Position numbers and translations under genes: made by a program
Assembly: GCA_964539385.1 (NCBI GenBank)
Contig: CAZIJC010000002.1
Coordinates: 16,001-80,000 of the forward strand
DNA length: 64,000 nt
DNA from: an uncultured Anaerolineales bacterium
GTDB lineage: Bacteria > Planctomycetota > Phycisphaerae > FEN-1346
Reading direction: 5' to 3'
Shown: positions 1-64,000 of the stretch, piece after piece
Layout: each line of letters opens with the position of its first letter
How positions within the stretch are numbered: the stretch's first letter is position 1
Notes under the pieces: model-generated
What the model saw: only the letters and a program-made list of their open reading frames with translations
Databases searched by the model: none
What the model was told of the DNA's origin: nothing

Positions 1-2204
1 CCCTGAAGATCACCGACTTCGGCCTCATCGGTCATTCGGGCGGCAAGACCAGTTTGCCGATGGGAACGACCAAGTACATGGCCCCCGAGATGTTCACGGG
101 CGCGCCGGTCGACGCCCGGGCCGACCTGTACAGCCTGGGGATGATCGCCTACGAGATGTTCGTCGGGCCGGAGAAGTTCACGGAGGTGTTCCGCGACGTT
201 CTGCGCGACCAGCGCGCCCAGCAGGTCCGGTGGATGCACTGGCACTCCAACCCGGCGCTGAAGGCCCCGCCGCTGCGCGACCTTCAGCCGGGCATCCCGC
301 CGCTTGTGGCCAAGATCGTCGAGCGCATGACGGAGAAGGACCCGTCGAGACGGTTCGCCTCGTCCGAGCAGGTCATCAAGTGGCTGCGGCGGATCTTCGT
401 CATGCACGTCCAGGGCAAGAGCGTTTCGCAGACCGACTCCAAGACGCTGGAGAAGGAGATGGAAGCCGACGCGACGGCTGTGGTGCCGACGGCGGTCGCC
501 GCGGCCGGTCGGGCCGCCGCGGCGGGCCAGGCCGCCCCCGCCGGGGCGGTGGCGGTGGCCGGCGCGCGGGCCGGCATCGCGCCGCCCGTCGAGAGCGGCG
601 AGACGACCGCGCCGCTTCCCGTGCCGAAGTGGACGTGGAAGCGGGCCACGTTCTGGGGGACCCTCATCGGGGGTCCGCTGATAGCGGCGGCGGTGGGCCT
701 GCTCATCTGGTCCCACTACGAGACGCTTGAACTGGAGCGCGATATCGCACAGGTGCTGGCGGAGGCCGAGGACCAGTTCAACCGCGGCGAGTGGGCCCTG
801 GCGGACCAGAGTTTCACCGACATCGTCCGGACCGACCGGTTCCGCAAACTGGAATCCAAGATGGTCTACGCCAAGCAGCACGCCTTGATGGCCCGGGCGG
901 AACTGTCGCTGGAGAAGAAGGAGTGGGAGAAGGCCGACTCCAACGCCAACATCGCGTCGCAGAAGTTCGGCGTCTCGCCCGCCTGGGTCACGGACTTCAA
1001 GCGGCGGTTCAACAAGGCACGGGACGTCGAACAGGTCATGAAAGAGGTGGAACTGGCCTCAGGCAACGGCAACTACGAGCAGGCGATTTCGCTGCTCGAA
1101 GAACTTCAGGCCAAGTACGCCGATCTCGACCTCAACGCGCAGATCGCCGAGTTCCGCGAAAGGAAGGAACTCGGGGAATACACGGGCCTGGTGGACCAGG
1201 GCAAGCAGCACTTCGAGCGGAAGAACCTCGACGCCGCACAGACGGCCTTTGAGGCCGCACGCAAGATCCGGCCCGGGTCGGAGATCGACGGCCTGCTTCA
1301 AATGGTCGCCATCGAGAAGCAGTACCTTCAGGTGGTCGGGCTTGCCCAGAGGGCCACCGCGGACGGCAAGTGGGCCGAGGCGGTGTCCTACTACCTGGAG
1401 ATCATGAAGATCAGGCCCTCCGAGGCCGTCCGCACCGCCATGAACAACGCCAAGGCCGAGGACCTTGCCGGTCGGGCCAAGACCCTGGCAGAGAACAAAC
1501 TGATGGAGGAGGCCACGGCGCTGGCGACCCAGATCCTCAGTCTCAACCCCAACCACGCATGGGCACTGGAGTTTCTCAAGAAGGCCGGCCGCCAGCGGAC
1601 GCTCGACAACTTCGTGAAGGCCGCCAAGGCCGCCATGGCCAAGGCCCAGTGGGACCAGGTCATCAACACCTGCAAGGAGATCGAGAAACTCCTGACCGAC
1701 GCCGACGCCGACCTCAAGACCCAGGTCGAGGCGTGGAAAACGCAAGCGCACTACCAAACGGCCATGGCCCGCGCGGGCGAGGCCCTGAACCAGAAGAACT
1801 TCACCGAAGCGGAGACCCTCGCCACGAAGGCCCAAACCTTCAAGGACACCAGCGACGTGAACACGCTCATCGAGAAGATCGACACCCACCGCCAGTACTA
1901 CGGCCACCTGGACCTGGGCAAGGAACTCCTGAGCCAGATCAAGTACGTCCCGGCACTGGAGTCCCTCATACGGGCCAAGAAGGTGATGAACACCCAGGAG
2001 GTCCGCAACCTGATTACCGAATGCAACTACCGCCGGTACTTGTCACAGGGCAAGTCATACCTGAAAGACATGCGGTACAAGCAAGCCTTGTCGGTCCTGA
2101 AGATGGCCCAGCGAGCCAAAGATGACATCACGATCCAGGCGATCATCCAGCAGGCAGCGCTGCTGGCGGCCGAACAGGAGAAAAAGCAGAACAAGAAGAA
2201 GTGA
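1..2204 (+). CDS. Ser/Thr protein kinase, 5'-truncated at the window edge, with one transmembrane segment and a C-terminal TPR-like repeat region
   Basis: The reading frame runs from position 3 (LKITDFGLIGHSGG...TTKYMAPE), which gives the DFG and APE motifs of Hanks-type kinase subdomains VII-VIII. A hydrophobic helix WGTLIGGPLIAAAVGLLIW follows. After that come about 450 aa of repetitive Ala/Lys/Glu-rich helical repeats (TPR-like). The true start lies upstream of the window. Confidence 0.85.
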   Translation, partial: LKITDFGLIGHSGGKTSLPMGTTKYMAPEMFTGAPVDARADLYSLGMIAYEMFVGPEKFTEVFRDVLRDQRAQQVRWMHWHSNPALKAPPLRDLQPGIPPLVAKIVERMTEKDPSRRFASSEQVIKWLRRIFVMHVQGKSVSQTDSKTLEKEMEADATAVVPTAVAAAGRAAAAGQAAPAGAVAVAGARAGIAPPVESGETTAPLPVPKWTWKRATFWGTLIGGPLIAAAVGLLIWSHYETLELERDIAQVLAEAEDQFNRGEWALADQSFTDIVRTDRFRKLESKMVYAKQHALMARAELSLEKKEWEKADSNANIASQKFGVSPAWVTDFKRRFNKARDVEQVMKEVELASGNGNYEQAISLLEELQAKYADLDLNAQIAEFRERKELGEYTGLVDQGKQHFERKNLDAAQTAFEAARKIRPGSEIDGLLQMVAIEKQYLQVVGLAQRATADGKWAEAVSYYLEIMKIRPSEAVRTAMNNAKAEDLAGRAKTLAENKLMEEATALATQILSLNPNHAWALEFLKKAGRQRTLDNFVKAAKAAMAKAQWDQVINTCKEIEKLLTDADADLKTQVEAWKTQAHYQTAMARAGEALNQKNFTEAETLATKAQTFKDTSDVNTLIEKIDTHRQYYGHLDLGKELLSQIKYVPALESLIRAKKVMNTQEVRNLITECNYRRYLSQGKSYLKDMRYKQALSVLKMAQRAKDDITIQAIIQQAALLAAEQEKKQNKKK

Positions 2205-4192
2205 GGTGGCCCATGCCCGGTTCACGCAATCCTGAGGCGCGTCGGTCCCGCATCGCACGCGCTCGCGCCGCGCTCGGGCACCTGCACGGATGCGAGCGCG
2301 GCCAGGCGATCTACGTGATGATCCTGTTCTTCTTCCTGTTGGCGGGCCTGCTGTTCCTGGTCCTCACGAGCGGCGAGAAACTCAACCACAAGGTCCAGAT
2401 GCAGAGCGCGGCCGACTCGGCAACCGCCACGGGCGCCGCGTGGTTCGCCCGAGGCCTGAACGTCATCTCGATGTGCAACGTGGCCGAGACGCAACTGTTG
2501 AGCCTCATCGTGCTTCTGGACACGCTGGAGACGGTCACGCCACCCGCCGGCGAGTGCATCGACGACCTGGTCGAGAACATCGGCTCCTCGAAGGCCGGGC
2601 GCGATATTCCGATCGACGACCGGATCTCCGAGTGGCTGGCGGTCGGCAATGCCGCTTCCGAGCAGCGGATCATCCGGAAACTCGACGATATCGTCCGCGA
2701 GATCGATTGGCCCGATTACCTGACGTACGATAACGGCGTCCTGTGGGAATGCACGAAACTCATGGACGGCTTCATGCACGTGATGCGCGAAATCACGCCG
2801 CTGGCGGCACAGCGAGAGGCCGTCGACATCGCCGACGAATGCGGCGCCGACTTCGGATTCATCCTGCCGCTCTATCCGGAACTGCCCGTCCGAGACGGCG
2901 AGTGGCTCGATTTCGAGAACCCCATGCGGGCCGGCCGTATGCCACCGGAAGGCGGACAGGACCCCGACCGCGCGAAGATCATCGGCGGATTCGCACACGT
3001 GATGAACTACCGAGGCTATTACCCGGATTACCTGTACAAAGGCGAGATCCAAAGCGGCCGGGGACCCGTCATGGGGCCATGGTCGTACTGGCGTGAGCCG
3101 TTTACGGCCACCCGGCCGATGGGCCTCTTGGACATCAGCCGCTTCTCGGTCCTGTTCAACCTGGTCTCGTCGCGCAAACTGGAGATGATGTTCGGCACAC
3201 CCGACCCCCAGGTATCGCTGCGCAACTGGGAGATGCAGTACGACACGGCCAAGGACATGAGCGACAACGACATCCTCCGCACGTGGTGGGAGACCGTTTC
3301 GTTCAGTTGCCGCCACCCGTACCCGCAAGACACGTTCTTCTCGAACATTGACCTGCGGCACTATCACCGTCCGACGATCCACACGCATGCGTACGATGGC
3401 TGGCGTGACCTTCCGTCTCCGCCGCGGTCGGGGAACGAACCCATGCCGGGTGTCGAGCAAGGGGTGTCCGTCCCGCAGGGCTGGCAGCGGTCCACGCAGC
3501 CGCAGGAGGGGGCCGACCCCCGCCAGGCGGTCTGGTACGCCGTCACCAAGCACTGGACGTACCATTTCCCGCAGTTGGGAATCTTTGCGCCGCACCCGCC
3601 GGTTCATCCGGACGGTTCGAAGTGGGAGTACACGAACCCGTCGGACTGGAAGGTGTACTACCGGGTACAGATGCGCCGATTTGACGGGGCGGAACTCGAT
3701 ACCGACGAGGAGTTGCACCGCAACTACCTGCCGCCGGGCGGCAACGCCCCCTTCGCGCCCATCATGTTCGACCTCGTCACGGGCGAGCACACCTGGGAGA
3801 ACATCGACAGGTACTTCACCTTCAATGGGTTCGCCTACCGGTCCGGCAAGGTGCGCCACTGGCGAAAGCCGCCCGAGGGGGAAAGGCAGACCACGGGGTT
3901 CCTCAATCCGAACCCCATCGAGGAACTTATCGCCTACGCCCAGGCCCGCGTGTACGCCCGGTACAGTTGGGACCTGTTCACGCAGCACTGGAAGGTCAAA
4001 CTGATGCGGACCGACCGATGGAAGGGGGGTCTGCGGCCGGACTACCGCATGGTGGCAATGAGCCTGGCGAGCGAACTCGGCAAGAGCGTTCCGGGCCAGT
4101 TGGCCGACGTGTTGACGCGCGAACGGATCGAGCCGGTCGAGCGCATGGTCGACGCCTACGATGACCAGTTTGTGGCGGAGTTTACCCATTGA
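2201..4192 (+). CDS. TadG-like Flp pilus-assembly protein (TadE/G-like N-terminus, large periplasmic domain)
   Basis: There is an N-terminal hydrophobic segment (VMILFFFLLAGLLFLVLTSG) followed by HKVQMQSAADSATATGAAWFARGLNVISMCN. This resembles the TadG/Tad-like motif (L..AADAAALAGA). Its start overlaps the kinase stop, and it sits first in a Tad operon. Confidence 0.55.
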   Translation: MRWPMPGSRNPEARRSRIARARAALGHLHGCERGQAIYVMILFFFLLAGLLFLVLTSGEKLNHKVQMQSAADSATATGAAWFARGLNVISMCNVAETQLLSLIVLLDTLETVTPPAGECIDDLVENIGSSKAGRDIPIDDRISEWLAVGNAASEQRIIRKLDDIVREIDWPDYLTYDNGVLWECTKLMDGFMHVMREITPLAAQREAVDIADECGADFGFILPLYPELPVRDGEWLDFENPMRAGRMPPEGGQDPDRAKIIGGFAHVMNYRGYYPDYLYKGEIQSGRGPVMGPWSYWREPFTATRPMGLLDISRFSVLFNLVSSRKLEMMFGTPDPQVSLRNWEMQYDTAKDMSDNDILRTWWETVSFSCRHPYPQDTFFSNIDLRHYHRPTIHTHAYDGWRDLPSPPRSGNEPMPGVEQGVSVPQGWQRSTQPQEGADPRQAVWYAVTKHWTYHFPQLGIFAPHPPVHPDGSKWEYTNPSDWKVYYRVQMRRFDGAELDTDEELHRNYLPPGGNAPFAPIMFDLVTGEHTWENIDRYFTFNGFAYRSGKVRHWRKPPEGERQTTGFLNPNPIEELIAYAQARVYARYSWDLFTQHWKVKLMRTDRWKGGLRPDYRMVAMSLASELGKSVPGQLADVLTRERIEPVERMVDAYDDQFVAEFTH

Positions 4193-4854
4193 AAGCGACA
4201 AGAACCCAAACCCGACGCCGGGCACGCAGGGGAAACGCACTGCTGGAGTTCATGCTGACCCTGCCGATCATCATCTTCATGGCCGGCGTGACGATGTACA
4301 TGTCGTTCGCCATGCTGGCCAGGCAGAATGCCCTCGTGGCTTGCCGCCGCAGCCTCTGGCACAGCGCCGGCCACGGGGGCTGGACCAGCATGAAACTCGA
4401 GGGAACCGTGCCCGGCATGGATGAGGACGACGGCACACAGCGTCCGCGCGGCCAGGGGGAGGAACTCGACCGCCTTCGGCCGGAAGTCGAACCGGAGACC
4501 ATCGCCACAACGACGAACCCCCTGGCCCGCGAGTACTGGTACCGCATCTGGGACAACCTGCCCGGCCGCCACGAGAGCAAGGCCTCGCGGTCGTTCAAGA
4601 CGGCGCCGCTCTGGAGGTTCATTAAAGGCCCCGCCCGGGCCGAGCACAAGCGCGACTCGAGCCCCTGGCATTTCTATCACATCGATGCCTGGAAGATCGC
4701 CCGCGCCGGCCCGCTCAAAGAGATCTTCGAGGCGTTTCGCGAGAACCTCGAAATGGAGACGTTCGCCCCACATTTCGAGCAGACCCGCGACGACATCATG
4801 CGCCGCTGGTGGCACGGCAGCGACATCCTCCGCGAGGAAGACCAGTACAACTGA
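4189..4854 (+). CDS. TadE-like pseudopilin/pilus assembly protein
   Basis: The N-terminus GNALLEFMLTLPIIIFMAGVTMYMSF matches the TadE-family signature (A.vEFAl.lP.l). It is about 220 aa and overlaps the previous gene by 4 bp. Confidence 0.6.
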   Translation: MKATRTQTRRRARRGNALLEFMLTLPIIIFMAGVTMYMSFAMLARQNALVACRRSLWHSAGHGGWTSMKLEGTVPGMDEDDGTQRPRGQGEELDRLRPEVEPETIATTTNPLAREYWYRIWDNLPGRHESKASRSFKTAPLWRFIKGPARAEHKRDSSPWHFYHIDAWKIARAGPLKEIFEAFRENLEMETFAPHFEQTRDDIMRRWWHGSDILREEDQYN

Positions 4855-4931
4855 CCGGTCCGAGCCGCGACCGTGAGGGAGCGGCCGCGCACGCAATACC
4901 TATATCATTGCTGGCAGGACACACGCAGGCC

Positions 4932-5681
4932 ATGACGCACGAGTCGTCCAATTCCGAAGGCGGCCAGCCGCCCGACAAGCGGCGCAAACGACGCTCCCGC
5001 GTGTGGCGCGTTGCGGCCATCATCGTCGTGATCCTTGTGACGCTCGCCCTGGCGCATTACCTTCGGCACCCGGCCGGGGTCTGGGACGGCGATGAGGGCG
5101 GCGGCAACCTGACGTTCGGCCAGTGGCCGCCCGAGGTCGAGCCCTCCGGCCGTACAGCCCGTCCGGGCGGTCCGCCGAAACCCGACGCGAGACCCACCAC
5201 CGACGAGGAGGCGACAGACGATCTGCGACAGGTCATGGCCGGACTCGTGATGGCCGCCATCGGCGACGGCGCCGACACCGACGACCCGCGCGACCAGGAC
5301 GCCGAGGCGAAGCGGCGGTTCATCGCCGACGCCTTCGGCCTGCCGTACGACTATCCGCGTAACAAGGCGCCCGCCGACCTCATGCCACAGGACGCCCAGG
5401 TCCTGATGGTCTTCGAGAATCCCGAGCACGCCGGTTGTCGCATGGTCCTCGTCCGGATGCGCAAGGACGTCGGCGCGGCGCTCGAGGCCTTCTGCAAAGC
5501 CTACGACCAGAAAGGGTGGCAGTGGAACGAACTTGCCAATCCCCGAAAAGACCGTGACTCCCAGCCGGACCCCGGGTGGCTCGTCCGGTTCCACAAGGGC
5601 AAACGCGAACGCATCGTGTACGCCCGCGCCCGCGCCGGCGGCGAAGAAACGCTGGTAGCCATTTACGATCCGCGGTATTAG
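4932..5681 (+). CDS. hypothetical membrane-anchored protein inside the Tad operon (single N-terminal TM helix, Pro/Asp-rich linker)
   Basis: The ORF starts at ATG 4932 (MTHESSNSEGGQPPDKRRKRRSRVWRVAAIIVVILVTLALAHY). I recognised no family. It lies between the TadE and CpaB genes. Confidence 0.4.
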   Translation: MTHESSNSEGGQPPDKRRKRRSRVWRVAAIIVVILVTLALAHYLRHPAGVWDGDEGGGNLTFGQWPPEVEPSGRTARPGGPPKPDARPTTDEEATDDLRQVMAGLVMAAIGDGADTDDPRDQDAEAKRRFIADAFGLPYDYPRNKAPADLMPQDAQVLMVFENPEHAGCRMVLVRMRKDVGAALEAFCKAYDQKGWQWNELANPRKDRDSQPDPGWLVRFHKGKRERIVYARARAGGEETLVAIYDPRY

Positions 5682-5716
5682 AGCCACGCGGGGACAGGCG
5701 AAGCGAAGGAGCACCG

Positions 5717-6484
5717 ATGGCGAGACGAAAGCAAAACCCCTGGCTTCCGAGCGGCGGCGTGCTGGTCGTGGCGGTGATTGCGGCCGTCCTGGCCGGCATC
5801 CTCCTCAACGTGTACGTCATGTATCTGAAGAGTTCCTACGAGGCCGGGGCGGAGATGTTCCTCCAGTTGAAGAGGAACGTGGCGAAGGGTAAGCCCATCG
5901 AGTCCGCCGACATCATGGCGTTCCGCGTTCCCCAGCCGTTGCTTCCGAGTTTCTCCCAGGTCGTCAAGGCGCGGTACAAGGACAGTTCAGTCATCGGCAA
6001 CAAGCCCCGCCGCAACATGTTCAAGGGCGAGTTCCTGCTGAATACCGATTTCCTGCCCGGTTCGGCCAGAAAACTTGATAATATTCGCCCGGGCTACGAG
6101 CGGATGACGATCGAAATCCAGCCCGAACCGCTCCTGCAACCGGGAGCCTTCATCACCATCCGCGGGGCCTTCGACACCAACCCCGACGAGCGGAAAGAAG
6201 ACCGCGAGATCATGGACGTTCTGTATAATATCCAGGTCAAGGCCGTCGGCGGGTCCGCCGAGCCGACCGAGGACAGGCGGCGGGCCGACAACAACATCCA
6301 GATTGAGTTGAAATCGACCCAGGCCAAGCAGTTGCTCCAGATCAAAGAGGTCCTCGTTGACAAGCACTTTGTCGTCTCACTCAGCCCGTCGCCGACGGGC
6401 AAGGCGGGCGAGCCGAAGTTCGCCGACGCCATACTCGACCACATTGCCAAATTGAGGAGAGTCGTGCCGCCGGTCTCGCCGTAA
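5717..6484 (+). CDS. cpaB: Flp pilus assembly protein CpaB (RcpC), SAF-domain family
   Basis: It has an N-terminal TM helix (GVLVVAVIAAVLAGILLNVYVM), then a region like the CpaB SAF domain (IESADIMAFRVPQPLLPSFSQVV...GEFLLNTDF). It immediately precedes the CpaF ATPase gene. Confidence 0.7.
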   Translation: MARRKQNPWLPSGGVLVVAVIAAVLAGILLNVYVMYLKSSYEAGAEMFLQLKRNVAKGKPIESADIMAFRVPQPLLPSFSQVVKARYKDSSVIGNKPRRNMFKGEFLLNTDFLPGSARKLDNIRPGYERMTIEIQPEPLLQPGAFITIRGAFDTNPDERKEDREIMDVLYNIQVKAVGGSAEPTEDRRRADNNIQIELKSTQAKQLLQIKEVLVDKHFVVSLSPSPTGKAGEPKFADAILDHIAKLRRVVPPVSP

Positions 6485-6511
6485 GCAGGCCACACAGGGG
6501 CGCAAGAGCCC

Positions 6512-8401
6512 ATGCGCGTTATCGCGTACAGCCAGTTGAGCGACGTGCGGCAGGAGATCGAACTGACCGGGGAGGTTCTGCGCATCGGCCGCGACCCCGC
6601 CAACGACCTCGAACTGCCCAGCCCGTTCGTCTCGCGCGAGCACGCGCGAATCATCACACGCGACGGCGACTACCTCATCGAGAACGTCGGGCTGAACGGC
6701 ACGCTTGTCGATGACGACCTGGTCGGGGTGGGCGAGCAGGTCAAGATCGCACCCGGCCAGGAGATTCACATCGGCGAGTGGGCGCTGTACCTGTCGGCCG
6801 ACGAGGCCGTCCAGCCCACCGACAAGGCCATCAGGATTCACCGAGAACGCACCCCACTGGCCAAGGCGATGGCTGTCGAGAAAAAGGTCCACGGCGAACT
6901 CCTGCGCCGGCTCAACCTGCGGACCATCGACGTCGAGGCGCAGGACGACCCCCGCTACGTGGACCACATCAAGGCCCACCTGTCGGCCGTCATCGACGGC
7001 ATCATCAGCGAGGTCGACGATGAGTCGGGCTGGTTCCTGGTGGCGCAGCAACTGAAGCGCGACGTCATTACCGAGATCTCCCGCCGCGCGGGCAGCAAGA
7101 TGCGGCCGCCCATCCTGAAGGCCGGCGACGCCGTTCTCGACCCGCAGTACGAGGCGGGTCTGCTGCGAATGCGCGACCTTTTGATCCAGGACCTCGGCCT
7201 GAAATTCGGTGCAGCGAACGTCAAGGAAGACGTCGAGGCCGTCGAGGAACGGTTCCACGAAGAGTTCAACCGCGAGGCCCCGCAGGTCACCGAGTCGCTC
7301 TGGGTCTACATCGTTCGCCGCTACATCTTGAAGGACATCCTCGACATCGTGGTCGGCCTCGGCCCCATCCAGGACCTGCTCGACATGCCGAACGTAACCG
7401 AGGTCATGGTCGTGGGCCCGAGCAAGATCTATATTGAAGAAACCGGCGTCATCCGCAACACCGGCCGATCGTTCTTCTCCGACGAGATCGTCCTGACGGT
7501 CATCGAGCGCATCGTCACGCCCCTCGGCCGGCGCATCGACCGCTCCAGCCCCATCGTCGACGCCCGGCTGCCCGACGGCAGCCGTGTCAACGCCACGATC
7601 GAGCCGTTGAGTCTCTGCGGACCGGTCCTGACGATCCGCAAGTTCTCCGAGACGCCGTTCACGATCGACGACCTCATCGGTTTCGGAACCATCACGCCGT
7701 TTGCCGCCAACTTCCTGCGGGCCTGCGTCCTGGGGCGCAAGAACGTGCTGGTCTCGGGCGGCACGGCGTCCGGCAAGACCACCCTTCTGAACGTCGTCAG
7801 CGCCTACATCCCGCCGCACGAGCGCATCATCACCATCGAGGACTCGGCCGAGTTGCAGATGTACCAGGAGCACGTGGTACGCGTCGAGACACGCCAGGCC
7901 AACGTCGAGGGCAAGGGCCGCTACACCATTCGGGCACTCGTCCAGAACGCGCTGCGGCAGCGGCCGGACCGCATCATCGTCGGCGAGGTCCGCGGCGCCG
8001 AGGCTCTCGACATGCTACAGGCCATGAACACCGGCCACGACGGGTCCCTCACAACCATCCACGCCAACAGCCCCCAGGACGCCATGAAACGCCTCGAGGG
8101 CCTCGTCCTGGAGGCCGTGGACATGCCCGTGCGGGCCATCCGCGAGCAGATCGTCACCGCCCTCGACGCCGTCGTCCACCTGACGCGATTCGCCGACGGA
8201 CGCCGCGAGGTCACCGCCGTCAGCGAGATTGCCGGCCTGGACCGCGATGAGGGCGACATCGTCGTGGAAGACATCTTCGTGCGGCCGATGATCGGCACGG
8301 AGCGCGGCAAGCGCGGAGAACTGATGCACACCGGCTATATACCGCTGTTCGCCAAGGACCTGCTCCACAAGGGCCTCCTGACCGTTGATGCGTTCATGTA
8401 A
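6512..8401 (+). CDS. cpaF: CpaF/TadA-type pilus assembly ATPase with an N-terminal FHA domain
   Basis: The N-terminus has FHA-domain hallmarks ([46 protein letters not shown]). The C-terminal part has the T2SS/T4SS ATPase Walker A motif ([16 protein letters not shown]), a DSAEL-type motif ([10 protein letters not shown]), and [12 protein letters not shown]. Confidence 0.9.
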
Positions 8402-8404
8402 ACC

Positions 8405-9304
8405 ATGACCGAACTCGTTCCACTAGCCCAGGATGTGCTGTTGTATCGCGGCGGGGCAACCCTGCTGGCGATGTTTGCGGCGTTCTGCGCCGTCATCTCG
8501 CTGCGGCTGCCGTTTCGCGCGCTTATCCGCAAGCAGGAGGAGGACTTCCACGGCGCGCTGGTCGAGTTGTTCATGTTCGACGTCACGCCGCGCCAACTGA
8601 CCTACGTCATGTTTGGCGGGGCGTTTGTCGCAGGCCTCATCCTCGCGCTGCTTGCCAACCACGCCGAGGCGGGGATACTCGGCGTCATCATCACGTTCGT
8701 GGTCGGGATGGTCCTCGGCTACTGGGTGCCGCGCCTCGTCATCTTCGTCCTCCAGCGGCGCAGGCGCGACAAACTCAACGAGCAACTCATCGACGGCCTG
8801 GTGACCCTGGCCAACGGCATGCGAGCCGGGCTGAACCTGGTTCAATCGATGAAATTGATCGAGGACAACACCGAGCCGCCCATCAGCCAGGAGTTCGGCC
8901 TCATGCTCCGAGAGTTCGAGCACGGCACCAGCGTCGATGAGGTCATGCGGCGGGCGTCGGCCAGGCTGAAGTTGCACCACTACCAACTCCTGTTTGCCGC
9001 AATGGAGACCGCACGCATTCGCGGCGGGAACCTGCCCGAGACGCTCGACCGGCTCGGCGAGTCGCTCCGCGAGATCATTCGGCTCGAAGAAAAGGTCAGG
9101 GCCCTGACCGCCGAGAACAAAATGAGCGCCATCATGATGGGCCTCATGCCCCTGGTCGTCGCGGGCATCTACTATATGATCGAGCCGACCTGGGTGGAGG
9201 CGCTCTTCAACGACGAGTACGGAATGCTCCTGCTCGTCATTGCCATCTTTCTGAACCTTGTCGGGTTCCTCTGGATTCGCAAGATCGTGACGTTCGAGAT
9301 CTAG
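8405..9304 (+). CDS. tadB: TadB-like pilus assembly inner-membrane protein (T2SSF domain)
   Basis: It is a multi-TM protein with a T2SSF-like cytoplasmic region (GMRAGLNLVQSMKLIEDNTEPPISQEFGLMLREFEHGTSVDEVMRRASARL). It sits directly downstream of cpaF. Confidence 0.7.
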   Translation: MTELVPLAQDVLLYRGGATLLAMFAAFCAVISLRLPFRALIRKQEEDFHGALVELFMFDVTPRQLTYVMFGGAFVAGLILALLANHAEAGILGVIITFVVGMVLGYWVPRLVIFVLQRRRRDKLNEQLIDGLVTLANGMRAGLNLVQSMKLIEDNTEPPISQEFGLMLREFEHGTSVDEVMRRASARLKLHHYQLLFAAMETARIRGGNLPETLDRLGESLREIIRLEEKVRALTAENKMSAIMMGLMPLVVAGIYYMIEPTWVEALFNDEYGMLLLVIAIFLNLVGFLWIRKIVTFEI

Positions 9305-9328
9305 GCCGCAACGAGGGAGACGGACGGC

Positions 9329-10237
9329 GTGATTCTGATCGTCATCATCAACGTGCTGGTGTTCGCGTCGGTGTTTCTGTTCGTCTCTGCGCTGTTCCGC
9401 ACGCCGATCGAGACGGAGGATGCATCCGCATTCCGGATCGAGGTGGACAATATTGATCGCGACACCATCTTCGAGAGCGCTTTCATGCGGCCGTTCCTGG
9501 TTCCCATCTACCACGTGGTTCGGCGGCTGAACATGCCGGGTCTGAAGCGGCACATCCTGAAACTGCTTATGGCCCTCGGCAATCCGAACCAATACACCTC
9601 CGACGAGTACCTGGTCATCTGCACGGTGTGGGGCCTGATCGCGGCCATCGCGCTGTGGCTGGGGGTCTGGGCGATGCTGGGGTACCTCTCGATTCTGGCC
9701 CTGCTGGGCTACCTGGCGGTCGGTTTTGCCGTGGGGTTCTTCACGGCGTACCTGCTGCTTCGCGAGCGGGCCTTGGCCCGTCTGCGTATGATTGCCAAGC
9801 GCCTGCCGTACACGCTCGACCTGATTGCCATGGCGATGGACGCCGGCGCGACGTTTTACGAGGCCGCCAACGCCGTTATCCGCGACGACCCGGAGGAACC
9901 GCTGAACCAGGAGTTCGGCATGGTGGTCCGGGAGATCGATTTCGGCCGCAGCCGCCAGGACGCCCTCACCCATCTGGGCCAACGCATCAACGTGGACGGC
10001 CTCGACGGCATCATTTCGGCCGTCCTTCAGGCCGAGCAACTCGGCACGCCGCTGGCCGAGGTCCTCAAACTCCAGTCAAACCTCCTCCGGATGCGCCGCA
10101 GCATGAAGGCCGAGAGGCGAGCCGGAGAGGCCGCCGTCAAGATGCTCGTGCCGTCCATGCTCATCCTCGTCGCCGTCGTCCTCGTCATCTTCGCCCCCAT
10201 CATCGTGCGCCTCATCCGTGGCCAGTACCTGGAGTAG
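9329..10237 (+). CDS. tadC: TadC-like pilus assembly inner-membrane protein (T2SSF domain)
   Basis: It is a multi-TM protein containing LDLIAMAMDAGATFYEAANAVIRDDPEEPLNQEFGMVVREIDFGRSRQDALTHLGQRI, which is a T2SSF-like motif. This is the second T2SSF gene after tadB. Confidence 0.7.
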   Translation: MILIVIINVLVFASVFLFVSALFRTPIETEDASAFRIEVDNIDRDTIFESAFMRPFLVPIYHVVRRLNMPGLKRHILKLLMALGNPNQYTSDEYLVICTVWGLIAAIALWLGVWAMLGYLSILALLGYLAVGFAVGFFTAYLLLRERALARLRMIAKRLPYTLDLIAMAMDAGATFYEAANAVIRDDPEEPLNQEFGMVVREIDFGRSRQDALTHLGQRINVDGLDGIISAVLQAEQLGTPLAEVLKLQSNLLRMRRSMKAERRAGEAAVKMLVPSMLILVAVVLVIFAPIIVRLIRGQYLE

Positions 10238-10325
10238 AACCACGGTCGCCGGGATGTGGGGGGGGCGCTCCTGTAAGCGTCCAGACGCCTGCTCCCGGAA
10301 GTGGACAAAACACCTTCCGGTGCGC

Positions 10326-11615
10326 TTACTTGTCGAGCGGCTCCAGATAAATGTTGCGGAACTCGATGGGGCTGCCTTCGCTCTGCAGGCAGATGGAGCC
10401 GCTGGACGGGTTGGCGTCTGTGCCTTCGTTCTGGAGTTGGCCGTTGACGATGAGTTTGACCGTGCCGCCGTCGCAAATGATGTCGTAGGTATTCCACTGG
10501 CCGGCGGGTTTCTCGCTCGACGGGGCCTTCTTCTTGACGTTGGCGAAGGCTTTCGGCCCGATCTGCTCTCCGGCCACCTTGATCGTCGAGTGGCTCAGCA
10601 GCCAGAAGTCACCGGCATTCTGGTGCATGAGTTGGGCCTCGATGCACTTGGGCCAGACCCTGTCGATGCCGGTGCGGTGAAGCAGCACGCCGCTGTTGGT
10701 GGGCTTCTCGGCCCATCGCCATTCCACGTGCAGTTTGTAGTTTGCGTACTCCTCGCAGGTGCGGATGTAGCCGTTGGGTTTGCCTTCGCAGCGGATGATG
10801 CCGTCGCGGACGCTCCAGACCTTGTCCACCGTCCATTTCTTGTCGGGGCCGCGCTGGTCGTTCGGGATGAAGCGGACCCAACCGCTGAGGTCCTCGCCGT
10901 TGAAAAGGACAATTTTGCTGGTGGGGACAACGGGCCAGGGCTTGTTCTTATCATTGGCGGGCTCGATGGTGATGTTGCGGAACTCAATGGGCACACCTTC
11001 GCTCTGAAGGCAGATCTTGCCGCCGCTCAGGGAACAGGCGGTCGCCTCGTTCATGAGTTTGCCGTTGACGTACGGCCGGACGGTGTCGCCGACGCACCAG
11101 ACCTCGTAGACGTTCCACTGGCCGGGCTCCTTTTCGTTGTGGGCGTCGTACTTGACGACCCTTCTGCCCCCGACGCGATGGCCGCCGCTGCTGTGCTCGT
11201 TGAACTCGACGCCGCCGATTTCGAAAAAGTCGCCCTGGTTGCGGAACATGCCCTGGCATTCCAGGCTCTTGGGCCAGACGCGGTCTTCGCCGACCATGTG
11301 GACAAGGATGCCGTTGTTCCCGGTGCGGCCGGGCCAGCGATACTCGACGCGGACCTTGTAGTTCTTGTAGGCCTTGGCGGTGCGGATGTAGCCGGCCGGC
11401 TTGCCGGTGCAGGCCAGGATGCCTCCGGCTTGGATGGTCCAGGTCTCATCCACCTTGCCTTCGCCTCGCAGATGGCGGACCCAGCCGTCGAAGGTCTTGC
11501 CGTCGAACAGCACGGTCTTGGCCGTTGGTTCAATCGCCTCTTCCGCCCCCATGGCCGCCGACAACGGAGCCAGCACCACGCACACGACACCGAGAATCCA
11601 TGCTTCGCGTTTCAT
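10326..11615 (-). CDS. secreted protein with two tandem DUF1080 (3-keto-disaccharide hydrolase-like, concanavalin-like fold) domains
   Basis: A signal peptide (MKREAWILGVVCVVLAPLSAAMG) precedes two internally repeated units of about 200 aa. Each unit has the motif set FDGKTFDGW / FNGEDLSGW, then W.v.dG.i, then GYIRT, then Y.NYK(v/l), then E(y/w)RW, then GVLLH, then DRVWPK.IE.Q, then ICLQSEG.PIEFRNI. This is typical of DUF1080. Confidence 0.8.
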   Translation of the reverse strand: MKREAWILGVVCVVLAPLSAAMGAEEAIEPTAKTVLFDGKTFDGWVRHLRGEGKVDETWTIQAGGILACTGKPAGYIRTAKAYKNYKVRVEYRWPGRTGNNGILVHMVGEDRVWPKSLECQGMFRNQGDFFEIGGVEFNEHSSGGHRVGGRRVVKYDAHNEKEPGQWNVYEVWCVGDTVRPYVNGKLMNEATACSLSGGKICLQSEGVPIEFRNITIEPANDKNKPWPVVPTSKIVLFNGEDLSGWVRFIPNDQRGPDKKWTVDKVWSVRDGIIRCEGKPNGYIRTCEEYANYKLHVEWRWAEKPTNSGVLLHRTGIDRVWPKCIEAQLMHQNAGDFWLLSHSTIKVAGEQIGPKAFANVKKKAPSSEKPAGQWNTYDIICDGGTVKLIVNGQLQNEGTDANPSSGSICLQSEGSPIEFRNIYLEPLDK

Positions 11616-11894
11616 CACGCTCTCCTTTCCAAACGGGAGTTGAGGATAGGGAACCTGTCGTCCACCCTCTTGGGTGGCCACCGGCGACGACTCAGCATAA
11701 GGGAAAGAAAGGCACAGTCAAGACTCATGCTTTCCCCTCAGCCTCGCCGGTGTCCACTCGGTAGGTGACGCTCTTGCCTTTTCCCGGGTCCAATGCCACA
11801 ATCTTCATGCCGGGACCCTTTTGATTCGCGCCGGTGGGCGATGCCCCGTGGATCAGCCCGATTCCTCGCCCGGCCGCAGACAGGGGGCAAGATC

Positions 11895-13286
11895 ATGCAT
11901 CCGAGCGTTCTGCTGCCGGTGCTGTGTGCGGCGTTGGTTGGCATAGGCGTGGCGTTGCCGGCGGCGGAGGTGGCCGAGCCTCCCGGCGCGGGCGACCGCA
12001 TCCAGCCCTGGCCGAAGAATCCCTATTACTGGCAGTTCAAGGGGGTGCCCGTGCTGCTCTTGGGCGGGTCGGTCGAGGACAACCTGTTTCAGATACCGAA
12101 CCTGGCCGAGCACCTGGACCTGCTAAGCGCGGCCGGCGGCAACTACGTCCGCTGCACCATGAGTTGCCGCGACCAGGGCGACGTCTGGCCGTTCGCCGGG
12201 ACGGGCGGCGCGTACGATCTGGACAAGTGGAACGGCGAGTTCTGGCGCAGGTTCGATGAGTTCCTCGCCGAGACCGCCCGGCGCGGCATCATCGTCCAGA
12301 TCGAAGTGTGGGCCACCTTCGACTACTACCGCGACCTCTGGCAGCGGAACCCCTTCAACCCGAAGAACAACGCCACCTACACGGCCGAGGCGTCGGGGCT
12401 GCCGCTGGAGGTGAAGACGCATCCCACGAGGACGGAGAACGATTTCTTCCGCTCGGCGCCCGGAGCAAAGAACCTGAAGGTGGTGCTCAAGTACCAGGAG
12501 TGGTTCGTCGAGAAACTCCTCTCCTGCAGCCTCCGCTGCGACCACGTCCTGTACTGCATGGACAACGAGACGAGCGTCACGCCGAAGTGGGGCGCGTACT
12601 GGGCGACGTTCATCCGCAGGAAGGCGGCCGCCGCCGGCCGGCGCGTCGAGGTCACCGAGATGTGGGACAAGTGGGACCTCGCGCATCCGCAGCACAACGC
12701 CACGTTCGACCATCCGGAGACCTACTCCTTCGTCGATATATCGCAAAACAACCACAACAAGGGACAGACGCACTACGATAATATGCAGAAGCAGCGGCGG
12801 CGCCTCGCACAGCGGGTCCGCCCGATGAACAACGTCAAGATCTACGGGGCCGACGGCGGCCGCTACGGCGACACGCGCGACGGCGTCGAGCGCCTCTGGC
12901 GAAACGTCTTCGGCGGGTGCGCGTCGGCCCGTTTTCACCGGCCATCGAGCGGTATCGGACTCTCGAAACTCGCGCAGCGGATGATACGAGCGGCGCGCGA
13001 CGTGACCGGCGCGTTCGACCTGTTCGCCTGCAAGCCGCACGCCGACCTCCTCTCGGACCGCAACGAGGGCGAGGCCTACTGCCTGGCCCAACCGGGCAAG
13101 CAGTACGCCGTCTACTTCCCCCGCGGCGGGCAGGTGACGCTCAACACGAAAGACGCCGCTGGCCGGACGCTTCGCTGGTACGACATCGACGCCGGCACGT
13201 GGCGCAAGGTCCAAGAGGTGAAGGGCGGCGGCACGATCGAACTCAAGACGCCCGGCGCCGGCCAGTGGGCCGCCGTCGTCCGATAA
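11895..13286 (+). CDS. secreted putative glycoside hydrolase (TIM-barrel, cellulase-like/DUF4038-like)
   Basis: It has a signal peptide (MHPSVLLPVLCAALVGIGVALPAAEVA). It is a paralogue of the 14689-16144 gene: shared motifs are NYVRCTM, FWRRFDEFL, ARRGIIVQIEVWA and NETS. The exact family cannot be verified without a search. Confidence 0.45.
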   Translation: MHPSVLLPVLCAALVGIGVALPAAEVAEPPGAGDRIQPWPKNPYYWQFKGVPVLLLGGSVEDNLFQIPNLAEHLDLLSAAGGNYVRCTMSCRDQGDVWPFAGTGGAYDLDKWNGEFWRRFDEFLAETARRGIIVQIEVWATFDYYRDLWQRNPFNPKNNATYTAEASGLPLEVKTHPTRTENDFFRSAPGAKNLKVVLKYQEWFVEKLLSCSLRCDHVLYCMDNETSVTPKWGAYWATFIRRKAAAAGRRVEVTEMWDKWDLAHPQHNATFDHPETYSFVDISQNNHNKGQTHYDNMQKQRRRLAQRVRPMNNVKIYGADGGRYGDTRDGVERLWRNVFGGCASARFHRPSSGIGLSKLAQRMIRAARDVTGAFDLFACKPHADLLSDRNEGEAYCLAQPGKQYAVYFPRGGQVTLNTKDAAGRTLRWYDIDAGTWRKVQEVKGGGTIELKTPGAGQWAAVVR

Positions 13287-13349
13287 GCGATTGTCCCGCA
13301 ACATGCGCGGCGGGTCTCCCGACCCGCCGCGACGGAGGGAGGTGCCGCC

Positions 13350-14693
13350 GTGACGATCCGTACCTTCGCCGCCGTTCTGCTCGTGTTCGCGCTGCCCGCG
13401 TGGGCGGCGCCGCCGGTGGTGGTTGAGGAGGGGGACCGCCCGATACTGGCGGCGTTCCTCGGCCACGCCGAGCGGTCGGCCGCCTACTGCACGGCGGAGC
13501 GGATGGCGAAGTTCGCGGCCCAGCCGGAGGACATCGTGTGGCAGGGGTCGCGGTACATCCGTCTGCCGCTCCTGGCGTACCGCCTGACGGGCGACGCCAG
13601 GTACCTCGACGAATTCGTGAAACGGTGCGACGCTCTGTACGGCTGCCAGACGAAGGGCGGCGACGGGTTCCTCGGCTGGTACGGTCTGCCGCTGCCGCTC
13701 TTCCGCCATCCGGACCACCCTGAGGAGAAGGTCGATTGTCTCCTCACAAGTTTCGAGGTAGCGCGGATGGCCGCCGATTTTGCGCGCGTAGTCCGGGCCG
13801 ACGATGCGCTCGTCCGCCGCCACGGACGCGCGGCCGAGCGCTATCTGAAGGTGGCCGAGGAGCACCTGGTCAGAAAATGGGACGCCCGCAAGTGTTACCG
13901 CGACCTCGGCAGATTGGGGGCCGTCTACAGCACGCACCCGGGCCTGAAGTCCGTCAAGGCGGGCCTCACCCAGCCGCACAACAAGCACGCCAAGATCGTC
14001 CGGGCGCTCGTCTCGCTCTACGCCGCCACCGGCAGGGATGAGCACCTCGTGAAGGCCGTCAAACTCGCCGCGCGGTTCAAGCGATGCCTCGCGCTTGCCG
14101 AGGGTCATTACACGTGGAACTACTGGGACCCGGCCGGGCCGTGGGACGTCCATCCCGAGGACCCGGCCAAGTGGAAGCACTGGATCGGGGCCGAGCATCG
14201 CGGCGGGTACTACGCCCTGTCGCTCTCGCAGGCGGTGCTGCTGTACGAGCACGGCCTGGTGTTCGACCGCTCCGACATCGACCGGTTCGTGCAGACGCAG
14301 ACGACGGTCTGCTGGAACGGCGACACCGAGCATCCCAAGTGGGCCCGCGTGGACGGCCGCGCTATGGATCAAGTCTACCTGTGCGCGTACCTGGCGCCGT
14401 TCGACAATGCGATTCGCGAGATGGCCCTGGGTGCGCCCGCGCGCCGCGAACGTCTCAAGCACAAGGACCATTCGTGGCAGGGCTCGGTCGTGGCGGCCGA
14501 GTACCTGGAGATGAAGTACCTGACGTACCCGCGTTGGCGCGACGGTTCGCCGGCCGAGAAGGCGACCGCGGCGCCGTTCCTCGCCAAACCGGCAAACCAG
14601 GCGCTGCTGAAGGAACTGGCGCTGGAGGTCAAAGCGCCCGGTTACCGCGCCCCGCAGACGCCGGCGCAGATGAATCCTGGAGGTGTGCGATGA
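13350..14693 (+). CDS. secreted hypothetical protein, possibly an alpha/alpha-toroid polysaccharide lyase/hydrolase accessory
   Basis: It has a signal peptide (MTIRTFAAVLLVFALPAWAAP), is Trp/Tyr-rich, and carries no recognisable catalytic motif. It is embedded between glycan-active genes. Confidence 0.4.
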   Translation: MTIRTFAAVLLVFALPAWAAPPVVVEEGDRPILAAFLGHAERSAAYCTAERMAKFAAQPEDIVWQGSRYIRLPLLAYRLTGDARYLDEFVKRCDALYGCQTKGGDGFLGWYGLPLPLFRHPDHPEEKVDCLLTSFEVARMAADFARVVRADDALVRRHGRAAERYLKVAEEHLVRKWDARKCYRDLGRLGAVYSTHPGLKSVKAGLTQPHNKHAKIVRALVSLYAATGRDEHLVKAVKLAARFKRCLALAEGHYTWNYWDPAGPWDVHPEDPAKWKHWIGAEHRGGYYALSLSQAVLLYEHGLVFDRSDIDRFVQTQTTVCWNGDTEHPKWARVDGRAMDQVYLCAYLAPFDNAIREMALGAPARRERLKHKDHSWQGSVVAAEYLEMKYLTYPRWRDGSPAEKATAAPFLAKPANQALLKELALEVKAPGYRAPQTPAQMNPGGVR

Positions 14694-16144
14694 ACCGACG
14701 CGAAACGCTGCGGCGGTGGATTGGATGGATTCTCCTTGCGGTGGTGATCGCCGTGGCGGTCACGTCGGCCAGGAGCCGCGCGGGGCAGCCGCCCGCCGCC
14801 GGGCCGCTCCGGGTCCATCCCGACAACCCGCGGTACTTCACCGACGGAAGCGGCAGGGCGATCCTCCTGGCCGGCTCGCACACGTGGCCGAGCCTGGTGG
14901 ACATGGGGCCGAGCGATCCGCCGCCGCGGTTCGACTTCGACGGCTATCTCGATTTCCTCCAGAAGCACGGCCACAACTTCGTCCGCCTCTGGACGTGGGA
15001 GCACACGACGTGGGATACGCGCGGCAACCGCGAGAAGAAACGCCATCATTGCGGGCCCATGCCGTACGCCCGAACCGGACCGGGCAAGGCGCTCGACGGC
15101 AAGCCGAGGTTCGATCTCAGCAAGTTCGACGCCGAGTACTTCAACCGCCTCCGCCGGCGTGTCGAGGCCGCGGGCAAGCGCGGCATCTACATCTCGGTCA
15201 TGCTCTTCGAGGGCTGGGCCATGCAGCACTCACCGGGCGCCTGGGAGTCACACCCCTTCCACCCGAATAACAACATCAGCGGCATCAATGGTGACACGGA
15301 CGGCGACGGCAAGGGCCTGGAGGTCCACGAACTGGCCGACCCCAAGGTCACGGCCATCCAGGAGGCCTACGTCCGCAAGGTCATCGACACGGTCGGCGAC
15401 CTCGACAACGTCCTCTACGAGATCTCCAACGAGAACCATCCGCCGTCAACCAAGTGGCAGTATCACATAATCGAGTTTATCCACAAGCATGAGAAGACCC
15501 GGCCAAAACAGCATCCGGTGGGCATGACGTTCCAGTACAAGGGCGGTAGCAACAAGGCGCTCTTCGACAGCCCGGCCGAGTGGATCTCACCGAACCCGAG
15601 CACCGACGTGCCCAAGGGGCACAACTACCGCGACAATCCGCCGCCCGCCGATGGCCGCAAGGTCATCCTCACCGACACCGATCACCTCTGGGGCATCGGC
15701 GGCGACTACCGGTGGGTGTGGAAGTCGTTCCTGCGCGGCCTCAACCCCATCTTCATGGACCCGTACGACGGCGAGGTCCTGGGCCTTCGCCAGCCCCAGA
15801 ACTGGCCGGCGCTGCGGCGGGCCATGGGCGACGTCCTTCGCTTCAGCCGCCGGAGGGCCTTGGCCGCCATGACGCCGCAGGGCAAACTCGCCTCCACCGG
15901 CTACTGCCTCGCGAATCCCTCCAAGAAGAACCCGGAGTACCTCGTCTACCTGCCCGACGGTGGGAAGGCGACCGTGGACCTCTCGACCACGCCCGGTCCG
16001 CTCGTGGCCGAGTGGTTTGATCCGAAGACGGGCAAAACCGTGAAGGACGACTCGGCTGTCGGCGGCGCCCGCCGCGAGTTCAAAGCCCCCTTCGCCGGCG
16101 ACGCCGTGCTGTACCTCGCCCTATCGTACAGGGCGAACCCCTGA
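14689..16144 (+). CDS. secreted putative glycoside hydrolase (TIM-barrel, cellulase-like/DUF4038-like), paralogue of the 11895-13286 gene
   Basis: The start ATG at 14689 overlaps the upstream stop (ATGA). A signal/TM segment follows (WILLAVVIAVAVTSA). Motifs HNFVRLWTW, YFNRLRRRVEAAGKRGIYISVMLFEGW and YEISNENHP (a NEN-type acid/base motif) suggest a GH5-like fold. Confidence 0.5.
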
Positions 16145-16156
16145 GGGGAAGCCGCC

Positions 16157-18628
16157 ATGGTCCGCTTCGTCGCATGGATTGTCACCGTCATCGGGGTGAC
16201 GGTCTCGGCCGTCGCCGCCACGGAGACCCCCGTCGTCTGGGACTTTGAGGCCGACGCGGCCGGATGGCGGCCGCGGGCCGAGACGGTTGCCGTCACCCGC
16301 GCCGCCGCCGGCGCCACCCCTGCCAGCCGTGGATCGCTCCACGTGCGGGGCCCGATCCGAGTGGGGTGGAACTACGTCACCTCGCCGCACCGGCCCATGA
16401 CGCCGGGCGGCCTGTACCGCCTGTCGGCGCATCTGCGCGTCGATGCGTTGGGCCCGGCCACGCCGGCCCCGTACCTGAAGTGTGAGTTCGTGGGCGCCGA
16501 CCGCCGCAAGGCCCTCGGACGGGCCTCGACCGAACCCTACGACCCGGCGCGGATGGGCACGTGGCAGCGGCTGGCCGGCGAGTTTCGCGCGCCCAAGGGT
16601 GTCGTCTCCAGCTGGCTGGCCCTCGAGAAGGGCACCGCCGGGCCTTGCGAGATCGACGCACGACTCGATGACGTGCGGCTCGAGCCCATCGAGCGGCTCA
16701 CGGTCTTCGACAAGTACCTTCTGGACCCGCTTCCCGAAGGGCTGGCAAAGGTCCGCGGCGTCCACCCGCGGCTGTACCTGACGGCCGATGGCTTCGACGC
16801 GCTCCGCCGCGCCATCCGCTCGACGCACAAGCCGATGTGGGACGAACTCAAGGCCCTCGCCGACCGGTATGCCCGCGGCGGCCCGCCGAAATATATCCGG
16901 CACGACCGCTACAGCGGCGACGAGCAACTCTGGCAGCGGGGTGTCGGAAACGTCATGCCGACCATCGCGATGGCCTACCGGTTGACGGGCGAGAAGCGGT
17001 ATCTCGACGCCGCCAGGGCGTGGGCCCTCGCTTCGTGCGGCTACGAGACGTGGGGCCTCGGACGCATCGACGGCATGGACCTGGCGGCGGGGCACCAACT
17101 CTTCGGCCTGGCCATCGTGTACGACTGGTGTTACCAGGACTTGGGGGCGGAGGCGCGGCAGACGATTCGCGCGACGCTCGTGCGGCGGGGCGGGGCGATG
17201 TTCGACGCGGCTGTCACCGGACGCGCCTGGTGGCGACGCGCCTACCTCCAGAACCATCTCTGGGTCAACGTGTGCGGGCTGGCGGCCGCCGGGCTGGCGG
17301 TGTTCGACGAGGTCGAGGGCGCGTCGATGTGGGTCGGCCTGCCGCTCGAGAAGTTCCGCCGCACGATGGAATCGCTCGGCCCCGACGGGGCCAGCCACGA
17401 GGGTGTCGGCTACTGGCAGTACGGCGCCGAGTACCTCCTGAAGTTCATGCACCTGGCGCGCGACCTGCTGGGCGTGGACCTGCACGGCGGCGCCTGGTGG
17501 CGGAATACCGCCGCCTACGCGCAGTACCTGACGTTGCCCCGCCGGGCGTGGACACGCCGTAACTCAATCGTCGACCTTGCCGACTGCCCGCGCTACAACT
17601 GGTACGGGCCGGAGTACCTGCTGCGCCGTCTGGCGGCCTTGTACCGCGACGGGCACGCCCAGTGGCTGGCGCGCGAGGTCGCCGGCGCCAACATCGCCGC
17701 CGCCGGCGCCCCGTGGCTGAATCTCGTCTGGTTCGACCCGACGGTTGAGGCCCGGCCGCCGACCGACCGTCCGACGCTTCGCCACTTCCGCGACATGGGC
17801 ATCGTGAGTGCCCGAAGCACCTGGTCGGGCGACGAGGCCCTCGTGGTCCTGAAGTGCGGGCCGTTCATCGGACACGAGGCCGTCGAGCGGTTCACCTACG
17901 ACCCCGGCGGCGGGCACGTCCACCCCGACGCGAACCACTTCGTCGTGTTCGCGTGCGGAGAATGGCTCGTCCGCGACGACGGCTACCGCGCCAAACGCAC
18001 CGGCCAACACAACACGCTGCTGGTCGGCGGCAAGGGGCAACTCGGCGAGGGACGCATGTGGTTCGACGGCGCGCCCTGCCTTCGACGAAAGGCCCGGCCG
18101 CGCATCCTACGAGCCGAGAGCACGCCGGCGCTCGACCACATCGCCGGCGATGCGACCGCGGCCTATCCGCCCGAGGCGGGGCTCACGCGGTACGTCCGCC
18201 ACCTCCTTTTCCTCAAGCCCGACGTGCTCCTTGTCATCGACGACGTGGACGCCGAGAAGGAAACCGATCTGGAACTTCGGTATCATCCCGAACAGCAGGC
18301 GGCGACTCGCCGGGGCGACGCCTTTGTGACACGGGGCGAGAAGAGCGTCCTCAGAATCGAGATCCTGACGGCCCAGGGCGCCGCCGTCGCCGCTGAACCT
18401 CTGGCCGTTGCGGGCCGACACGGCGAGGACGGCGAGCAGATGCTGACGGTCCGGCTGCGGCGGCGCGGCCGGGCGTGGCGAAGCGCGGTGGCCCTCTCGT
18501 GGGCTCCCAAGGGCGCCGAGCCGGCCCCCGTCTCGCTCCACGCGGACGGCGACGCCTGGACCTTCGCGGTCGGTGGCCGCACGGTGACCTTCGATTGGCG
18601 GACGGGCCAGGTGGAGGGCGTGCGATGA
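16157..18628 (+). CDS. heparinase II/III-like polysaccharide lyase family protein
   Basis: It has a signal peptide. The C-terminal region (GGGHVHPDANHFVVFACGEWLVRDDGY...QHNTLLVGGKGQ) matches the heparinase II/III C-terminal beta-sandwich signature. An alpha/alpha-toroid-like W/Y-rich region lies N-terminal to it. Confidence 0.7.
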   Translation: MVRFVAWIVTVIGVTVSAVAATETPVVWDFEADAAGWRPRAETVAVTRAAAGATPASRGSLHVRGPIRVGWNYVTSPHRPMTPGGLYRLSAHLRVDALGPATPAPYLKCEFVGADRRKALGRASTEPYDPARMGTWQRLAGEFRAPKGVVSSWLALEKGTAGPCEIDARLDDVRLEPIERLTVFDKYLLDPLPEGLAKVRGVHPRLYLTADGFDALRRAIRSTHKPMWDELKALADRYARGGPPKYIRHDRYSGDEQLWQRGVGNVMPTIAMAYRLTGEKRYLDAARAWALASCGYETWGLGRIDGMDLAAGHQLFGLAIVYDWCYQDLGAEARQTIRATLVRRGGAMFDAAVTGRAWWRRAYLQNHLWVNVCGLAAAGLAVFDEVEGASMWVGLPLEKFRRTMESLGPDGASHEGVGYWQYGAEYLLKFMHLARDLLGVDLHGGAWWRNTAAYAQYLTLPRRAWTRRNSIVDLADCPRYNWYGPEYLLRRLAALYRDGHAQWLAREVAGANIAAAGAPWLNLVWFDPTVEARPPTDRPTLRHFRDMGIVSARSTWSGDEALVVLKCGPFIGHEAVERFTYDPGGGHVHPDANHFVVFACGEWLVRDDGYRAKRTGQHNTLLVGGKGQLGEGRMWFDGAPCLRRKARPRILRAESTPALDHIAGDATAAYPPEAGLTRYVRHLLFLKPDVLLVIDDVDAEKETDLELRYHPEQQAATRRGDAFVTRGEKSVLRIEILTAQGAAVAAEPLAVAGRHGEDGEQMLTVRLRRRGRAWRSAVALSWAPKGAEPAPVSLHADGDAWTFAVGGRTVTFDWRTGQVEGVR

Positions 18629-18747
18629 CTTGGTGGGGCGCGGCGATGATCCTCAGGCCGACCGGCTCTTGCGCTTGACAAACCCGACGGTGCGGGCGAC
18701 AGTACCGGCCGCCTGCCCTGCGCATCCGCCCGTGAAGGAGGCGATCT

Positions 18748-19779
18748 GTGCTCGCGGCCGTCCTGAAAGACTACGATAACCTGGTTCTGGAAGACGTTCC
18801 GCAGCCCGAGCCCGGCATCGGCGAGGCCGTGGTCCGCATCCGGTCGTGCGGGTTCTGCGCCACCGATTACAAAGCCATCAAGGGCATCCGACGCAACGTC
18901 GTCTTTCCGCTCGTTCCGGGGCACGAGCCGTCGGGCGTCGTCGCGAAGGTGGGGCCGGGCGTCGAGCATTTCAGGCAAGGCGATGAGGTTATCCTCCAGC
19001 CGTCCGGTTACTGCGGCGTGTGCGCGCATTGCCGCACCGGAAACACGCATTACTGCGAGCACGCCTTCACGACAGGCGGCGACGGACCGCCGGTGACGTG
19101 GCCCGGGTCGTTCGCCGAGTACACGAAGACGCTCTCCCGGTGCCTGTTTCACAAGCCGCCGTCGCTCTCGTTCGATGCGGCGGCGCTCACCGAGCCGCTT
19201 TCCGGCGCGTGGAAAGGCGTCGTCCAGTACAGCCGGATGCAGGTGGGCGACGACGTGGTCGTCATCGGCACGGGGGGCATCGGCCTTCTGTGCCTGATGG
19301 TGGCGAAGGCGGCCGGGGCCGGAAGGCTCGTCGCCATCGACAAGAGCGACTACGCCCTCGCCAGCGCCGCCGCCCTCGGCGCCACGCACACCGTCAACCC
19401 GAACAACAAGGATGCGAAGCAGCGCGTCTACGAGATCATGCCCGACGGGCCGGACCTCGTGGTCGAGGCGGCCGGGCCCATCGAGGCGGTGCGGATGATG
19501 GTCTCGCTGCTTCGGCGCGGCACGCGGTGGAACGTGTTCGGCATAACGACCCATGAGACGTTCGAGATGGACGGCGGCCTCGCACACTTCCTGGAGGCCC
19601 GCATGGACGCCTCGTTCGGCACCACGCCCAGGGCCATGACGGCCGCCATCCGCCTGATGGAGCGCGGCCTGGTGGACACCGACAGAATCATCTCGCACCG
19701 GTTCCCGCTCGCCGACATCCACAAGGCCGTCGAGGTGATGGGCACTCCGGAACGGAACAAAGTCATCGTCAACCCGTGA
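18748..19779 (+). CDS. Zn-dependent alcohol/polyol dehydrogenase (MDR superfamily)
   Basis: It carries the catalytic Zn motif (GHEPSGVV), the structural Zn Cys cluster (CGVCAHCRTGNTHYC), and a Rossmann motif (VVVIGTGGIGLL). Confidence 0.85.
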   Translation: MLAAVLKDYDNLVLEDVPQPEPGIGEAVVRIRSCGFCATDYKAIKGIRRNVVFPLVPGHEPSGVVAKVGPGVEHFRQGDEVILQPSGYCGVCAHCRTGNTHYCEHAFTTGGDGPPVTWPGSFAEYTKTLSRCLFHKPPSLSFDAAALTEPLSGAWKGVVQYSRMQVGDDVVVIGTGGIGLLCLMVAKAAGAGRLVAIDKSDYALASAAALGATHTVNPNNKDAKQRVYEIMPDGPDLVVEAAGPIEAVRMMVSLLRRGTRWNVFGITTHETFEMDGGLAHFLEARMDASFGTTPRAMTAAIRLMERGLVDTDRIISHRFPLADIHKAVEVMGTPERNKVIVNP

Positions 19780-19837
19780 AAGGCATTGTCCGCCGCGACG
19801 ACGTCGTGAAGGTGGTGCTGGAATGGTGAACGGGCAT

Positions 19838-19885
19838 TTTAGCCGCGACCCGAAGGGGAGCGCGCTCTCCCCTGCGGGTCGCGGC
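19838..19885. terminator. near-perfect 23-bp-arm inverted repeat between convergent genes, probably a bidirectional transcription terminator
   Basis: The sequence is TTTTAGCCGCGACCCGAAGGGGAGCGCGCTCTCCCCTGCGGGTCGCGGCTAAAA. The stem is GC-rich, and T-runs (A-runs on the other strand) flank it on both sides. It lies in the 164-bp gap between the + strand ADH gene and the - strand lyase gene. Confidence 0.6.
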
Positions 19886-19943
19886 TAAAAGGGCATCGCT
19901 TCTCGGCGACGAGTCAAATCAGTTCGGGCCGGGCAGGCGGCTC

Positions 19944-20861
19944 CTATTTCACGCAGTACTCATCGAAGCCAAGGCGCTGGAGTTCGGCCCGCACGTGCTC
20001 GGCCTCCTCCGGCGTCAGGTTTCGCATCGGGGGGCGAGCCGGGCCGCAGTCCAGGCCGACCATCTTCATGACGCTCTTGGCGGCCGGCAGGAACGAACCG
20101 GTCGTCGTGTACAGCAGGTGGATCATCTCGCGGGACCGGCGCTGAAGGTCGCGGGCCGTGTCGAGGTCACCCGCCTCGAACGCCTCCATCATCCGCACGT
20201 ACAGCGGCGCCGAGAAACTGTACGTGCTGCCGACCGCGCCGCGTGCGCCGATCGCCAGGCCGGCGAGCAGCGTCTCGTCGCGGCCGTAGAGGATATCGAA
20301 CCGTCCGTCCGCCACGTCGAGGCACCGTCCATAGTCCATGAGGTCTTCCCAGGTGTACTTAATGCCGGCGAGGGTCGGGATGGCCTCGGTCGCGGCTTCC
20401 AGGAAGTCGGCCATCGGGAACTCGACGCCGGTCATCCCGGGGATGTGGTAATAGTAGAAGGGCAGCGCGGGCGCCGCCTCCGCAACCCGGGCGCAGAACG
20501 CCACCAGGTCCTCGATGGTCTGCGGCTTGAAGAAACACGGCCCCATCGCGCCGATGCCATAGGCGCGGATCTCGGCCGCGTGGGCAGCGAGCGCTTTGGA
20601 CTCGGCCAGACTGTTGTGGCCGACGTGGATGATGACCTTGAACCCGTCGGCCGCCGCGTCCGCCCACCGCCTGGCGACGTCCATCCGCTCGGCGACCGTC
20701 AGCAACAAACTTTCGCCGGTCGTTCCGCACGCGAACACGCCCGCCACGCCGTTTCGCGCCAGCAGGTCGGCGTACGGTTCGACGGCAGCGAGGTTCACGC
20801 CACCGTCTTCAGCCATCGGCGTAAACGGCGCCGCAATCAGCCCTTCGATGCGTTCTGCCAT
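19944..20861 (-). CDS. DapA/NanA-family aldolase (dihydrodipicolinate synthase / N-acetylneuraminate lyase family)
   Basis: The N-terminal region (GLIAAPFTPMAEDGGVNLAAVEPYADLLARNGVAGVFACGTTGESLLLT) is characteristic of the DHDPS/NAL family. A Schiff-base lysine region is present (GIKYTWEDL). Confidence 0.8.
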   Translation of the reverse strand: MAERIEGLIAAPFTPMAEDGGVNLAAVEPYADLLARNGVAGVFACGTTGESLLLTVAERMDVARRWADAAADGFKVIIHVGHNSLAESKALAAHAAEIRAYGIGAMGPCFFKPQTIEDLVAFCARVAEAAPALPFYYYHIPGMTGVEFPMADFLEAATEAIPTLAGIKYTWEDLMDYGRCLDVADGRFDILYGRDETLLAGLAIGARGAVGSTYSFSAPLYVRMMEAFEAGDLDTARDLQRRSREMIHLLYTTTGSFLPAAKSVMKMVGLDCGPARPPMRNLTPEEAEHVRAELQRLGFDEYCVK

Positions 20862-20877
20862 GGCGCGGGTTCCTTCC

Positions 20878-23604
20878 TCATGCGTCTTTCCGCTGGAGCG
20901 TGTAGAGCGTCAGCCCCGCGAGGGCCTTGCGCCGGGCGGGAATGATGAGGCTCGCGACGTATCCGACCACGACGCACGTGACCACGCCGGTGAAACTGTA
21001 CAGCAACAGGTACACGATGCCCGTCCGGCTCACGGTGAACTGGACGGCGGCACTGGCTGCAAGGCCCACGAGCGCGCCGACGCCGTGCGCCCGGCGGCTG
21101 AAGATGCCCAGCAGAAACAGGCCGCCCAGTCCGCCGGCGAACAGGCCGAGAACCTTGCTGAACTCGTCCCACAGACTCTTGACGTCCCATCCCGTCATGA
21201 GCAGCGCGAAGCCCATCCCGGCCAGCCCCACGACGACCGTCACCCATCGGGCCAGGGCGAGGCAGGTGCGGTCCTTCGCGTCCGGCTTGAAGCGGCGGTA
21301 GAAATCCGTGGTGACGGCGGTGGCGACCGAGTTCATGCTGGAATCGAGGCTCGACATCGCCGCCGCGAACAGGGCGGCAATCAGCAGGCCCGCCACGCCC
21401 GTCGGCAACTGCGTCACGATGTACCACGGGAAGACGGCGTCGGCGTTGGCGAGCGTCGGGTTCATCAGGTCCGGCCGCGTCTTGAAGAACGCGTACAGGG
21501 CTGCGCCCATTCCGAAGAAGAGCATCGACCCGGGGATGACCAGGACGGCGTTGGTCCAGATGCCGCGGCCGGCCGCACGCTCGTCCCGGGTCGTCAGGTA
21601 CCGCTGGATGACGGTCTGGTCGCTGCCGTACGAGATGAAGTTGGCGGCCAGTCCGCCCAGCAGGACGACCCAGAAGGTGGGCGTCTGAAGGTCGAACCGG
21701 AAGTCGAAGGTGTGAAACTTGCCGGCCTCGGCGGCGATGTCGATCATGCCGCCCAGGCCGCCCGGAATGTGCGCGAGCATCAGCGCGAGCGACAGCCATG
21801 CGCCGCCCAACAGGACGACCACCTGGAGGACATCGGTCCAGATGACCGCCTCGATACCGCCGAGCACCGTGTAGATGATGCTCAGGACGGCCATCACGAC
21901 GATGCAGACCCGCACGTCGATGCCCGTCACGACGCTCAGGGCGATCGACGGCAGGAACAGGATAATCCCGATCCGCCCCAGGTGCAACAGCATGAACATC
22001 ACGCTGCCGAACAGACGCGCCGCCACGTTGAAACGCTTCTCCAGGTACTCGTACGCCGTGGTCACGTTCAGGCGGCGGAAAAACGGCAGGATCAGGAAGA
22101 TGATCAGCGGCGCGACCATCACGATGGCCACGTTCCCCATGAAGTATCGCCAGTCGGTGGCGAACGTCTTGGCGGGGATGGCCATGAACGTGATGGCACT
22201 CAGTTGCGTGCCATAGATGCTGAGACCCGCCGCCCACCACGGCACGCGGCCGCCCGCCTTGAAGAAGTCGTCGGTCGTCTTTTCGCGCCGCGAGAAGTAC
22301 ACGCCCATCGCCACCAGGGCGGCCAGGTACACGCCCAGCACCGCGTAGTTGATCCATCCGAACGGCCGGGCCGGCGGCGGGTCGGCCTTCCAGACCTTCG
22401 GCGTGCGCACGCCGGGCCGGACCTCGCCGCTGGGGATGAAGATCGAGTCGCCGCGCGCGACCGCCGTCGTCGTCACGGGGCAGGCGCCCGGGAACCGGCC
22501 GACGCGTGTCCACGTGTCGGTGATCGTGTGGTAGGCGAGAAGATCGCGGCTGAAACCGGGATGGTCGTCGAGGATGCGGTTCTTCCCCCTGGTGAGCGCA
22601 TCGGCTTCGGCGCCGTCTCCGCGATCCGTCGCTTCGTCGATCCGGCGTCCGAGGCGCTCGAGTTCGAGGAACCGTTTCCCGTCGCCGCCGCCGAACACCA
22701 GGATGTGACCCGCGCCCGAGGCGACGGCCGACGCCGCCATGATCGAGCGCGGCGGTTCGCCTTGGGGGGCAACGTCGGCCAGGCGCGTCCACGTACCGGT
22801 CTTGGGTTTGTACCGGTAAGCGTCGGTCAGGACCCGTGTCTCGGCGTCGGGGGCGATGTATCGGCCGCTGAAAAGGTAGAAGCAGTCGGTCGCCCCGTCG
22901 CTCTGCGCGGCGGCCACCGGGAGTATGCGCGACGGTCCGGGCCAAGGGGCGAGTTTCTCCCACGCAAAGTCCGGGTTCCGGTCGGTCTCTTTCGGATCGA
23001 ACAGCGACAGGTCCAGCCGCCAGAAATGCTTCGTCGCCCGGGCGCCGGTCATCGTCTCCTGCCCGCCGGCAACGTAGATGGCATCGCCAACCTTGGCGGC
23101 CGCCATGAACGCCAGCGGACGGGGCAGGGACGGAAGCGTGCGATGGATAAGGCCCTGCTCGGCCGCATCGTACGCGACCAGCACCGTCTCGGTGTAGCAG
23201 CGCTGGGCGTCGCATCCCCCGATGCAGAGGATGCCGTGCTTTGTGGTGACCGATGCGCCGTAAGCCAACGGCCGCGGCAGTTTGCACTGCTCGTTGGTTC
23301 GCCATTCGTAGGTGCCGCCGCGAGCGGGTTCGAGGACGAAGGCGTTGTCGTGCCAGACCTTCTTGCCGCCGCCCCACGGCGGCGCGTCGGGGAAGTTCGC
23401 ACCGCCCGCAACGATGAGCCTGCCGCAGTCCACGCCGACGAACGGGCCGGCCACGCCGGGTTGGGTCTGCTGCCCCGGCGCGGGCGGCAGCGGCGGCAGG
23501 TCGGTCCAGGTCAGGGCGTCTCGTGCCGGCGGCTGCGCCTCGGCGCCCAGCGCCGACGACGAGGCAACCATCAGGCAGACGGCCATCGCCAAGAGGCGCC
23601 ACAT
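20878..23604 (-). CDS. fusion protein: N-terminal NanM/YjhT-like Kelch-repeat mutarotase domain plus C-terminal sodium:solute symporter (SSS family)
   Basis: A signal peptide (MWRLLAMAVCLMVASSSALG) leads into Kelch-propeller motifs (GRLIVAGGANFP, HGILCIGGC, AIYVAGGQE, HILVFGGGDG), then 13 predicted TM helices with SSS-like sequence (GRVPWWAAGLSIYGTQLSAITFMAIPA). Start position 23604 was chosen at the signal peptide. Confidence 0.7.
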   Translation of the reverse strand: MWRLLAMAVCLMVASSSALGAEAQPPARDALTWTDLPPLPPAPGQQTQPGVAGPFVGVDCGRLIVAGGANFPDAPPWGGGKKVWHDNAFVLEPARGGTYEWRTNEQCKLPRPLAYGASVTTKHGILCIGGCDAQRCYTETVLVAYDAAEQGLIHRTLPSLPRPLAFMAAAKVGDAIYVAGGQETMTGARATKHFWRLDLSLFDPKETDRNPDFAWEKLAPWPGPSRILPVAAAQSDGATDCFYLFSGRYIAPDAETRVLTDAYRYKPKTGTWTRLADVAPQGEPPRSIMAASAVASGAGHILVFGGGDGKRFLELERLGRRIDEATDRGDGAEADALTRGKNRILDDHPGFSRDLLAYHTITDTWTRVGRFPGACPVTTTAVARGDSIFIPSGEVRPGVRTPKVWKADPPPARPFGWINYAVLGVYLAALVAMGVYFSRREKTTDDFFKAGGRVPWWAAGLSIYGTQLSAITFMAIPAKTFATDWRYFMGNVAIVMVAPLIIFLILPFFRRLNVTTAYEYLEKRFNVAARLFGSVMFMLLHLGRIGIILFLPSIALSVVTGIDVRVCIVVMAVLSIIYTVLGGIEAVIWTDVLQVVVLLGGAWLSLALMLAHIPGGLGGMIDIAAEAGKFHTFDFRFDLQTPTFWVVLLGGLAANFISYGSDQTVIQRYLTTRDERAAGRGIWTNAVLVIPGSMLFFGMGAALYAFFKTRPDLMNPTLANADAVFPWYIVTQLPTGVAGLLIAALFAAAMSSLDSSMNSVATAVTTDFYRRFKPDAKDRTCLALARWVTVVVGLAGMGFALLMTGWDVKSLWDEFSKVLGLFAGGLGGLFLLGIFSRRAHGVGALVGLAASAAVQFTVSRTGIVYLLLYSFTGVVTCVVVGYVASLIIPARRKALAGLTLYTLQRKDA

Positions 23605-23851
23605 GCGTCTCGTTTCCGGGTGTCGTCGCCGGTGTGCCATACGCCGCAGGCTACCGCACCATCCCGCTCGACGCAAGGAAACCGCGCCGGCGGAGCGGCA
23701 AGGTGGCGGGGCGCCGTGCGGCCCCATATTGCGTTGGCGTTGGCGTCGCCGCCGCCCTATCATCCGTTCAAGTTCCTGTCACCGGGGCGGAGGCCGATGC
23801 GCTGAGCGCCATCGAGCCCGCCGCGGGAGCGGCGGGGCACGTACCTGTACG

Positions 23852-25066
23852 ATGAACGCTAATACAAGGAGCTCGCTCTTGATCCGACCACGCACGCTTC
23901 GTCTTTGCCTTGTCGCGACACTGCTCCTGGCTTCGCCGGGGCCTTCGCCCGCTGCGACGAAGCATTCGCTCCCCGCCTTCGACTTCACTCGTCCGGCCGG
24001 GGCGGCGGCCGGGGAAGCCTACAAGACAGGACCCGGCCCGCAGGAGGTCGAGACGATCACCTACGACTGGCTCGACGCGAAACGCGAGCGGCCGGTGCCC
24101 GTCAGGGTGTACTACCCGAAGACCGGCGAGGGAAGCGTGCCGGTCATCGTCTTTTCGCACGGCCTCGGCGGGTCGCGCGACGGATACGCCTACCTCGGCC
24201 GCCACTGGGCGAGTCACGGCTACGTCTCGGTCCACCTCCAGCACAAGGGGAGCGACACCGACGTGTGGCGCGGCAAGGCGAACCCGATGAAAGCGATGCG
24301 CGAGACGGCGGTCGATCCGCGCAACGCCATTGCCCGCACCCGCGACGTCCGCTTCGCCATCGACCGGCTCGAACAGATGAACCGCGAGACGCCGCCGCTC
24401 CGGGGCAGGCTCGACCTGGCGCGCGTCGGCATGGCGGGCCACTCCTTCGGCGCCCACACCACGCTCGCCGTCGCCGGACAGACGTACACCCCGCTGCTTG
24501 GGAAGCCGAAGACGGCCGACCCGCGCGTCAAGGCCGCCATCCCGATGAGTTCACCCGTGCCGGCCCGCACGATCGGCCTCGACGCCGTGTACCAGCACAT
24601 CCGCATCCCGTGCTTCCACATGACCGGCACGCTCGACTCGAGCGTCATCCGCGAGACGGACCCCAAGCAGCGCCGCATCCCGTTCGACCACACCCGCGGC
24701 GCCGACCAGTACCTCGTGACGTTCGAGGGCGGCGACCACATGGTTTTCTCCGGGCACAGGCGCCGCTTCGGCGACGGCGTGAAGGACCCGCTCTTTCACA
24801 ACCTTATCCGCCGGAGCACGACGGCGTTCTGGGACGCGTACCTCAAGGGCGACGCCAAGGCAATGGCGTGGCTGGCCGACGGCGGCTTCGAGACGCTGCT
24901 CGGGGCAAACGGCGTGTTCGAGAAGAAGATCAAACGGCGCGCGAAGCGCGCCCAGCCGGTCGTCGAGCCCGCTGCCGTCGAGCCCGCTGCCATCGAGCCC
25001 GCCGCCGTCGAGCCCGCCGCCGTCGAGCCCGCCGCGGGAGCGGCGGGGCACGTACCAGGCCCATGA
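23852..25066 (+). CDS. secreted alpha/beta-hydrolase (PAF-acetylhydrolase/dienelactone hydrolase-like esterase) with a C-terminal (VEPAA)x5 repeat tail
   Basis: It has a signal peptide (LCLVATLLLASPGPSPAA), a nucleophile elbow GHSFGAH, an HGLGGSRDGY oxyanion region, and a catalytic His (GGDHMVF). The C-terminus reads VEPAAVEPAAIEPAAVEPAAVEPAA. Confidence 0.65.
   Translation: MNANTRSSLLIRPRTLRLCLVATLLLASPGPSPAATKHSLPAFDFTRPAGAAAGEAYKTGPGPQEVETITYDWLDAKRERPVPVRVYYPKTGEGSVPVIVFSHGLGGSRDGYAYLGRHWASHGYVSVHLQHKGSDTDVWRGKANPMKAMRETAVDPRNAIARTRDVRFAIDRLEQMNRETPPLRGRLDLARVGMAGHSFGAHTTLAVAGQTYTPLLGKPKTADPRVKAAIPMSSPVPARTIGLDAVYQHIRIPCFHMTGTLDSSVIRETDPKQRRIPFDHTRGADQYLVTFEGGDHMVFSGHRRRFGDGVKDPLFHNLIRRSTTAFWDAYLKGDAKAMAWLADGGFETLLGANGVFEKKIKRRAKRAQPVVEPAAVEPAAIEPAAVEPAAVEPAAGAAGHVPGP
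24962..25036 (+). repeat. five tandem 15-bp repeats (GTCGAGCCCGCYGCS) encoding (V/I)EPAA x5 at the 3' end of the esterase gene
   Basis: The repeat is directly visible: gtcgagcccgctgcc gtcgagcccgctgcc atcgagcccgccgcc gtcgagcccgccgcc gtcgagcccgccgcg. Confidence 0.9.
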
Positions 25067-27741
25067 TCATCAACCAGAGGAGATCGACTTTGCCGCGACC
25101 GCTCGCCCTCTCTCTTTGCTTTGTCGCGATACTGCTCCTGGCTTCGACCGCGCCTTCGCCCGCCGCGACGAAGCCTTCGCTCCTCGGCTTCGACTTCACC
25201 CGGCCGGGCGGGGCGAGCGGGTGGCGGCCGACGCACGACATCTCGCGCCTGGAAGGCACGCGCGAGGGCTTGGTCATCGAGATCAGCGGCGGCGACCCGT
25301 ACACGATGGGCCCGGCGCTCGACCTGCCTGCCGGTGCGAAACTCTGGCTGCGGATGCGTCTGAAGGCATCGCAGCCCGGCACGTGCCAGGTCTTCTACTG
25401 GAAGCACGGTTCGGGCGCCTCGGAGGCAAAGAGCGTCCGTTTCGCCGTCCCGACGACCCACTGGGTCGAGAAGCGCGTGCCGCTGCCGGCGCTGGGCCCC
25501 AAGACGCACTTCCGCATCGACCCGCCGGGCGCTAAGGGCCGGGCCGTCATCGCCGCCATGACGTTCGAGCCGCGCGTCCTCCATCCCGAACCGAGGTGGC
25601 CGAAGCCGGTGCCGCCGGACTTGGCAGGCGAGACGGTCACCGTACGCTCGGGCGACCTCGTGCTGCGCCACGGCAAGGCGTCGCCGGGCGATTTCGTCGT
25701 CGAGGTCGCGGGCCGGAAGATGGCGACAAGCCTGACGCCATCGCTCATCGGGTACGTCCAGGACAGCGAGGTGCGGTGGATGCCCACCGGCCCGCATCTC
25801 CGCGACGCCGACGGCGCGACGTGGCGCATCGACTGGACGTTTGCGTCAGGCCGGCAGTCCGGGACCGTAGACGTCGCCGTACGGGTCACGGTGGACCGGC
25901 TGCGCGACGTCGTCTTTATGCCGATGTTCTTCCTGGCGCCGGGCGCGGGGTCGTTCGGCAACCAGAAGAATCAGGGCCTCTTTGCGGGCCTGGAGTACCT
26001 GGCGAACGAGCCGTCGAGCAGCGAGGCCGACATCAAGGGGCCTGCCTCGAAGCGGCAGGTGCCCCACAGCCTGAAGATCACCATGCCCCTGATGGCTATC
26101 CAGGCGAACGACCGGTACGTGGGCCTCGCCTGGGAGCGCGACCCGCAGTTTGCTGCCGTCTTCGATTCGCCCGACCGCCTGTTCGGCACGGGCGGCCACG
26201 TCATGGGCCTCATCTTCCCCGGCTCCGACGGCGAGAACCGGCCCGAAGCAAGCCTGATGCCGTACGGCAGCGCGCGGCTGGAGGCAAACAAGCCGCTCGT
26301 CCTGAAGGCCACCATCATCGGCGGCAAGGGCAAGAGCGTGATTCCCGCCGTGCGGCAGTACGTCGCATTGCGCGGCCTGCCGACGGCGCCCGACACGGGT
26401 CTCGATACAGACGGCTACGCGCGATTGGCCGCCGCCGGATGGCTCGACTCGAAGATCCGCGAGGGCGACCTGTATCGCCACGCCTTCTGGCCGAAGTTTG
26501 GACCCCACCCGGCGGCCGACGCGGCCCTCTGGATGGATTACCTCGCCCGGCACACCGGCGACGCGGCGTTGGGGGCGAGGCTCCGGAAGGCGGCGGACGG
26601 CGCGCTGGCGCGAGTCAACCCGCGCGATTACTACCACTCCGGCGTCTCGCACGTCCGCTACCCCGCCGCGCCGCTCACCTACGGCCACGTGGCGGAGGCA
26701 GTGGAGCGAGCGCGGCAGTCGGGGCGCAACGCGCTCAAGCGTTTCGAGCCCGATGGCAGAGTCCTGTATCGGCGGGCGAAGAATAAGCCCGACTTCGGCA
26801 GCACCCATTTCACGCCCGACGCCAACGGCCTGACGGGCCGCGTCGTGAAGGACGTCCTGGAGGCGGCCGCCTTCTGCGGCGACGCGGAACTCATCAAGGA
26901 GGGCCTGCGCGTCCTGCGGGCGCTCGAGGAGTTCGCGAACACCGTCCCGCGCGGAGCGCAAACGTGGGAGATTCCCCTCCACACGCCCGACATCCTCGCC
27001 TCGGCCCATCTCGTCCGCGCCTACACGCTCGGCTACGAACTGACCGGCGAGAAGCACTTTCTCGACCAGGCCCGGTACTGGGCGTGGACGGGCGTGCCGT
27101 TCGTGTACCTCGTCAACCCGACGGGCGGCAAGGTCGGGCCGTACAGCACCATCGCCGTCTACGGCGCGACGAACTGGCGGGCGCCCGTCTGGCTCGGCCG
27201 CCCCGTCCAGTGGTGCGGCTTGGTGTATGCCGATGCGCTGTGGCAGTTTCTGGACGCCGGCCCCGAGGCTTGGGTCGGTCCGTGGTGCGACATCGCGTCG
27301 GGCATCACGGCCGCCGGCATCCAGCACTCCTGGAAGCAGAACGACAAGGATCGCCAGGGCCTGCTGCCCGACTTCTTCCACCTGCGCGACCAGCGACGCG
27401 ACGGCCCCGCCATCAACCCCGGCACGGTTCAGGCCAGCGCCCCGTGGCTGTACGATGGGATGCTCGTCGTGTACGACTTCCATGTGTTCCGCCGCCATGG
27501 GCTCTACGTTCATGCGCCGGGTCCGGTCGCGAAGGACCTGGTGCCGGACGATCGCGTGGTGTTCGTTGTGGAAGGCCCGTCCAGCGGGCCCTACTACGTG
27601 CTCGTCAGCGGCCTGAAGGCCGAGCCGTCCATCCGCCTGGGCGGCAAGGACGTGCCGGTGTCCGACCCCCACCAGTACCTGCCGACCGGCAATCTGATCC
27701 TGAAGGTCGAAGGCTTAGCGCACATCACCATCGTCCCGTAA
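25063..27741 (+). CDS. large secreted hypothetical protein (about 890 aa), possibly a glycan-active enzyme with an N-terminal beta-sandwich domain
   Basis: Its ATG overlaps the esterase stop (ATGA). Its signal peptide and first 50 aa are nearly identical in pattern to those of the esterase. The remainder is W/Y/G-rich, and I recognised no motif. Confidence 0.5.
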   Translation: MIINQRRSTLPRPLALSLCFVAILLLASTAPSPAATKPSLLGFDFTRPGGASGWRPTHDISRLEGTREGLVIEISGGDPYTMGPALDLPAGAKLWLRMRLKASQPGTCQVFYWKHGSGASEAKSVRFAVPTTHWVEKRVPLPALGPKTHFRIDPPGAKGRAVIAAMTFEPRVLHPEPRWPKPVPPDLAGETVTVRSGDLVLRHGKASPGDFVVEVAGRKMATSLTPSLIGYVQDSEVRWMPTGPHLRDADGATWRIDWTFASGRQSGTVDVAVRVTVDRLRDVVFMPMFFLAPGAGSFGNQKNQGLFAGLEYLANEPSSSEADIKGPASKRQVPHSLKITMPLMAIQANDRYVGLAWERDPQFAAVFDSPDRLFGTGGHVMGLIFPGSDGENRPEASLMPYGSARLEANKPLVLKATIIGGKGKSVIPAVRQYVALRGLPTAPDTGLDTDGYARLAAAGWLDSKIREGDLYRHAFWPKFGPHPAADAALWMDYLARHTGDAALGARLRKAADGALARVNPRDYYHSGVSHVRYPAAPLTYGHVAEAVERARQSGRNALKRFEPDGRVLYRRAKNKPDFGSTHFTPDANGLTGRVVKDVLEAAAFCGDAELIKEGLRVLRALEEFANTVPRGAQTWEIPLHTPDILASAHLVRAYTLGYELTGEKHFLDQARYWAWTGVPFVYLVNPTGGKVGPYSTIAVYGATNWRAPVWLGRPVQWCGLVYADALWQFLDAGPEAWVGPWCDIASGITAAGIQHSWKQNDKDRQGLLPDFFHLRDQRRDGPAINPGTVQASAPWLYDGMLVVYDFHVFRRHGLYVHAPGPVAKDLVPDDRVVFVVEGPSSGPYYVLVSGLKAEPSIRLGGKDVPVSDPHQYLPTGNLILKVEGLAHITIVP

Positions 27742-27990
27742 GTTACAAACCGTTTACACCGTCGAGTCAACAATTGGTGTACAACAGGACGAGAGAGGTA
27801 GTGTGCCAGACCGTCCGTGCCTCGCCGGCAGCGGGCTTTTCGCCGGCGAGCGCCATAGGGAAGCCGGAGAATGCGCGGAACCCTATGTGGCAAGCCGCGT
27901 CTATTCAGGAAAGCGCATGCGCGTCTTCGCCGCGCCGGCGGCGAGAGCGAACGTCCGATACCGAAGCACTCAAGGACCATTACCGAGGGC

Positions 27991-30900
27991 ATGACCATGC
28001 GAACGTCTCGAATCTGGCCGATGGTTGTGGTTTTGACGATGGCCGTCTTCCTGCCGATGGTGGAGGCGGTGCACGCGGCGGCGGCGGAACCGGCCGCCAA
28101 GCCTCTCTCGGCGGAGGAGGCGAAGGCCGTCCGCGAACAGAGCATCTACATCCCTTATGAGAAACTCCGCGAGGTCTTCGAGAAACAGGGCCGCGGGGTG
28201 TTCCTGCCCTACGAAAAGTTCCAGGAACTCTGGAAGGCCGCACGCGACAAGACCGCACCGCCCCCCGAGACCAAGCCACCCATCGACGCCCTCATCACCG
28301 AGGTCTCCGGCGTGGCCACCGTCTCGAAAGACGTCGTCACGGTCGAGGCCACACTGAAGTTCGAGGTCCTCAAGGAGGGCTGGAACGAGGTTCTGCTCCG
28401 CCTGCGCGACGTCGCCCTGACGAAGGCGACGCTCGGCGCCGAGCCCGCGCGCATCATCTCCGACGCCAAGGCAGGCTACAAACTCCTGGTCGAGAAGAAG
28501 GGCAAAGACCCGCAGCAGTTCACCCTGACCCTCGGCTTCGCCAAGGCCTACTCGAAGGCGCCGGGCCAGAACAGCGTCTCGTTCGAGAGTCCGCAGGCCC
28601 CGGTGAGCAAGTGGGAGGTCCGCATCCCCGAGTCGGGCGTCAAGGTGAACATCCATCCGCTCCTGGCAGCCACCGAGGTCCCGCCCGCCGCCGGCGCCGA
28701 CGCCAAGCAGACCGTTGTCCTGGCGTTCGTCGGCGCTGCGCCCACCGTCCGGATCGACTGGACGCCCAAGGCCGAGGGCGCCAAGGGCCTCGCGGCGCTG
28801 GCGAGCGTCCAGATCGAACAGCAGACGGCCATCGAAGAAGGCGTCACGCGGACCCGTGCGACGCTGGCCTACGAGATCAGCCGGGCGGAACTGGCGAGCC
28901 TCCAGGTCGAGGTCCCCGCCAACCAGAAGGTGGCCGGCGTCTTCGATCCGAACGTCCGCGAGTGGTCGGTGGAGGCCGCCGGAGGCGTCCAGAAGATCAC
29001 CGTCCAACTGTTCGAGCCCGCCAAGAAGACGCAGAACCTGACGCTCGAACTCGAAAAGTTCAGCGCCGAGCAGCCCCCCCAGGTCAAAGTGCCCGTCATC
29101 AAGGCCCTCGGCGTGGGACGCCAGCAGGGCGTGGTCGTCGTGCAGGTGGCCTCCGGCCTGCGGGCCGAGGCCGTCGCCCACGCCGGCCTCCTGCAACTCG
29201 ATGCGGCCGAACTGCCCAAGACGCTCGCCAAGGGCAAGTGGGATTTCTCCTACCGTTACGCCGCCCTGCCGTTCGACCTGACCCTCGGCGTCGAGAAGGT
29301 CCAGCCGCGCATCCTCGCCGACTCGCTCGTCGAGGCCCACCTCGGCACCGAGGCGCTGACGGTGGATTTGCTGACCGTCTATACGGTTGAGCGGGCCGGC
29401 GTGTTCCGTTTCGAGATCGACGTGCCTGAAGGCTACGACGTCCGCAGCGTGCGCGGCGCGGCCGTGGGCAAGGCCGTTCGCCCCGCCCAGGTCGAGGCCC
29501 ATCACCTGGAGGGCCCGAACAAGACGCGCCTCGTGGTGAACCTGTCGCGCAAGGCCATGGGCAAGGTGGCCCTGGCCGTCGGGCTCCACAAGACGCTGCA
29601 CGAGCCGGACCTCCTGGCCCCCACCGGCAAGGCGGCCAACATCCCGCTGGCCATCCCGCGCGTGGCGCCCGACAGCGTCCAGCGCGAGACGGGGCGCCTG
29701 GTCGTCTATGCCCCGGAGAGCCTTCGCGTCAACCCTGATAAACCGACCGGCCTGCGGACCGTTACGTTCCAGGAAGCGACCAAAGACATGCGGCGGACGC
29801 AGCGCGGCGGCGAGCGGCCCGTCCTGGCGTTCGCCTACACCGAGGAGCCGGCGTCGTTGGCCCTGGCCGCCGAACGCCGCAAGCCTCACGTCACCGTGCG
29901 GCAACTGCTGGTGGCGCGGATCGATTCGGGGGTCGTCAAGTACTCGGCCACGTTCTTCTACGACGTGCTCTACAGCGGCGTGAAGAACCTGCGGCTGGAC
30001 GTGCCGCAGGACCTCGCCGCCGACATCCGCGTCACGCCCCTGACCATTCGACATGAAACCATTGCCGAGAAGCCCGACGATCTCGCCGACGGATACGTCG
30101 CCTGGCAGTTGACCGGCGATGCGGAGTTCATGGACTCGGTCGGGGTGACACTGACGTGGGAGAAGAAGATCGAGAAACTCGACGTCGGCAAGAGCGTGAA
30201 CCTCGATATTCCGCGGCTCATCCCGCGCGACATCGACCGGGCATGGGGACAGATCGTCCTGGCCAAGGCAGAGACCATCGACGTGCAACGGGCAGAGGGC
30301 GAGGAGAAGGTCAAGGGCCTCAGGCCCATTGACCCCCAGCACGACCTGATGCCCGGCGCGGCCGTCAAGGCCGCGGCCCGGGCCTTCGAGTTCCACGAGG
30401 ACTGGGCCCTTACGGTCGTCGCCACGATGTACAAACTCGAGGACATCAAGCACACCGCCATCGAACGGGCCTTCGTCCGGATGGTCGTGACGCGAAGCGA
30501 CCTCATCAGCGTCCAGGCCCTCTACCGCGCCCGAAGCGCCCGGCAGCGGCTTCGGGTGAGGCTGCCGGCCGATTTCCACGAGTTTGACCGTGACCCGCTG
30601 CGAATCAACGGCCGCCCCGTGTCGCTTGAACACAGCGGCGACCGCACCACGTTCTTCGTGCCGCTGATCTCGCTGACACCCGACGAGCCGTTCCTGCTGG
30701 AACTGCGGTACACCGTCAAGGGCGCCGGCATGACGCTCGAGTGCCCCGTCTTTCCGGAAGAGCCCGCCGTCCAGAAAGTGTACCTGTCGGCGTGGCTGCC
30801 TGAGGAATGGGACTTCCTCGGCTCGGTCGGCCCCTGGACCGACGAGTTGTACTGGCACGTGCGTTTGGGCGACCTCGTCTGGTATCCGGCGCCTTATCGC

Positions 30901-31506
30901 AACGACGCCTCACTGCTCGAATGGGTTCGCCAGGGCATGAAGACCGAAGGCGGCGCCGAACAGAGTTTCCAGACCGACGGTCGGCAGTACCTGTTCTCGA
31001 CGCTGCGGCCCGAGGAGCCGCCCGACGGAAGCCTCCGCCTCGTCGCGATGGACAGCGACTACCTAGCCATCCTCGTATTCGTCGTCATCCTGGCGGTCGG
31101 CATCGCGCTCCTGCTGACGCCGTGGACGACGCGGTGCATCGCCGTGGGCGCCTTCATCACTCTGATGGTCCTGCTGGGCGTGTTCGCACCGACGTTTGCG
31201 GTCCAGGTAACCCGCAGCGTGATGGTTGCCGCCGTCTCCATCGTGGCGGTCATCTGGCTCCTGTGGTACCTGCTGTGGACCCGCCCGCGCGATCCGCGCA
31301 TCGGCCAGCGCAAGAAGGCCCGCCGGGCGGCCCGCGAGGCGGCGCTCGCCAGGGCCAGGGCCGCTGCGCAGCAAGCGGGCGCGCCGGCGACCAAAGCGAC
31401 GCCGGCCAAACCTCCGGCCGAGAACGTAGCGCAGACCGCCGAGGAAGGCCAGCCGCCGCCACAAGACAATGACGACGACAAGGAAGGGGGTGACGACGAT
31501 GCGTAA
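27991..31506 (+). CDS. giant secreted/membrane-anchored protein, module 1 of a triplicated family (about 1,170 aa; signal peptide, large extracytoplasmic domain, 3-4 C-terminal TM helices, acidic cytoplasmic tail)
   Basis: It has a signal peptide (MTMRTSRIWPMVVVLTMAVFLPMVEAVHAAAA) and an early IYIPYEKLREVFEKQGRGVFLPYEKFQELWKAA motif. Its C-terminus is FQTDGRQYLFSTLRPEE...LAILVFVVILAVGIALLL...ITLMVLLGVFA...VAAVSIVAVIWLLWYLLW, followed by a KKARRAAREA basic tail and then DDDKEGGDDDA. Confidence 0.6.
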   Translation: MTMRTSRIWPMVVVLTMAVFLPMVEAVHAAAAEPAAKPLSAEEAKAVREQSIYIPYEKLREVFEKQGRGVFLPYEKFQELWKAARDKTAPPPETKPPIDALITEVSGVATVSKDVVTVEATLKFEVLKEGWNEVLLRLRDVALTKATLGAEPARIISDAKAGYKLLVEKKGKDPQQFTLTLGFAKAYSKAPGQNSVSFESPQAPVSKWEVRIPESGVKVNIHPLLAATEVPPAAGADAKQTVVLAFVGAAPTVRIDWTPKAEGAKGLAALASVQIEQQTAIEEGVTRTRATLAYEISRAELASLQVEVPANQKVAGVFDPNVREWSVEAAGGVQKITVQLFEPAKKTQNLTLELEKFSAEQPPQVKVPVIKALGVGRQQGVVVVQVASGLRAEAVAHAGLLQLDAAELPKTLAKGKWDFSYRYAALPFDLTLGVEKVQPRILADSLVEAHLGTEALTVDLLTVYTVERAGVFRFEIDVPEGYDVRSVRGAAVGKAVRPAQVEAHHLEGPNKTRLVVNLSRKAMGKVALAVGLHKTLHEPDLLAPTGKAANIPLAIPRVAPDSVQRETGRLVVYAPESLRVNPDKPTGLRTVTFQEATKDMRRTQRGGERPVLAFAYTEEPASLALAAERRKPHVTVRQLLVARIDSGVVKYSATFFYDVLYSGVKNLRLDVPQDLAADIRVTPLTIRHETIAEKPDDLADGYVAWQLTGDAEFMDSVGVTLTWEKKIEKLDVGKSVNLDIPRLIPRDIDRAWGQIVLAKAETIDVQRAEGEEKVKGLRPIDPQHDLMPGAAVKAAARAFEFHEDWALTVVATMYKLEDIKHTAIERAFVRMVVTRSDLISVQALYRARSARQRLRVRLPADFHEFDRDPLRINGRPVSLEHSGDRTTFFVPLISLTPDEPFLLELRYTVKGAGMTLECPVFPEEPAVQKVYLSAWLPEEWDFLGSVGPWTDELYWHVRLGDLVWYPAPYRNDASLLEWVRQGMKTEGGAEQSFQTDGRQYLFSTLRPEEPPDGSLRLVAMDSDYLAILVFVVILAVGIALLLTPWTTRCIAVGAFITLMVLLGVFAPTFAVQVTRSVMVAAVSIVAVIWLLWYLLWTRPRDPRIGQRKKARRAAREAALARARAAAQQAGAPATKATPAKPPAENVAQTAEEGQPPPQDNDDDKEGGDDDA

Positions 31507-34500
31507 CACCATCCCCATCCTGTTGCTGGCCTTGGCAGCCCTGACGGCGCCCGCTGCGGCCGTCAACAAGCCGCCGCCGGCCAATCTGCAATCTCAAATC
31601 TCAAATCTCAGATCTGAAATCCGAGATCCGAAATCCGAGAAAACGGTCCGCGAACTGCTCGTCCCGTTCGAGGACCTCAGCGTCCTGCTCGAAGGCGATC
31701 CGAACCGCGTCCTCCTGTCGCGCGACGAGTACGAGGCGCTCCTGGAGAAGGCGAAGAAGCAGGCCGAGGCCCGCGCCCCGCGCCAGGCGCTTCTCGTTTC
31801 GGCAGACTACCAGGCCAAGGCCGGCGACGAGCGGGCCGAGATCGCCGGCACGCTCACCGTCAGTGTCCTGGAAGACGGTCTGCACGCCGTCGGCCTCGAC
31901 GTTGGAGGCGTGGGCCTGCGCGGGGCCACGCTCGACGGCAAAGGCGCCCCGGTCGGCCTCTCGGACGACGGGCGGCTCACACTGTTCGTTGAGGGCAAGG
32001 GCGAGCACAAACTCGTTCTCGACGTGGTGGCCCCGCTTCAGACCACCGCCGCCAGGCAGATCCTGAACTTCCGCCTGCCCACCCCCGCGCCGGCACGCAT
32101 GCGGCTGACCGTCCCGGGCGACGTCGAGGTCAAGTCCGGCGCGCCGGTCGTCGCGCGCGTCTTCGACGAGGCGGCCGAGGTCACGCGCATTGAAATCCTG
32201 CCGCAGCGAGGCGACGTCTCGCTCGTCATGACGCTCAACAGCCGCCTCCTGCGAAAGGACCGCATCGTCGTCGCCCGGTCGGTCTTCCTGGACGAGGTGA
32301 CGCAGGCCTACGAGCGGCTGCACGCCACCGTCTCAATGGCCGTCCTGCACCGGGCCGTCAAGGGTTTCCGGTTCGCCGTCCCGGCGGGGTTCGAGGTAAC
32401 CGACGTCCGGTCGCCGAATCTGGCGCGCTGGGCCATCGTGACCGAATCCGGCCGCCGCATCCTCGACGTCCACCTTCGCGACGAGACGACCGAGACGGTC
32501 GTCCTGAACCTGTCGGCCGTGCGGATGAAGCCGGACCTCGGGGCGTGGGCGCTGGCGAAATTCGAACCGCTCGACGTCGTCGGCCACGTGGCCGTCGTCG
32601 GCCTGGCGGTCGAGGACCGGCTGAAGGCCGAGGCCGTCTCGCCCGAGGGCCTCATCGCCATCGACACGGCAGTCCTCGTGAAGGCGCTGCCGGCCACGGT
32701 GCTGGAGGCCCGGCCGGGTGCGGCAAAGATCCGCCCGGTCGTGGCGTATTACGCGCCGCAAGCGGCGTTCGGCCTGACGGCCCGGTTCGTCAAGCCGCCC
32801 GCGCGACTGCGCGTAACGACCAACCTGCTGGTGATCCTCGAGGACGGCGGCCTGACGGTGCGCGGCGGGTTCGCCCTGGTGCCGGAGCAAGAGAAACGCT
32901 TCGCCTTCGATTTCTCCGTCCCCGCCGGATGGGACGTGACCAGCGTCACGGCCGATGGCGGCGGCGTGACGTTCGAGCGGTACGGCAAGCCCGGCCAGGA
33001 AGGACGCGTCCACGTTCGCCTGGCCCAAGGCGTGCCCGCCGCCGCGGAGCGGCAGGTGCTCTTCACGGCCGTCCACGTGCCGAAGACCTGGTTCAGCGAG
33101 TGGGCCGGGACGGCCATGGAGTTTCCGGTCTTCGCCGTCTCGGGCGCCGCCCGCGACGTGGGCGCCATCGCCGTGGACGCTCGCGACGACATGGTCGTCC
33201 GGCCCGAGGCGCTCGAGCGCCTCATGCCGCTCGATGAGAACGAGAAGACCCGCTACGGTCTCCAGGGCGTGGCCGCCGCTCTCGCCTACCGATACGACGC
33301 CCAGCCGTATCGGGCCCGCCTGACGGTCGAGCGCACCCTGCCGCGCATCACCGCCCAGACCTTCTCGTTCTTCCGGGTCGAGCGTGACGTGCTGGCAGCC
33401 CATTACGAGATCGTCTACGACGTGACGCAGGCCAGGACGCGGCGGCTGAGACTACTGCTGCCGGAAGAGACGCCCACGGCGCTCTCGATCCGCGGCCTGG
33501 GCGGCGTGGCGCTCAAGGAGTACACGAGCGAGATCGTCGGCGAGGAAGGCAGCCGGCGGCGCCGGTGGACCGCCCTTCTGGCCGAGCGCCGAAGCGGCGC
33601 CGTCCGCCTGGCGGTCGATTTCCAGCAGCGGCTCGCCGAACTCGAACCCGAGAACCTGGCCCTGCCGATCGTCGAGGCCGACGGCGTGGCGTACCAGTCG
33701 GGCCTGGTGGCCGTCGAGGGCAGCCCCGAACTCGACGTCGTCGTTACAACCGGGGCCCGGAGAGTCGACATCGGCGAACTCGTCGATGCCGAGTACCAGC
33801 CGGGCCGCCGACTCCTGGGCGCTTACGGGTTCGTCGGCAATACGGCGCCCGTCGCGGTGGCGGTGGCGCGGCATCCCACGCTGGGTCTTCCGCCGGCGAT
33901 CATCCAGCGGGCGGAGTTGGCGACGGTCCTGTCGGCCGACGGCCTGGCCCAGACATCCGCCCGGTTCCTTCTACGGACCAAGGCCCTGTTCCTCGAAGTC
34001 CGGCTGCCCGAGGACTCGACCCTGTGGTCGGCCGCCCTCGACGGCGAGCCCATCAAGCCGCAGCGCGAGGCCGAAAGCATGTTGCTGAACCTTCCGGCCG
34101 CCGCCGCCGGGGCCGTCCGCGACCTGCGCGTCGTCTACGAGACGCCGGTCGACGGGATGGCGTTCTGGAGGGGGCTCGACGTTCCGGCCCCGCGCCTGTT
34201 CCTTCACGCCGAGCCCACCGCCGAGGGTAAAGAGGTGCCGGTGGCGGACCTGGAGTGGCAACTGTTCATGCCCAGCGGCTACCGGGTGATTCGGGCCGAG
34301 GGCAGCGTCGTGACCGGCCAGGTGACGGCGCCGCCGCTGGCCGTGGCCAACGTGGCCGGCGCCTTTTACGCCGGTTCGGGCGGCGTGGATTTTGACCACG
34401 GCGCCCTGGGCCTCGTCCTGATGGGCTTCGGCGGATGCGCGATGAAGAGCGCGAAGGAGATGGCGGTCGGACGTTGGGACTCAGCGCGGGATGGTGCGGA

Positions 34501-37500
34501 TGCGCCTCGAGACTATTTCTATGGCGACGAGTCGGAGGAGGAAGCAGCCAAGACGGGGGAGGATTTGGAGATCGCCGGCGGCGCCACTTTGAGCATGAGA
34601 GAGAAAGCCTCGCGGAGCGCCCGCCCACACGGTGCCAAGGACGCCAACCGGCTTGCGATTCGGACGGGGGAGCGCAGAGCGGCCGACGAGGCGGGAACCG
34701 GGGCTAAACCCGCCGACAAACCGCCTTCCGTCGGCACAGCCCCGGCGCCGAAGACCAAACCGGAGCCGGCCGCACTCACGCCTCGCGCGCCGCCCAAGAG
34801 GCCCGTAACGCCCGCGAAGAAGGAGGATGCTGCCAAAAGGAAACTCCATCGGGCCTGGGCACTGGAGGGCGTCGCCAGCCTCAAGATCGACCTCGTCAAG
34901 ACCGGCGAGGCCGTCACGTTCCAGAGCCTCGGCACCGAGCCTCGCCTGACACTGACCGTCGTGGACGCCGGCCGCATGGAGGCGCTGGCGTGGGCGCTCG
35001 CGCTGGCGGTGCTGGTCGTCGGTCTGGCGCTGACGTCGCGGCCGGCGGCCGCCAAGGCGGCCTACGTCGTCGGCGTGGGCCTGGTGGCGACGCTCATCCC
35101 CGTCATCACGGGCCGCATCGAACTGGCGATGCTCGTCAACGGGGCGTTCTACGCGGCGTGCCTGCTGATCCTGTACTACCTGGTGGCGGGTTGTGTGCGG
35201 TGGTTCGCCGGCAAGGTGAGCGGCACGTTTGCGCCTCCGGCGACTGCGGCGGCGGGGATGGTGCTCGCCATCGCCGCAGGCGTGCTGCTGGCCGGCGGCG
35301 CATCGGCCGTCGCCGACCAGAAGGGCGCGCCGTACGTCATCCAGGTGGTGCCCCCGCCGAAGCCCGTCAAGGTGCCGGCCGACGCCATCATCCTGCCCTA
35401 CGATCCCGCCTCCAAGACGGGCATCCAGGACGCCGACCGCCTGCTCGTGCCGTACGCCAGGTACGTCGAACTGTGGAACCAAGCGTATCCCGAGAAGCCC
35501 ATCGGCAAGAAGAAACCGCCGGCGCCGTACGCGCTGGCCGGGGCGGCGCTGACGGCCACGCTCAAGGGCGAGGAGTACCTGCTCGTCGAAGGGCATATCG
35601 ACATCGACGTCTACACCGACTCCTACGCCGTCGTGCCGCTGCCGCTGGAGGGCGGTGTCCTGGCGAAGGCCGACCTGGACGGCGCTCCCGCGCGGCTGAG
35701 CGTTGCCGAGACGGCGCCCGCGCCGAACCGGAAGAAGTCGTCGAAACCGCTGCCACAGTCCTTCGTCGTGCTCTACGTTTCGGGCAAAGGGCGGCACCGT
35801 CTTGACCTGGCGGCGCGGATGCGGCTGCATCGGCGCGGCGGATGGCGCGGCGTCGAAGGGCGGCTGCCGGTCGCCCCCGCCACGGCCCTGGCGCTGACCG
35901 TCCCGGACGCCGGGACAGAGGTTCGCCTGGGCGGCGTACCGGACCGCGCCTCCTACGACACGAAGGCGGCCGGCCAGACAATCGAAACGGCCCTCGGCGC
36001 GGGCGGCTCGGTCTCCATTCAGTGGCGGCCGAAGGTCAGCGAAGGACAACTCGACCGGACCCTGACCGCCGGATCGAAGGCCGTACTGGACGTTCAGGAA
36101 GACAGCCTGCGGCTGGTGTGGTCGCTTCACCTTGAGTTCCGCCGCGGCGAGCGAGACTTCTTTACCGTCGAGGTGCCGGGCGGCTACACCGTCGAGAAGG
36201 TGGAAGGGACGAACATCCGGGGATGGGAGGCCAAGCAGGCTGGCGAGCGGCAGGAGGTGACCGTGACCCTCCTGAAACCGGCCAAGGGGTCGGAGGACTT
36301 CACGATCACCATCTGGCGACAGGCCGATGCGGGCTCCTCGCCGGTGGCGGGTGGGGAGTTCGACGCCCCGGTCGTCGGTGTAACCGGTGCGCTCAGGCAC
36401 ACGGGGCAACTCGTGATCCGTCGCAGTCCGCTCCTGGACCTTCGGACGGTCGCTACCAGCGGTGTCCGCCGCGACGATCTGCCGCCCGAACCGAAGAAAA
36501 CGGGAGGCGGCGCGGGGGCGACCGAGAGCCCCCTCGGCATCCGCCCGCAGGAGGCGTACCGTTTCGTGGCCACGCCGTTCTCGGTCCGTCTGGCGGCGGC
36601 GCCCGCCGTGGCGAAGAAATCGGCGACCGTCCAGATGATCGTGCGCGTGGCCCAGCGCGAGCGGAGCATGGAGGCCCGGGCGACGCTCACCGTCCGGAAC
36701 CGGCCGCTTTACTGGGCCCGGTTCGTCGTGCCGCCCGACTTGAAAGTGGACCGCGTGCTGGCGCCCGGCACGTTCGAGTGGGCGCTGACCGACGAGGCGG
36801 GTCGCAGGGTCCTGACGGTGTACCTGGCAAGCGGCGTGCAAGGCGCGTGCCCGATCCTTCTGCAGGGCAAACTGGGCGAGGACCGGGAAACGCTCGATAC
36901 CGCCGTGCCGCACCTGGAGGTCCTGGACGTCGATCGCCAGCAGGGCGACATCGTCGTGCAGGTGGACCCGGCGTTCGAGGTGCGGACGGAGGCCCTTGAG
37001 AACATCGAGCGGGCGCTCCTGCACCGCGCCGGCGGGTGGCTGAGCAGCGACCAGAAGACCCTGGCCGCGCTGGCCCTCCACTACACGCGTCCCGATTACG
37101 CGGGGCGGCTGGTTCTGACGGCGAAAAAGCCGGATGTCACGTGCTTCACGGTCACGAACGCGCGGGTCACCGACCGGTCGATCGACGAGACGATCCTCGT
37201 CAGTTGGACGATCCGTGGCGCCGGTGTTCGCGACGTTTCGCTGGTGCTGCCGGCGTGGATGAAGGACGCCCGCATCAGCGTGCCTCTGCTGAGGCAGAAG
37301 ACGATTACGCCGGTTGCGGATGATGCGGCGTCGGTCCGCGTGCACCTGGAACTTCAGGACGAGGTCATGGGCGAGTTGCGCGTGCTCATCGAGAACGACC
37401 GTCTGCTGGCCGGCGGGACGCACGACGCGCCGATTCCGAGAGTCGAGACCGGCCGGACCGACCGCCGCTACGTTGCCCTCGAGAGCGCCGGTCGCGATGA

Positions 37501-39343
37501 GGTCATCGTCGAGGCGCGCGAGGGCCTCGAGCCGCTGAGTCGCCAGCAGAAGGAGTGGGCGGCCGTGGCCCGGATGCTGCGCGGCGGCATGACGCAGGCG
37601 TTCATCGTGTCGCCCGGGGCCGAGGCGCCGCGCCTGGCGTTCAGCACGAAAGAGCGGGAGACCGTGGAGACCGTCGAAGCGAAGATCGGCCTGGCCCAGA
37701 CGGTCCTGGTTTTCGACTCGAGCGGCGCCTACCGGGCCGAACAGACGTATCGCATCGACAACCGGACCGAACAGTTCCTCGAGATCGAACTGCCGGAGGC
37801 GGCCGCCCTGTGGACCGCCGTCGTGGCCGGCCTGCCGGTCAAGCCGACGCTCATGGACGATGCGCGGCGCGTGCGCATCCCGATCGTCAAGACCGCCGAG
37901 GGCGACCTCGATTACGCGGTCATCCTGAAGTACGGAGGCAGCATCGACGACCTCGGCGCGCTGCGTGTGTCGGTCGCGTTTCCGCTCATCCGTCCGGTTA
38001 ACATCAACGCGGAACTCAGCCAGGTGCAGGTGTACCTGCCCGAGACGCACGCCTGGTTCTGGTTCCGTGGAACGATGAGCCGGGTGACGGAAGAGGGCAC
38101 CCTCCAGGCGGGCGTCCTGGCGTACAAGAACAAACTGGCCGGCCGCCTGATGCAGACGCTGCGGTCCGACAACCCGTTTGCCCAGACGCGAGCGAAGACG
38201 AACCTTTTCCAGATTTCTCGCGATATCAAGACGCACAAGCAATCGCTGGGACAGAAGTACTACGGAAACGAGGCGCTGCAATCGGAACTGTCGAACGCGG
38301 GCGTGGTCCTCAAGAACGTCGACAAGGAGATCCAGGCCCAGGAGCAGGCCCAGCAGGTGGACGCCGACTTCAACAACGATCTGATAAGGCAAGCGTACGG
38401 AGAGCAGCACAATCGCCGGGCGCGGAACCTCGTCCAGGACCTCGGCCCCAACTGGAAGGCGCAGCCGCAGCAGACGGGTGCCCGGCCGGCCGACCAGTTC
38501 GACTTCAACGACGCCTGGCTGGCCGAGAACCGGCTCGGCAACAAGGAGGCCGAAGCGCGGCAGAAGAAGGGCGCCGCACGGTTCCAGCTGGGTGGACAAC
38601 AGGGCGCTGCGGTGCAGCAGCCGGTCCCGGGGCCGCAGTCGCAGGCCGCAGGACAGATGTTCCAGAGGTTCGCCGGAAAAGACTTGGCCGACCGGCAGGG
38701 GCAGCAAGCCGCCAGGCAGCAGCAGCGCCGCCTCAGCCAGAGCGAGGTCGTCGAGCGGTACCAGCAAAAACTCCAGCAACGGGCCGAACTGGAGAAGAAG
38801 CAACTCAGCGTGAGAGGCACGGGCACGACCGTAGACGGGATCCGCAGCGGGGCGGCCGACGCTGACGCAATATTCCAGTTTGACGTGTATTTGGGGGGGA
38901 AGCAACGTGAGAGGGGGGAAGCATTCAGCCACACCATTCCTGTGGGTGGGCACCCGTGGGTTGCCAGGGCGGGTGAGGTCCCAGCAGGCCTTGCCAGCCT
39001 GGACGTCGAACTGCCGCGCCGCGGCACGCTGTTCCAGTTCACCATGCCGCGCGGTGAGGCCGAGATCACGGCCCGGTCGGCGTCGATGCCGCTCATTGAG
39101 GGCCTGGAGCGCGTGGCCGGTGTGGTGGTGCTCGTCGTGGTGATCGTGCTGGTGCGGCGATGGCTGCGCGGCCGCGAGATCGGTCTGAAAACCCAGAGCA
39201 CGATCGCGACGGTGCTGATTATCCTGGGCGTAGTCGGCATTGCACTGGGTATCTTCCCGGTGGCGGGCCTGCTGGCGCTGGCTGTCGGCGTCGGCGTGAA
39301 GATCAAGTTGTTCTTCGCCCGCCGCAGGCCGGCAGCGGCGTAG
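31499..39343 (+). CDS. giant protein (about 2,610 aa) made of modules 2 and 3 of the same triplicated family, with an internal TM-helix block and a C-terminal TM anchor; a Gln-rich coiled-coil region lies near the C-terminus
   Basis: It has a signal peptide (MRNTIPILLLALAALTAPAAA). Module 2 has the motif LLVPFEDLSVLLEGDPNRVLLSRDEYEALLEKA and ends in FQSLGTEPRLTLTVVDAGRMEALAWALALAVLVVGLAL...LMLVNGAFYAACLLILYYLVAG...MVLAIAAGVLLAG. Module 3 restarts with AIILPYDPASKTGIQDADRLLVPYARYVELWNQAYPEK and ends in FQFTMPRGEAEI...GVVVLVVVIVLV...VLIILGVVGIALGIFPVAGLLALAVGVGV. The start overlaps the module-1 stop (gATGcgTAA). Confidence 0.6.
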   Translation: MRNTIPILLLALAALTAPAAAVNKPPPANLQSQISNLRSEIRDPKSEKTVRELLVPFEDLSVLLEGDPNRVLLSRDEYEALLEKAKKQAEARAPRQALLVSADYQAKAGDERAEIAGTLTVSVLEDGLHAVGLDVGGVGLRGATLDGKGAPVGLSDDGRLTLFVEGKGEHKLVLDVVAPLQTTAARQILNFRLPTPAPARMRLTVPGDVEVKSGAPVVARVFDEAAEVTRIEILPQRGDVSLVMTLNSRLLRKDRIVVARSVFLDEVTQAYERLHATVSMAVLHRAVKGFRFAVPAGFEVTDVRSPNLARWAIVTESGRRILDVHLRDETTETVVLNLSAVRMKPDLGAWALAKFEPLDVVGHVAVVGLAVEDRLKAEAVSPEGLIAIDTAVLVKALPATVLEARPGAAKIRPVVAYYAPQAAFGLTARFVKPPARLRVTTNLLVILEDGGLTVRGGFALVPEQEKRFAFDFSVPAGWDVTSVTADGGGVTFERYGKPGQEGRVHVRLAQGVPAAAERQVLFTAVHVPKTWFSEWAGTAMEFPVFAVSGAARDVGAIAVDARDDMVVRPEALERLMPLDENEKTRYGLQGVAAALAYRYDAQPYRARLTVERTLPRITAQTFSFFRVERDVLAAHYEIVYDVTQARTRRLRLLLPEETPTALSIRGLGGVALKEYTSEIVGEEGSRRRRWTALLAERRSGAVRLAVDFQQRLAELEPENLALPIVEADGVAYQSGLVAVEGSPELDVVVTTGARRVDIGELVDAEYQPGRRLLGAYGFVGNTAPVAVAVARHPTLGLPPAIIQRAELATVLSADGLAQTSARFLLRTKALFLEVRLPEDSTLWSAALDGEPIKPQREAESMLLNLPAAAAGAVRDLRVVYETPVDGMAFWRGLDVPAPRLFLHAEPTAEGKEVPVADLEWQLFMPSGYRVIRAEGSVVTGQVTAPPLAVANVAGAFYAGSGGVDFDHGALGLVLMGFGGCAMKSAKEMAVGRWDSARDGADAPRDYFYGDESEEEAAKTGEDLEIAGGATLSMREKASRSARPHGAKDANRLAIRTGERRAADEAGTGAKPADKPPSVGTAPAPKTKPEPAALTPRAPPKRPVTPAKKEDAAKRKLHRAWALEGVASLKIDLVKTGEAVTFQSLGTEPRLTLTVVDAGRMEALAWALALAVLVVGLALTSRPAAAKAAYVVGVGLVATLIPVITGRIELAMLVNGAFYAACLLILYYLVAGCVRWFAGKVSGTFAPPATAAAGMVLAIAAGVLLAGGASAVADQKGAPYVIQVVPPPKPVKVPADAIILPYDPASKTGIQDADRLLVPYARYVELWNQAYPEKPIGKKKPPAPYALAGAALTATLKGEEYLLVEGHIDIDVYTDSYAVVPLPLEGGVLAKADLDGAPARLSVAETAPAPNRKKSSKPLPQSFVVLYVSGKGRHRLDLAARMRLHRRGGWRGVEGRLPVAPATALALTVPDAGTEVRLGGVPDRASYDTKAAGQTIETALGAGGSVSIQWRPKVSEGQLDRTLTAGSKAVLDVQEDSLRLVWSLHLEFRRGERDFFTVEVPGGYTVEKVEGTNIRGWEAKQAGERQEVTVTLLKPAKGSEDFTITIWRQADAGSSPVAGGEFDAPVVGVTGALRHTGQLVIRRSPLLDLRTVATSGVRRDDLPPEPKKTGGGAGATESPLGIRPQEAYRFVATPFSVRLAAAPAVAKKSATVQMIVRVAQRERSMEARATLTVRNRPLYWARFVVPPDLKVDRVLAPGTFEWALTDEAGRRVLTVYLASGVQGACPILLQGKLGEDRETLDTAVPHLEVLDVDRQQGDIVVQVDPAFEVRTEALENIERALLHRAGGWLSSDQKTLAALALHYTRPDYAGRLVLTAKKPDVTCFTVTNARVTDRSIDETILVSWTIRGAGVRDVSLVLPAWMKDARISVPLLRQKTITPVADDAASVRVHLELQDEVMGELRVLIENDRLLAGGTHDAPIPRVETGRTDRRYVALESAGRDEVIVEAREGLEPLSRQQKEWAAVARMLRGGMTQAFIVSPGAEAPRLAFSTKERETVETVEAKIGLAQTVLVFDSSGAYRAEQTYRIDNRTEQFLEIELPEAAALWTAVVAGLPVKPTLMDDARRVRIPIVKTAEGDLDYAVILKYGGSIDDLGALRVSVAFPLIRPVNINAELSQVQVYLPETHAWFWFRGTMSRVTEEGTLQAGVLAYKNKLAGRLMQTLRSDNPFAQTRAKTNLFQISRDIKTHKQSLGQKYYGNEALQSELSNAGVVLKNVDKEIQAQEQAQQVDADFNNDLIRQAYGEQHNRRARNLVQDLGPNWKAQPQQTGARPADQFDFNDAWLAENRLGNKEAEARQKKGAARFQLGGQQGAAVQQPVPGPQSQAAGQMFQRFAGKDLADRQGQQAARQQQRRLSQSEVVERYQQKLQQRAELEKKQLSVRGTGTTVDGIRSGAADADAIFQFDVYLGGKQRERGEAFSHTIPVGGHPWVARAGEVPAGLASLDVELPRRGTLFQFTMPRGEAEITARSASMPLIEGLERVAGVVVLVVVIVLVRRWLRGREIGLKTQSTIATVLIILGVVGIALGIFPVAGLLALAVGVGVKIKLFFARRRPAAA
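31582..31637 (+). repeat. eight tandem heptanucleotide units (consensus RATCYSA) inside the 5' end of the giant gene
   Basis: The units read aatctgc aatctca aatctca aatctca gatctga aatccga gatccga aatccga. They encode ..NLQSQISNLRSEIRDPKSE.. just after the signal peptide. A 7-nt period is not a multiple of 3. Confidence 0.85.
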
Positions 39344-39473
39344 CCGGGATGAGTTGAGCCGGTTCTTGCGCGCGGCGGCCGTCGCTGGCCGCCGCGCCGC
39401 TCTTTCCACGTGACAAGGCGTGCGGCCTGCCGCTACACTGGTCGGCGTCCAGAATGTGGAAAGGGGTCTGCCG

Positions 39474-39977
39474 ATGGAATGCCCGGCTTGTGGTAATACG
39501 CTGACGCAGATGACGGTGGCGGAAGTTACAGTGGATGTGTGTGAAGGCGGCTGCGGCGGCATCTGGTTCGACAACCAGGAGATCCGGAAGTTGGACGACC
39601 GGGAAGAGGCCGCCGGCGAGGCGCTGCTCGACGTCCAGCGCGACCCCAACGTCACGGTGGATCACGACGCCCAGTGGGGCTGCCCGCGCTGCGGCCACCC
39701 GGCGATGACGCGCCATTTCTACAGCCCGAAACGCGCCGTCGAAGTGGACGAGTGCCCGAGATGCGGTGGTGTCTGGCTCGACGCGGGCGAACTGGCCACC
39801 ATCCGCACCCAGTACGAGAGCGGCGAGGCGCGCCGGGCCGCCCATCGCGAGTTCGCCCAAAGCCTCTACAACGAGCAACTGGCCGGGATGCAGCCGGAAC
39901 GTGCCCCCGTCTCGGCCGAGACGGACGAGGGGGCCGGGCCGACGGAGATGCTCCGCCGCCTGCTCCATTTCATCTGA
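39474..39977 (+). CDS. double zinc-ribbon protein (zf-TFIIB-like / DUF-type Zn-ribbon x2)
   Basis: Two repeats of CPxCG...(GG)(I/V)W(F/L)D..E(I/L) are present: MECPACGNTL...CEGGCGGIWFDNQEIRKLDD and CPRCGHPAMT...CPRCGGVWLDAGELATI. This is the pfam zf-TFIIB-like pattern. Confidence 0.65.
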   Translation: MECPACGNTLTQMTVAEVTVDVCEGGCGGIWFDNQEIRKLDDREEAAGEALLDVQRDPNVTVDHDAQWGCPRCGHPAMTRHFYSPKRAVEVDECPRCGGVWLDAGELATIRTQYESGEARRAAHREFAQSLYNEQLAGMQPERAPVSAETDEGAGPTEMLRRLLHFI

Positions 39978-40209
39978 CGCGGGTTTCTGAAACCGTCAAC
40001 CTGCCAACGGCAGGGCTCGGCGTCCAATCACGTCGCCGTACCGGCGACGGCTCAACGCGGTCCGGCCCCTGCGGGCGGTGCCCAGACCGGAGCACTAAAA
40101 AAGCGGGGCTCGTCGATCCGCTTCGCGGCCGGGTGTTTCGGCAGGGGACGTCCGCCGGTCGCAAGCGGGTACGACGAGCCCGCGTCGAGATGTAAACGGT
40201 GTTCGGGTG

Positions 40210-40638
40210 TTACCTTGGGCGGTCTCCTTCACCCCGTGGGGGCCTGTCGCCATCGCCTCTGCGGCGCCTGTCCAGCCGGTCCCTGTCGCCACGCTCTCTG
40301 TCGCCCGCCCCTTCCGGCCGCATCTGCCGCATGATGGCCTGGAACACGGCCATCCGGACGGCCCTTTCGTCGTCGCCGACGACCTTCTTGACGGCATCCT
40401 GGAAATCGGCCAGGGCCTTCATCAAGCGTGCGGCGACTTCTCCCTTCATGAGTTTTGCGAGGTCGGCGCGCTGCTCTTCGCTCAACTGCGGTCTGGGCGG
40501 CCCTCTGCGCTGGCCTTCGCCGCCCGGCCTGCCCCTAGGCGGGCCTTCTCGTTCCGGCCTTTCCTCCCCGTAGGCCGTTATGGCGAGGCTCCCCGCCACG
40601 ATCACGGCCGCAAGGCTGATCAACAGAATCTTTCTCAT
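40210..40638 (-). CDS. small secreted periplasmic protein, possibly LTXXQ (Spy/CpxP-like) family, with an Arg/Gly/Asp-rich tail
   Basis: It has a signal peptide (MRKILLISLAAVIVAGSLAITAYG) and an LSEEQRADLAKLMKGEVAARLMKAL helix resembling LTXXQ motifs. The repeated RGDRDR tail is low-complexity. Confidence 0.45.
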   Translation of the reverse strand: MRKILLISLAAVIVAGSLAITAYGEERPEREGPPRGRPGGEGQRRGPPRPQLSEEQRADLAKLMKGEVAARLMKALADFQDAVKKVVGDDERAVRMAVFQAIMRQMRPEGAGDRERGDRDRLDRRRRGDGDRPPRGEGDRPR

Positions 40639-40788
40639 GTTCGCTCTCCTTTCCTTCCGCGTTTGCGGTGCACTGGATTACCGGATTCGCTCTCTGCTTC
40701 ACCAGTTCCAACGGCGAGTGCGGGGGTTTATTGCAGGAAAGTGGGCGGCTGCGCCTTTGGGTTGACGGCGGCCGGCGGGGCGGGTTTT

Positions 40789-43452
<2,664 letters not shown>

Positions 43453-43640
43453 GTAGGCCGGGGCGCACCCCGGCATCGGGTGCATGTTGTGTCCATTGTG
43501 CTAAAAAGGGCAAACGCCGTGCCACGCTCATGGGGCCGTTTTCCAGAGTCAAAGGGCCACCTGATGGTCAAGAGCGGGGATTCCCGGGAGACGTCTCTGC
43601 CATTTTGGCAGGCGGCGGGCGGCGGCTGTTGGCTCGCGTG

Positions 43641-44426
43641 TCAGCCCCCGAAGAACGACGCGAAAGAGTCTTTGCGGATGGTCGCGTACCAGGGGTCGAG
43701 CATCTCGCGCGGCGTGAAAGTGGCAAGGAGCAGGCCCTCGCCGCCGTCGGCCGTCCGGATGCCGCGCGCGTCCCAGCAGCCGGAGTTCAGCCACCGGTCG
43801 TCGGCACTCGTGTTGCACAGCAGCGTTGGTGTGGCCCATTCGGCCGCGCGGCCGGCGAAGTGAGCGGGGACGACCGTCGGCTTCGTGCCGGGGTCCGGGT
43901 CGGGCCCTGCCATGTGGGCGATGACACAGAAGGCGTCGGCGTCCTCCCTCGCGAGTTCCGCGAAGACCCGCGGGAACCGGACGTCGTAGCAGACGGCCAA
44001 GCCCAGCCGCCAGCCCGCGCACTGGGCAACGACGGGGTCGCTTCCGCTGATGAAGACCTTCTTGTCGAGCGGTGTGAGGCAGCGTTTGCGGTAGCGGACC
44101 TCGGCCGAGGTGTTGCCGCAGGCGAGCGCGTCGTTCGTGGCGGAGTCCTCGGCGGGGCCGGCCGTTCCGAGGATGAGCGCAAGGCCGGCCTCGCGGGCAT
44201 AGGCGGCCAGTTGGCGCTCGGCCCCGCGGACCTCATCCCAGTTGATATCGGCCAAGTCCTCGCGCGCCGCGCTCGGGTAGCCGGTCAGCGCGCATTCCGG
44301 CGTAAGAAGCAGCCGCGCGCCTGCATCGCGGGCCTCGGCGATGCCCTTGGTGATACGGGCGCGGTTTTCGGCGACCGAGTCCGTTACCGTGAAACTCCAA
44401 CACGCGGCGGTTAGTGCTTTGGCCAT
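43641..44426 (-). CDS. carbon-nitrogen hydrolase (nitrilase superfamily) protein
   Basis: It has a catalytic Glu region (LLLTPECALTGY), a Lys region (RKRCLTPLDKKVF), and the Cys nucleophile (WRLGLAVCYDVRFP). It is about 261 aa from ATG 44426. Confidence 0.8.
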   Translation of the reverse strand: MAKALTAACWSFTVTDSVAENRARITKGIAEARDAGARLLLTPECALTGYPSAAREDLADINWDEVRGAERQLAAYAREAGLALILGTAGPAEDSATNDALACGNTSAEVRYRKRCLTPLDKKVFISGSDPVVAQCAGWRLGLAVCYDVRFPRVFAELAREDADAFCVIAHMAGPDPDPGTKPTVVPAHFAGRAAEWATPTLLCNTSADDRWLNSGCWDARGIRTADGGEGLLLATFTPREMLDPWYATIRKDSFASFFGG

Positions 44427-44507
44427 GGCGTGGTCTCTCCAAGCCCCACACAGCATAACAGAAAAAAAGGTACCTGGAACCTTTTTGGCAAGCGGCGCTT
44501 TCGTGGA

Positions 44508-44536
44508 TTGACGGATGCCGCGGCGCCGATTACAAT
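44508..44536 (+). promoter_or_regulatory. consensus sigma70-like promoter upstream of mfd (TTGACG -35, 17-nt spacer, TACAAT -10)
   Basis: The sequence ggaTTGACGgatgccgcggcgccgatTACAATgcgg lies about 20 nt upstream of the mfd ATG at 44557. Confidence 0.5.
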
Positions 44537-44556
44537 GCGGCCACAACCTGGAGTCT

Positions 44557-47500
44557 ATGGCCGAAGGCCAGAAGGTGGACATCGCGGCTACGGGCGAAGC
44601 GGTCACGGACCTGTTCGCCCGCCAGGAGGTCGTCGGCCTCGTCCGGCAGACGCTGTGCGAAGAGGGGCGGGCGAGCGTCGAAGGCCTGTGGGGATCCAGC
44701 GCGCCTGCCCTGGCCGCCGCCCTCCTTCCGGACTGTCCGTCCACGCTTCTGTATGTTGTCGCGCACATCGACTCCGTGGACGATGCCCGCGACGACTGGC
44801 GGCTGTTCGCCGGCGTTGACCCGCCCGTCTTTCCCGCCTGGGAGGCGCTGCCGACCGAGTCTGACGTCTCGGACGAAATCCTGGCCGACCGCCTGCGGGT
44901 GCTCAAGCGGCTCGCGGCGGCGCAGCCCCGAGCCCGGAGCGGAAGCGTCGAGGCACCGTCACAGGCCGGGGTGCGTGCCACGGCAAACGAAGATGCCCCG
45001 ACGCTCCCGCGTCGGGCTCGAAACGACGTAGCGCTGCCTCGCGTCCTCGTGGCGCCGATCCAGGCGATCATGCAGCCGGTTCCCTCGCCGCGTCACCTGG
45101 CCGAGAACACGCTCGAACTCACGGTCGGCGCCGAGTACAGCATGTCGCACCTGCGCCGGTGGCTGGCCGAGCGCGGGTTCCGCCCTGCGGAACTCGTCCT
45201 CGAACCCGGCCGGTACGCCGTGCGAGGTGGCATCATGGACGTGTACCCGCCGACGGCCCCGGCGCCGTACCGGCTGGAGTTCTTCGGCGACGAACTCGAG
45301 AGCCTCCGCACGTTTGACCCCTCAACGCAGCGGAGCCTCGACGACCGCGACCGCGTCGCCGTCTCGTTCATGCCGAGCGGCAAAGGCGGCCCTCTCGCCC
45401 CCGAGACCTCGACCAACCTCCTGGACTACCTGCCGCAAGGCGCATGGATCGTCTGGCAGGACCCGCTGGAGATCGCCGAAGTCGGGCGGTCGTTCGTCGC
45501 GCGGCTGGCGAGCCCCGTCGGCGTGTATGCGTTCGAGGCGGTGGTGCGCGAGAGCCGCGAGTTCGCGCGGCTCGACGTCTCGAGTTTCACCACGAGCGGC
45601 GCGAGCGACGCCTTTGCCCTTCGAACCGAGAGCCTCCCCGCCTTCAGCGGCAAGGCCGAGGCCGTAAGGGGGGAACTGGCGGACCTGGCGGCCGAGGACA
45701 CCGTGCTCCTGTTCTCGGACAACGAGGGCGAACGCGACCGCCTTGCCGAGATCGTTGACACCATGGGTCCGGAGACCAAGGGGCGCATCCGCCTCGGCGT
45801 CGGTCGCCTCGGCGCGGGCTTTCGCCTGGTGGCCGAGAACGTGGCGGTTGCCTCGAACCACGAGGTCTTTCAGCGGTACCAGACGCGGCGGCGGCTCGGG
45901 CGGCGGCTTGAAACCCGCGCCATCGACACGTGGATGGACCTGGCGCGCGGCGACCTGGTCGTCCACGTGATTCACGGCATCGGCCGGTACCTGGGCATGA
46001 AGACGCTCCGCCGCGACGCCAAGGCCCTGACCGAAATGAAAGGCGCTTTGCCCCTGCCCGGCGCGGCGGCAGCCGAGCAGACGGCCGATTACCTCCTCCT
46101 GGAGTTCCGCGACAAGGTCAAGGTGTACGTCCCGGCGTCGCAGGTGGCCCTTGTCCAGAAGTACGTGGGCGGCTTCAAGGGCAAGCCGCGCCTCTCGCGC
46201 GTGGGCGGCAAGGCGTGGGGCGAGAAGAAGCGGCGAGTCGAAGAGGCCGTCCAGAACTTCGCCATGGAACTGTTGCGCGTCCAGGCCGTCCGGGAGGCCC
46301 GGCCGGGAATCACCTACCCCTCCGACAGCCTGTGGCAGAAAGAGTTCGAGGCCGCGTTCCCGTATCCCGACACCGAAGACCAGGCGGCCGCCATGCAGGA
46401 GATCAAACGCAACATGCGCTCGCCGCGACCGATGGACCGGCTCGTGTGCGGCGACGTGGGATACGGCAAGACGGAACTGGCAATCCGGGCGGCGTTCAAG
46501 GCCGTCGAAGCCGGCAAACAGGTCGTCGTGCTCGTGCCGACCACGGTCCTGACGGCCCAGCATCTGGGAACCTTCCGCGAGCGAATGGCGGATTACCCTG
46601 TCATCATCGAGATGATGTGCCGGTTCCAGACGCGAGGGACGCAGGCCGAGATCCTCGACCGGTTCCGCAAGGGGCAGGTCGATATCCTCATCGGAACGCA
46701 CCGGCTGCTCCAGAAGGACGTCGTGCCGGCCGACCTGGGCCTCCTGATCGTGGACGAGGAGCAGCGGTTCGGCGTCGAGCACAAGGAGCGGCTCAAGCGG
46801 ATGCGGCAGACGGTGGACATCCTGACGCTGACGGCCACGCCGATCCCGCGGACGCTGCACATGTCGCTTCTGGGCATCCGCGATATCTCGAGCCTGACGA
46901 CCGCCCCCCAGGACCGGCGGGCCGTCCGGACCGAGGTGTGCCCGTGGGACGACGGGCGTATCCGCCAGGCCATCTTGCGGGAACTCGCACGCGACGGGCA
47001 GGTCTTTTTCGTCCACAACCGCGTCCGCACGATCGAGGCCGTGGCCGACCGGGTGCGGCGGCTCGTGCCGGAGGCCCGCATCGAATGGGCCCACGGCCAG
47101 ATGAAAGAGCGGGAGTTGGAGGACCGGATGCTTCGGTTCTTCGCAGGCGACGTGGACGTCCTCGTCTCGACCACCATCATCGAGTCGGGCCTCGATGTGC
47201 CGCACGCCAACACCATGTTCATCCACGACGCCGACCGGTTCGGCCTGGCCGACATGCACCAGTTGCGCGGCCGCGTGGGACGGTACAAGCACCGGGCGTA
47301 CTGTTACCTGCTCTTGCCCGAGAAGCGTCCGCCGACGCCGGCGGCGTCGAAGCGTCTGCACGCCATCGAGCAGTACGCCGAGTTGGGAGCGGGCTTTCAG
47401 ATCGCGATGCGCGACCTGGAGATCCGCGGGGCCGGCAACATCATGGGGCTCGAACAGTCCGGTCACATCTCCGCCGTCGGGTACGAGATGTACTGCCAGT

Positions 47501-48003
47501 TGCTGGAGGCGACCGTGCGTCGGCTCAAGGGCCAGCCCGCCGACGAGCCGGGCCGGGCGGACGTGCAGTTGAATCTGGCGGCGTTCATCCCAAACCGATA
47601 CGTGCCGACCGAGAGCCAGCGCATCAGCCTGTATCGGCAGTTGCAGCGTGCGGCAAACGCCCGGACGCTCGCGGAGGTGGCGGCCGAGATCGCCGACATG
47701 TACGGCCCCATGCCGGAAGAGGTGCAGAGGCTGGTAGACCTGGAGGCGGTCCGCGTGGCCGCCGGCGATGCGGGCATCCGCTCCATTCGCCGAAAGGGAG
47801 CGGATCTCGCGTTTGCCGGCGAGGACGCCGCCCTGGTTGCACCGCTTCTGGGCGAATCGGGTAACCGGCAGGTCTCCGGCGCCGGCGTGGTTCGCATCCT
47901 GGACCCGCACAGGTTGGTCTGGCGGCTGCACGAGGATCGCGGCCCGGACGGGGCGCTGGCGCTGCTGAAGAAGGCGCTTGCCCGCTCGGAGGACGGCAAA
48001 TAG
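44557..48003 (+). CDS. mfd: transcription-repair coupling factor Mfd
   Basis: The N-terminal region is UvrB-homology-like. There is an RNAP-interacting domain, superfamily 2 helicase motifs ([43 protein letters not shown]), and a C-terminal TRCF domain. Confidence 0.95.
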   Translation: [1148 protein letters not shown]

Positions 48004-48041
48004 AATACGAACCTCTTTGGACCCTTTTGGGGGTTCGACCT

Positions 48042-49295
48042 ATGAAACCCGTGTGGGTGATGCCGGTGGTTGGCGTGCTGGCTCTTGTTGCGGCGGGCTG
48101 TGGCCGCCGGGGCAGAGAACTCGGTTCGCTCACGCCGCAGGCCGCTGCGCCGAGTGAGTTCGACACGGGCGGCGGCGCGGCGAGCGAAGAGGTCAACCCC
48201 GTCCAATTGGCCCGGCCCGCGACCGGCAGGAAAAGGCCCGAATCGACGGAGCCCACGGGTAAACTGACCCGGCCGGACCGCGACGCCGAGTACGAGGCGC
48301 GCCTCGGTGAGGTGGCGCTGCCGCTTCCCAAGGAGCGCCTGCCCGTTCTGGTGGACACCGGCGAGAACGGCGGTTCGCCGGTCCTGGTCAACACGGTCCT
48401 GGCCGAGGTCAACGGCGAGGTCATCACGCGGGAGGACATCCTCGGTCCGATCCGTCCGCAGATGGCGAAGTGGCGGAAGGAGTACTCGCCCGCCGCCTTT
48501 GAGAGCCGCTGCCGCCAGGTCATCAACATGAAACTGCGGGAGGAGATCAGCCGGCGGCTCGTCGTCCAGGAGGCGAAGGCGGAACTGTCGGAGGAGGAGA
48601 AGAAGCAGATCGACACCACGCTGGGCCAGATCCTGAAGAACTTGGCTTCCCAGGCAGGCAGCGCGTTGCTGCTCGAAGAGAAACTCGAGCGCGAGGGATC
48701 CTCGCTCCGGGAGGAGCGCCGGCGGCGACGAGAGCAACTCATCGTGCAACGGTACTTGCGAAGCAAGATCTCGCCGACCGTCCACATCACGCACTCCGAA
48801 CTCTTGAATCGTTACCGCCGGGTCTGCCAGGAGCGGTACGTCCAACCGACGCGGGTGCGGTTGGGCCTGATTGCCATTCGCAAGAGCGAATCGCCCGACG
48901 TGGCCCAGGCCCGCGCGGTGGCGGATGCCGTTCACCAGCGGGCGTCGAGGGGAGAGGATTTCGCCCGCCTCGCCCGCCGCTACAGCCATGACCCGATGGC
49001 CTCGGGCGGCGGCGACTGGGGGTTCGTGGCGAAGGGATCGTTCCGCATCAAGACCGTCGATGAGGTCCTTTTTGCCCTGGAGGCGGGCCAGGTCGGGCGA
49101 CTCGTCGAGACCGACGAGGCGTTCTACCTCGTCAAGGCCCTGGCGCGACAGGAAGCGCGCACGGTTCCCTTCACGGAAGTTCAGGACGAGTTGGAGGACG
49201 AGATCCGCGACCGCAAGTACAACGAGACCGTCAACAAGTATATTCAGGACCTATACAAGCGGGGTTACGTCCGCGTCATGACGGAGAACATCTAG
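48042..49295 (+). CDS. SurA/PrsA-like periplasmic chaperone, lipoprotein, with a parvulin-type PPIase domain
   Basis: It has a lipobox (LVAAGC), a SurA_N-like region (VLAEVNGEVITREDI), and a parvulin domain (SHDPMASGGGDWGFVAKGSF...EAGQVGRLVETDEAFYLVK). Confidence 0.75.
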   Translation: MKPVWVMPVVGVLALVAAGCGRRGRELGSLTPQAAAPSEFDTGGGAASEEVNPVQLARPATGRKRPESTEPTGKLTRPDRDAEYEARLGEVALPLPKERLPVLVDTGENGGSPVLVNTVLAEVNGEVITREDILGPIRPQMAKWRKEYSPAAFESRCRQVINMKLREEISRRLVVQEAKAELSEEEKKQIDTTLGQILKNLASQAGSALLLEEKLEREGSSLREERRRRREQLIVQRYLRSKISPTVHITHSELLNRYRRVCQERYVQPTRVRLGLIAIRKSESPDVAQARAVADAVHQRASRGEDFARLARRYSHDPMASGGGDWGFVAKGSFRIKTVDEVLFALEAGQVGRLVETDEAFYLVKALARQEARTVPFTEVQDELEDEIRDRKYNETVNKYIQDLYKRGYVRVMTENI

Positions 49296-49305
49296 GGGCC
49301 CTCTG

Positions 49306-49656
49306 ATGCCACAGGTCGTTTTCCTGCCGTACGATCTTCGCCTGGAAGTGCCGCGCGGAACCAGCCTGCTGGCGGCCGCCGACGAGGCCGCCGAGATGGT
49401 GGACGACGATTTCTTCGTCGGCGAACTGTGCGAAGGTCGGCACGAGTGCGGCAACTGCTGTGTCCAGATCGTTGAGGGGGCCGACGCCCTCTCGCCCGTG
49501 ACGGAGTCCGAACGGAAGTTGCTCACCGAACTCGGCCGCGGACCCGACACGCGAACCGCCTGCACCGCCCGCGTCTGTGGCGACGTGACGGTCCGCATCC
49601 CGAACCCGGTCAAACACGGCGAGCGGGGCAGGGCTCAGATGCAGGCCCATCCGTAG
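49306..49656 (+). CDS. 2Fe-2S ferredoxin-like small protein
   Basis: The Cys pattern CEGRHECGNCC...C..RVC fits a plant-type/fer2-like cluster. Length is 116 aa. Confidence 0.5.
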   Translation: MPQVVFLPYDLRLEVPRGTSLLAAADEAAEMVDDDFFVGELCEGRHECGNCCVQIVEGADALSPVTESERKLLTELGRGPDTRTACTARVCGDVTVRIPNPVKHGERGRAQMQAHP

Positions 49657-49747
49657 CGGGCCGCTCGTCTTATGCCTAACGTGTGATACGGCCCGCGAGG
49701 GCGGGCCGTTGTCTTAGCGCCGGGCGCGCACCCCAAAGGGCACCGCC

Positions 49748-50704
49748 TTGCCGAGCAGCGCAACAGGGCATACTTTCCAACACGTCGCGGTCATCGGCCC
49801 CGGCGCCACCGGTCTGGTCCTGGCCGTGCGCATCGCTCACATTGCCGGGGGGCCGAGCGTCACGCTAATCGACCACGATGCCGAGCGTGCGCGGCGGCTG
49901 AGCGCCAAGCCCATCCGCCTGTCGTCACCGTCGGAGGACCTGGAGGCCAAGATCCCGGTTCGCCTGACGCCCGGCGCCCCGGCGGACCTCGTGATCCTCG
50001 CGACCAAAGCGCACCAGGCTCGTGGCGCGGCCGAGGGGGCGGCCGGCTGGATCGGCGACGCGCCGCTTCTGACCATTCAGAACGGCCTGGGTGTGGCGGC
50101 CGAAGTGGCCCAGGCGCTGCCGCACGCCACCGTCATCGCCGGCGTCACGTACCAGGCGGCCAACCTCACCGGCGAAGGCGAAGTCCAACACGTTGCCTGC
50201 GGCGAGACGTACCTGGGGTACGAGGGTTGCGGCCCGGATACGAGGGTCCGGAAGGCGGTCGATCTGCTGAATGAGGCCGGCCTGCCCGCCACGGCCGAGG
50301 CCGACATGACGCCGGTCGTCTGGGGCAAGTTGCTCGTCAATGCGGCCATCAATCCGGTGGCGGCGCTGGCGGCGGTGCGAAACGGCGAGGTGGCTGCCAG
50401 GCCGGCGCTTCGGGCAATGGCCGAGGCGGTTGCCGAAGAAGGGCAGGCGACCGCAAACGCCGCCGGCGTGGCGCTGCCGTATGAGAGTGCGGCCAAGGCG
50501 GCGATCAACACGGCCCGAGAGACGGCCGAGAACCGATGCTCGATGCTTCAGGACCTGGAAGTCGGCCGGCCGACCGAAATCGACTATCTGAACGGTGCGA
50601 TCGTCCGCGTGGCCGAACAGCACGACATTCCGGTTCCGGCGAACCGCACCGTGACCGCGCTCGTGCGGCAGGTGTCGGCGGCGCCACAGGAGAGAACCTT
50701 GTAG
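49748..50704 (+). CDS. panE: 2-dehydropantoate 2-reductase (ketopantoate reductase, ApbA/PanE family)
   Basis: It has a Rossmann N-terminus (VAVIGPGATGLVLAV), the characteristic GKLLVNAAINPVAAL motif, and a C-terminal ApbA_C region (EIDYLNGAIV). Confidence 0.75.
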   Translation: MPSSATGHTFQHVAVIGPGATGLVLAVRIAHIAGGPSVTLIDHDAERARRLSAKPIRLSSPSEDLEAKIPVRLTPGAPADLVILATKAHQARGAAEGAAGWIGDAPLLTIQNGLGVAAEVAQALPHATVIAGVTYQAANLTGEGEVQHVACGETYLGYEGCGPDTRVRKAVDLLNEAGLPATAEADMTPVVWGKLLVNAAINPVAALAAVRNGEVAARPALRAMAEAVAEEGQATANAAGVALPYESAAKAAINTARETAENRCSMLQDLEVGRPTEIDYLNGAIVRVAEQHDIPVPANRTVTALVRQVSAAPQERTL

Positions 50705-50715
50705 AAGGCGAGCGC

Positions 50716-51483
50716 ATGGCCGAGGCGAATGGTGGCGGGTGTGGGCGGCAGGGAGCGGCTGATATGGGGAAAGACTCGCGGTGGTGTTGGACTGTCCCCT
50801 TCCTGATCCTGCTTGTCATGCTCGGGGCCGGCGAGGTGATCCGCACGCTGGTAGCGGAAGAGACGGCCCGCCGGATTCAGGCGGAAGACCGGCTGGTCGA
50901 GATCGCCCAGGCGGTGTTACTGGGCGGCGCCGCCGTGTTGTGCCTGGTGGCGATGGTGCGCCGCCGCGCCGGCTACTGGTGGTGGGTCGGCCCTGCCTTC
51001 ATCTGCTTGTTCATGTGTTGGCGGGAAGTGGAAGTGGACGACCGCTATCTGGGTAACCATGCGTTCTCGTGGAAGTACCTGTTCGAAGCGGCGACGCCTC
51101 TTCCAGAGCGCCTGCTGCTGGGGATTCCAAGCGTGGGGCTGGCCCTCCTGGTCCTTGCGATATGCCTGGTGAACGTGCGGCCGCTGCTGAGGACATTGAG
51201 GCGGCGTGATCTGCGTGTGGGGCTGTTGCTGTTTGCGGCGGGGCTTGGCCTTTACCTTCTTGCCCAGGTGTACGATCGGGCGTGGGGGTGGGTGAAGGCC
51301 TACAGTTTCTACCTGCCTGGCTTCGGCTGCCATCGCGACGACTTCTGGGAAGAGTGGCTTGAGTTGATGGGGGCGGCAGCGATCCTGATGGGCGTGCTCG
51401 ACTACTTCCGGCGTCGCAAAGCCATCGCCGCCGCGCCGCCGACGGACACCCCTGCCGCCGCTGAGGAGACACCGTCACCATGA
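50716..51483 (+). CDS. hypothetical polytopic membrane protein (paralogue A)
   Basis: It has about 6 TM helices. Motifs WREVEVDDRYLGNHAFSWKYL and GIPSVGLALLVLAICLVN are shared with the next ORF. Confidence 0.45.
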   Translation: MAEANGGGCGRQGAADMGKDSRWCWTVPFLILLVMLGAGEVIRTLVAEETARRIQAEDRLVEIAQAVLLGGAAVLCLVAMVRRRAGYWWWVGPAFICLFMCWREVEVDDRYLGNHAFSWKYLFEAATPLPERLLLGIPSVGLALLVLAICLVNVRPLLRTLRRRDLRVGLLLFAAGLGLYLLAQVYDRAWGWVKAYSFYLPGFGCHRDDFWEEWLELMGAAAILMGVLDYFRRRKAIAAAPPTDTPAAAEETPSP

Positions 51484-52202
51484 CACCCTCAGGAGGGTCA
51501 TCTCGGCTCCGGGCGCGTGTGCTCCTGCTTTTCGTCGTCCTGCTGGCGGCGCTCGTCGTCGCTCTGGCTGTCGTTCCTGCTGTTGACCGCCAGTGCGCGA
51601 AGCGCCTCGCCAGGGCGTACACCCCTCTTCACGAACCGCAGGAGACGGCGATGGACTGGTTCCAGGAGCCGCCCTACGCGGTTGCGTTGCTGGTGTGCGT
51701 CGTCATGGCGGCGCGTTTGCGGCGGCGGGCGGGGCGGCTGCCTTATTGGGTCGTTCTGGCGGCGGTGGCGGCATGGCTGCTGTGGCGCGAGTTGCCGTGG
51801 GATGAGCGAGTGCTCGGCGCCAATACCTTCAGTTGGGCCAAGTATCTCGGCAGTCCCGACGTTCCCCTGTGGGCGCAAGTGGTGTTCGGCGGCGGGTCGA
51901 TGCTGGCGGCGGCGCTGGTGGTGGGATACGTCCTGTGGAACGGCCGCACGCTTGGCCGGATCGTTCGCGAGAAGGTCGTCTCGTTCAGCACCCTGTTCAT
52001 CGCGTTGGCAGGCCTGATGCTGGTCGGCGCTCAGATGCTGGATAAGCACCGCTCGACGGATGGCCTGCTCGGCACGAACCTTTCGGCGTGGGACCTGAAG
52101 GACTACCTCGAGGAGTCGCTGGAAGTCGCGGGGCCGGTGCTGCTGGCGATGGCCTGCATCCTGGCGGTGCTGGAAGAGCCGCCGGCCGACCCGGCATCAT
52201 AG
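51480..52202 (+). CDS. hypothetical polytopic membrane protein (paralogue B)
   Basis: It has about 6 TM helices. WRELPWDERVLGANTFSWAKYLG parallels paralogue A, and its start overlaps the stop of paralogue A. Confidence 0.5.
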   Translation: MTPSGGSSRLRARVLLLFVVLLAALVVALAVVPAVDRQCAKRLARAYTPLHEPQETAMDWFQEPPYAVALLVCVVMAARLRRRAGRLPYWVVLAAVAAWLLWRELPWDERVLGANTFSWAKYLGSPDVPLWAQVVFGGGSMLAAALVVGYVLWNGRTLGRIVREKVVSFSTLFIALAGLMLVGAQMLDKHRSTDGLLGTNLSAWDLKDYLEESLEVAGPVLLAMACILAVLEEPPADPAS

Positions 52203-53033
52203 GGTGGGCGCCGGTTCGTCACGACGGGGCTTGTCGGGGCGAGGGCCTTCTTTGTAGTGCTTGCCGCGCTTGGGTGGTCCCTTGGGTGGTCCTTTAGGCG
52301 GTCCGCGGAATGGCGGTTCCGGTTTGCCCTCGAGTGCTTCTTTAAGCCGCTTCTCGACGATCTCGCGTCGGTGCTCCGCGCGCTCCTTCAGTTCGCGTCG
52401 CAGTTGCTCGATGCGTTCTTCGAGTCCGCGGATGTGGGCCTCGTGAGTGGCGAGTTCGAGTTCGAACATCCGGTCGATAACCTTTCGCAGTTCCTTGGTG
52501 AATGCTTCCTTCTCTTGGGGGTCTTCGGCGGTGCGCACTTTGGCGGCCAGATCCACGGCGCGCCTTCTCAACTGCCGTTCCTCGATCGCCTTGCGGAAGG
52601 CCGCCTCGTCGCGCTCTTTCAGGTGCTGCAACTGAGTGATCTCGAACCGCAACCGCCGGCAGAACTGGCGGAACCGTTCGGGTTCCGACCGGCGCATTGT
52701 CTCCAGGGCCTCGCGCCGCCAGGGCATGTGCTTGTCGATGAAAGCGAGGATGGCCTCGATCTGCTCGTCCGTGACGTCGCGGAAGACCGACGGACTGCGG
52801 CCGAAGGGGCGGCGCTCCCCGTGCCGGGGGTGCTCGCCGCTGGGCGGACGAAGGGAGCGGGGACCGTATTGACGGTGCGGCGGAGGCGGCGACCCCGGCT
52901 GCCTGTCTGTTGCGGCCGGGCCACGGCGAGGCTCGTCCGGCGCCGGCTCCGGCCCTTGTTCTTCGGCCATGGCGAGGCTCGAGGTCGCCACGAGCGCCAC
53001 CGCAAGGGCCAGAACCATGAGGCCGTATCGCAT
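52197..53033 (-). CDS. secreted Pro/Arg/Glu-rich periplasmic protein with an LTXXQ-like helical core, co-oriented downstream of the ECF sigma/anti-sigma pair
   Basis: It has a signal peptide (MRYGLMVLALAVALVATSSLAMA), a VTDEQIEAILAFIDKHMPWRREALETMRR helix, repeated charged helices, and a C-terminal PPKGPPKGPPK tail. Confidence 0.45.
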   Translation of the reverse strand: MRYGLMVLALAVALVATSSLAMAEEQGPEPAPDEPRRGPAATDRQPGSPPPPHRQYGPRSLRPPSGEHPRHGERRPFGRSPSVFRDVTDEQIEAILAFIDKHMPWRREALETMRRSEPERFRQFCRRLRFEITQLQHLKERDEAAFRKAIEERQLRRRAVDLAAKVRTAEDPQEKEAFTKELRKVIDRMFELELATHEAHIRGLEERIEQLRRELKERAEHRREIVEKRLKEALEGKPEPPFRGPPKGPPKGPPKRGKHYKEGPRPDKPRRDEPAPTL

Positions 53034-53136
53034 GGCTTCCTCCTGTCACGTGACAGCACGCCGGACCCATCCGGCTCCGTACTGGAATCCGTACCGGGCC
53101 AAGCCCGGCGGCTGACGGTTAGCAGCGCAACGCGCG

Positions 53137-53706
53137 TCAGCCCGGAACGCCGACCTCCCCACCCAGACTATCCGAGGGCCGGCGGCTCTCCCCGTTGATC
53201 GATTCCGGCACGGCGCCGTTAGAGCCGTTGCCGCCCTCCCATAGCGTAGCCAGCGTGCCAAGTTCGAGCATTTCGATCTCTGTCGAGATCTCTGCGATCT
53301 CTTCCTCGAACCGGGTCTCGTCCATCCATGCGGCCTGTGTCCCACCGGCCACAGGCGGCGGCCGGTCGGTCGATGGCACGAGGGCATAGGCGAGCGCCAC
53401 GGCGATGATGACGGCCGCCGCGGCCGCCCAGCGGTAAGGATAGATCCGCGCCAGGACGCCCGGCGGCGCGGCCTTGCGCGCCGCGGCGACCGACAGGCGC
53501 TTCCGGAGCATTTCGAGCGCCTGCGGTCTGACGGGCGGCTGCCGGTCGAGGGTATCGAGCGCCGCCAGGCCGCGCACGATGGCCTGCACCTGGCGGCGGC
53601 AGGCCTGGCAGCCTTCCAGATGGCTCGCGAGGGCGCGGCGGCGGCGGAGCGGCACCTCGCCCGTCGCATACAGCACCCATTCCGTGTTGTCAGGGCAGCG
53701 GTTCAT
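53137..53706 (-). CDS. anti-sigma factor (zf-HC2 putative zinc-finger, single TM)
   Basis: The zf-HC2 signature is HLEGCQACRRQV. One TM helix is present (AAAAVIIAVALAYALV). It overlaps the ECF sigma stop by 17 bp. Confidence 0.65.
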   Translation of the reverse strand: MNRCPDNTEWVLYATGEVPLRRRRALASHLEGCQACRRQVQAIVRGLAALDTLDRQPPVRPQALEMLRKRLSVAAARKAAPPGVLARIYPYRWAAAAAVIIAVALAYALVPSTDRPPPVAGGTQAAWMDETRFEEEIAEISTEIEMLELGTLATLWEGGNGSNGAVPESINGESRRPSDSLGGEVGVPG

Positions 53707-54238
53707 GGCTTTCCCCCGGGATCATGTCCCCCAACTTCTTCAGCGCGCGATGGGCCCGGGCCAGGACCGTTCCGAGCGGCTCACCGGTGGCCCGGGCAAT
53801 GGCCTTGAACGTCAGGTCGCCGTAGTACCGCATGAGCAGAACCTCCCGGTCGGCGTTCGGCAGTCGCGCCAGAGCCTGTTCGACCCATCGGGCCCGTTCG
53901 CGCCTCAGCGCGTCGGCGTCGGGCGGCAAGTCGGCAGCCGGTGTCAGTGGCGGCGAGGTCTCGCCGCCGTCGTCGCCGAAGGCAAATGCCCGTTCGCGCG
54001 GTCGCCGGCGGACCCAGTCGCGTGCCAAGTTGACCGCAATGCGAAAGATCCACGCCCGGAATTTGCCTTCCGGACGGTACGTTCCCATACTTCGGAAGGC
54101 ACGCAGGAGCGTTTCCTGCATCAGGTCTTCGGCCACGTCGGGCCGGCCGACCATGCGAAGCAGGAGGCCGTAAACGCGCGGCGCGAATGACACGAGCAGG
54201 CGCTCGACATCCGGAGAGTCGCCTGTGCGTTCGGTCAT
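53690..54238 (-). CDS. ECF (sigma-70 family, group 4) RNA polymerase sigma factor
   Basis: Region 2 is PDVAEDLMQETLLRAFRSMGTYRPEGKFRAWIFRIAVNLARDW. Region 4 is an HTH (YYGDLTFKAIARATGEPLGTVLARAHRALKKL). Confidence 0.85.
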   Translation of the reverse strand: MTERTGDSPDVERLLVSFAPRVYGLLLRMVGRPDVAEDLMQETLLRAFRSMGTYRPEGKFRAWIFRIAVNLARDWVRRRPRERAFAFGDDGGETSPPLTPAADLPPDADALRRERARWVEQALARLPNADREVLLMRYYGDLTFKAIARATGEPLGTVLARAHRALKKLGDMIPGESHEPLP

Positions 54239-54377
54239 GCCTTCCGCCTGTCTAAACGGCCTTCGGGTGCGGTTATTGCGGCCGATTGCGGCGCCCGCCT
54301 GCTCGCCGCGCGCCCGCCGGGGAGCGGAACGCACCTGCCGATTGACACGGACTCGGCCTGCGGGCTATCATCCCGCC

Positions 54378-54794
54378 ATGCGGATTCTGGCCCTGGACCT
54401 CGGTCGGCGGCGCGTCGGCGTTGCCGTCAGTGACCCGAATGGTACCATCGCGCACCCCCTTCTGCAATTCGAGTTCAAGGGGCGGCGCGACCTCGTGGCC
54501 ACCGTCAGGCGCCTCGTGGCCGAACAGGAGGCCGGGCGGGTCGTTGTCGGGATGCCGGTTCTGGTGGACGGGCGGAAAGGCGAGCAGGCCCGGTGGACGG
54601 GGGAAGTCGTGTCGGCCCTGGCCGAGGCCCTCGATGTGCCCGTGGCCACCTGGGACGAGCGGTTCACCACCCAGGAGGCGGAGGCGGCGATGCGGGAGGC
54701 CGGCCTTCAGGCCAGGAAACGAAAGACCCGCCGCGACAAGGTGGCCGCAGCCCTCATCCTTCAATCCTACCTTGATGCGGGGTCTCCTGCCTAG
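54378..54794 (+). CDS. ruvX: Holliday-junction resolvase-like putative pre-16S rRNA nuclease YqgF/RuvX
   Basis: MRILALDLGRRRVGVAVSD is the classic YqgF N-terminus. It is about 138 aa. Confidence 0.85.
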   Translation: MRILALDLGRRRVGVAVSDPNGTIAHPLLQFEFKGRRDLVATVRRLVAEQEAGRVVVGMPVLVDGRKGEQARWTGEVVSALAEALDVPVATWDERFTTQEAEAAMREAGLQARKRKTRRDKVAAALILQSYLDAGSPA

Positions 54795-56377
54795 CCGCGC
54801 GCTGCCAGGGCCTCGCTATCGAGGCGGATTTCCTTGCCGTGCCTGTCGAAGCAGCGGCACACGAGTTGGTCCATGCCGGCCTGGTGGTCGTTGACCAGGC
54901 GGATGCGCTGCTGGTTGTTGCTCTCTATTCTCGCCAGCGCGGCGCGCCTCGTGTTGCTGATGTACTCGACCACGTTCGGATGGAGGCGGATCTCGATCTG
55001 GGCGATCTGGTCGCGGCCGGTCAGCAGTTTCAGGCGCCGCATGACCTCCAGGGCCATCGACTCGGCGTTCTTGATGATGCCGGACCCCTTGCAGTAGGGG
55101 CAGTCCATGTAGGTCGTGCGTTCGAGGCTGGGCTGGACCCTCTGACGGGTCATCTCGACGATCCCGAACTTGGAGATGTGAGACATCTGAGAGCGTGCCC
55201 GGTCGGTCTTGAAGGCGTCGCGCAGGGCCTTTTCGACGTGCCGGCGGTTTGGGGCCTTTTCCATGTCCACGAAATCGAGGATGAGCAGGCCGCCGAGGTC
55301 GCGGAGCCGGATCTGGCGGACAATCTCTTTGGCGGCCATCAGGTTGAGTTGATGAGCCGATTCCTCGGCGTCGCGTCCGTGGCGGAACCTGCCGGAGTTC
55401 ACGTCGATGGCCGCCAGGGCCTCCGTCTGGTCGATGACCAGGCTCCCGCCTTTCGGCAGGGGAACCGTGCGGCTACAGGCGCCTTCGATGGCTTCCTCGA
55501 TCCGGTACTTGTGGAAGAGGGGGACCTTGCCGTCGTAGAGTTTTGCTCGCCGCTGGTAGCGGGGCATGATGATCTTCATAAAGTCGCGAACGCGGCGCAG
55601 GGCGGGCTCGGAATCGACCCAGATGGTTGTGATCTCGGGCGTGTAGATGTCGCGAAGCGTGCGCAAGACCAGATCCGATTCGCGAAAGATCTCGGCCGGG
55701 GCCTTCTCGGACTTGGCCCGCGTCTTGACGACCTTCCAGAGGCGGACGAGGTAGTTGAGGTCTCTCTGGATGTCGCGCTTGCTTCGCCCGAGGCCGGCCG
55801 TCCGCACGATGAACCCCATATCGGGGGGGGGCTTAAGGCCGGCGAGCAGTTCCCGCAGTTGCTTGCGGATGGCCTCTTCCTCGATCTTTCGCGACACGCC
55901 CAGGCGCCCCAGGTGCGGCATCAGGACGAGGTACCGGCCGGGGATCGAGAGGGCGGTTGTCAGGGACGGCCCCTTGGTGCCGATGCCCTCTTTGGTGATC
56001 TGGACGACGACGTCGTCGCCGGGCCGGAAGATCTCCTGGATGGTTCTGCGGCGGCGGTGGTCCCTGCCTCTTCTCTTTTCCTTTTCCTTGCCCTTTTCCT
56101 TGCCCTTGCCTTTTGCGTCGCCGCCTCGCAGGCGCCGCGGATAGGCCCTGGAAATGACGTCGCTGACGTGGAGGAATCCGTTCTTGGGCATCCCGATTTC
56201 GACGAAGGCGGCCTGGATGGAGGGCTCGATGTTGTTGACGCGGCCCTTGTAGATGTTGCTGACGTGCCGCTCGACGCTGGCGCGTTCCATGTAGAGTTCT
56301 TCCAGGATGCCTTCGCGAACGATGGCGATTCGGCACTCCTGGCCTTCAGCGACGTTGATCAACATTTCTGTACTCAT
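54791..56377 (-). CDS. rng: ribonuclease G/E family endoribonuclease with a Lys/Glu/Gly-rich insertion
   Basis: It has an S1 domain (CRIAIVREGILEELYMER...NIYKGRV) and an RNase E/G catalytic core (DFVDMEKAPNRRHVEKALRDAFKTDRARSQ). The insertion is DAKGKGKEKGKEKEKRRGRDHRRRR, placed after the S1 domain. Confidence 0.85.
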   Translation of the reverse strand: MSTEMLINVAEGQECRIAIVREGILEELYMERASVERHVSNIYKGRVNNIEPSIQAAFVEIGMPKNGFLHVSDVISRAYPRRLRGGDAKGKGKEKGKEKEKRRGRDHRRRRTIQEIFRPGDDVVVQITKEGIGTKGPSLTTALSIPGRYLVLMPHLGRLGVSRKIEEEAIRKQLRELLAGLKPPPDMGFIVRTAGLGRSKRDIQRDLNYLVRLWKVVKTRAKSEKAPAEIFRESDLVLRTLRDIYTPEITTIWVDSEPALRRVRDFMKIIMPRYQRRAKLYDGKVPLFHKYRIEEAIEGACSRTVPLPKGGSLVIDQTEALAAIDVNSGRFRHGRDAEESAHQLNLMAAKEIVRQIRLRDLGGLLILDFVDMEKAPNRRHVEKALRDAFKTDRARSQMSHISKFGIVEMTRQRVQPSLERTTYMDCPYCKGSGIIKNAESMALEVMRRLKLLTGRDQIAQIEIRLHPNVVEYISNTRRAALARIESNNQQRIRLVNDHQAGMDQLVCRCFDRHGKEIRLDSEALAARG

Positions 56378-56440
56378 GCGGACGGTATCCTTTCGAGTTG
56401 TCGGTTTCGTGGAGGGGCATCGGTCCCGGGAGGGCGGCGC

Positions 56441-57070
56441 TTACGCGAGCCGGATCTCGGTCCGATGCACGTCGGCCCGCGCAACCGCCTCGTCGCCGAG
56501 GCCGAGCAGCCGAAGGACCTCGTCGGCCCGGACCGTGCCTTTGGGGCCGGTTGCCAGGACCATCCGGACGCCTCGGTCACCGGCGGGCTCGATCCGCTCC
56601 AGGTAAGGGCGGGCATCGAGGTGCTTGTCACCCCTTGGCCGGCGGCGCACGACCGGCGCCTCGGACAGCGCGAGCAATCGGGCGATCCGCTCTTCGAGGT
56701 CAACGCACGGCGCCTCCAGGTGCGCGACATAGACAACGGCCACAGGACGGGCCTTGTCGGTGGGGCGCAGGAGATCGAGCGAATCGATCCGGACATCGTC
56801 GGGAACCTGGCGGCGAAGATCGCCGAGGACAGCCTCAGGATTGACCCAGTCGGCCAGTTCGAATTCAAGGATCTCGGCCTCTGAGGCAATACCGACGCTG
56901 CGCGGTTCCACAAGCGACATCTTCGGCCGCGGGTTAAACCCCTGGCTCATTCGAAGAGGCAACCCCGCACGCCGAAGCACCCGCTCCCACAGACGCATCA
57001 TGTCGTGATGGCTGAGGTACCGCTTGTCTCCCTCCACACGAAACCAAAGACGCAAGCGTTGACGGAACAA
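56441..57070 (-). CDS. DUF2344-family protein (radical-SAM-linked protein commonly encoded next to RNase E/G)
   Basis: The N-terminus is RLWFRVEGDKRYLSHHDMMRLWERVLRRAGLPLRMSQGFNPRPKMSL, which is the conserved DUF2344/TIGR03936 N-terminus. Confidence 0.6.
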   Translation of the reverse strand: MFRQRLRLWFRVEGDKRYLSHHDMMRLWERVLRRAGLPLRMSQGFNPRPKMSLVEPRSVGIASEAEILEFELADWVNPEAVLGDLRRQVPDDVRIDSLDLLRPTDKARPVAVVYVAHLEAPCVDLEERIARLLALSEAPVVRRRPRGDKHLDARPYLERIEPAGDRGVRMVLATGPKGTVRADEVLRLLGLGDEAVARADVHRTEIRLA

Positions 57071-57185
57071 ACGTCCCCCACCTGCTTCAATACCCCTCGT
57101 ATTGCTGCCGCGCCCGGCGCGGCCAGGTTCGCTTTCAGGACCCTGATTGTAAATCGAACGTCCGAGGGATGCAATCCAAGACTTT

Positions 57186-58430
57186 TCAGATCAACTTGGT
57201 CTTGCCCGGCACCGCCAGCGGCTGCACGGGGTTCGGCCCGAACTTGAACTCCTTCGGGACGATGTCGAGTTTCGAGGCCTTCATGGCCCAGTCCCACTTG
57301 ATCTCGCGTCCGGTGTAGGCCGACATGCGGCCGAGGATGGCGGTCATGGAACTCTCGGCGACCCGCTTGCCCTCGTTCAGCGGCCTGGCGGCGCGGATGC
57401 CGGCGATCAGGTCGGCGTGTTCCTGGACCGAGGGGTCCTTGACCTGCTTCTCGTACGTCCAGGCGGCCGGTCCGGTGATGGCACCCCTGGACGGAAACGC
57501 CGTGCCCTTCGAGCCGACGATGAGCGCATCGACACGGTTCGCGGCGCCGGCCGCCTGGCGGCATAGACTCATGACGCGCACGCCGCCGGGGTACTCGTAC
57601 TCGACGGCGAAGTGGTCCCAGATGTTGCCCCACTTGGGGTCGGTGCGGGTTTGGCGGCCGCCGGTCGCGATGCACTTGACGGGCGGCGACTGAAAGGCCC
57701 AGTTCATGATGTCGTGCTGGTGGACGTGCTGCTCGACGATGTGGTCGCCGGAGAGCCAGGTGAAGTAGTACCAGTTGCGGCACTGGTACTCCATCTCGGA
57801 CCATTTCGGGTCGCTGCCTCGATGCCACAGTTCGCCCGTCAGGAAGTAGCAGGCCCCGGTGCGAAGTTCACCGATGCGGCCGTCGTGCACGCGCTTGATG
57901 GTCTCGATGGCCCTGGCGTCATGGCGTGTCTGGGTGCCGGCCACGATGGCGAGTTTCTTCTCGCCGGCCAGGCGAGCGGTCTCGATGACACTGCGGACGC
58001 CGACCGGATCGACCGCCACCGGCTTCTCGGCGAAGACGTGCACACCGGCCTCGATGGCATCCCGCATGTGGATCGGGCGGAAGCCGGGCGGCTGGCACAG
58101 CAGCACCAAGTCCACGCACTCGATCACCTTCTTATGGTTGTCCCAGCCGGCGAAGCATCGCTCGGGCGTCACCTGGAACTGGTCGGCCGTGAGTTGCTTC
58201 GTTTTCTTGAGCCGGTTGTAGCAGGCCTCCACGCGGTCCTTGAACAGGTCGCCGAGCGCCCGGATGACAACTCCGGGCGCCGATATGGCGCAGTTGGCGA
58301 CGTCGCGGGTGCCGCGGCCACCGGTTCCAACCAGGCCAATCCTGATCGTGTCGGAGCCGGCGGCGTGGGCGACGTTGGAGAGGCCGGCCGCAACGGCACC
58401 GGCCGTGACGAGGTTCTTGCGTGCTGTCAT
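57186..58430 (-). CDS. Gfo/Idh/MocA-family NAD(P)-dependent oxidoreductase with a probable TAT signal
   Basis: The N-terminus MTARKNLVTAGAVAAGLSNVAHAA is followed by a Rossmann motif (IRIGLVGTGGRGT). The Gfo/Idh/MocA C-terminal domain is present. Confidence 0.8.
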   Translation of the reverse strand: MTARKNLVTAGAVAAGLSNVAHAAGSDTIRIGLVGTGGRGTRDVANCAISAPGVVIRALGDLFKDRVEACYNRLKKTKQLTADQFQVTPERCFAGWDNHKKVIECVDLVLLCQPPGFRPIHMRDAIEAGVHVFAEKPVAVDPVGVRSVIETARLAGEKKLAIVAGTQTRHDARAIETIKRVHDGRIGELRTGACYFLTGELWHRGSDPKWSEMEYQCRNWYYFTWLSGDHIVEQHVHQHDIMNWAFQSPPVKCIATGGRQTRTDPKWGNIWDHFAVEYEYPGGVRVMSLCRQAAGAANRVDALIVGSKGTAFPSRGAITGPAAWTYEKQVKDPSVQEHADLIAGIRAARPLNEGKRVAESSMTAILGRMSAYTGREIKWDWAMKASKLDIVPKEFKFGPNPVQPLAVPGKTKLI

Positions 58431-58545
58431 GGTCCTGCCCCTTATTGTAGACGGACCGGGTCCTCGCCCGCTGCCGGGCGAGAGGGCAACGGCAACCGCG
58501 CGGTGGACCGGGCGGGCCACCGCGCGGAGACGGTATCGCGTGTAA

Positions 58546-59817
58546 CTAGATGAGTTTCGTCTGTCCGGGCACCGCGACGGGGGGCGGCGTGTACGGCCCG
58601 AAGGCGACGTTCATGTTCGCGGGTCCGAGTTTGAGTTTCGAGGCCTTGACGGCCCAGTCCCACTTGATCTCGCGGCCGGTGTAGGTGCACATGCGACCGA
58701 GAACGGCAGACATGGTCGATTCGGCGACCTGCTGGCCTTCATTCCAGTAGTCGCCCTTGCCCGTGAAACTGCGCAGGCAGTCGATGTGCTCCTGGACGTA
58801 GGGGTTGATGTCTTTGCCTTGGTACTTCCAGGCGTTCTCACCTTCGATGCTGCCGCTGAGGCCGGACGCACCTTTGGTGCCGACGGCGCGCTCTGAAACG
58901 CGGTGCGACGACTTGCCGAATTGCGAGCAGTAACTGGCGACCCGCACGCCGCCCGGGAACTCAAACTCGACGGCGTGGTGGTCGAAGATGTTGCCGGGTT
59001 CCGGCCGCGCTGCGCGGCCGCCGATCCCGATGGCCTTCTCCGGGTGCGTTCCGAACGCCCAGCAGATCATGTCGATGTTGTGGACGTGCTGCTCGACGAT
59101 GTGGTCTCCGCACGTCCAGCACCAGGCAAACCAGTTGAGGCATTGCCACTCGATGTCGGACATGCCCGGGTTGCGGGGTCGCTTGTGCGTGACCGGTCCG
59201 CCCATCCAGTAGCACTGGCCGCCCACCAAGTCGCCGATGGCGCCGTCGTGGATGCGTTTGAGGGCCTCCTGTCGGCGCTTCTCATGGCGGCGCTGGGTGC
59301 CGGCCACGACGGTCAGTTTTTTCTGCTTGGCCATCTCGGCCGCGGCGCAGACCTGGTTGTAACCCCAGGGGTCCACGCAGACGGGCTTCTCCATGAAGAC
59401 GTGCTTGCCGGCTTCAATGGCCGCCGCAAAGTGGTACGGCCGGAAGCCCGGCGGCGCGGCGGTGATGATCGAATCCACGCCGCTCGCGAGGACCCCTTTG
59501 TAGTTGTCGAACCCGCCGAAGCAGCGTTCCTCGGGTACCTGGTGTTTCTTGCCGTGACTGACGGCGCGGTCCTTCCACAAGTCGCCGCACGCCCAGACCT
59601 GGACGTTGATACCGGCGTGTTTGGCCGCCTCGAGGCAGTTGCCGGTGGCGCCCCTGCCCCTGCCGCCGCAGCCGATTACGCCTACCTTGACGACGTCGGC
59701 TCCGGCGGCGTGAGCGACGTTCGATGCGAATCCGGTCATCAGGGTAGCGGCCCCGGCGGCCGCCGTCCCCTTCATGAAGTCGCGGCGCGATACCTGCTTG
59801 GTTGGTGGTTTGCTCAT
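58546..59817 (-). CDS. Gfo/Idh/MocA-family oxidoreductase with a twin-arginine signal (tandem paralogue)
   Basis: The TAT motif is SRRDFMKGTAAAGAATLM. VKVGVIGCGGRGRG follows. It is about 45% identical in pattern to the preceding gene. Confidence 0.8.
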   Translation of the reverse strand: MSKPPTKQVSRRDFMKGTAAAGAATLMTGFASNVAHAAGADVVKVGVIGCGGRGRGATGNCLEAAKHAGINVQVWACGDLWKDRAVSHGKKHQVPEERCFGGFDNYKGVLASGVDSIITAAPPGFRPYHFAAAIEAGKHVFMEKPVCVDPWGYNQVCAAAEMAKQKKLTVVAGTQRRHEKRRQEALKRIHDGAIGDLVGGQCYWMGGPVTHKRPRNPGMSDIEWQCLNWFAWCWTCGDHIVEQHVHNIDMICWAFGTHPEKAIGIGGRAARPEPGNIFDHHAVEFEFPGGVRVASYCSQFGKSSHRVSERAVGTKGASGLSGSIEGENAWKYQGKDINPYVQEHIDCLRSFTGKGDYWNEGQQVAESTMSAVLGRMCTYTGREIKWDWAVKASKLKLGPANMNVAFGPYTPPPVAVPGQTKLI

Positions 59818-60013
59818 CGTCTTTCCTTTCCGTCTTGCGCGTCGGTGCGCTGTTCGAATAACCTTGCCTGCGTGCCGAACAGAGGAGTCTGCCGCGCACA
59901 GGCGACTAAATCAACTCTGTTTTGCCCGGAAGCGCTGCGGACAAGACTGCTCCGCCGGGCGACCGGACGCGGCCGGTGCGGAGAGCGACCGCGCAAGGCT
60001 TGCCTGATGTCGC

Positions 60014-60937
60014 TCAGAAGTTGTCGCAGGTGCGGTAGGCCTTGATGACGGCCTGCTCGCCCTCGGGGCCGCGCTGGCTGTTACCGTGCTCCATGCCGAT
60101 GACGCCTTTGAAGCCTTTATCGTGTAGCCATTTGAAGATGTTCTTGTAGTTGATCTCTCCGGTGGTGGGTTCTTTGCGGCCGGGATTGTCGCCGACCTGG
60201 ATGTAGCCGATCTCGTCCCACGACTTCTCCATGTTGGGGATGAGGTTACCCTCCTGGATCTGGGCGTGATACAGGTCGTCGAGGATCTTGCACGACGGGC
60301 TACCGACGGCCTTGCAGATGAGGTAGCCCTGGGTGACCTTTCGCAGGAACAATCCTGGGTGGTTGGCCCACCAGTTCAGGGGCTCAAGGACCATGACGAG
60401 GCCTGCCGGTTCGCACACCTCGGCCGCCACCTTGAGGTTCTCGATGCAGTTGGCCGTCATGTAGTCCCACTCGAGCCGCTGGTTGACGCTTCCCGGCACG
60501 ACGGTCGTCCACTTGGCGCCGACGCGTTTGGCCGTCTCGATCGACCGCTGCAGGTTCTTGCGGATCTGGTCCTGGACGTCCTTGCCGGTCTTGGAGACGA
60601 GGTCGGTCCCTCCGGCGAGGCGGCTGACGAAGACGCCCATCGTCATGCCGAGTTGCTGGAAGGTCTTGCCGATCTTCTCCTGGAGGTCGGCGGCCTTGCC
60701 CATCATGCCGTTGTCTTCCCAGGCGGTGAAGCCCTGGTCGGCGGCGAACTTGAGTTGGTCGATGGGGTCGTTGCCCGCGCTGGCCTTGAACATGCCGAAG
60801 TGCGGGGCGTACTTCATGCGGAACTTGGCCCCGCTGGACGGTTTCGCCCCCTGTGCCGTGGCTTCGGCGGCCATCCCCACAGACATGGCCGCCCCGACAC
60901 CCGTTACGGACGTTCTCAGAAAGTTGCGTCGGTCCAT
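60014..60937 (-). CDS. sugar phosphate isomerase/epimerase (xylose-isomerase-like TIM barrel) with a twin-arginine signal
   Basis: The TAT motif is MDRRNFLRTSVTGVGAAMSVGMAAEATA. TIM-barrel AP-endonuclease-2-like motifs are present (LVMVLEPLN, IGYIQVGDNPGRKEP, GMEHG). Confidence 0.75.
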   Translation of the reverse strand: MDRRNFLRTSVTGVGAAMSVGMAAEATAQGAKPSSGAKFRMKYAPHFGMFKASAGNDPIDQLKFAADQGFTAWEDNGMMGKAADLQEKIGKTFQQLGMTMGVFVSRLAGGTDLVSKTGKDVQDQIRKNLQRSIETAKRVGAKWTTVVPGSVNQRLEWDYMTANCIENLKVAAEVCEPAGLVMVLEPLNWWANHPGLFLRKVTQGYLICKAVGSPSCKILDDLYHAQIQEGNLIPNMEKSWDEIGYIQVGDNPGRKEPTTGEINYKNIFKWLHDKGFKGVIGMEHGNSQRGPEGEQAVIKAYRTCDNF

Positions 60938-61030
60938 GGTCTTGCCCCTTTGTACCAGACTTACGCGTTGCCCTGCGACAGAAACCGCCGCCCGCACCCG
61001 ATTCCTTAAACTACGGGCACATTGCACTCG

Positions 61031-62773
61031 TCACGCCACCAGTTCCGGCAGGAGCCGGCGCGTAATCTCGGCCAAGTAGGCGTCCACCTCTCGGTCGGAG
61101 TCGAACTGGAAGACCTTCTCGCAGACCTCCTTGGCCTGGTCCATCGTCACGCTACGGATTACCTTCTTAATCTCCAGAAGCGTGGCCGAGGATACGCTGA
61201 AAACCTGGATCCCCAATCCCAGCAGGACGAGCACATAGTTCGGCTCGCCGGCCATTTCGCCGCAGACCGCCACCTCGACCCCGGCGTCCCGCGCCGTATC
61301 GGTCACCATTCTGATCAGGCGCAGGACCGCCGGATGGCCCGGCGTGTACATGCCCGCCACGCGCTCGTTCGTGCGGTCCACCGCCAGAACGTACTGCGTC
61401 AGGTCGTTGGTGCCGATGCTGAAGAAATCGCATTCCCCGGCGAATCGCCGCACCATGATTGCCGCGCTGGGTACCTCGATCATAATGCCGACTTTGATGC
61501 CGGCGTCCACGTGGATGCCTTCCTCCTCGAGGTCCTCGCGGACGTCGGCCAGGAGCATCTTGGCCTGCCTGAGTTCCTTGAGGTTCGTGATAAGCGGAAA
61601 CATGATCCGAACGGCGCCCAGGGCGCTTGCGCGTAGGATCGCCCGCAGTTGCTTCTTGAAGCCGGCGACGTGCTGGAGGCTGAACCGGATGCTCCGGCAC
61701 CCCAGAAACGGGTTGCGTTCGTCGTAATCGTCCGACAGGTGGGTGAACTTGTCGGCCCCCAGATCGCAGGTGCGGATCGTGATGGGCCGGCCTTTGCAGG
61801 CCTCGATGGCTTCGGCGTAGGCCTGGTAGTGATCCTCTTCGCTGGGTTCCACGTCGCGGTCGAGGTAGATGAACTCGGTGCGGTAGAGGCCGATGCCGCT
61901 CGCCCCCCGGTCCATGCAGGTCTGGACTTCGTGCGGGAACTCGATGTTGCCCCAGAGGAAGACCTCATGGCCGTCGATGGTGGTGGCCGGCAGGTCCTTC
62001 AGGTGGCCGAGTTCCTCCTCCATGCGATGGAACCGCTGCTCGGCCTCCCGAAAGCGCGTGATGGTCGGCGCGTCGGGGTCGATGACCACCAGTCCGCGGT
62101 TGCCGTCCACGATGACCGTATCGCCGCCCGAGAGGTCGGCCGTGACGTTCTGGAGACCGACCACCGCCGGGATGCCCATGGCGCGGGCGACGATAGTGGT
62201 ATGGCTGGTGCGGCCGCCGATGTCCGTGGCGAAAGCCAGGACCTTCGACGGGTCGAGTCCCGCCGTCTGGCTCGGCGTCAGATCATGGGCGATGACGATG
62301 ACCGGCTCGGTCAGTTGGTGCAGGCTTTCGCGCTTGGCCCCGATCAAGTTCCTCAGCAGCCGTTTCTCGACGTCCCAGACGTCGGCAACGCGTTCCGACA
62401 TGTACCGGTTCGGCAGGGCGAGGACCTTCTTGGCATAGCCCTTGAGGATCTGGGAGACGGCGTACTCGGGGGCGTAGCGTTCGCGCTGGATGAGTTCGCG
62501 GATCTCGTCAACGACGGAGGGGTCGCCGAGCAGGGCGTCCTGGACATCGAAGATGGCGCCGAGTTTCTCGCCGATATCGGCGGCGACGCGCTGGCGCAGT
62601 TCGCGTATCTCCTCCCTGGCGCGCTCGACGGCTTCCTGGAACCGCGCGAGTTCCGCCTGGACCTCATCCGGCTCGATGCCGCGGCGCGGGATGCGAAACT
62701 GTTCGCTGTCCAGGACGACCGCGGGTGCGATCGCAACGCCCGGCGAGACCGCGATACCTTTGCGCGTTTCCAT
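61031..62773 (-). CDS. ptsI: phosphoenolpyruvate-protein phosphotransferase (PTS enzyme I)
   Basis: The phosphohistidine region is GGRTSHTTIVARAMGIPAVVG. A PEP-utilising TIM-barrel domain is present (CGEMAGEP, GIGLYRTEF). Confidence 0.9.
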   Translation of the reverse strand: METRKGIAVSPGVAIAPAVVLDSEQFRIPRRGIEPDEVQAELARFQEAVERAREEIRELRQRVAADIGEKLGAIFDVQDALLGDPSVVDEIRELIQRERYAPEYAVSQILKGYAKKVLALPNRYMSERVADVWDVEKRLLRNLIGAKRESLHQLTEPVIVIAHDLTPSQTAGLDPSKVLAFATDIGGRTSHTTIVARAMGIPAVVGLQNVTADLSGGDTVIVDGNRGLVVIDPDAPTITRFREAEQRFHRMEEELGHLKDLPATTIDGHEVFLWGNIEFPHEVQTCMDRGASGIGLYRTEFIYLDRDVEPSEEDHYQAYAEAIEACKGRPITIRTCDLGADKFTHLSDDYDERNPFLGCRSIRFSLQHVAGFKKQLRAILRASALGAVRIMFPLITNLKELRQAKMLLADVREDLEEEGIHVDAGIKVGIMIEVPSAAIMVRRFAGECDFFSIGTNDLTQYVLAVDRTNERVAGMYTPGHPAVLRLIRMVTDTARDAGVEVAVCGEMAGEPNYVLVLLGLGIQVFSVSSATLLEIKKVIRSVTMDQAKEVCEKVFQFDSDREVDAYLAEITRRLLPELVA

Positions 62774-62799
62774 CGGATTGGCCGCTCGCGGGGGACGGA

Positions 62800-63075
62800 C
62801 TACTTCAGGTCCTTGTCGAAGTTGGCTACCACCTCGGCCAGGGCCCGGAGGCAGGTCTCCGCATCTTCCCCGTCGCTCTCCAGGTGAAGCATCATGCCCG
62901 GCATGGCCTCAAGCAGCATCATCTCCATAATGCTCTTGCCGTTGACCGTCTGGTCGCCCTTGGACACGGTAACGGTACAGCGGAACCGGTTCGCCGTCTC
63001 GACGAATCTCGCCGCCGGCCGCATGTGCAGCCCCAGGGGATTGACGATTTTCACCTCGCGTGTGGGCACGAGCAT
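62800..63075 (-). CDS. ptsH: phosphocarrier protein HPr
   Basis: The active-site His motif is NPLGLHMRPAARFV. It is 91 aa. A possible regulatory Ser region is present (GKSIMEMM). Confidence 0.85.
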   Translation of the reverse strand: MLVPTREVKIVNPLGLHMRPAARFVETANRFRCTVTVSKGDQTVNGKSIMEMMLLEAMPGMMLHLESDGEDAETCLRALAEVVANFDKDLK

Positions 63076-63105
63076 ATCTTTCCAAAGCCGGGGGCCGACG
63101 CACCG

Positions 63106-63597
63106 TCATCCCAGTTCCTCATCGGCCTCGCGCAGCAGGTCCACCAGTTCCTCGCGGGTGGACGCCTGGCACATGAAGCGGCGGAGGTGGTCGTTCTTGA
63201 TGCTCCGAAAGATATGCTCCATCGCTTTCAGGTGCTGCTCGGGTTGATCTGGGTTCGACAGCAGCAGGAAGAGCAAATGGACCGGCCGGCGGTCGAGGGC
63301 GGCAAAGTCGATGCCGGCAGCGCTGCGGGCCACCAGACCCACCACCCCCTTGATGCCTTCATGCTTGGCGTGCGGGATGGCCACGCCGTTGCCGAACCCC
63401 GTCGTGCCCTTCTTCTCGCGGCGCAGAATGGCGTCCACCACCTTGCGGCGGTCCTTTGCCGAGACCGCCTTGGTCGTGATGAGTTGGCCGACCATCTCGT
63501 CGATCGCGCCGCGAGCCGTATCGGCCTTCAGGTCGGGCATGATGGCCGAGGTTGCGATGAATTCCATCAACTTCATGTGGGCCGGACTCCTCGCCAC
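63106..63597 (-). CDS. ptsN: PTS IIA-like nitrogen-regulatory protein (EIIA-Ntr, PtsN family)
   Basis: The PTS_EIIA_2 motif is TTGFGNGVAIPHAKHEG with the phosphorylatable His. Confidence 0.8.
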   Translation of the reverse strand: MARSPAHMKLMEFIATSAIMPDLKADTARGAIDEMVGQLITTKAVSAKDRRKVVDAILRREKKGTTGFGNGVAIPHAKHEGIKGVVGLVARSAAGIDFAALDRRPVHLLFLLLSNPDQPEQHLKAMEHIFRSIKNDHLRRFMCQASTREELVDLLREADEELG

Positions 63598-63599
63598 TC

Positions 63600-63929
63600 T
63601 CAGGTGCGCGTGGGCTGATGCGGGTTCGGGCCGCGCCCCTTCCGGTGCCGGGTGCGGTCCTTGTGCTCGAGCAACTGCCGCTCCAGCCGCTCTTCCGCCT
63701 GGTCGATCACGGCAGACATGTTGTGTCCGGTGGTCTGTGCCACAAGGTTGCTGCTGTGCTCCAGGTCGGCGATCATCTCGCAGGAGAAGCCGCCGCCGTC
63801 CTTATTCAGCACCACGCGAATCGACTGGATCTTGTCATAGTATTTCAGGAGGCGCCGGGCTTTTTCGTCCGCTCGGTCTCTCATGTCGGCGGCAATCGAC
63901 TTGTGCCGCACGGTTACTTCGATCTGCAA
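63600..63929 (-). CDS. hpf: ribosome hibernation-promoting factor / sigma-54 modulation protein (HPF/RaiA, short form)
   Basis: The RaiA fold signature is MQIEVTVRHKSIAADMRDRADEKARRLLKYYDKIQSIRVVLN. It is about 109 aa. Confidence 0.85.
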   Translation of the reverse strand: MQIEVTVRHKSIAADMRDRADEKARRLLKYYDKIQSIRVVLNKDGGGFSCEMIADLEHSSNLVAQTTGHNMSAVIDQAEERLERQLLEHKDRTRHRKGRGPNPHQPTRT

Positions 63930-64000
63930 CCTCTCCCTCCCTCCACGAATCGCGCCCTTGAGGCCGCACAGGTGCCCGCTGACAAGCGCCGGGAGTGTAG

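Follow-up and report, generated by a model that had tools for sequence, protein, structure and literature searches.

Secretion ATPases of Tad pili that carry an N-terminal FHA domain have been described before. The cryo-EM study of CpaF (Nat Commun 2025; PMC12019362) defined class III CpaF by the domain order FHA-IDR-3HB-NTD-CTD and reported it mostly in betaproteobacteria; kinases and function are outside the subject of that study. KilF, the motor of the Kil system of Myxococcus xanthus, is also an FHA-CpaF (Seef et al, 2021; PMC8460266). In the cytoplasm it is diffusely distributed, and it is recruited to sites of contact with prey when required; the authors proposed an upstream signalling cascade, and TadZ/CpaE is unmentioned in the main text of that paper (PMC8460266). 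A kinase paired with an FHA-fused transport NTPase is known from Mycobacterium tuberculosis, where PknF and Rv1747 are encoded in one operon and phosphorylation positively regulates the transporter (PMC3138270, PMC8339232).

Here, a 64-kb stretch of DNA from a Phycisphaerae bacterium (the window) and its source contig were analysed, in which a Hanks-type Ser/Thr kinase and an FHA-CpaF are encoded in the same Tad cluster. To our knowledge, the switching and positioning of Tad pili are understood mainly for polar, TadZ/CpaE-dependent systems, and the phospho-signalling input for FHA-bearing motors like KilF and class III CpaF has so far only been guessed at. We know of nothing reported on Tad function in Planctomycetota.

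Results

The kinase gene lies inside the Tad cluster

Counted along the source contig, the kinase gene comes sixth in a run of 13 genes with the same direction and thus lies inside the Tad cluster (Table 1), and not upstream of the Tad operon as a preliminary description of this DNA had placed it. The genes located 5' of the kinase fall outside the window and encode a TadA-type ATPase of 385 aa that lacks an FHA domain, two Flp-type pilins (Flp1_like, PF16982), a prepilin peptidase (Peptidase_A24), and a TadE-like protein. The cluster is tightly packed with a largest gap of 188 bp, its internal terminator-like sites were not above chance, and the next called gene beyond the TadC-like gene is on the opposite strand. 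TadG-like, TadE-like, CpaB-like, TadB, and TadC genes are present, the first three being tentative assignments from weak matches that are borderline or below the curated cut-offs; the Pfam Tad score of the TadG-like protein, whose gene has an exact-sequence match on the source contigs, is 22.8 bits against a cut-off of 22.3. The longer ORF of the TadE-like gene begins at 4,189.

A 4-bp overlap between the kinase and TadG-like genes had also been described. The GTGA exists in the sequence, where an alternative start GTG at 2,201 overlaps the stop codon TGA (2,202–2,204) of the kinase, but the overlap hinges on this doubtful start. Because the gene callers start the TadG-like gene at ATG 2,213 with a GAGG 6 nt upstream, a gap of 8 nt is more likely.

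A TadZ-like (TadZ/CpaE, ParA/MinD-like) ORF was not found in the window or in locus L004. A secretin-like (RcpA/CpaC) ORF was absent from the 64-kb window and all the Planctomycetota loci, and could be encoded elsewhere in the genome. Similarly, a PP2C phosphatase was not found in the cluster, the window, or the Phycisphaerae relatives. The cluster has no free-standing FHA scaffold, the CpaF being the only FHA match in the window, and the remaining 54 kb of the window contain no other kinase.

Table 1. Features of the Tad cluster located within the window.
Feature	Position	Strand	Size or residues	Basis and remarks
Hanks-type Ser/Thr kinase	3..2204	+	residues 157–889 of 889	Pkinase and TPR Pfam matches
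Kinase juxtamembrane motif E-T-T358-A-P-L-P	600..620	+		T358 = 606–608; L/I at pT+3
Kinase TM helix, single	645..710	+	residues about 371–392	read from sequence
TadG-like large pseudopilin or assembly protein	2213..4192	+	659 aa	Pfam Tad (PF13400) E = 1.2e-4, N-terminus; gene call
TadE-like small protein	4252..4854	+	200 aa	weak Pfam TadE, E = 3e-3, 18.1 bits vs 22.9 (below cut-off); conserved cluster position
Membrane protein of unknown function	4932..5681	+	249 aa	no family match; syntenic in relatives
CpaB/RcpC-like protein	5717..6484	+	255 aa	TIGR03177 pilus_cpaB E = 3.8e-10, 39.5 bits vs 71 (below cut-off)
FHA-CpaF motor ATPase	6512..8401	+	629 aa	Pfam, PDB, and model matches
FHA-CpaF domains	FHA at 6512–6796		FHA 1–95; disordered linker 98–113; helical region 115–291; then TadA/CpaF NTD and ATPase core	
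TadB-like platform protein (T2SSF)	8405..9304	+		Pfam T2SSF E = 6.7e-20
TadC-like platform protein (T2SSF)	9329..10237	+		Pfam T2SSF E = 7.9e-16; last cluster gene

The kinase has intact catalytic residues and a conserved juxtamembrane motif

The edge of the window cuts the kinase, such that the first letters encode LKITDFG from residue 157 and the N-terminal 156 aa fall outside; the full-length protein was taken from the source contig, the window alone holding DFG onwards. In the protein, a kinase domain on the cytoplasmic side is followed by a variable Ala/Gly/Pro linker, a single TM helix, and, at the C-terminus, a TPR-like domain of ~500 aa that is predicted to be periplasmic, in agreement with the membrane Ser/Thr kinase with TPR repeats described earlier. 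The K/R residues on the N-terminal side of the TM helix would, by the positive-inside rule, give an N-in, C-out topology. The full-length kinase matched NF033483 (E = 9e-70), and K48, E67, HRD141–143, N148, DFG161–163, and APE183–185 were invariant in 55/55 orthologues. Among the same orthologues, the activation-loop Thr172, Thr178, and Thr179 were conserved. Judged by its sequence, the protein is a Hanks-type kinase with every catalytic residue intact, and its activity and autophosphorylation are predicted.

Following ~40 aa of variable linker, T358-A-P-[L/I]-P was found as an island of conservation, with T, A, and L/I kept in all 55 orthologues and the first and second P in 51 and 52 of them, respectively. 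Kinases of other lineages, which are not orthologous, lacked the TAPLP motif. This T358 motif is possibly a phospho-docking site for the FHA domain and is considered here as a candidate FHA ligand; it could instead have a structural or membrane-proximal role.

The motor ATPase carries an FHA domain with the phosphothreonine-contacting residues

The presence of an FHA domain with its core motifs at the N-terminus of the CpaF had been noted earlier, and the present analysis agreed with it. The Pfam FHA match spans aa 24–88 (E = 4e-14; 53.1 bits against a gathering score of 20.7) and is followed by a T2SSE match (PF00437; E = 1.5e-61). The best solved relatives are CpaF (PDB 8rkd/8rjf/9e24; E = 3e-98 for aa 269–600), as are the top Foldseek matches of the modelled protein. 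The Walker A (GGTASGKTT), the 10-residue Walker B/Glu, and the 12-residue His box motifs are intact, and their columns are invariant in homologue alignments. The gene adjoins the TadB/TadC platform genes. By these features, the protein is a CpaF/TadA secretion ATPase with a predicted role in pilus extension/retraction.

The FHA motifs G26-R27, S41-R42-x-H44, and N62-G-T64 align to GR, SRrHA, and LNGT of GarA and do not vary among homologues with identities as low as 55%. In a set of 134 sequences, G26 was kept in 134, R27 in 127, S41 in 128, H44 in 132, N62 in 127, and T64 in 121, and each of the pThr-contacting residues R27, S41, R42, N62, and T64 was kept in >90%. Thus, all the phosphopeptide-binding residues, on which the preliminary description had made its claim depend, were present on alignment. 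The AF2 model showed a beta-sandwich at 1–95, a pLDDT of 32 at 98–113, and helices from 115 onwards, and the modelled FHA fold matched the FHA domains of GarA/OdhI with TM(target) of 0.70–0.85 and rmsd of 1.8–2.9 Å. The domain is therefore a bona fide FHA, for which pThr-peptide binding is predicted from the conserved residues. The same region also matches the Yop-YscD_cpl model weakly. Because the CpaF linker contains no conserved Thr, a GarA-like self-inhibition was not supported.

The kinase and FHA-CpaF are kept together in relatives

Orthologues of the kinase were found in about 70 metagenomic loci with 43–93% kinase identity, and the adjacency of kinase and Tad genes was conserved in these relatives. 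The kinase kept its position: the TadE-like gene was upstream of it in 52 of 54 loci, and in about 50 of 50 it was followed by the TadG-like gene. Among the informative loci, all 18 had FHA-CpaF downstream of the kinase, and all 27 had the short ATPase upstream. The CpaB-like gene was directly upstream of FHA-CpaF in all the Planctomycetota loci. The pairing of the kinase with FHA-CpaF across dozens of relatives points to a phosphorylation-controlled pilus assembly.

The association was further examined in a census of 80 CpaF loci from species-representative genomes, of which 19 have the FHA domain and 61 lack it. A Hanks kinase was encoded within 10 kb at 9 of the 19 FHA-CpaF loci and at none of the 61 FHA-less loci (Fisher p = 4e-7), where the 19 loci were chosen by similarity to the query and are not phylogenetically independent, 10 being of Planctomycetota. 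The FHA-less loci without kinase include those of the kinase-rich Actinomycetota and Chloroflexota, and the enrichment at FHA-CpaF loci spans several phyla. At the other 10 of 19 FHA-CpaF loci, several of which are short contigs, no kinase was found in the retrieved DNA of up to 10 kb on each side. The kinases of other lineages occupy different positions in their clusters and have different sensor domains, which argues for repeated recruitment. Furthermore, TadZ adjoined the ATPase at 0/16 FHA-CpaF loci and 45/56 FHA-less loci (p = 3e-9). FHA-CpaF was seen in Planctomycetota, Myxococcota, some Proteobacteria, and others. Some relatives carry a free FHA gene, and in one of them (L052) a PP2C, two FHA proteins, and two kinases adjoin the FHA-CpaF.

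Discussion

The observed gene content, the intact catalytic and pThr-binding residues, the conserved synteny, and the statistical association are best read, with a probability of roughly 0.6, as those of a Phycisphaerae Tad (type IVc) pilus machine that is gated by phosphorylation. We infer the phosphorylation, the docking site, and the recruitment or activation of the motor as follows. A receptor-type Hanks kinase, encoded among the pseudopilin genes, would sense an envelope or surface cue and autophosphorylate on threonine. The N-terminal FHA domain of CpaF would read the phosphothreonine, most likely at the juxtamembrane T358-A-P-L/I-P of the kinase itself and less likely on a component of the machine that has been phosphorylated. 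This would bring the hexameric motor, otherwise soluble, to the TadB/TadC platform or activate it there, so that pilus dynamics follow the signal, and the kinase/FHA pair would stand in for the absent TadZ/CpaE, the usual ATPase-localising factor. The kinase-dependent control of the pilus proposed earlier thus stands as far as the kept FHA residues and the conserved kinase–Tad linkage are concerned, while its mechanism is still a proposal.

A different function for the same parts was considered, in which the kinase and FHA domain would decide which of two TadA-type ATPases engages the platform, for example extension versus retraction as with PilB/PilT, rather than simply turning the motor on. 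The second ATPase at the head of the cluster is 44% identical to the CpaF core with Walker motifs kept, its orthologue occurs in every informative relative, a second ATPase was present at 8/19 FHA-CpaF loci versus 1/61 FHA-less loci, and those of Planctomycetota, a Myxococcota MAG, and L052 grouped together in a rough neighbour-joining tree, albeit an unbootstrapped one. We regard such a choice of motor as unlikely, since characterised Tad systems work with one bifunctional CpaF (PMC6920026) and the Kil system is described with a single ATPase (PMC8460266). It is somewhat less probable still that the FHA domain docks on phosphorylated TadB, TadC, or another membrane protein instead of the kinase, as in the T6SS of Agrobacterium, where PpkA phosphorylates TssL and Fha binds p-TssL (cited in PMC11217815). 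TadB and TadC do have several conserved Thr, but these belong to the folded T2SSF domain, which would be expected to be conserved in any case. No conserved Thr was found in the cytoplasmic tails of the CpaB-like and TadG-like proteins, nor in the N-terminal one of the 249-aa membrane protein, which speaks against the latter as the target suggested earlier.

The FHA domain might also serve for interaction or oligomerisation independently of phosphorylation, in the manner of the FHA-like domains of YscD/PrgH in T3SS, with the kinase acting on another target such as pilins, pseudopilins, or a transcription factor. The weak Yop-YscD_cpl match, the cluster lacking a phosphatase, and the location of the kinase gene among pseudopilin genes would fit this, but the retention of the canonical pThr-contacting residues and the specific co-occurrence of kinase and FHA-CpaF, with kinases at none of the FHA-less loci, make it improbable. 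Planctomycetota and Myxococcota encode many Hanks kinases, and the adjacency of kinase and Tad genes could have been a coincidence in a kinase-rich phylum. This was already disfavoured and is highly improbable given that synteny does not vary across about 70 loci, with kinase identities as low as 43%, that no further kinase occurs in the rest of the window, and that kinases are missing even from the FHA-less loci of kinase-rich phyla.

Extending the phosphorylation-gated machine to the other lineages, we tentatively suggest, at less than even odds, that FHA-CpaF marks a distinct and widespread Tad sub-class in which a Hanks kinase/FHA phospho-switch has replaced TadZ for placing and activating the motor. 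Pili would in that case be assembled as needed, where the periplasmic sensor is triggered and not at a fixed landmark, the conserved second FHA-less TadA paralogue would be an opposing or basal motor, and cluster-encoded kinases could fill the "upstream signalling cascade" of the Kil system. The locus and its relatives offer testable parts, namely a dedicated receptor kinase, the invariant candidate docking residue T358, and a motor with an intact FHA reader; the mutual exclusion of FHA-CpaF and adjacent TadZ at the examined loci is a further testable point. If true, Ser/Thr phosphorylation would be a means of gating type IV filament motors post-translationally in general, and the locus would offer an entry point to how Tad systems function in Planctomycetota.

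Comparison with known systems

Like the canonical Tad/Flp systems (tad of Aggregatibacter and cpa of Caulobacter), the cluster encodes Flp pilins, a prepilin peptidase, TadB/TadC, a CpaF-family motor, and proteins tentatively assigned as CpaB-like and TadE/TadG-like. It differs from them in that one of its two motors is fused to an FHA domain and a kinase gene lies within the cluster, with no TadZ/CpaE or secretin in the cluster or window. The parallel drawn earlier with the PpkA/PppA/Fha1 pathway of T6SS (TssL–Fha in Agrobacterium) holds as an analogy: both have a membrane Hanks kinase in the cluster of the machine, and an FHA reader gates assembly post-translationally, as is proposed here. 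The T6SS module, however, has a free FHA scaffold and a PP2C, whereas the motor ATPase itself bears the FHA in the present cluster, which has no phosphatase, and so the threonine-phosphorylation pathway is an analogy and not one to which this locus belongs. PknF-Rv1747 shares the kinase gene in an operon with a transport NTPase bearing an N-terminal FHA, but Rv1747, an ABC exporter, carries two FHA domains, and its own linker contains phospho-acceptor Thr residues, whereas the CpaF linker here has no conserved Thr.

The wiring is less unusual than the preliminary description had claimed, in that FHA-CpaF fusions are already described as class III CpaF (PMC12019362) and KilF (PMC8460266); a cluster-encoded kinase for FHA-CpaF Tad systems is, as far as could be found, undescribed in the literature. 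The Kil system is likewise a Tad-like machine whose motor has an N-terminal FHA. It is divided between two clusters with a short secretin, several free FHA/TPR proteins, and one described ATPase, and no true kinase domain is listed in them, whereas the present cluster is contiguous, is without secretin or free FHA protein, and includes two ATPases together with a Hanks kinase in its midst; no predatory function like Kil prey killing is implied. By its modelled FHA, disordered linker, and helical bundle before a CpaF-type core, the motor falls within the definition of class III CpaF. It differs from the reported members in its Phycisphaerae host and in a longer helical region between FHA and NTD (aa 115–291), and its cluster also contains genes for a second ATPase and for a kinase that looks cognate.

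A Hanks-type kinase is encoded within the Tad gene cluster

Eight co-directional Tad-related genes occupy positions 1–10237 of the window on the plus strand, and the cluster starts 4 kb farther upstream on the source contig, beyond the window. The order on the source contig is a 385-aa TadA-type ATPase without FHA domain (the short ATPase), two Flp-type pilin genes, a prepilin peptidase, a 377-aa TadE-like gene and the 889-aa kinase. The source-contig gene map thus makes the kinase gene 6 of 13, within the Tad cluster and not upstream of the operon as the preliminary description had it. The 4-bp overlap claimed there between the kinase and the TadG-like gene is present as GTGA (GTG 2201, TGA 2202–2204), but the start used by gene callers is the ATG at 2213, which has GAGG ahead of it at suitable spacing. 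The observation itself was real; gene order and overlap needed correction. The largest intergenic gap in the cluster is 188 bp, and the counts of internal promoters and terminators in the cluster were no higher than in shuffled sequence.

Features of the window and of the compared loci (window coordinates unless a locus is named)
Feature	Coordinates	Strand	Remarks
Short ATPase	L004 (source contig locus) 3742–4899		385 aa; heads the cluster, ~3.6 kb upstream of window start
Hanks-type kinase, C-terminal 733 residues	3–2204	+	Window opens inside the gene at LKITDFG
TadG-like protein	2213–4192	+	
TadE-like protein, small	4252–4854	+	
Conserved membrane protein	4932–5681	+	249 aa
CpaB-like protein	5717–6484	+	
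FHA-CpaF ATPase	6512–8401	+	
Helical region of FHA-CpaF, between FHA and NTD	6854–7384		aa 115–291; about six helices
TadB	8405–9304	+	
TadC	9329–10237	+	
ORF considered as an extra cluster gene	10218–11768	+	No family match and probably spurious; the gene called here is a 3-keto-disaccharide hydrolase, opposite strand
Putative polysaccharide-degradation block	10326–18628		Directly 3′ of the Tad cluster; 3-keto-disaccharide hydrolase (− strand), Collagen_bind_2/DUF6298 proteins, DUF4962/heparinase II/III-like protein
Four very long ORFs	23905–43863	+	1278, 1211, 2624 and 1218 aa; no Pfam match at E ≤ 1e-4; possibly giant proteins, cell-surface or unknown, of a type typical of Planctomycetota
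Mfd/TRCF transcription-repair coupling factor	44515–48003		DEAD, Helicase_C, UvrB_inter and TRCF domains; ordinary housekeeping gene
FHA-only gene, divergent	L110 (relative) 3080–4180	−	Pfam FHA E = 4e-18; likewise in L101, L117, L126, L129, L132, L134, L139, L142, L148
Tad cluster of an uncultured bacterium	L052 3971–19608		Kinase (Sel1-like repeats), secretin, FHA-CpaF, TadB/C, 2 FHA proteins, PP2C, second kinase-like gene, second ATPase
Atypical kinase locus	L152 1–5560		Kinase orthologue (89% identity, N-terminus)

The kinase and its neighbourhood are conserved among relatives

The full-length kinase sequence was taken from the source contig. All 55 orthologues keep its K48, E67, HRD141–143, N148, DFG161–163 and APE183–185, along with T172, T178 and T179 of the activation loop. 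After the kinase domain come a variable Ala/Gly/Pro linker and a single TM helix flanked N-terminally by K/R; TPR-like repeats make up the next ~500 residues. The predicted layout is that of a receptor kinase with an extracytoplasmic sensor. Median identity was 82% for the catalytic domain against 37% for the sensor domain.

Scanning metagenomes with the complete kinase yielded 78 loci. A full or partial orthologue (43–93% identity) is present in 70 of them, and these were annotated by profiles for which proteins of the cluster itself served as seeds. The adjacency of kinase and Tad genes was found to be conserved across these orthologues: the short ATPase lies upstream of the kinase in 27/27 loci, a TadE-like gene precedes it in 52 of the 54 informative loci, a TadG-like gene follows it in effectively 50/50 (six apparent misses were ORF-boundary artefacts), and FHA-CpaF lies downstream in all 18 loci that extend far enough. 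Because synteny is kept among the orthologues and the kinases below ~40% identity (L157–L163) lie outside Tad clusters, the kinase family appears to be dedicated to Tad clusters of this type. In L152, three consecutive ATPase-like ORFs precede the kinase in place of pilin, peptidase and TadE genes, an arrangement that could reflect rearrangement, frameshifts or mis-assembly. In many close relatives the short ATPase is preceded, at a distance of a few kb, by an FHA-only gene in divergent orientation; the source contig has redoxin, HTH and methyltransferase genes at this site.

The motor ATPase carries a canonical FHA domain

The FHA-bearing ATPase is a CpaF: it matches Pfam T2SSE (E = 1.5e-61), and its residues 269–600 match solved CpaF structures (E = 3e-98). 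The Walker A and Walker B/Glu motifs are intact, and so is the His box. Its first 95 residues match FHA at 53 bits (cut-off 20.7), and the phosphopeptide-binding residues are kept across 134 non-identical FHA-CpaF sequences, G26 being invariant and R27, S41, R42, H44, N62 and T64 each 90–99% conserved; both points agree with the preliminary description. These residues line up with GR / SRrHA / LNGT of GarA, an FHA protein with a structure in phosphothreonine-containing form (PDB 2kfu, "Rv1827 pThr 22"). An AlphaFold2 model showed a confident beta-sandwich (1–95), a disordered linker (98–113) and helices from residue 115, and was used only for these three parts since the ATPase core was of low confidence owing to a shallow alignment. 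The modelled FHA part superposed on GarA/OdhI at 1.8–2.9 Å. More helices lie between FHA and the ATPase NTD than in Caulobacter CpaF, for which a three-helix bundle is described, and a profile of the aa 115–291 segment matches hardly anything but Planctomycetota FHA-CpaFs. One FHA-CpaF, 92% identical, lies on a contig labelled "uncultured Anaerolineales" (L006, CAZEBQ010000172.1); the label is probably a binning error because all other close relatives are Phycisphaerae/Planctomycetota.

Kinases are enriched near FHA-CpaF and TadZ is missing beside it

An alignment scan with FHA-CpaF, one genome per GTDB species, gave 80 CpaF loci, 19 with FHA on CpaF and 61 without, many Actinomycetota and Chloroflexota among the latter. 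A Hanks kinase was found within 10 kb in 9/19 FHA-positive and 0/61 FHA-less loci (Fisher p = 4e-7) and TadZ adjoining the ATPase in 0/16 and 45/56, respectively (p = 3e-9), p-values that overstate independence because 10 of the 19 FHA-positive loci are Planctomycetota and the 80 loci were picked by similarity to the query. Free FHA proteins were likewise distributed unevenly (7/19 against 2/61).

In each of the nine kinase-positive loci the kinase lies among the Tad genes or immediately next to them, at varying positions. In L007, as in the window, it is internal to the cluster. In L010, L011, L012 and L070 it follows TadC, with a small FHA protein directly before it in L011 and L070. L081 has it upstream of the pilin gene and L052 upstream of CpaB-like and secretin genes; in L016 it is on the opposite strand beside pilin genes, and in L059 it diverges from the Flp gene. 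The accessory domains vary as well, with a cNMP-binding domain in L081, Sel1-like repeats (read from sequence) in L052 and others differing again. The occurrence of different kinases at different positions argues for repeated recruitment and, through it, for functional coupling to FHA-CpaF loci. L052 further carries a PP2C phosphatase, two FHA proteins and a second kinase-like gene, and by this predicted content its Tad cluster holds a near-complete T6SS-like phospho-module.

TadZ/CpaE is the usual ATPase-localising partner. Using a checked search seed (AAA_31/CbiA), a ParA-like ORF was found anywhere in the locus in 56/56 FHA-less loci against 3/16 FHA-positive ones, the three matches being distant and partial, and no TadZ-like ORF was detected in the whole 64-kb window. 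Most FHA-less loci have TadZ immediately upstream of the ATPase, the slot held in non-planctomycete FHA-positive loci by a secretin directly before FHA-CpaF. No recognisable secretin was found in the 64-kb window or in the Planctomycetota clusters.

A candidate ligand and a proposed mode of control

In the 134 FHA-CpaF sequences, the linker has no conserved Thr other than T114. Residue 114 (T96/D16/S8/N2) is followed by an invariant Pro, and S/T/D/N-Pro is a classic helix N-cap signature. The idea that Thr114 accepts phosphate and Asp is its natural phosphomimic was rejected in favour of such a cap, the first modelled helix starting at residue 115. The conserved 249-aa membrane protein, earlier suggested as a target, has a cytoplasmic tail without conserved Thr; the CpaB-like and TadG-like proteins were set aside on the same ground, and the conserved Thr of TadB/TadC, being located in the folded T2SSF domain, tell nothing either way. 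In the kinase itself, a conserved island, [E/D]-x-T358-A-P-[L/I]-P, sits after a ~40-residue variable linker and ~8 residues ahead of the TM helix, with T358 and A in 55/55 orthologues and L/I at +3. An aliphatic residue at +3 is favoured by many FHA domains. The 49%-identity relative L007 has EATAVLP at this position. A search seeded with PstP, which weak relatives might escape, found no cognate PP2C in the window or the Phycisphaerae relatives and matches only in L052, L078 and one unrelated locus.

The general scheme that we propose from sequence, with a probability of about 0.6, is that a kinase signal leads to FHA docking and CpaF is recruited or activated. A signal would reach the periplasmic TPR domain, the kinase would autophosphorylate, T358 included, and the FHA domain would dock at pT358, bringing the CpaF hexamer to, or activating it at, the TadB/TadC platform; kinase/FHA docking would substitute for TadZ. 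T358 is the leading candidate for the specific docking site, at low confidence. The scheme fits the PknF-Rv1747 precedent (PMC3138270) and what has been published on KilF: spread diffusely before prey is contacted, this protein then gathers into foci (PMC8460266).

Among rival readings, the cluster may switch between two motors, the short ATPase and FHA-CpaF. The short ATPase has no FHA domain, disordered region or helical bundle; it shares 44% identity with the CpaF core, and its Walker motifs are intact. A second ATPase occurs in 8/19 FHA-positive and 1/61 FHA-less loci, and those of FHA-type Tad loci (Planctomycetota, a Myxococcota MAG, L052) cluster together in a rough NJ tree. The FHA domain may instead dock on some phosphorylated part of the machine, in the manner of T6SS TssL, against which stands the survey of tails and folded domains for conserved Thr, or it may be phospho-independent, against which stand its conserved binding residues. 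Chance adjacency of kinase and Tad genes is very unlikely, being disfavoured by the synteny data.

Comparison with known systems

The locus is a Tad system without TadZ and, locally, without secretin. In the literature searched, which was incomplete with most subscription journals outside it, no paper was found on a Hanks kinase encoded within a Tad cluster, on mutual exclusion of FHA-CpaF and TadZ, or on Tad systems of Planctomycetota. The FHA-CpaF fusion is already described: it is class III CpaF in the 2025 cryo-EM paper (PMC12019362), and KilF of the Myxococcus Kil system has it too. The authors of the Kil study had themselves made the T6SS PpkA/Fha analogy (PMC8460266). Kil clusters are listed with FHA and TPR proteins but without a true kinase domain, whereas the present cluster has an embedded Hanks kinase. 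The "Protein kinase G" label of MXAN_4648 in the Kil supplement was not taken as kinase evidence, as the domains given for this protein are FHA and TPR and the label is probably a TPR-based match. Without secretin and free FHA proteins the cluster is not a strict Kil system, and without PP2C and a free FHA protein it is not a T6SS-type pathway. The proposed kinase-dependent control of the pilus is thus analogous to the T6SS without membership in it, and the putative kinase/FHA control of the Tad motor is supported by comparative genomics. The FHA fusion is not new; new here are the embedded kinase, the exclusion of TadZ and the paired second motor.

Follow-up and report, generated by a model that had tools for sequence, protein, structure and literature searches.

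A SiaF-type mutarotase-symporter fusion gene and a neighbouring NanA-like lyase gene, a probable minimal sialic acid scavenging operon in an uncultured Phycisphaerae-like planctomycete

The locus described here lies in a 64-kb window (the whole stretch of DNA that was analysed) from an uncultured Phycisphaerae-like member of the Planctomycetota. It comprises a long fusion gene, a lyase gene directly downstream on the same strand, and a dehydrogenase gene that converges on the lyase, with the following features:

20878..23604, minus strand: siaF-type gene encoding a signal peptide, a permuted NanM propeller and an SSS symporter, 908 aa, stop codon included (open reading frame, JGI call, Pfam NANM and SSF, AF2)
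23536..23604, minus strand: predicted signal peptide, residues 1-23, MWRLLAMAVCLMVASSSALGAEA (hydrophobic N-terminal stretch; helix 2-20 at lower pLDDT)
22381..23517, minus strand: six-bladed Kelch propeller, residues ~30-408, with a cyclic permutation compared with E. coli NanM/YjhT (TIGR03548, 2UVK, Foldseek)
22402..22428, minus strand: equivalent of the NanM catalytic motif, GEVRPGVRT, residues 393-401, in the last blade (2UVK alignment, translation check)
22357..22380, minus strand: short Pro-rich linker DPPPARPF, residues 409-416, joining the last strand of the propeller to the first membrane helix (sequence, secondary structure of the model)
20881..22356, minus strand: SSS (SLC5-type) Na+ symporter domain, SiaT-like, residues 417-908 (5NV9, Foldseek, residue table)
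20862..20877, minus strand: 16-nt intergenic spacer that separates siaF from the lyase gene and contains GGAAGGAA (sequence)
19944..20861, minus strand: predicted nanA-type N-acetylneuraminate lyase gene, 305 aa, with the Schiff-base lysine K168, Y138, M143, D195-E196 and S212 (Pfam DHDPS, PDB matches, alignment)
18748..19779, plus strand: Zn-dependent MDR alcohol dehydrogenase (Zn-ADH) gene, convergent with the lyase gene (Pfam ADH_N and ADH_zinc_N)

The minus-strand open reading frame of the fusion gene runs from 20878 to 23763, and the start at 23604 corresponds to Met54 of that frame. The 908-aa product initiated at 23604 is identical to that of a gene called on JGI contig Ga0111034_1003027, the same protein being present on two contigs, and the alignments of homologues begin at its residue 1. 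We rejected the 961-aa form (start 23763), which is unrecorded, in favour of the recorded 908-aa form, at whose first residue the homologues start too. The hydrophobic residues 1-23, ending in ALG-AEA, are predicted to form a signal peptide. In the AF2 model of the full-length chain (pLDDT 89.7, pTM 0.89), an N-terminal helix at residues 2-20 is followed by beta strands (residues 32-408) and then, from 417, by helices, with the linker flanked by a strand at 404-408 and a helix at 417-438. The pTM of 0.89 implies that the propeller is packed in a defined manner against the SSS domain. Pfam detected NANM (PF24996; 136 bits, cut-off 45, residues 158-407 and a second stretch) and SSF (PF00474; 162 bits, residues 447-848) in the one chain, and among the matches listed both families were present in all of at least 120 homologues. 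For comparison we kept 80 loci from species-representative genomes, a few of them clipped by contig ends; their matches span nearly the whole query, and fused proteins encoded by Bacteroidota, Verrucomicrobiota and Planctomycetota were 44-61% identical to it. These results confirm that propeller and symporter are fused in one 908-aa chain, as the initial annotation had proposed. Its description of a six-bladed Kelch propeller also held, but the size it gave, ~450 aa, was too large: the extracytoplasmic part measures ~410 aa and the propeller itself ~380 aa.

The propeller was matched end-to-end by the 'cyclically-permuted mutarotase' model TIGR03548 (residues 49-404 against model positions 2-322 of 323), at 180 bits and so below the cut-off of 243. 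The E. coli NanM structure, 2UVK, aligned with it in two swapped stretches (query residues 211-408 to 41-223, and 47-144 to 239-339), which shows that the propeller is circularly permuted with respect to E. coli NanM. The AF2 strand pattern and the Kelch propellers matched by Foldseek (TMt 0.75-0.80) agree on a six-bladed Kelch fold; 2UVK was absent among the best 50 Foldseek matches against the PDB, probably as a result of the permutation, on which a sequential alignment would fail. In the sequence alignment, E394 and R400 of the query fall within the motif GE-x2-PG-x-RT, at the positions of Glu209 and Arg215 of chain 2UVK_A. We take Glu209 and Arg215 to be the catalytic residues of NanM, in a numbering that matches the 2UVK indices exactly; these roles reportedly go back to the work of Severi and colleagues on YjhT in 2008. 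E394 and R400 were invariant in an alignment of 20 sequences (A2) and at least 90% conserved in one of 96 (A3), and 76 of 81 fused proteins have the motif. The propeller had been annotated as NanM-like, a description that the presence of the catalytic Glu and Arg upholds. It missed the NanM family cut-offs (130 versus 256 and 148 versus 416 for TIGR03547 / PRK14131) and does not match the blade order of YjhT, grouping instead with the permuted relatives of TIGR03548, although below that cut-off. Thus the propeller shares with E. coli NanM/YjhT (2UVK) the six-bladed Kelch architecture, a predicted periplasmic location and the catalytic motif, but its blades are circularly permuted so that the catalytic blade comes last, its sequence similarity is low (E ~1e-17, with a score below the TIGR03547 cut-off), and it is fused to a membrane protein, whereas NanM is a soluble homodimer.

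By far the closest solved relative of the symporter domain was Proteus mirabilis SiaT (5NV9; 389 bits, against 185 for the next match), which aligned from query residue 414 to 895 with positions 5-488 of 496 (E 3.9e-115) at 42% identity across all 13 helices. Foldseek gave TMt values of 0.92-0.94 for the SSS domain, and both this and the 5NV9 match place the 13-TMH SSS domain in the sialic acid (ST5) group. In SiaT, S60, T63 and R135 bind the carboxylate of the sugar, and their mutation abolishes Neu5Ac transport (Wahlgren et al. 2018, PMC5931594). This triad is intact in the query as S469, T472 and R544, as are the Na2 site (S751 and S752 for Ser342 and Ser343) and Arg260. Across the 121 family members of our residue table, the positions of S60, T63, R135, D182 and S342 were conserved throughout, while position 343 was Ser in 111 and Thr in 10. 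The Na3 site keeps Asp182 (as D591) and Ser346 (as S755), but Ser345 is replaced by Asp754, an Asp found in 114 of the 121 sequences. Five residues of the sugar pocket also differ from those of SiaT, namely T58Q (Q467), F78Y (Y487), Q82N (N491), F243G (G651) and Q250S (S658), at positions through which SiaT contacts the N-acetyl group, the anomeric OH or the glycerol tail. At one of these, where the query has Asn, the Q82D mutation abolishes transport by SiaT (PMC5931594). The pocket substitutions and S345D are typical of the fused family (~65-98% of the 121 sequences, depending on position), N491, D754 and G651 being shared with fused proteins, and the query's pocket signature, QSTYGNRGNSD, recurs in loci that carry a sialidase. 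A further difference from SiaT is the additional N-terminal domain, a putative enzyme. The sequence comparisons support a SiaT-like permease, in agreement with the earlier assignment of the domain to the SSS permeases.

The lyase gene follows the fusion gene after 16 nt, behind the purine-rich GGAAGGAA, and both are read in the same direction, not convergently as had been annotated. The short spacer implies that the two genes are co-transcribed; no terminator-like site was found within its 16 nt, and a promoter/terminator scan was uninformative. The best PDB matches of the 305-aa product were N-acetylneuraminate lyases (NALs; 6H4E, 6ARH and 5AFD, one of them labelled 'putative'), at E ~1e-68 compared with ~1e-30 for DapA, and the KDG-type aldolase YagE matched at E ~1e-18. 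The product is 42-43% identical over its full length to these solved NALs of the vertebrate NPL / Aliivibrio / 6H4E group, which include the biochemically characterised A. salmonicida enzyme, and shares with them the Schiff-base lysine, the catalytic tyrosine, GTTGE, the DE pair and GSTY. The residue set that defines NanA within the family is likewise present, K168, Y138, T47/T48, D195-E196 and S212 corresponding to Lys165, Tyr137, Ser47/Thr48, Asp191-Glu192 and Ser208 of the E. coli enzyme. Identity to E. coli NanA is just 28%, and the NCBIfam equivalog cut-offs for NanA were missed (NF003164, 148 versus 281; TIGR00683, 122 versus 382). Met143 stands where DapA has its essential Arg138, and the DapA model TIGR00674 scored 122 against a cut-off of 206. 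As the NALs matched far better and Arg138 is replaced, we rejected an assignment to DapA. The comparison of the aldolase with NanA and DapA, an issue raised by the initial annotation, thus placed it with the NALs, with the NanA-type DE pair and Ser present, and supports a NanA-like protein, predicted to be an N-acetylneuraminate lyase.

Of the two neighbours, only the Zn-ADH gene is convergent, facing the lyase gene. Its product attained no NCBIfam equivalog cut-off, and the gene was found beside the lyase gene in only one or two of the 80 related loci (L010, and a weak match in L061). Just beyond the lyase gene, together with the Zn-ADH gene, lie genes for a heparinase II/III-like protein and for DUF6298/apiosidase-like proteins; an 8.2-kb block, 11729-19889, that includes the Zn-ADH gene is missing from the nearest relative genome, L005, which is 93-95% identical. 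The HepIII-like, DUF6298, unk447 and CollB463 genes were adjacent in none of the 80 related loci. On this synteny (0-2 of the 80 loci, and a block absent from L005) we rejected the Zn-ADH and heparinase-like genes as parts of the module. The uptake and catabolism module that had been annotated therefore stands for the predicted sialic acid permease, the NanA-like lyase and the NanM-type propeller, but loses the Zn-ADH. Genes that do recur next to the fusion are those for the lyase (43 of the 80 related loci), GH33 sialidase (37), N-acylglucosamine 2-epimerase (AGE; 8) and sialate O-acetylesterase (6). We searched the window for further nan genes with Pfam on 32 GC3-selected or JGI-called open reading frames between 1 and 63 kb, with tblastn using sialidase, AGE and sialate-esterase representatives from the related loci, and with an Asp-box motif scan; no sialidase, nanK, nanE, AGE, nagA/B or sialate esterase was found in the 64 kb. 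The sub-clade formed by the window, L005, L006, L007 and L010 has no sialidase within reach.

A fusion of this kind was described by Severi et al. (2021, Microb Genom 7:000614; PMC8461474), who named it the SiaF clade of ST5 transporters and included Planctomycetes in it. The published proteins, from Planctomycetes, Verrucomicrobia and Bacteroidetes, have a leader peptide, a cyclically permuted NanM-type propeller and a 13-TMH SSS domain, and are linked to nan genes. We found the same in the query: a predicted leader, an N-terminal permuted mutarotase domain, an ST5-type SSS domain and nan linkage. The architecture is no different, but the only linked nan gene is the predicted nanA downstream, not a larger nan/sialidase cluster, and the AF2 model has a two-helix insertion at residues 310-346, whereas the dimerisation hairpin is absent according to the paper. 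The Akkermansia NanM-NanZ (ST4) fusions (PMC8461474) independently place a leader-bearing NanM at the N-terminus of a transporter, which there is an MFS protein with an added TM helix and here an SSS protein. As the SiaF architecture was published in 2021 and is widespread, the locus is, judged by its sequence, an ordinary new member of a family with many representatives in Planctomycetota, Bacteroidota and Verrucomicrobiota. The novelty that the initial annotation implied for the fusion and for its channelling idea is accordingly lost, the same rationale, that beta-Neu5Ac is fed directly to the transporter, having already been published (PMC8461474). The naming paper calls experimental evidence on SiaF very scarce (PMC8461474), and in the collection of papers that we searched we found no transport, mutarotase or channelling experiment on any SiaF protein.

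We consider it likely that the siaF-lyase pair is a minimal operon of the SiaF type for scavenging sialic acid (nonulosonic acid), on the basis of the observed architecture, residue conservation, homology to characterised proteins and gene linkage. The signal peptide would export the N-terminal propeller to the periplasm. There it would act as a NanM-type mutarotase, an activity that we infer from E394 and R400, speeding the conversion of alpha-sialic acid, the anomer that sialidases release, to the beta-anomer. The catalytic blade, last in the chain, is tied by the eight-residue Pro-rich linker to the first SSS helix, so that the product would be made close to the outer face of the transporter, from which the fusion may draw a kinetic benefit. 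The SSS domain would bind the carboxylate of its presumed sialic acid substrate through S469, T472 and R544 and import it together with Na+, its Na2 site being intact and its Na3 site altered. Cytoplasmic cleavage of the sugar, to pyruvate and an N-acylmannosamine or hexose, would fall to the NanA-type class I aldolase, with a Schiff base at K168. Enzymes of the later steps, and any sialidase, may be encoded elsewhere or supplied by the community.

Several observations count against the operon reading. There are no other nan genes in the 64 kb, five of the SiaT sugar contacts are replaced, and S345 is an Asp; moreover, the lyase and the propeller fall below the NCBIfam cut-offs for NanA, YjhT and the permuted mutarotase family.

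The same machinery could instead handle another nonulosonic substrate, such as KDN, Neu5Gc, O-acetylated forms or bacterial legionaminic/pseudaminic-type acids from environmental polymers, and not Neu5Ac freed by a sialidase of the organism itself. The altered N-acetyl and glycerol-tail contacts (F243G, F78Y, Q82N, Q250S, T58Q), the sub-clade of the window, L005, L006, L007 and L010 with no sialidase within reach, the environmental Planctomycetota MAG as host and a lyase below the NanA equivalog cut-offs would all fit such a substrate. We nevertheless think it unlikely, as relatives with the same pocket signature lie beside GH33 sialidases and NanA, the closest characterised lyases cleave Neu5Ac, and nothing in our data points positively to another sugar. 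Considerably less plausible is a reading in which the Kelch propeller has no catalytic role and acts as a lectin-like receptor or scaffold, and in which the pair imports and cleaves a 2-keto-3-deoxy sugar acid (KDG/KDO type) that the products of the polysaccharide-lyase-like and glycosidase-like genes nearby would generate, the Zn-ADH also belonging to the pathway. The heparinase II/III-like, DUF6298/apiosidase-like and Zn-ADH genes just beyond the lyase gene are in its favour, and the DHDPS family does include KDG-type aldolases such as YagE (E ~1e-18). However, the NanM catalytic Glu and Arg are conserved in the propeller, the lyase carries the NanA-specific DE and Ser and its match to NALs exceeds that to YagE or DapA by 40-50 orders of magnitude, the closest relative lacks the polysaccharide genes and the ADH, as do 78-80 of the 80 related loci, and the family-wide partners are sialidase and NanA. 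An artefactual fusion (assembly, frameshift or gene calling) or a housekeeping DapA of lysine biosynthesis is already effectively refuted: a DHDPS Pfam family that spans both NanA and DapA, and otherwise prior possibility alone, stand against an identical protein on two contigs, the same architecture in at least 120 homologues among the matches listed and in 80 species genomes, a confident, continuous AF2 model, Met143 in place of DapA Arg138, and a dapA model score of 122 versus 206.

Returning to a sialic acid scavenging operon as the preferred reading, the locus contributes little more than one further SiaF from the environment, the fusion having been published. Its remaining value is that of a test case: the unit is compact, with two genes, and comes with a confident model of the full-length protein. 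The unit is convenient for asking whether covalent coupling of mutarotase and symporter speeds uptake, and is also suited to probing the roles of the altered sugar pocket and Na3 site. We would speculate, with little confidence, that the SiaF family is more than SiaT with an added enzyme: T58Q at the anomeric OH, Q82N/F243G/Q250S, S345D and a catalytic blade set on the first helix could alter the range of substrates (to KDN or other nonulosonic acids of the environment), the anomer taken or the Na+ stoichiometry, or could amount to true channelling, and in the sialidase-less Phycisphaerae sub-clade the fusion might serve purely for cross-feeding on nonulosonic acids that the community releases. 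For the organisms themselves, our findings suggest that uncultured Phycisphaerae-type Planctomycetota carry predicted genes for the scavenging of sialic acid with no sialidase close by, an arrangement that is consistent with cross-feeding.

The initial annotation had placed a Kelch propeller and a sodium:solute symporter (SSS) in one chain, next to an aldolase and a zinc-dependent alcohol dehydrogenase (Zn-ADH), encoded as follows:

20878-23604 (-), siaF, the fusion gene: signal peptide, NanM-type propeller and SSS permease, 908 aa
19944-20861 (-), nanA-type lyase (aldolase) gene
18748-19779 (+), Zn-ADH gene

The minus-strand ORF containing siaF spans 20878..23763, and the annotated start at 23604 is its Met54. 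This start is correct, since the 908-aa product exactly matches a called gene on the JGI metagenome contig Ga0111034_1003027 (84 kb), alignments to homologues begin at residue 1, and the longer 961-aa version, which we rejected, is absent from the records. A hydrophobic leader (MWRLLAMAVCLMVASSSALG/AEA) opens the protein, and Pfam placed two domains in the single chain, NANM (PF24996; 136 bits against a cut-off of 45) and SSF (PF00474; 162 bits). AlphaFold2, run with 96 homologues, gave a model that was confident throughout (mean pLDDT 89.7, pTM 0.89), being all-beta over residues 32–408 except for a two-helix insertion, and helical from 417 on. As this pTM is high for a two-domain protein, the model implies that the two predicted halves are packed in a defined manner. 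Using Foldseek, the N-terminal half superposed on six-bladed Kelch propellers (TMt 0.75-0.80) and the C-terminal half on the Proteus mirabilis sialic acid symporter SiaT (5NV9/5NVA; TMt 0.92-0.94, 42% identity). Since both domains are present in 120/120 listed homologues, and 80 loci from species-representative genomes match almost the entire query (a few are cut by contig ends), the fusion is not an artefact and the annotated propeller–SSS architecture is confirmed.

The best NCBIfam model for the propeller was TIGR03548 ('cyclically-permuted mutarotase family'), which aligned end to end but, at 180 bits, fell short of the cut-off of 243. Alignment to E. coli NanM/YjhT (2UVK) gave two swapped pieces, with query 211-408 matching YjhT 41-223 and query 47-144 matching YjhT 239-339, which indicates that the propeller is, by alignment, a circular permutation of the E. 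coli protein. This permutation puts the catalytic blade last in the chain, with just eight residues (DPPPARPF) between the final strand of that blade and the first membrane helix. In the 2UVK chain, indices 209 and 215 are exactly the E and R of GEAKPGLRT, and these align with E394 and R400 in GEVRPGVRT of the query, which we take to be the counterparts of the NanM mutarotase residues. It was reportedly Severi et al., in 2008, who found Glu209 and Arg215 important for mutarotase activity. In a 20-sequence alignment (52-84% identity) G393, E394, P397, G398 and R400 were invariant, in a 96-sequence alignment E394 and R400 were at least 90% conserved, and 76 of the 81 genome-derived fused proteins contained the catalytic motif. 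Because E394 and R400 are conserved, the loss of Glu/Arg that would have pointed away from NanM was not seen, and the annotation of the propeller as NanM-like stands.

The novelty implied for this architecture does not, as it was published in 2021. Severi et al. 2021 (PMC8461474) describe exactly this arrangement as SiaF, with a leader at the N-terminus followed by a NanM ('cyclically permutated mutarotase') domain and then a 13-TMH SSS, a gene often found within nan clusters and experimental evidence that the authors call very scarce. A literature search found no later functional study of SiaF. All SiaF features examined are present in our protein at the level of sequence and model. Excerpts of published descriptions contain no statement of a catalytic-blade-last arrangement beside the transporter. 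Severi et al. 2021 describe SiaF propellers as lacking the helical hairpin through which E. coli NanM dimerises. The predicted insertion at residues 310-346 (window 22567-22677 (-)) aligns with YjhT ~133-175, is kept in the consensus of the family, and may or may not be that hairpin. Three homologues that we checked (P0040, P0054 and P0058; ~1240-1290 aa) have a tandem pair of permuted mutarotase propellers ahead of the SSS, each 42-50% identical to the query propeller, and P0044, P0052, P0066 and P0079 are matches of similar length. This double-propeller form is not mentioned in the excerpted SiaF description of Severi et al. 2021.

The closest solved relative of the permease is SiaT (E 3.9e-115, 389 bits, residues 5-488 of 496), with the next solved match at 185 bits. 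Residue roles were taken from Wahlgren et al. 2018 and counted in the query plus 120 homologues (n = 121). The carboxylate ligands Ser60/Thr63/Arg135 (query S469/T472/R544), the Na2 residues Leu59, Ala339 and Ser342, and Asp182 and Arg260 are all conserved in 121/121, while at Na2 position 343 Ser occurs in 111 sequences and Thr in 10. Ala56 of the Na2 site, which presumably binds Na+ through its backbone carbonyl, is Gly in 113/121, including the query (G465).

Table. Departures from SiaT (SiaT residue; role; query residue; family count)
Thr58; anomeric OH and glycerol tail; Gln; 106/121
Gln82; glycerol tail; Asn; 119/121
Phe78; N-acetyl pocket; Tyr; 78/121
Phe243; N-acetyl pocket; Gly; 113/121
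Gln250; water-mediated contact; Ser; 105/121
Ser345; Na3 ligand; Asp; 114/121

These departures characterise the whole fused family, not the query alone, and the 11-position signature of the query, QSTYGNRGNSD, also occurs in relatives adjoining GH33 sialidases.

The lyase gene, annotated as convergent, instead lies on the same strand 16 nt downstream of siaF, preceded by a GGAAGGAA stretch, and the two form an operon-like pair. Its best solved relatives, 6H4E, 6ARH and 5AFD (the last a biochemically characterised Aliivibrio salmonicida enzyme), are all named N-acetylneuraminate lyase (E ~1e-68, 42-43% identity), whereas the E-values for E. coli NanA and for the best DapA structures lie near 1e-29. 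In an alignment to NanA and DapA of E. coli, the lyase keeps the Schiff-base Lys (K168) and catalytic Tyr (Y138). The essential Arg138 of DapA is replaced by Met143 (Leu142 in NanA), and D195-E196 and S212 in GSTY are of NanA type, where DapA has D-A and SVTA. Neither the NanA nor the DapA cut-offs of NCBIfam were reached. We thus rejected a DapA identity; the clustering with true DapA that would contradict the annotated NanA/DapA-family lyase was not seen.

Neighbours were counted by unbiased clustering of flanking ORFs.

Table. Neighbours at 80 related genome loci
Lyase; 43/80
GH33 sialidase; 37/80
Sulfatase; 17/80
N-acylglucosamine 2-epimerase; 8/80
Sialate O-acetylesterase; 6/80
SusC/SusD-like pairs (Bacteroidota; named by sequence features only); 20 and 17 of 80
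Zn-ADH of the window; 1/80 (L010, a Phycisphaerae MAG), plus one weak match
Heparinase II/III-like, DUF6298 and related genes; 0/80

Within the window, Pfam searches of 32 GC3-selected or JGI-called ORFs found no nanK, nanE, AGE, nagA/B, sialidase or sialate esterase, and tblastn with related-locus representatives of those nan/sialidase families, together with an Asp-box motif scan, returned nothing. The closest genome, L005 (Planctomycetota MAG CSMAG_1261; 93-95% nucleotide identity), is collinear with the window save for two window-only blocks, which bracket the conserved siaF-nanA core (19890-23722) exactly, with clean junctions:

11729-19889, 8.2 kb: three glycosidase-like/unknown ORFs, a DUF4962 and heparinase II/III-like gene, Zn-ADH
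23723-27640, 3.9 kb: PAF-AH/PETase-like hydrolase, 892-aa ORF without Pfam match

Because they fall within blocks missing from L005, the ADH and polysaccharide-lyase-like genes are strain-variable neighbours outside the module, and the inclusion of the Zn-ADH in it, given its rarity beside related loci, does not hold. The Zn-ADH is 81.5% identical in nucleotides to the ADH beside the lyase in L010, whose siaF and lyase are only 70-74% identical to ours. The ADH is either under stronger constraint or the product of a later exchange; threonine dehydrogenase and scyllo-inosose dehydrogenase models match it at ~180 bits, far below cut-offs. Other features of the window were:

23776-24004 and 24987-25215: 229-nt direct repeat (77% identity) spanning the 5' leader and signal-peptide coding region of the alpha/beta-hydrolase gene (23879-25066) and the next, 892-aa ORF; both genes occur in the related locus L006 with the repeat region differently arranged
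24961-25035: 15-nt tandem repeat encoding (VEPAA)n at the hydrolase C-terminus
28021-31506 and 31499-39343 (+): very large ORFs (1161 and 2614 aa) with strong coding GC3, no Pfam match whatever, both conserved in L005
2126-10237 (+): Tad/type II-IV secretion-like set (TadE/G-like protein, FHA-domain T2SSE ATPase, two T2SSF platform proteins), preceded by a Ser/Thr kinase-TPR protein truncated at the window edge
57186-62908 (-): two Gfo/Idh/MocA oxidoreductases (one with a TAT signal), a xylose-isomerase-like TIM barrel protein and a PEP-utilising enzyme I-like protein, another sugar-related cluster unrelated to siaF

The functional reading of the initial annotation was largely right, and its details were wrong as to gene orientation and the role of the ADH. 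Given the altered pocket and the absence of a local sialidase, the substrate may be Neu5Ac or another nonulosonic acid, and the fusion may afford real channelling. We consider it likely that this locus encodes a SiaF-type fusion of a periplasmic mutarotase and an Na+ symporter, transcribed together with a lyase of NanA type, the pair serving to scavenge sialic (nonulosonic) acids.

What the first reader, a model, noticed from the sequence alone, without database searches (positions are those of the whole stretch)
27991..39343. Tandem triplication of a giant (about 1,200 aa) secreted plus multi-TM-anchored module, split into one ORF and a two-module fusion
Three consecutive units share one architecture. 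Each has a conserved start motif: IYIPYEKLREVF...FLPYEKFQELWKAA in module 1, LLVPFEDLSVLLEG...LLSRDEYEALLEKA in module 2, and IILPYDPASK...LLVPYARYVELWNQA in module 3. A long beta-rich extracytoplasmic region of about 1,000 aa follows in each. Each then has a conserved FQ-containing strand (FQTDGRQYLF / FQSLGTEPRLTL / FQFTMPRGEAEI) directly before a block of 3-4 hydrophobic helices.

Module 1 is a separate gene ending in a basic-then-acidic cytoplasmic tail. Modules 2 and 3 are fused in one 2,610-aa ORF. The inter-module TM block of that ORF is therefore internal and would thread the chain back across the membrane. I cannot place these in any family I know, including BatD, Tad, autotransporter, RHS or adhesin-repeat proteins. 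The only gene at the locus boundary is a downstream double zinc-ribbon protein.

A three-paralogue array with membrane anchors suggests a multi-subunit envelope-spanning structure, a fence or scaffold for example. It is the strongest candidate in this window for an undescribed system.
Basis: partly seen in the sequence, partly recalled or inferred. Interest (0 to 1): 0.85.

Follow-up and report, generated by a model that had tools for sequence, protein, structure and literature searches.

The report
Three-paralogue membrane-anchored periplasmic protein set
Two overlapping genes encode three ancient sister copies of a very large, unannotated protein that stands in the periplasm on a three-helix membrane anchor, and because the same order, overlap and fusion are kept across Planctomycetota and related phyla, it is probably one still-unknown cell-envelope complex.

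Summary
Gene A (27991-31506, 1,171 aa) and gene B (31499-39343, about 2,614 aa) encode three full-length homologous modules (profile comparison E 1e-41 to 1e-45).

Each module has:
- a signal peptide;
- a conserved N-terminal tip motif;
- about five beta-sandwich domains of the M1-aminopeptidase-N / ribophorin-I fold;
- a juxtamembrane beta-hairpin;
- three TM helices.

The fourth hydrophobic segment at the module 2/3 junction has the shape of a signal peptide with an AxA-type site. Both halves of gene B are therefore periplasmic, and the product may be cut in two.

This is not a recent triplication. In all 80 related loci fetched (Planctomycetota, Kiritimatiellia, Lentisphaeria, Omnitrophota) the order 1-2-3 is kept. 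Modules 2 and 3 are fused in 47 of the 50 loci where both could be placed. In 72 of 77 junctions, gene A's stop overlaps gene B's start by 8 nt behind a GGAGG.

No flanking gene is conserved, and the zinc-ribbon gene is not part of the unit. Pfam, NCBIfam, PADLOC and PDB sequence searches find nothing, and no catalytic motif is present.

Best reading: a 1:1:1 inner-membrane-anchored, non-enzymatic periplasmic complex. Its function is unknown.

The parts
27991..31506 (+). Gene A = module 1 (1,171 aa from ATG 27991; alternative ATG 27997, 7 nt after GAGGG)
   Evidence: Orthologues are 50-97% identical, all 'hypothetical' and without Pfam domains.
27991..28086 (+). Module 1 signal peptide (MTMRTSRIWPMVVVLTMAVFLPMVEAVHA/AAA)
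   Evidence: Hydrophobic segment; helix 8-27 in the AF2 model. Cleavage is inferred.
28135..28251 (+). Module 1 N-terminal tip motif EQSIYIPYEKLREVFEKQGRGVFLPYEKFQELWKAAR. It is nearly invariant among orthologues.
   Evidence: Invariant columns E49-W81; consensus. AF2 predicts two short helices at low pLDDT.
28279..31053 (+). Module 1 all-beta ectodomain, about five beta-sandwich domains (d1 97-262, d2 268-440, d3 441-632, d4 633-815, d5 816-1021 including the FQ hairpin 998-1021)
31054..31290 (+). Module 1 membrane anchor: three TM helices, followed by the conserved TRPRDP
31291..31503 (+). Module 1 cytoplasmic tail: basic, then Pro/Ala-rich, then acidic. Its last codons also carry the ribosome-binding site of gene B.
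   Evidence: (disordered)
31482..31506 (+). Coupling junction: GGAAGGGGG (31482-31490), ATG of gene B (31499-31501), and TAA of gene A (31504-31506). This makes the 8-nt overlap ATGCGTAA.
   Evidence: The same ATGNNNTAR overlap behind GGAGG occurs in 72 of 77 junctions, counting the window's own. Gene calls in other assemblies also overlap by 8 nt.
31499..39343 (+). Gene B = modules 2 and 3 in one ORF (2,614 aa from ATG 31499; the first ATG in frame is 31469)
   Evidence: The fusion is kept in 47 of the 50 loci where both modules could be placed. One apparent split in another assembly (L086) is due to frameshifts.
31499..31567 (+). Module 2 signal peptide (MRNTIPILLLALAALTAPAAA)
31649..31753 (+). 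Module 2 tip motif RELLVPFEDLSVLLEGDPNRVLLSRDEYEALLEKA
   Evidence: It aligns to the module 1 motif. Consensus.
31766..34288 (+). Module 2 beta-rich ectodomain, homologous to module 1 residues about 97-940
   Evidence: hhalign
34289..34918 (+). Module 2 insertion (210 aa here; median 179 in 40 orthologues). It is charged and Ala/Pro-rich, poorly conserved, and lies between the body of d5 and the FQ strand.
34919..35212 (+). Module 2 FQ hairpin (TFQSLGTEPRLTLTV) and three TM helices. TM3 carries the conserved N..FYAA.LL.PYYL.
35213..35317 (+). Internal signal-peptide-like segment: a basic loop (RWFAGKVSG), a hydrophobic core (MVLAIAAGVLLA), then GGASAVA/DQ
   Evidence: In 40 orthologues, 35 have a hydrophobic 12-mer with KD >= 2.0 and 37 have an AxA-type site within 16 aa. 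Cleavage has not been tested.
35384..35497 (+). Module 3 tip motif AIILPYDPASKTGIQDADRLLVPYARYVELWNQA
35516..38089 (+). Module 3 beta-rich ectodomain (d1-d5 body)
38093..39025 (+). Module 3 insertion (325 aa here; median 339 in 40 orthologues): three long helices (a spectrin/GAT-like bundle), then Q-rich disorder containing one more helix
39026..39340 (+). Module 3 FQ hairpin (LFQFTMPRGEAEITA), three TM helices and a short basic tail

Best explanation
The two genes make three paralogous subunits of one inner-membrane-anchored, non-enzymatic periplasmic complex. The way they are encoded forces the subunits to be made in equal amounts.

Shown:
- The three modules are homologous end to end.
- Each has an N-terminal signal peptide, or for module 3 an internal signal-peptide-like segment.
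- Each has a conserved tip motif, a string of M1-N / ribophorin-I-type beta-sandwich domains, a juxtamembrane beta-hairpin and three TM helices followed by basic residues.
- The order 1-2-3, the 2-3 fusion and the 8-nt stop/start overlap behind a Shine-Dalgarno sequence are conserved across Planctomycetota and other PVC lineages.
- No other gene travels with the pair.

Inferred:
- All three ectodomains lie in the periplasm, side by side on their anchors.
- Translation of gene B is coupled to that of gene A.
- After module 2's third TM helix the internal signal peptide restarts export. It is probably cut by signal peptidase I, which would release module 3 as its own chain.
- The three chains assemble 1:1:1 into a large, beta-rich periplasmic scaffold or binding platform that serves envelope organisation in these bacteria.

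What the complex binds or does is not known.
For: - Homology.
- Topology: hydrophobic segments and the positive-inside pattern; AF2 models.
- Internal signal peptide conserved in shape.
- Ancient, fixed gene order. All 80 loci keep module 1, then 2, then 3 wherever sequence allows. Each module is orthologous (module 1 50-94% identical, module 2 41-89%, module 3 40-88%), against 20-26% between modules.
- Fusion is kept in 47 of the 50 loci where both modules could be placed.
- The 8-nt overlap with GGAGG occurs in 72 of 77 junctions and in independent gene calls. Even divergent module 1 relatives are followed by a 2,275-2,345-aa gene.
- No conserved neighbours.
- Strong conservation along the whole ectodomain. 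On average 67% of the sequences carry the commonest residue at each module 1 position, across classes and phyla. This is what one expects of extensive protein-protein interfaces rather than a variable adhesin.
- The fold is a non-catalytic beta-sandwich also used by membrane-complex subunits such as OST1.
- No catalytic motif and no family hit.
- The module 1 tree separates Planctomycetota from the other PVC lineages, which is consistent with vertical descent.
Against: - No physical interaction, localisation or phenotype is known.
- All relatives seen come from metagenomes or MAGs. No cultured strain was identified.
- The AF2 inter-domain arrangement is uncertain (pTM 0.43), so the overall shape is unknown.
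- The TM helices are only moderately conserved. They may be mere anchors and say nothing about assembly.
- Divergent two-module relatives exist without a module 1 partner, so a module 1 partner is not obligatory in the wider superfamily.
- Conserved co-expression is compatible with three proteins that act sequentially rather than as one complex.
- Cleavage at the internal signal peptide is untested. AxA-like triplets are common in Ala-rich sequence.
Confidence: 0.5

Rival explanations
1. The pair is a periplasmic substrate-handling platform rather than a structural scaffold. The M1-N / ribophorin-I-type domains would bind unfolded polypeptides, peptides or glycans. The complex would act as a membrane-bound holdase or receptor, or as an accessory to a biosynthetic enzyme encoded elsewhere, in the way OST1 assists STT3.
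For: The best structural matches are substrate-binding N-domains of M1 and M61 peptidases, OST1/ribophorin I, and a 'putative nutrient-binding' protein, lpg2210. The ectodomain surface is very highly conserved.
Against: The similarity is at fold level only (5-13% identity), and the fold is widespread. No partner enzyme is linked in any locus. There are no catalytic residues. There are no Pfam Ribophorin_I or Peptidase_M1_N hits.
Confidence: 0.15
2. The pair is a membrane channel or transporter. The nine to ten TM helices of the three modules would form a conduit, and the ectodomains a periplasmic funnel or tunnel for lipids, polymers or ions.
For: Three 3-TM bundles are made in fixed ratio. 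Module 2's TM3 carries a conserved polar/aromatic motif, N..FYAA.LL.PYYL.
Against: The TM segments of modules 1 and 3 are poorly conserved and lack charged residues. There is no ATPase, no energy-coupling domain and no cytoplasmic domain beyond short tails. The beta-sandwich strings show no match to known tunnel folds such as MCE, AsmA/TamB or Lpt.
Confidence: 0.1
3. These are three independent paralogous envelope proteins, for example adhesin-like or stress/aerotolerance proteins of the BatD kind. They would share an operon but not form a complex.
For: The general layout (signal peptide, beta-rich region, C-terminal TM) resembles BatD-like proteins. One divergent two-module relative sits next to a VWA/YfbK_C gene. 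Two-module relatives occur without a module 1 partner.
Against: No BatD hit or any other Pfam or NCBIfam hit was found in the window proteins or in 35 orthologues. No Bat/MoxR/VWA genes occur in the window locus or in the loci examined. Anchoring by three TM helices with a basic cytoplasmic tail places them in the inner membrane, not on the surface. Sequence conservation is far higher than is usual for adhesins. A phylum-spanning 8-nt overlap and a conserved fusion are hard to explain without selection for co-production.
Confidence: 0.1
4. The fusion is an annotation or assembly artefact. In that case the giant gene B would really be two genes, or the ORFs would be high-GC non-coding reading frames.
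For: The window is 67% G+C and is full of long spurious ORFs. Three of the 50 loci where both modules could be placed show modules 2 and 3 in different frames.
Against: The same continuous ORF occurs in 47 independent assemblies from several phyla. The one apparent split that was inspected (L086, from another assembly) is caused by frameshifts elsewhere, and its junction is continuous. Protein-level conservation reaches 40-97%. AF2 folds both tested parts with high confidence.
Confidence: 0.02

Closest known systems
OST1 / ribophorin I (non-catalytic subunit of the eukaryotic oligosaccharyltransferase)
   Different: OST1 has two domains and one TM helix; each module here has about five domains and three TM helices. 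There is no sequence similarity (no PF04597 hit). No STT3/PglB-type gene is linked. M1 peptidase N-domains match equally well or better, so the resemblance is to a fold, not to OST.
N-terminal beta-domain of M1 (and M61) aminopeptidases, LTA4 hydrolase and TAF2
   Different: The modules have no thermolysin-like catalytic domain and no HExxH. There are no Pfam Peptidase_M1_N or Peptidase_M1 hits. Here the domain is repeated in tandem and membrane-anchored.
BatD (PF13584, 'oxygen tolerance') of the Bat aerotolerance operon
   Same: BatD is also a secreted beta-rich protein with a C-terminal membrane anchor, found in Bacteroidota and PVC-type genomes. This description rests on my own knowledge.
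   Different: No HMM match even at E = 1 in 35 orthologues. No MoxR/DUF58/BatA/BatB/BatC neighbours. Each module here is about twice BatD's size, there are three of them, and each has three TM helices.
FbcH cytochrome b/c1 precursor of Bradyrhizobium, and viral glycoprotein polyproteins cut by signal peptidase
   Same: In both, one ORF encodes two membrane proteins separated by an internal signal peptide that restarts export and offers a signal-peptidase site. The FbcH case is from my own knowledge. Viral examples are reviewed in PMC7926653 (found).
   Different: The proteins are unrelated. Cleavage here is only predicted from the n-h-c shape and AxA-type sites.

Membership tests
BatD / Bat aerotolerance system | Match to the BatD profile (PF13584) | tested here: not met
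   No Pfam hit at E <= 0.1 for either window protein. No BatD hit at E <= 1 in 35 module 1 orthologues. NCBIfam gives nothing.
BatD / Bat aerotolerance system | Operon context with MoxR ATPase, DUF58, VWA proteins BatA/BatB and TPR protein BatC | tested here: not met
   The window flanks carry sugar-utilisation genes, ClpB, Lnt-like and Mfd. No flanking gene is shared by more than 6 of 81 loci. Neighbours differ.
M1 aminopeptidase / LTA4 hydrolase | N-terminal saddle-shaped beta-domain fold | tested here: met
M1 aminopeptidase / LTA4 hydrolase | Thermolysin-like catalytic domain with HExxH...E zinc site | tested here: not met
   No HExxH in any module. No Peptidase_M1 hit. The models are all-beta plus TM helices.
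OST1 / ribophorin I | Luminal tandem beta-sandwich plus C-terminal TM anchor (fold level) | tested here: met
OST1 / ribophorin I | Sequence-family membership (PF04597) and association with an STT3/PglB-type transferase | tested here: not met
   No Pfam hit. No such gene lies next to the pair in any locus examined. A partner encoded elsewhere in the genome was not tested.
Autotransporters, RHS and adhesin-repeat proteins | Beta-barrel translocator, RHS/YD repeats, or Big/cadherin/FN3-type repeat profiles | tested here: not met
   No Pfam or NCBIfam hits. The C-terminus is three TM helices, not a barrel.
Signal-peptidase-processed polyprotein (FbcH type) | Internal segment with basic n-region, hydrophobic h-region and a small-x-small c-region, placed after a cytoplasmic loop | tested here: met
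   The window sequence is RWFAGKVSG-...MVLAIAAGVLLA-GGASAVA/DQ. Of 40 orthologues, 35 have a hydrophobic core and 37 an AxA-type site. Examples are shown.
Signal-peptidase-processed polyprotein (FbcH type) | Actual cleavage into two polypeptides | not testable with these tools
   This needs N-terminal proteomics or immunoblotting.
Anti-phage defence systems (PADLOC) | Match to any PADLOC model | tested here: not met
   No hits for gene A, gene B or the zinc-ribbon protein.

The most novel reading that the evidence does not exclude
The pair encodes a core, PVC-superphylum-specific envelope machine. It would be an obligate 1:1:1 heterotrimer, or a higher oligomer, holding about 3,000 residues of periplasmic beta-sandwich on nine to ten TM helices. 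It would be made through a rare bacterial polyprotein route in which an internal signal peptide is cleaved by signal peptidase I. It would help determine the unusual PVC cell plan, for example periplasm width, membrane invagination, or an FtsZ-independent division or budding apparatus.
Probability: 0.2. Interest if true: 0.85.

Novelty: categorically new. Interest (0 to 1): 0.65.

Why it matters
PVC bacteria have an atypical envelope, and many conserved genes of unknown function are thought to underlie it. This pair is about 3,800 codons of unannotated, strongly conserved coding sequence.

Its genetic layout has been frozen across several phyla. The three paralogues stay in fixed order. The 8-nt stop/start overlap is kept in 72 of 77 junctions. 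The fusion across an internal signal peptide is kept in 47 of the 50 loci where both modules could be placed. Constraints of this kind normally mark subunits of one machine.

If that is the case here, the pair gives a concrete, testable handle on PVC envelope biology. It would also add a bacterial example of two membrane proteins made from one precursor by signal-peptidase processing. If instead it turns out to be a passive structural protein set, it is still a large family that deserves a curated profile.

Tried and rejected
1. Known families. Pfam, NCBIfam and PADLOC scans of both proteins gave nothing. A Pfam scan of 35 orthologues and a PDB sequence search with the module 1 profile also gave nothing.

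2. Conserved partners. ORFs from 81 loci (the 80 fetched plus the window) were clustered all against all. Apart from antisense shadow ORFs, no cluster is shared by more than 6 loci, and the zinc-ribbon gene by 5. Gene calls with Pfam labels in six further contigs show unrelated neighbours.

4. Peptidase function. Rejected: no HExxH or GxSxG, and almost no Cys.

5. Split genes for modules 2 and 3 in L086. These are frameshifts in a long-read assembly.

6. Names or cultured hosts. Three homologue searches and two cluster look-ups returned only 'hypothetical protein' records from MAGs and metagenomes. Literature searches found nothing on this family.

7. RNA elements and terminators. There are no Rfam hits in 27000-40500. 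Promoter and terminator scans are at chance level.

8. The AFDB Foldseek library was unavailable. The representative-library search listed only close module 1 relatives, so the distant tail of its 5,101 hits could not be inspected.
Full report
**What is in the sequence**

The window is about 67% G+C and is full of long spurious ORFs on both strands. Two of the long ORFs are real genes.

Gene A is ORF 27871..31506 (+). Its plausible starts are ATG 27991 and ATG 27997, just behind GAGGG. From 27991 it encodes 1,171 aa.

Gene B is ORF 31469..39343 (+). Its plausible start is ATG 31499, which gives MRNTIPILLLALAA... It lies 8 nt before the end of gene A, so the two genes share ATGCGTAA. The sequence GGAAGGGGG sits 8 nt upstream of that ATG.

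A hydropathy scan gives the following layout:
- Gene A has an N-terminal signal-peptide-like segment and three C-terminal TM helices (residues 1055-1138 of the long ORF). A strongly basic, then acidic, tail follows.
- Gene B has an N-terminal signal peptide.
- Gene B has an internal block of three TM helices (1167-1248) plus a fourth hydrophobic segment (1254-1283).
- Gene B has three C-terminal TM helices (2540-2617).

**The three modules are homologous**

I split gene B at residue 1253. BLASTP then gives:
- module 1 vs 2: 24% identity over 629 aa, E 6e-17;
- module 1 vs 3: 23% over 752 aa, E 2e-20;
- module 2 vs 3: collinear pieces down to E 5e-7.

I built alignments of 35-40 orthologues for each module and compared them as profiles:
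- module 1 vs 2: probability 100%, E 1.5e-41, 1,014 columns;
- module 1 vs 3: probability 100%, E 3.9e-45, 900 columns;
- module 2 vs 3: probability 100%, E 8.7e-43, 1,177 columns.

The alignment runs from the signal peptide, through the N-terminal motif, to the FQ strand and the TM block. In it IYIPYEKLREVFEKQGRGVFLPYEKFQELW lies on LLVPFEDLSVLLEGDPNRVLLSRDEYEALL. No further copy exists in the window.

**Structure**

An AlphaFold2 model of module 1 built from 35 orthologues has mean pLDDT 79.5, with about 85-90 in the ectodomain. Its pTM is 0.43, so the domains are reliable but their mutual arrangement is not. The model shows:
- a signal-peptide helix;
- two short low-confidence helices that carry the nearly invariant tip motif;
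- an all-beta region from 100 to 1021;
- a beta-hairpin at 998-1021 that runs straight into the first of three TM helices;
- a disordered tail.

Within module 1, segments 268-440, 441-632 and 633-815 are detectably homologous to one another (hhalign probability 85-94%, E 1e-7 to 7e-6). The first and last domains are not detectably related to these three by sequence.

A second model covers the C-terminal 572 residues of module 3. It shows:
- d5 as a confident sandwich (pLDDT > 90);
- three long helices (pLDDT about 90);
- a Q-rich, mostly disordered stretch;
- a confident hairpin (pLDDT 85-94);
- three TM helices.

No module contains HExxH or GxSxG, and each has only 2-3 cysteines. Each module is therefore a non-catalytic stack of about five beta-sandwich domains standing on a three-helix anchor.

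**Topology and the internal signal peptide**

In all three modules the residues after the third TM helix are basic:
- module 1: TRPRDPRIGQRKKARR...;
- module 2: RWFAGKVSG;
- module 3: KIKLFFARRRP.

This fits an out-in-out-in path that ends in the cytoplasm.

In gene B that cytoplasmic loop is followed by a hydrophobic core (MVLAIAAGVLLA) and then GGASAVA/DQKG. This is the n-h-c shape of a Sec signal peptide with a small-x-small site. The shape is conserved. Of 40 orthologues, 35 have a 12-residue core with mean hydropathy of at least 2.0. Also, 37 have an AxA-type triplet within 16 residues, for example AQA/Q, ALA/Q, AFA/Q and AHA/Q.

It does so through what looks like the retained signal peptide of module 3. 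Whether signal peptidase I cuts there is inference. A bacterial precedent for such a polyprotein is the Bradyrhizobium cytochrome b/c1 precursor FbcH (my own knowledge). Viral glycoprotein precursors work the same way (PMC7926653, found).

**Relatives and conservation of the layout**

Module 1 finds 954 relatives in the 5.8-billion-protein collection. The best 120 are 53-97% identical over the full length. All are 'hypothetical protein' and none carries a Pfam domain. A profile search of 1.84 billion cluster representatives finds 5,101 proteins at E <= 0.001 and 1,427 at E <= 1e-30.

A scan of one genome per GTDB species found 274 loci, of which 80 were fetched. They come from Phycisphaerae, Pirellulales, Thermoguttaceae, Planctomycetaceae, Kiritimatiellia, Lentisphaeria/Victivallales, Omnitrophota and a Verrucomicrobiota MAG.

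The layout is the same everywhere:
- In every locus with enough sequence, the order is module 1, then 2, then 3.
- Each module is most similar to its own counterpart: module 1 50-94% identical, module 2 41-89%, module 3 40-88%. Between modules the figure is 20-26%. The triplication therefore predates the divergence of these lineages.
- Modules 2 and 3 share one ORF of 2,500-3,400 aa in 47 of the 50 loci where both could be placed.
- One apparent split in another assembly (L086) turned out to be frameshifts, with the junction itself continuous.
- Gene A's stop overlaps gene B's ATG by exactly 8 nt (ATGNNNTAR), with GGAGG 7-9 nt upstream, in 72 of 77 junctions, counting the window's own. Independent gene calls show the same overlap.
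- Divergent module 1 relatives of 1,085 and 1,096 aa are still followed by genes of 2,345 and 2,275 aa.

A neighbour-joining tree of module 1 separates Planctomycetota from the other PVC lineages, as expected for vertical descent.

**What does not belong**

I clustered all ORFs of 81 loci (the 80 fetched plus the window). Apart from antisense shadow ORFs, no gene is shared by more than 6 loci, and the zinc-ribbon protein by only 5. Pfam-labelled neighbours in other contigs are unrelated to one another. They include TPR, a two-component system, FtsK, TrkAH, fucosidase and OEP.

In the window the flanks are:
- a NanM-symporter fusion and a DHDPS-family gene, both on the minus strand;
- an 872-aa secreted protein;
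- the double zinc-ribbon protein;
- ClpB, an Lnt-like gene and Mfd.

The unit is the two genes alone. There are no Rfam hits, and promoter and terminator matches are at chance level.

**A graded insertion**

Between two homologous anchor points, the ...YLP..W strand and the FQ strand, the spacer length differs by module:
- module 1: 47-67 aa, median 51;
- module 2: 142-434 aa, median 179;
- module 3: 268-418 aa, median 339.

**Interpretation**

Four features are the signature of subunits that must be made together and in equal numbers:
- three ancient paralogues in fixed order;
- a stop/start overlap conserved across phyla;
- a conserved covalent fusion;
- no other linked gene.

At a typical module 1 position, 67% of the orthologues carry the commonest residue, across classes and phyla. 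That fits extensive protein-protein interfaces better than it fits an adhesin.

I therefore favour a 1:1:1 inner-membrane-anchored, non-enzymatic periplasmic complex, a scaffold or binding platform for the envelope, at confidence about 0.5. What is shown is the homology, architecture, fold, conservation and genetic coupling. What is inferred is the periplasmic location, the cleavage, the assembly and the role.

The rivals are:
- a substrate or client-binding platform in the manner of OST1 or M1 N-domains (0.15);
- a channel or transport conduit (0.1);
- three independent BatD-like or adhesin-like proteins (0.1);
- an artefact (0.02).

The remaining probability is 'something else'.

**Limits**

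Every relative seen comes from a metagenome or MAG. No cultured carrier and no publication were found (literature). The AFDB structure library was unavailable. The distant tail of the profile search could not be listed.

Divergent two-module proteins of 2,190-2,373 aa (Sedimentisphaerales and others) share the layout but stand without a module 1 gene. One of them sits next to a VWA/YfbK_C gene. The wider superfamily is therefore more varied than the core pair.

**Novelty and score**

The pair belongs to no curated family (Pfam models to 2025, NCBIfam release 20 of June 2026, PADLOC) and to no described system. Only its domain fold is known. I rate it as a new kind of conserved envelope protein set, with interest 0.65. 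The conservation and the encoding are striking and give clear experiments, but the function remains unknown.

Noticed in passing
window 20878-23763 (-), with 19944-20861 (-): A single 961-aa ORF fuses a NanM/Kelch beta-propeller (N-acetylneuraminate epimerase, PF24996) to a sodium:solute symporter (PF00474). It lies next to a DHDPS/NanA-family gene, which looks like a sialic-acid-type uptake and processing fusion.
   Followed up: no
window 25123-27741 (+): An 872-aa protein with a signal peptide has no Pfam match. Among the fetched loci it is found only in three closest relatives (L001, L003, L004).
   Followed up: partly
window 39420-39977 (+): A protein with two Zn_ribbon_TFIIB domains (PF13453, E 2e-25) lies just downstream of gene B. 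It keeps that position only in about 5 closest loci, so it is not part of the conserved unit.
   Followed up: yes
window 27970-30858 (-) and 34481-39655 (-): Very long antisense 'shadow' ORFs (962 and 1,724 aa) lie opposite the two genes. Their counterparts cluster across loci only because they overlap conserved coding DNA. They are high-GC artefacts, not genes.
   Followed up: yes
L002, L003, L007, L009, L010, L020, L022: MAG records titled 'uncultured Anaerolineales' carry a module 1 protein 57-90% identical to the window's (87-90% for L002 and L003), comparable to records labelled Planctomycetota or Phycisphaerae. The taxon labels of these co-assembly bins look wrong.
   Followed up: no
P0412-P0415, P0421; loci L089, L090: Divergent two-module relatives (2,190-2,373 aa, 20-24% identity) have the same layout of signal peptide, ectodomain, TM block, ectodomain and TM. 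They have no module 1 gene upstream. In L089 the upstream gene is a VWA/YfbK_C protein, and in L090 an ECF sigma factor lies nearby.
   Followed up: partly
window 43641-45071 (-) vs 44515-48003 (+): A CN_hydrolase (Lnt-like) ORF on the minus strand overlaps the first ATG of the Mfd ORF by about 550 nt. The strongest NCBIfam mfd match to the ORF begins only at residue 338, so the true Mfd start probably lies downstream.
   Followed up: no
P0196 (2,372 aa, Thermoguttaceae MAG): One database protein matches the module 1 profile over its first about 1,100 residues and continues for another about 1,250 aa. It is either a module 1-module 2 fusion or a frameshift at the 8-nt overlap.
   Followed up: no
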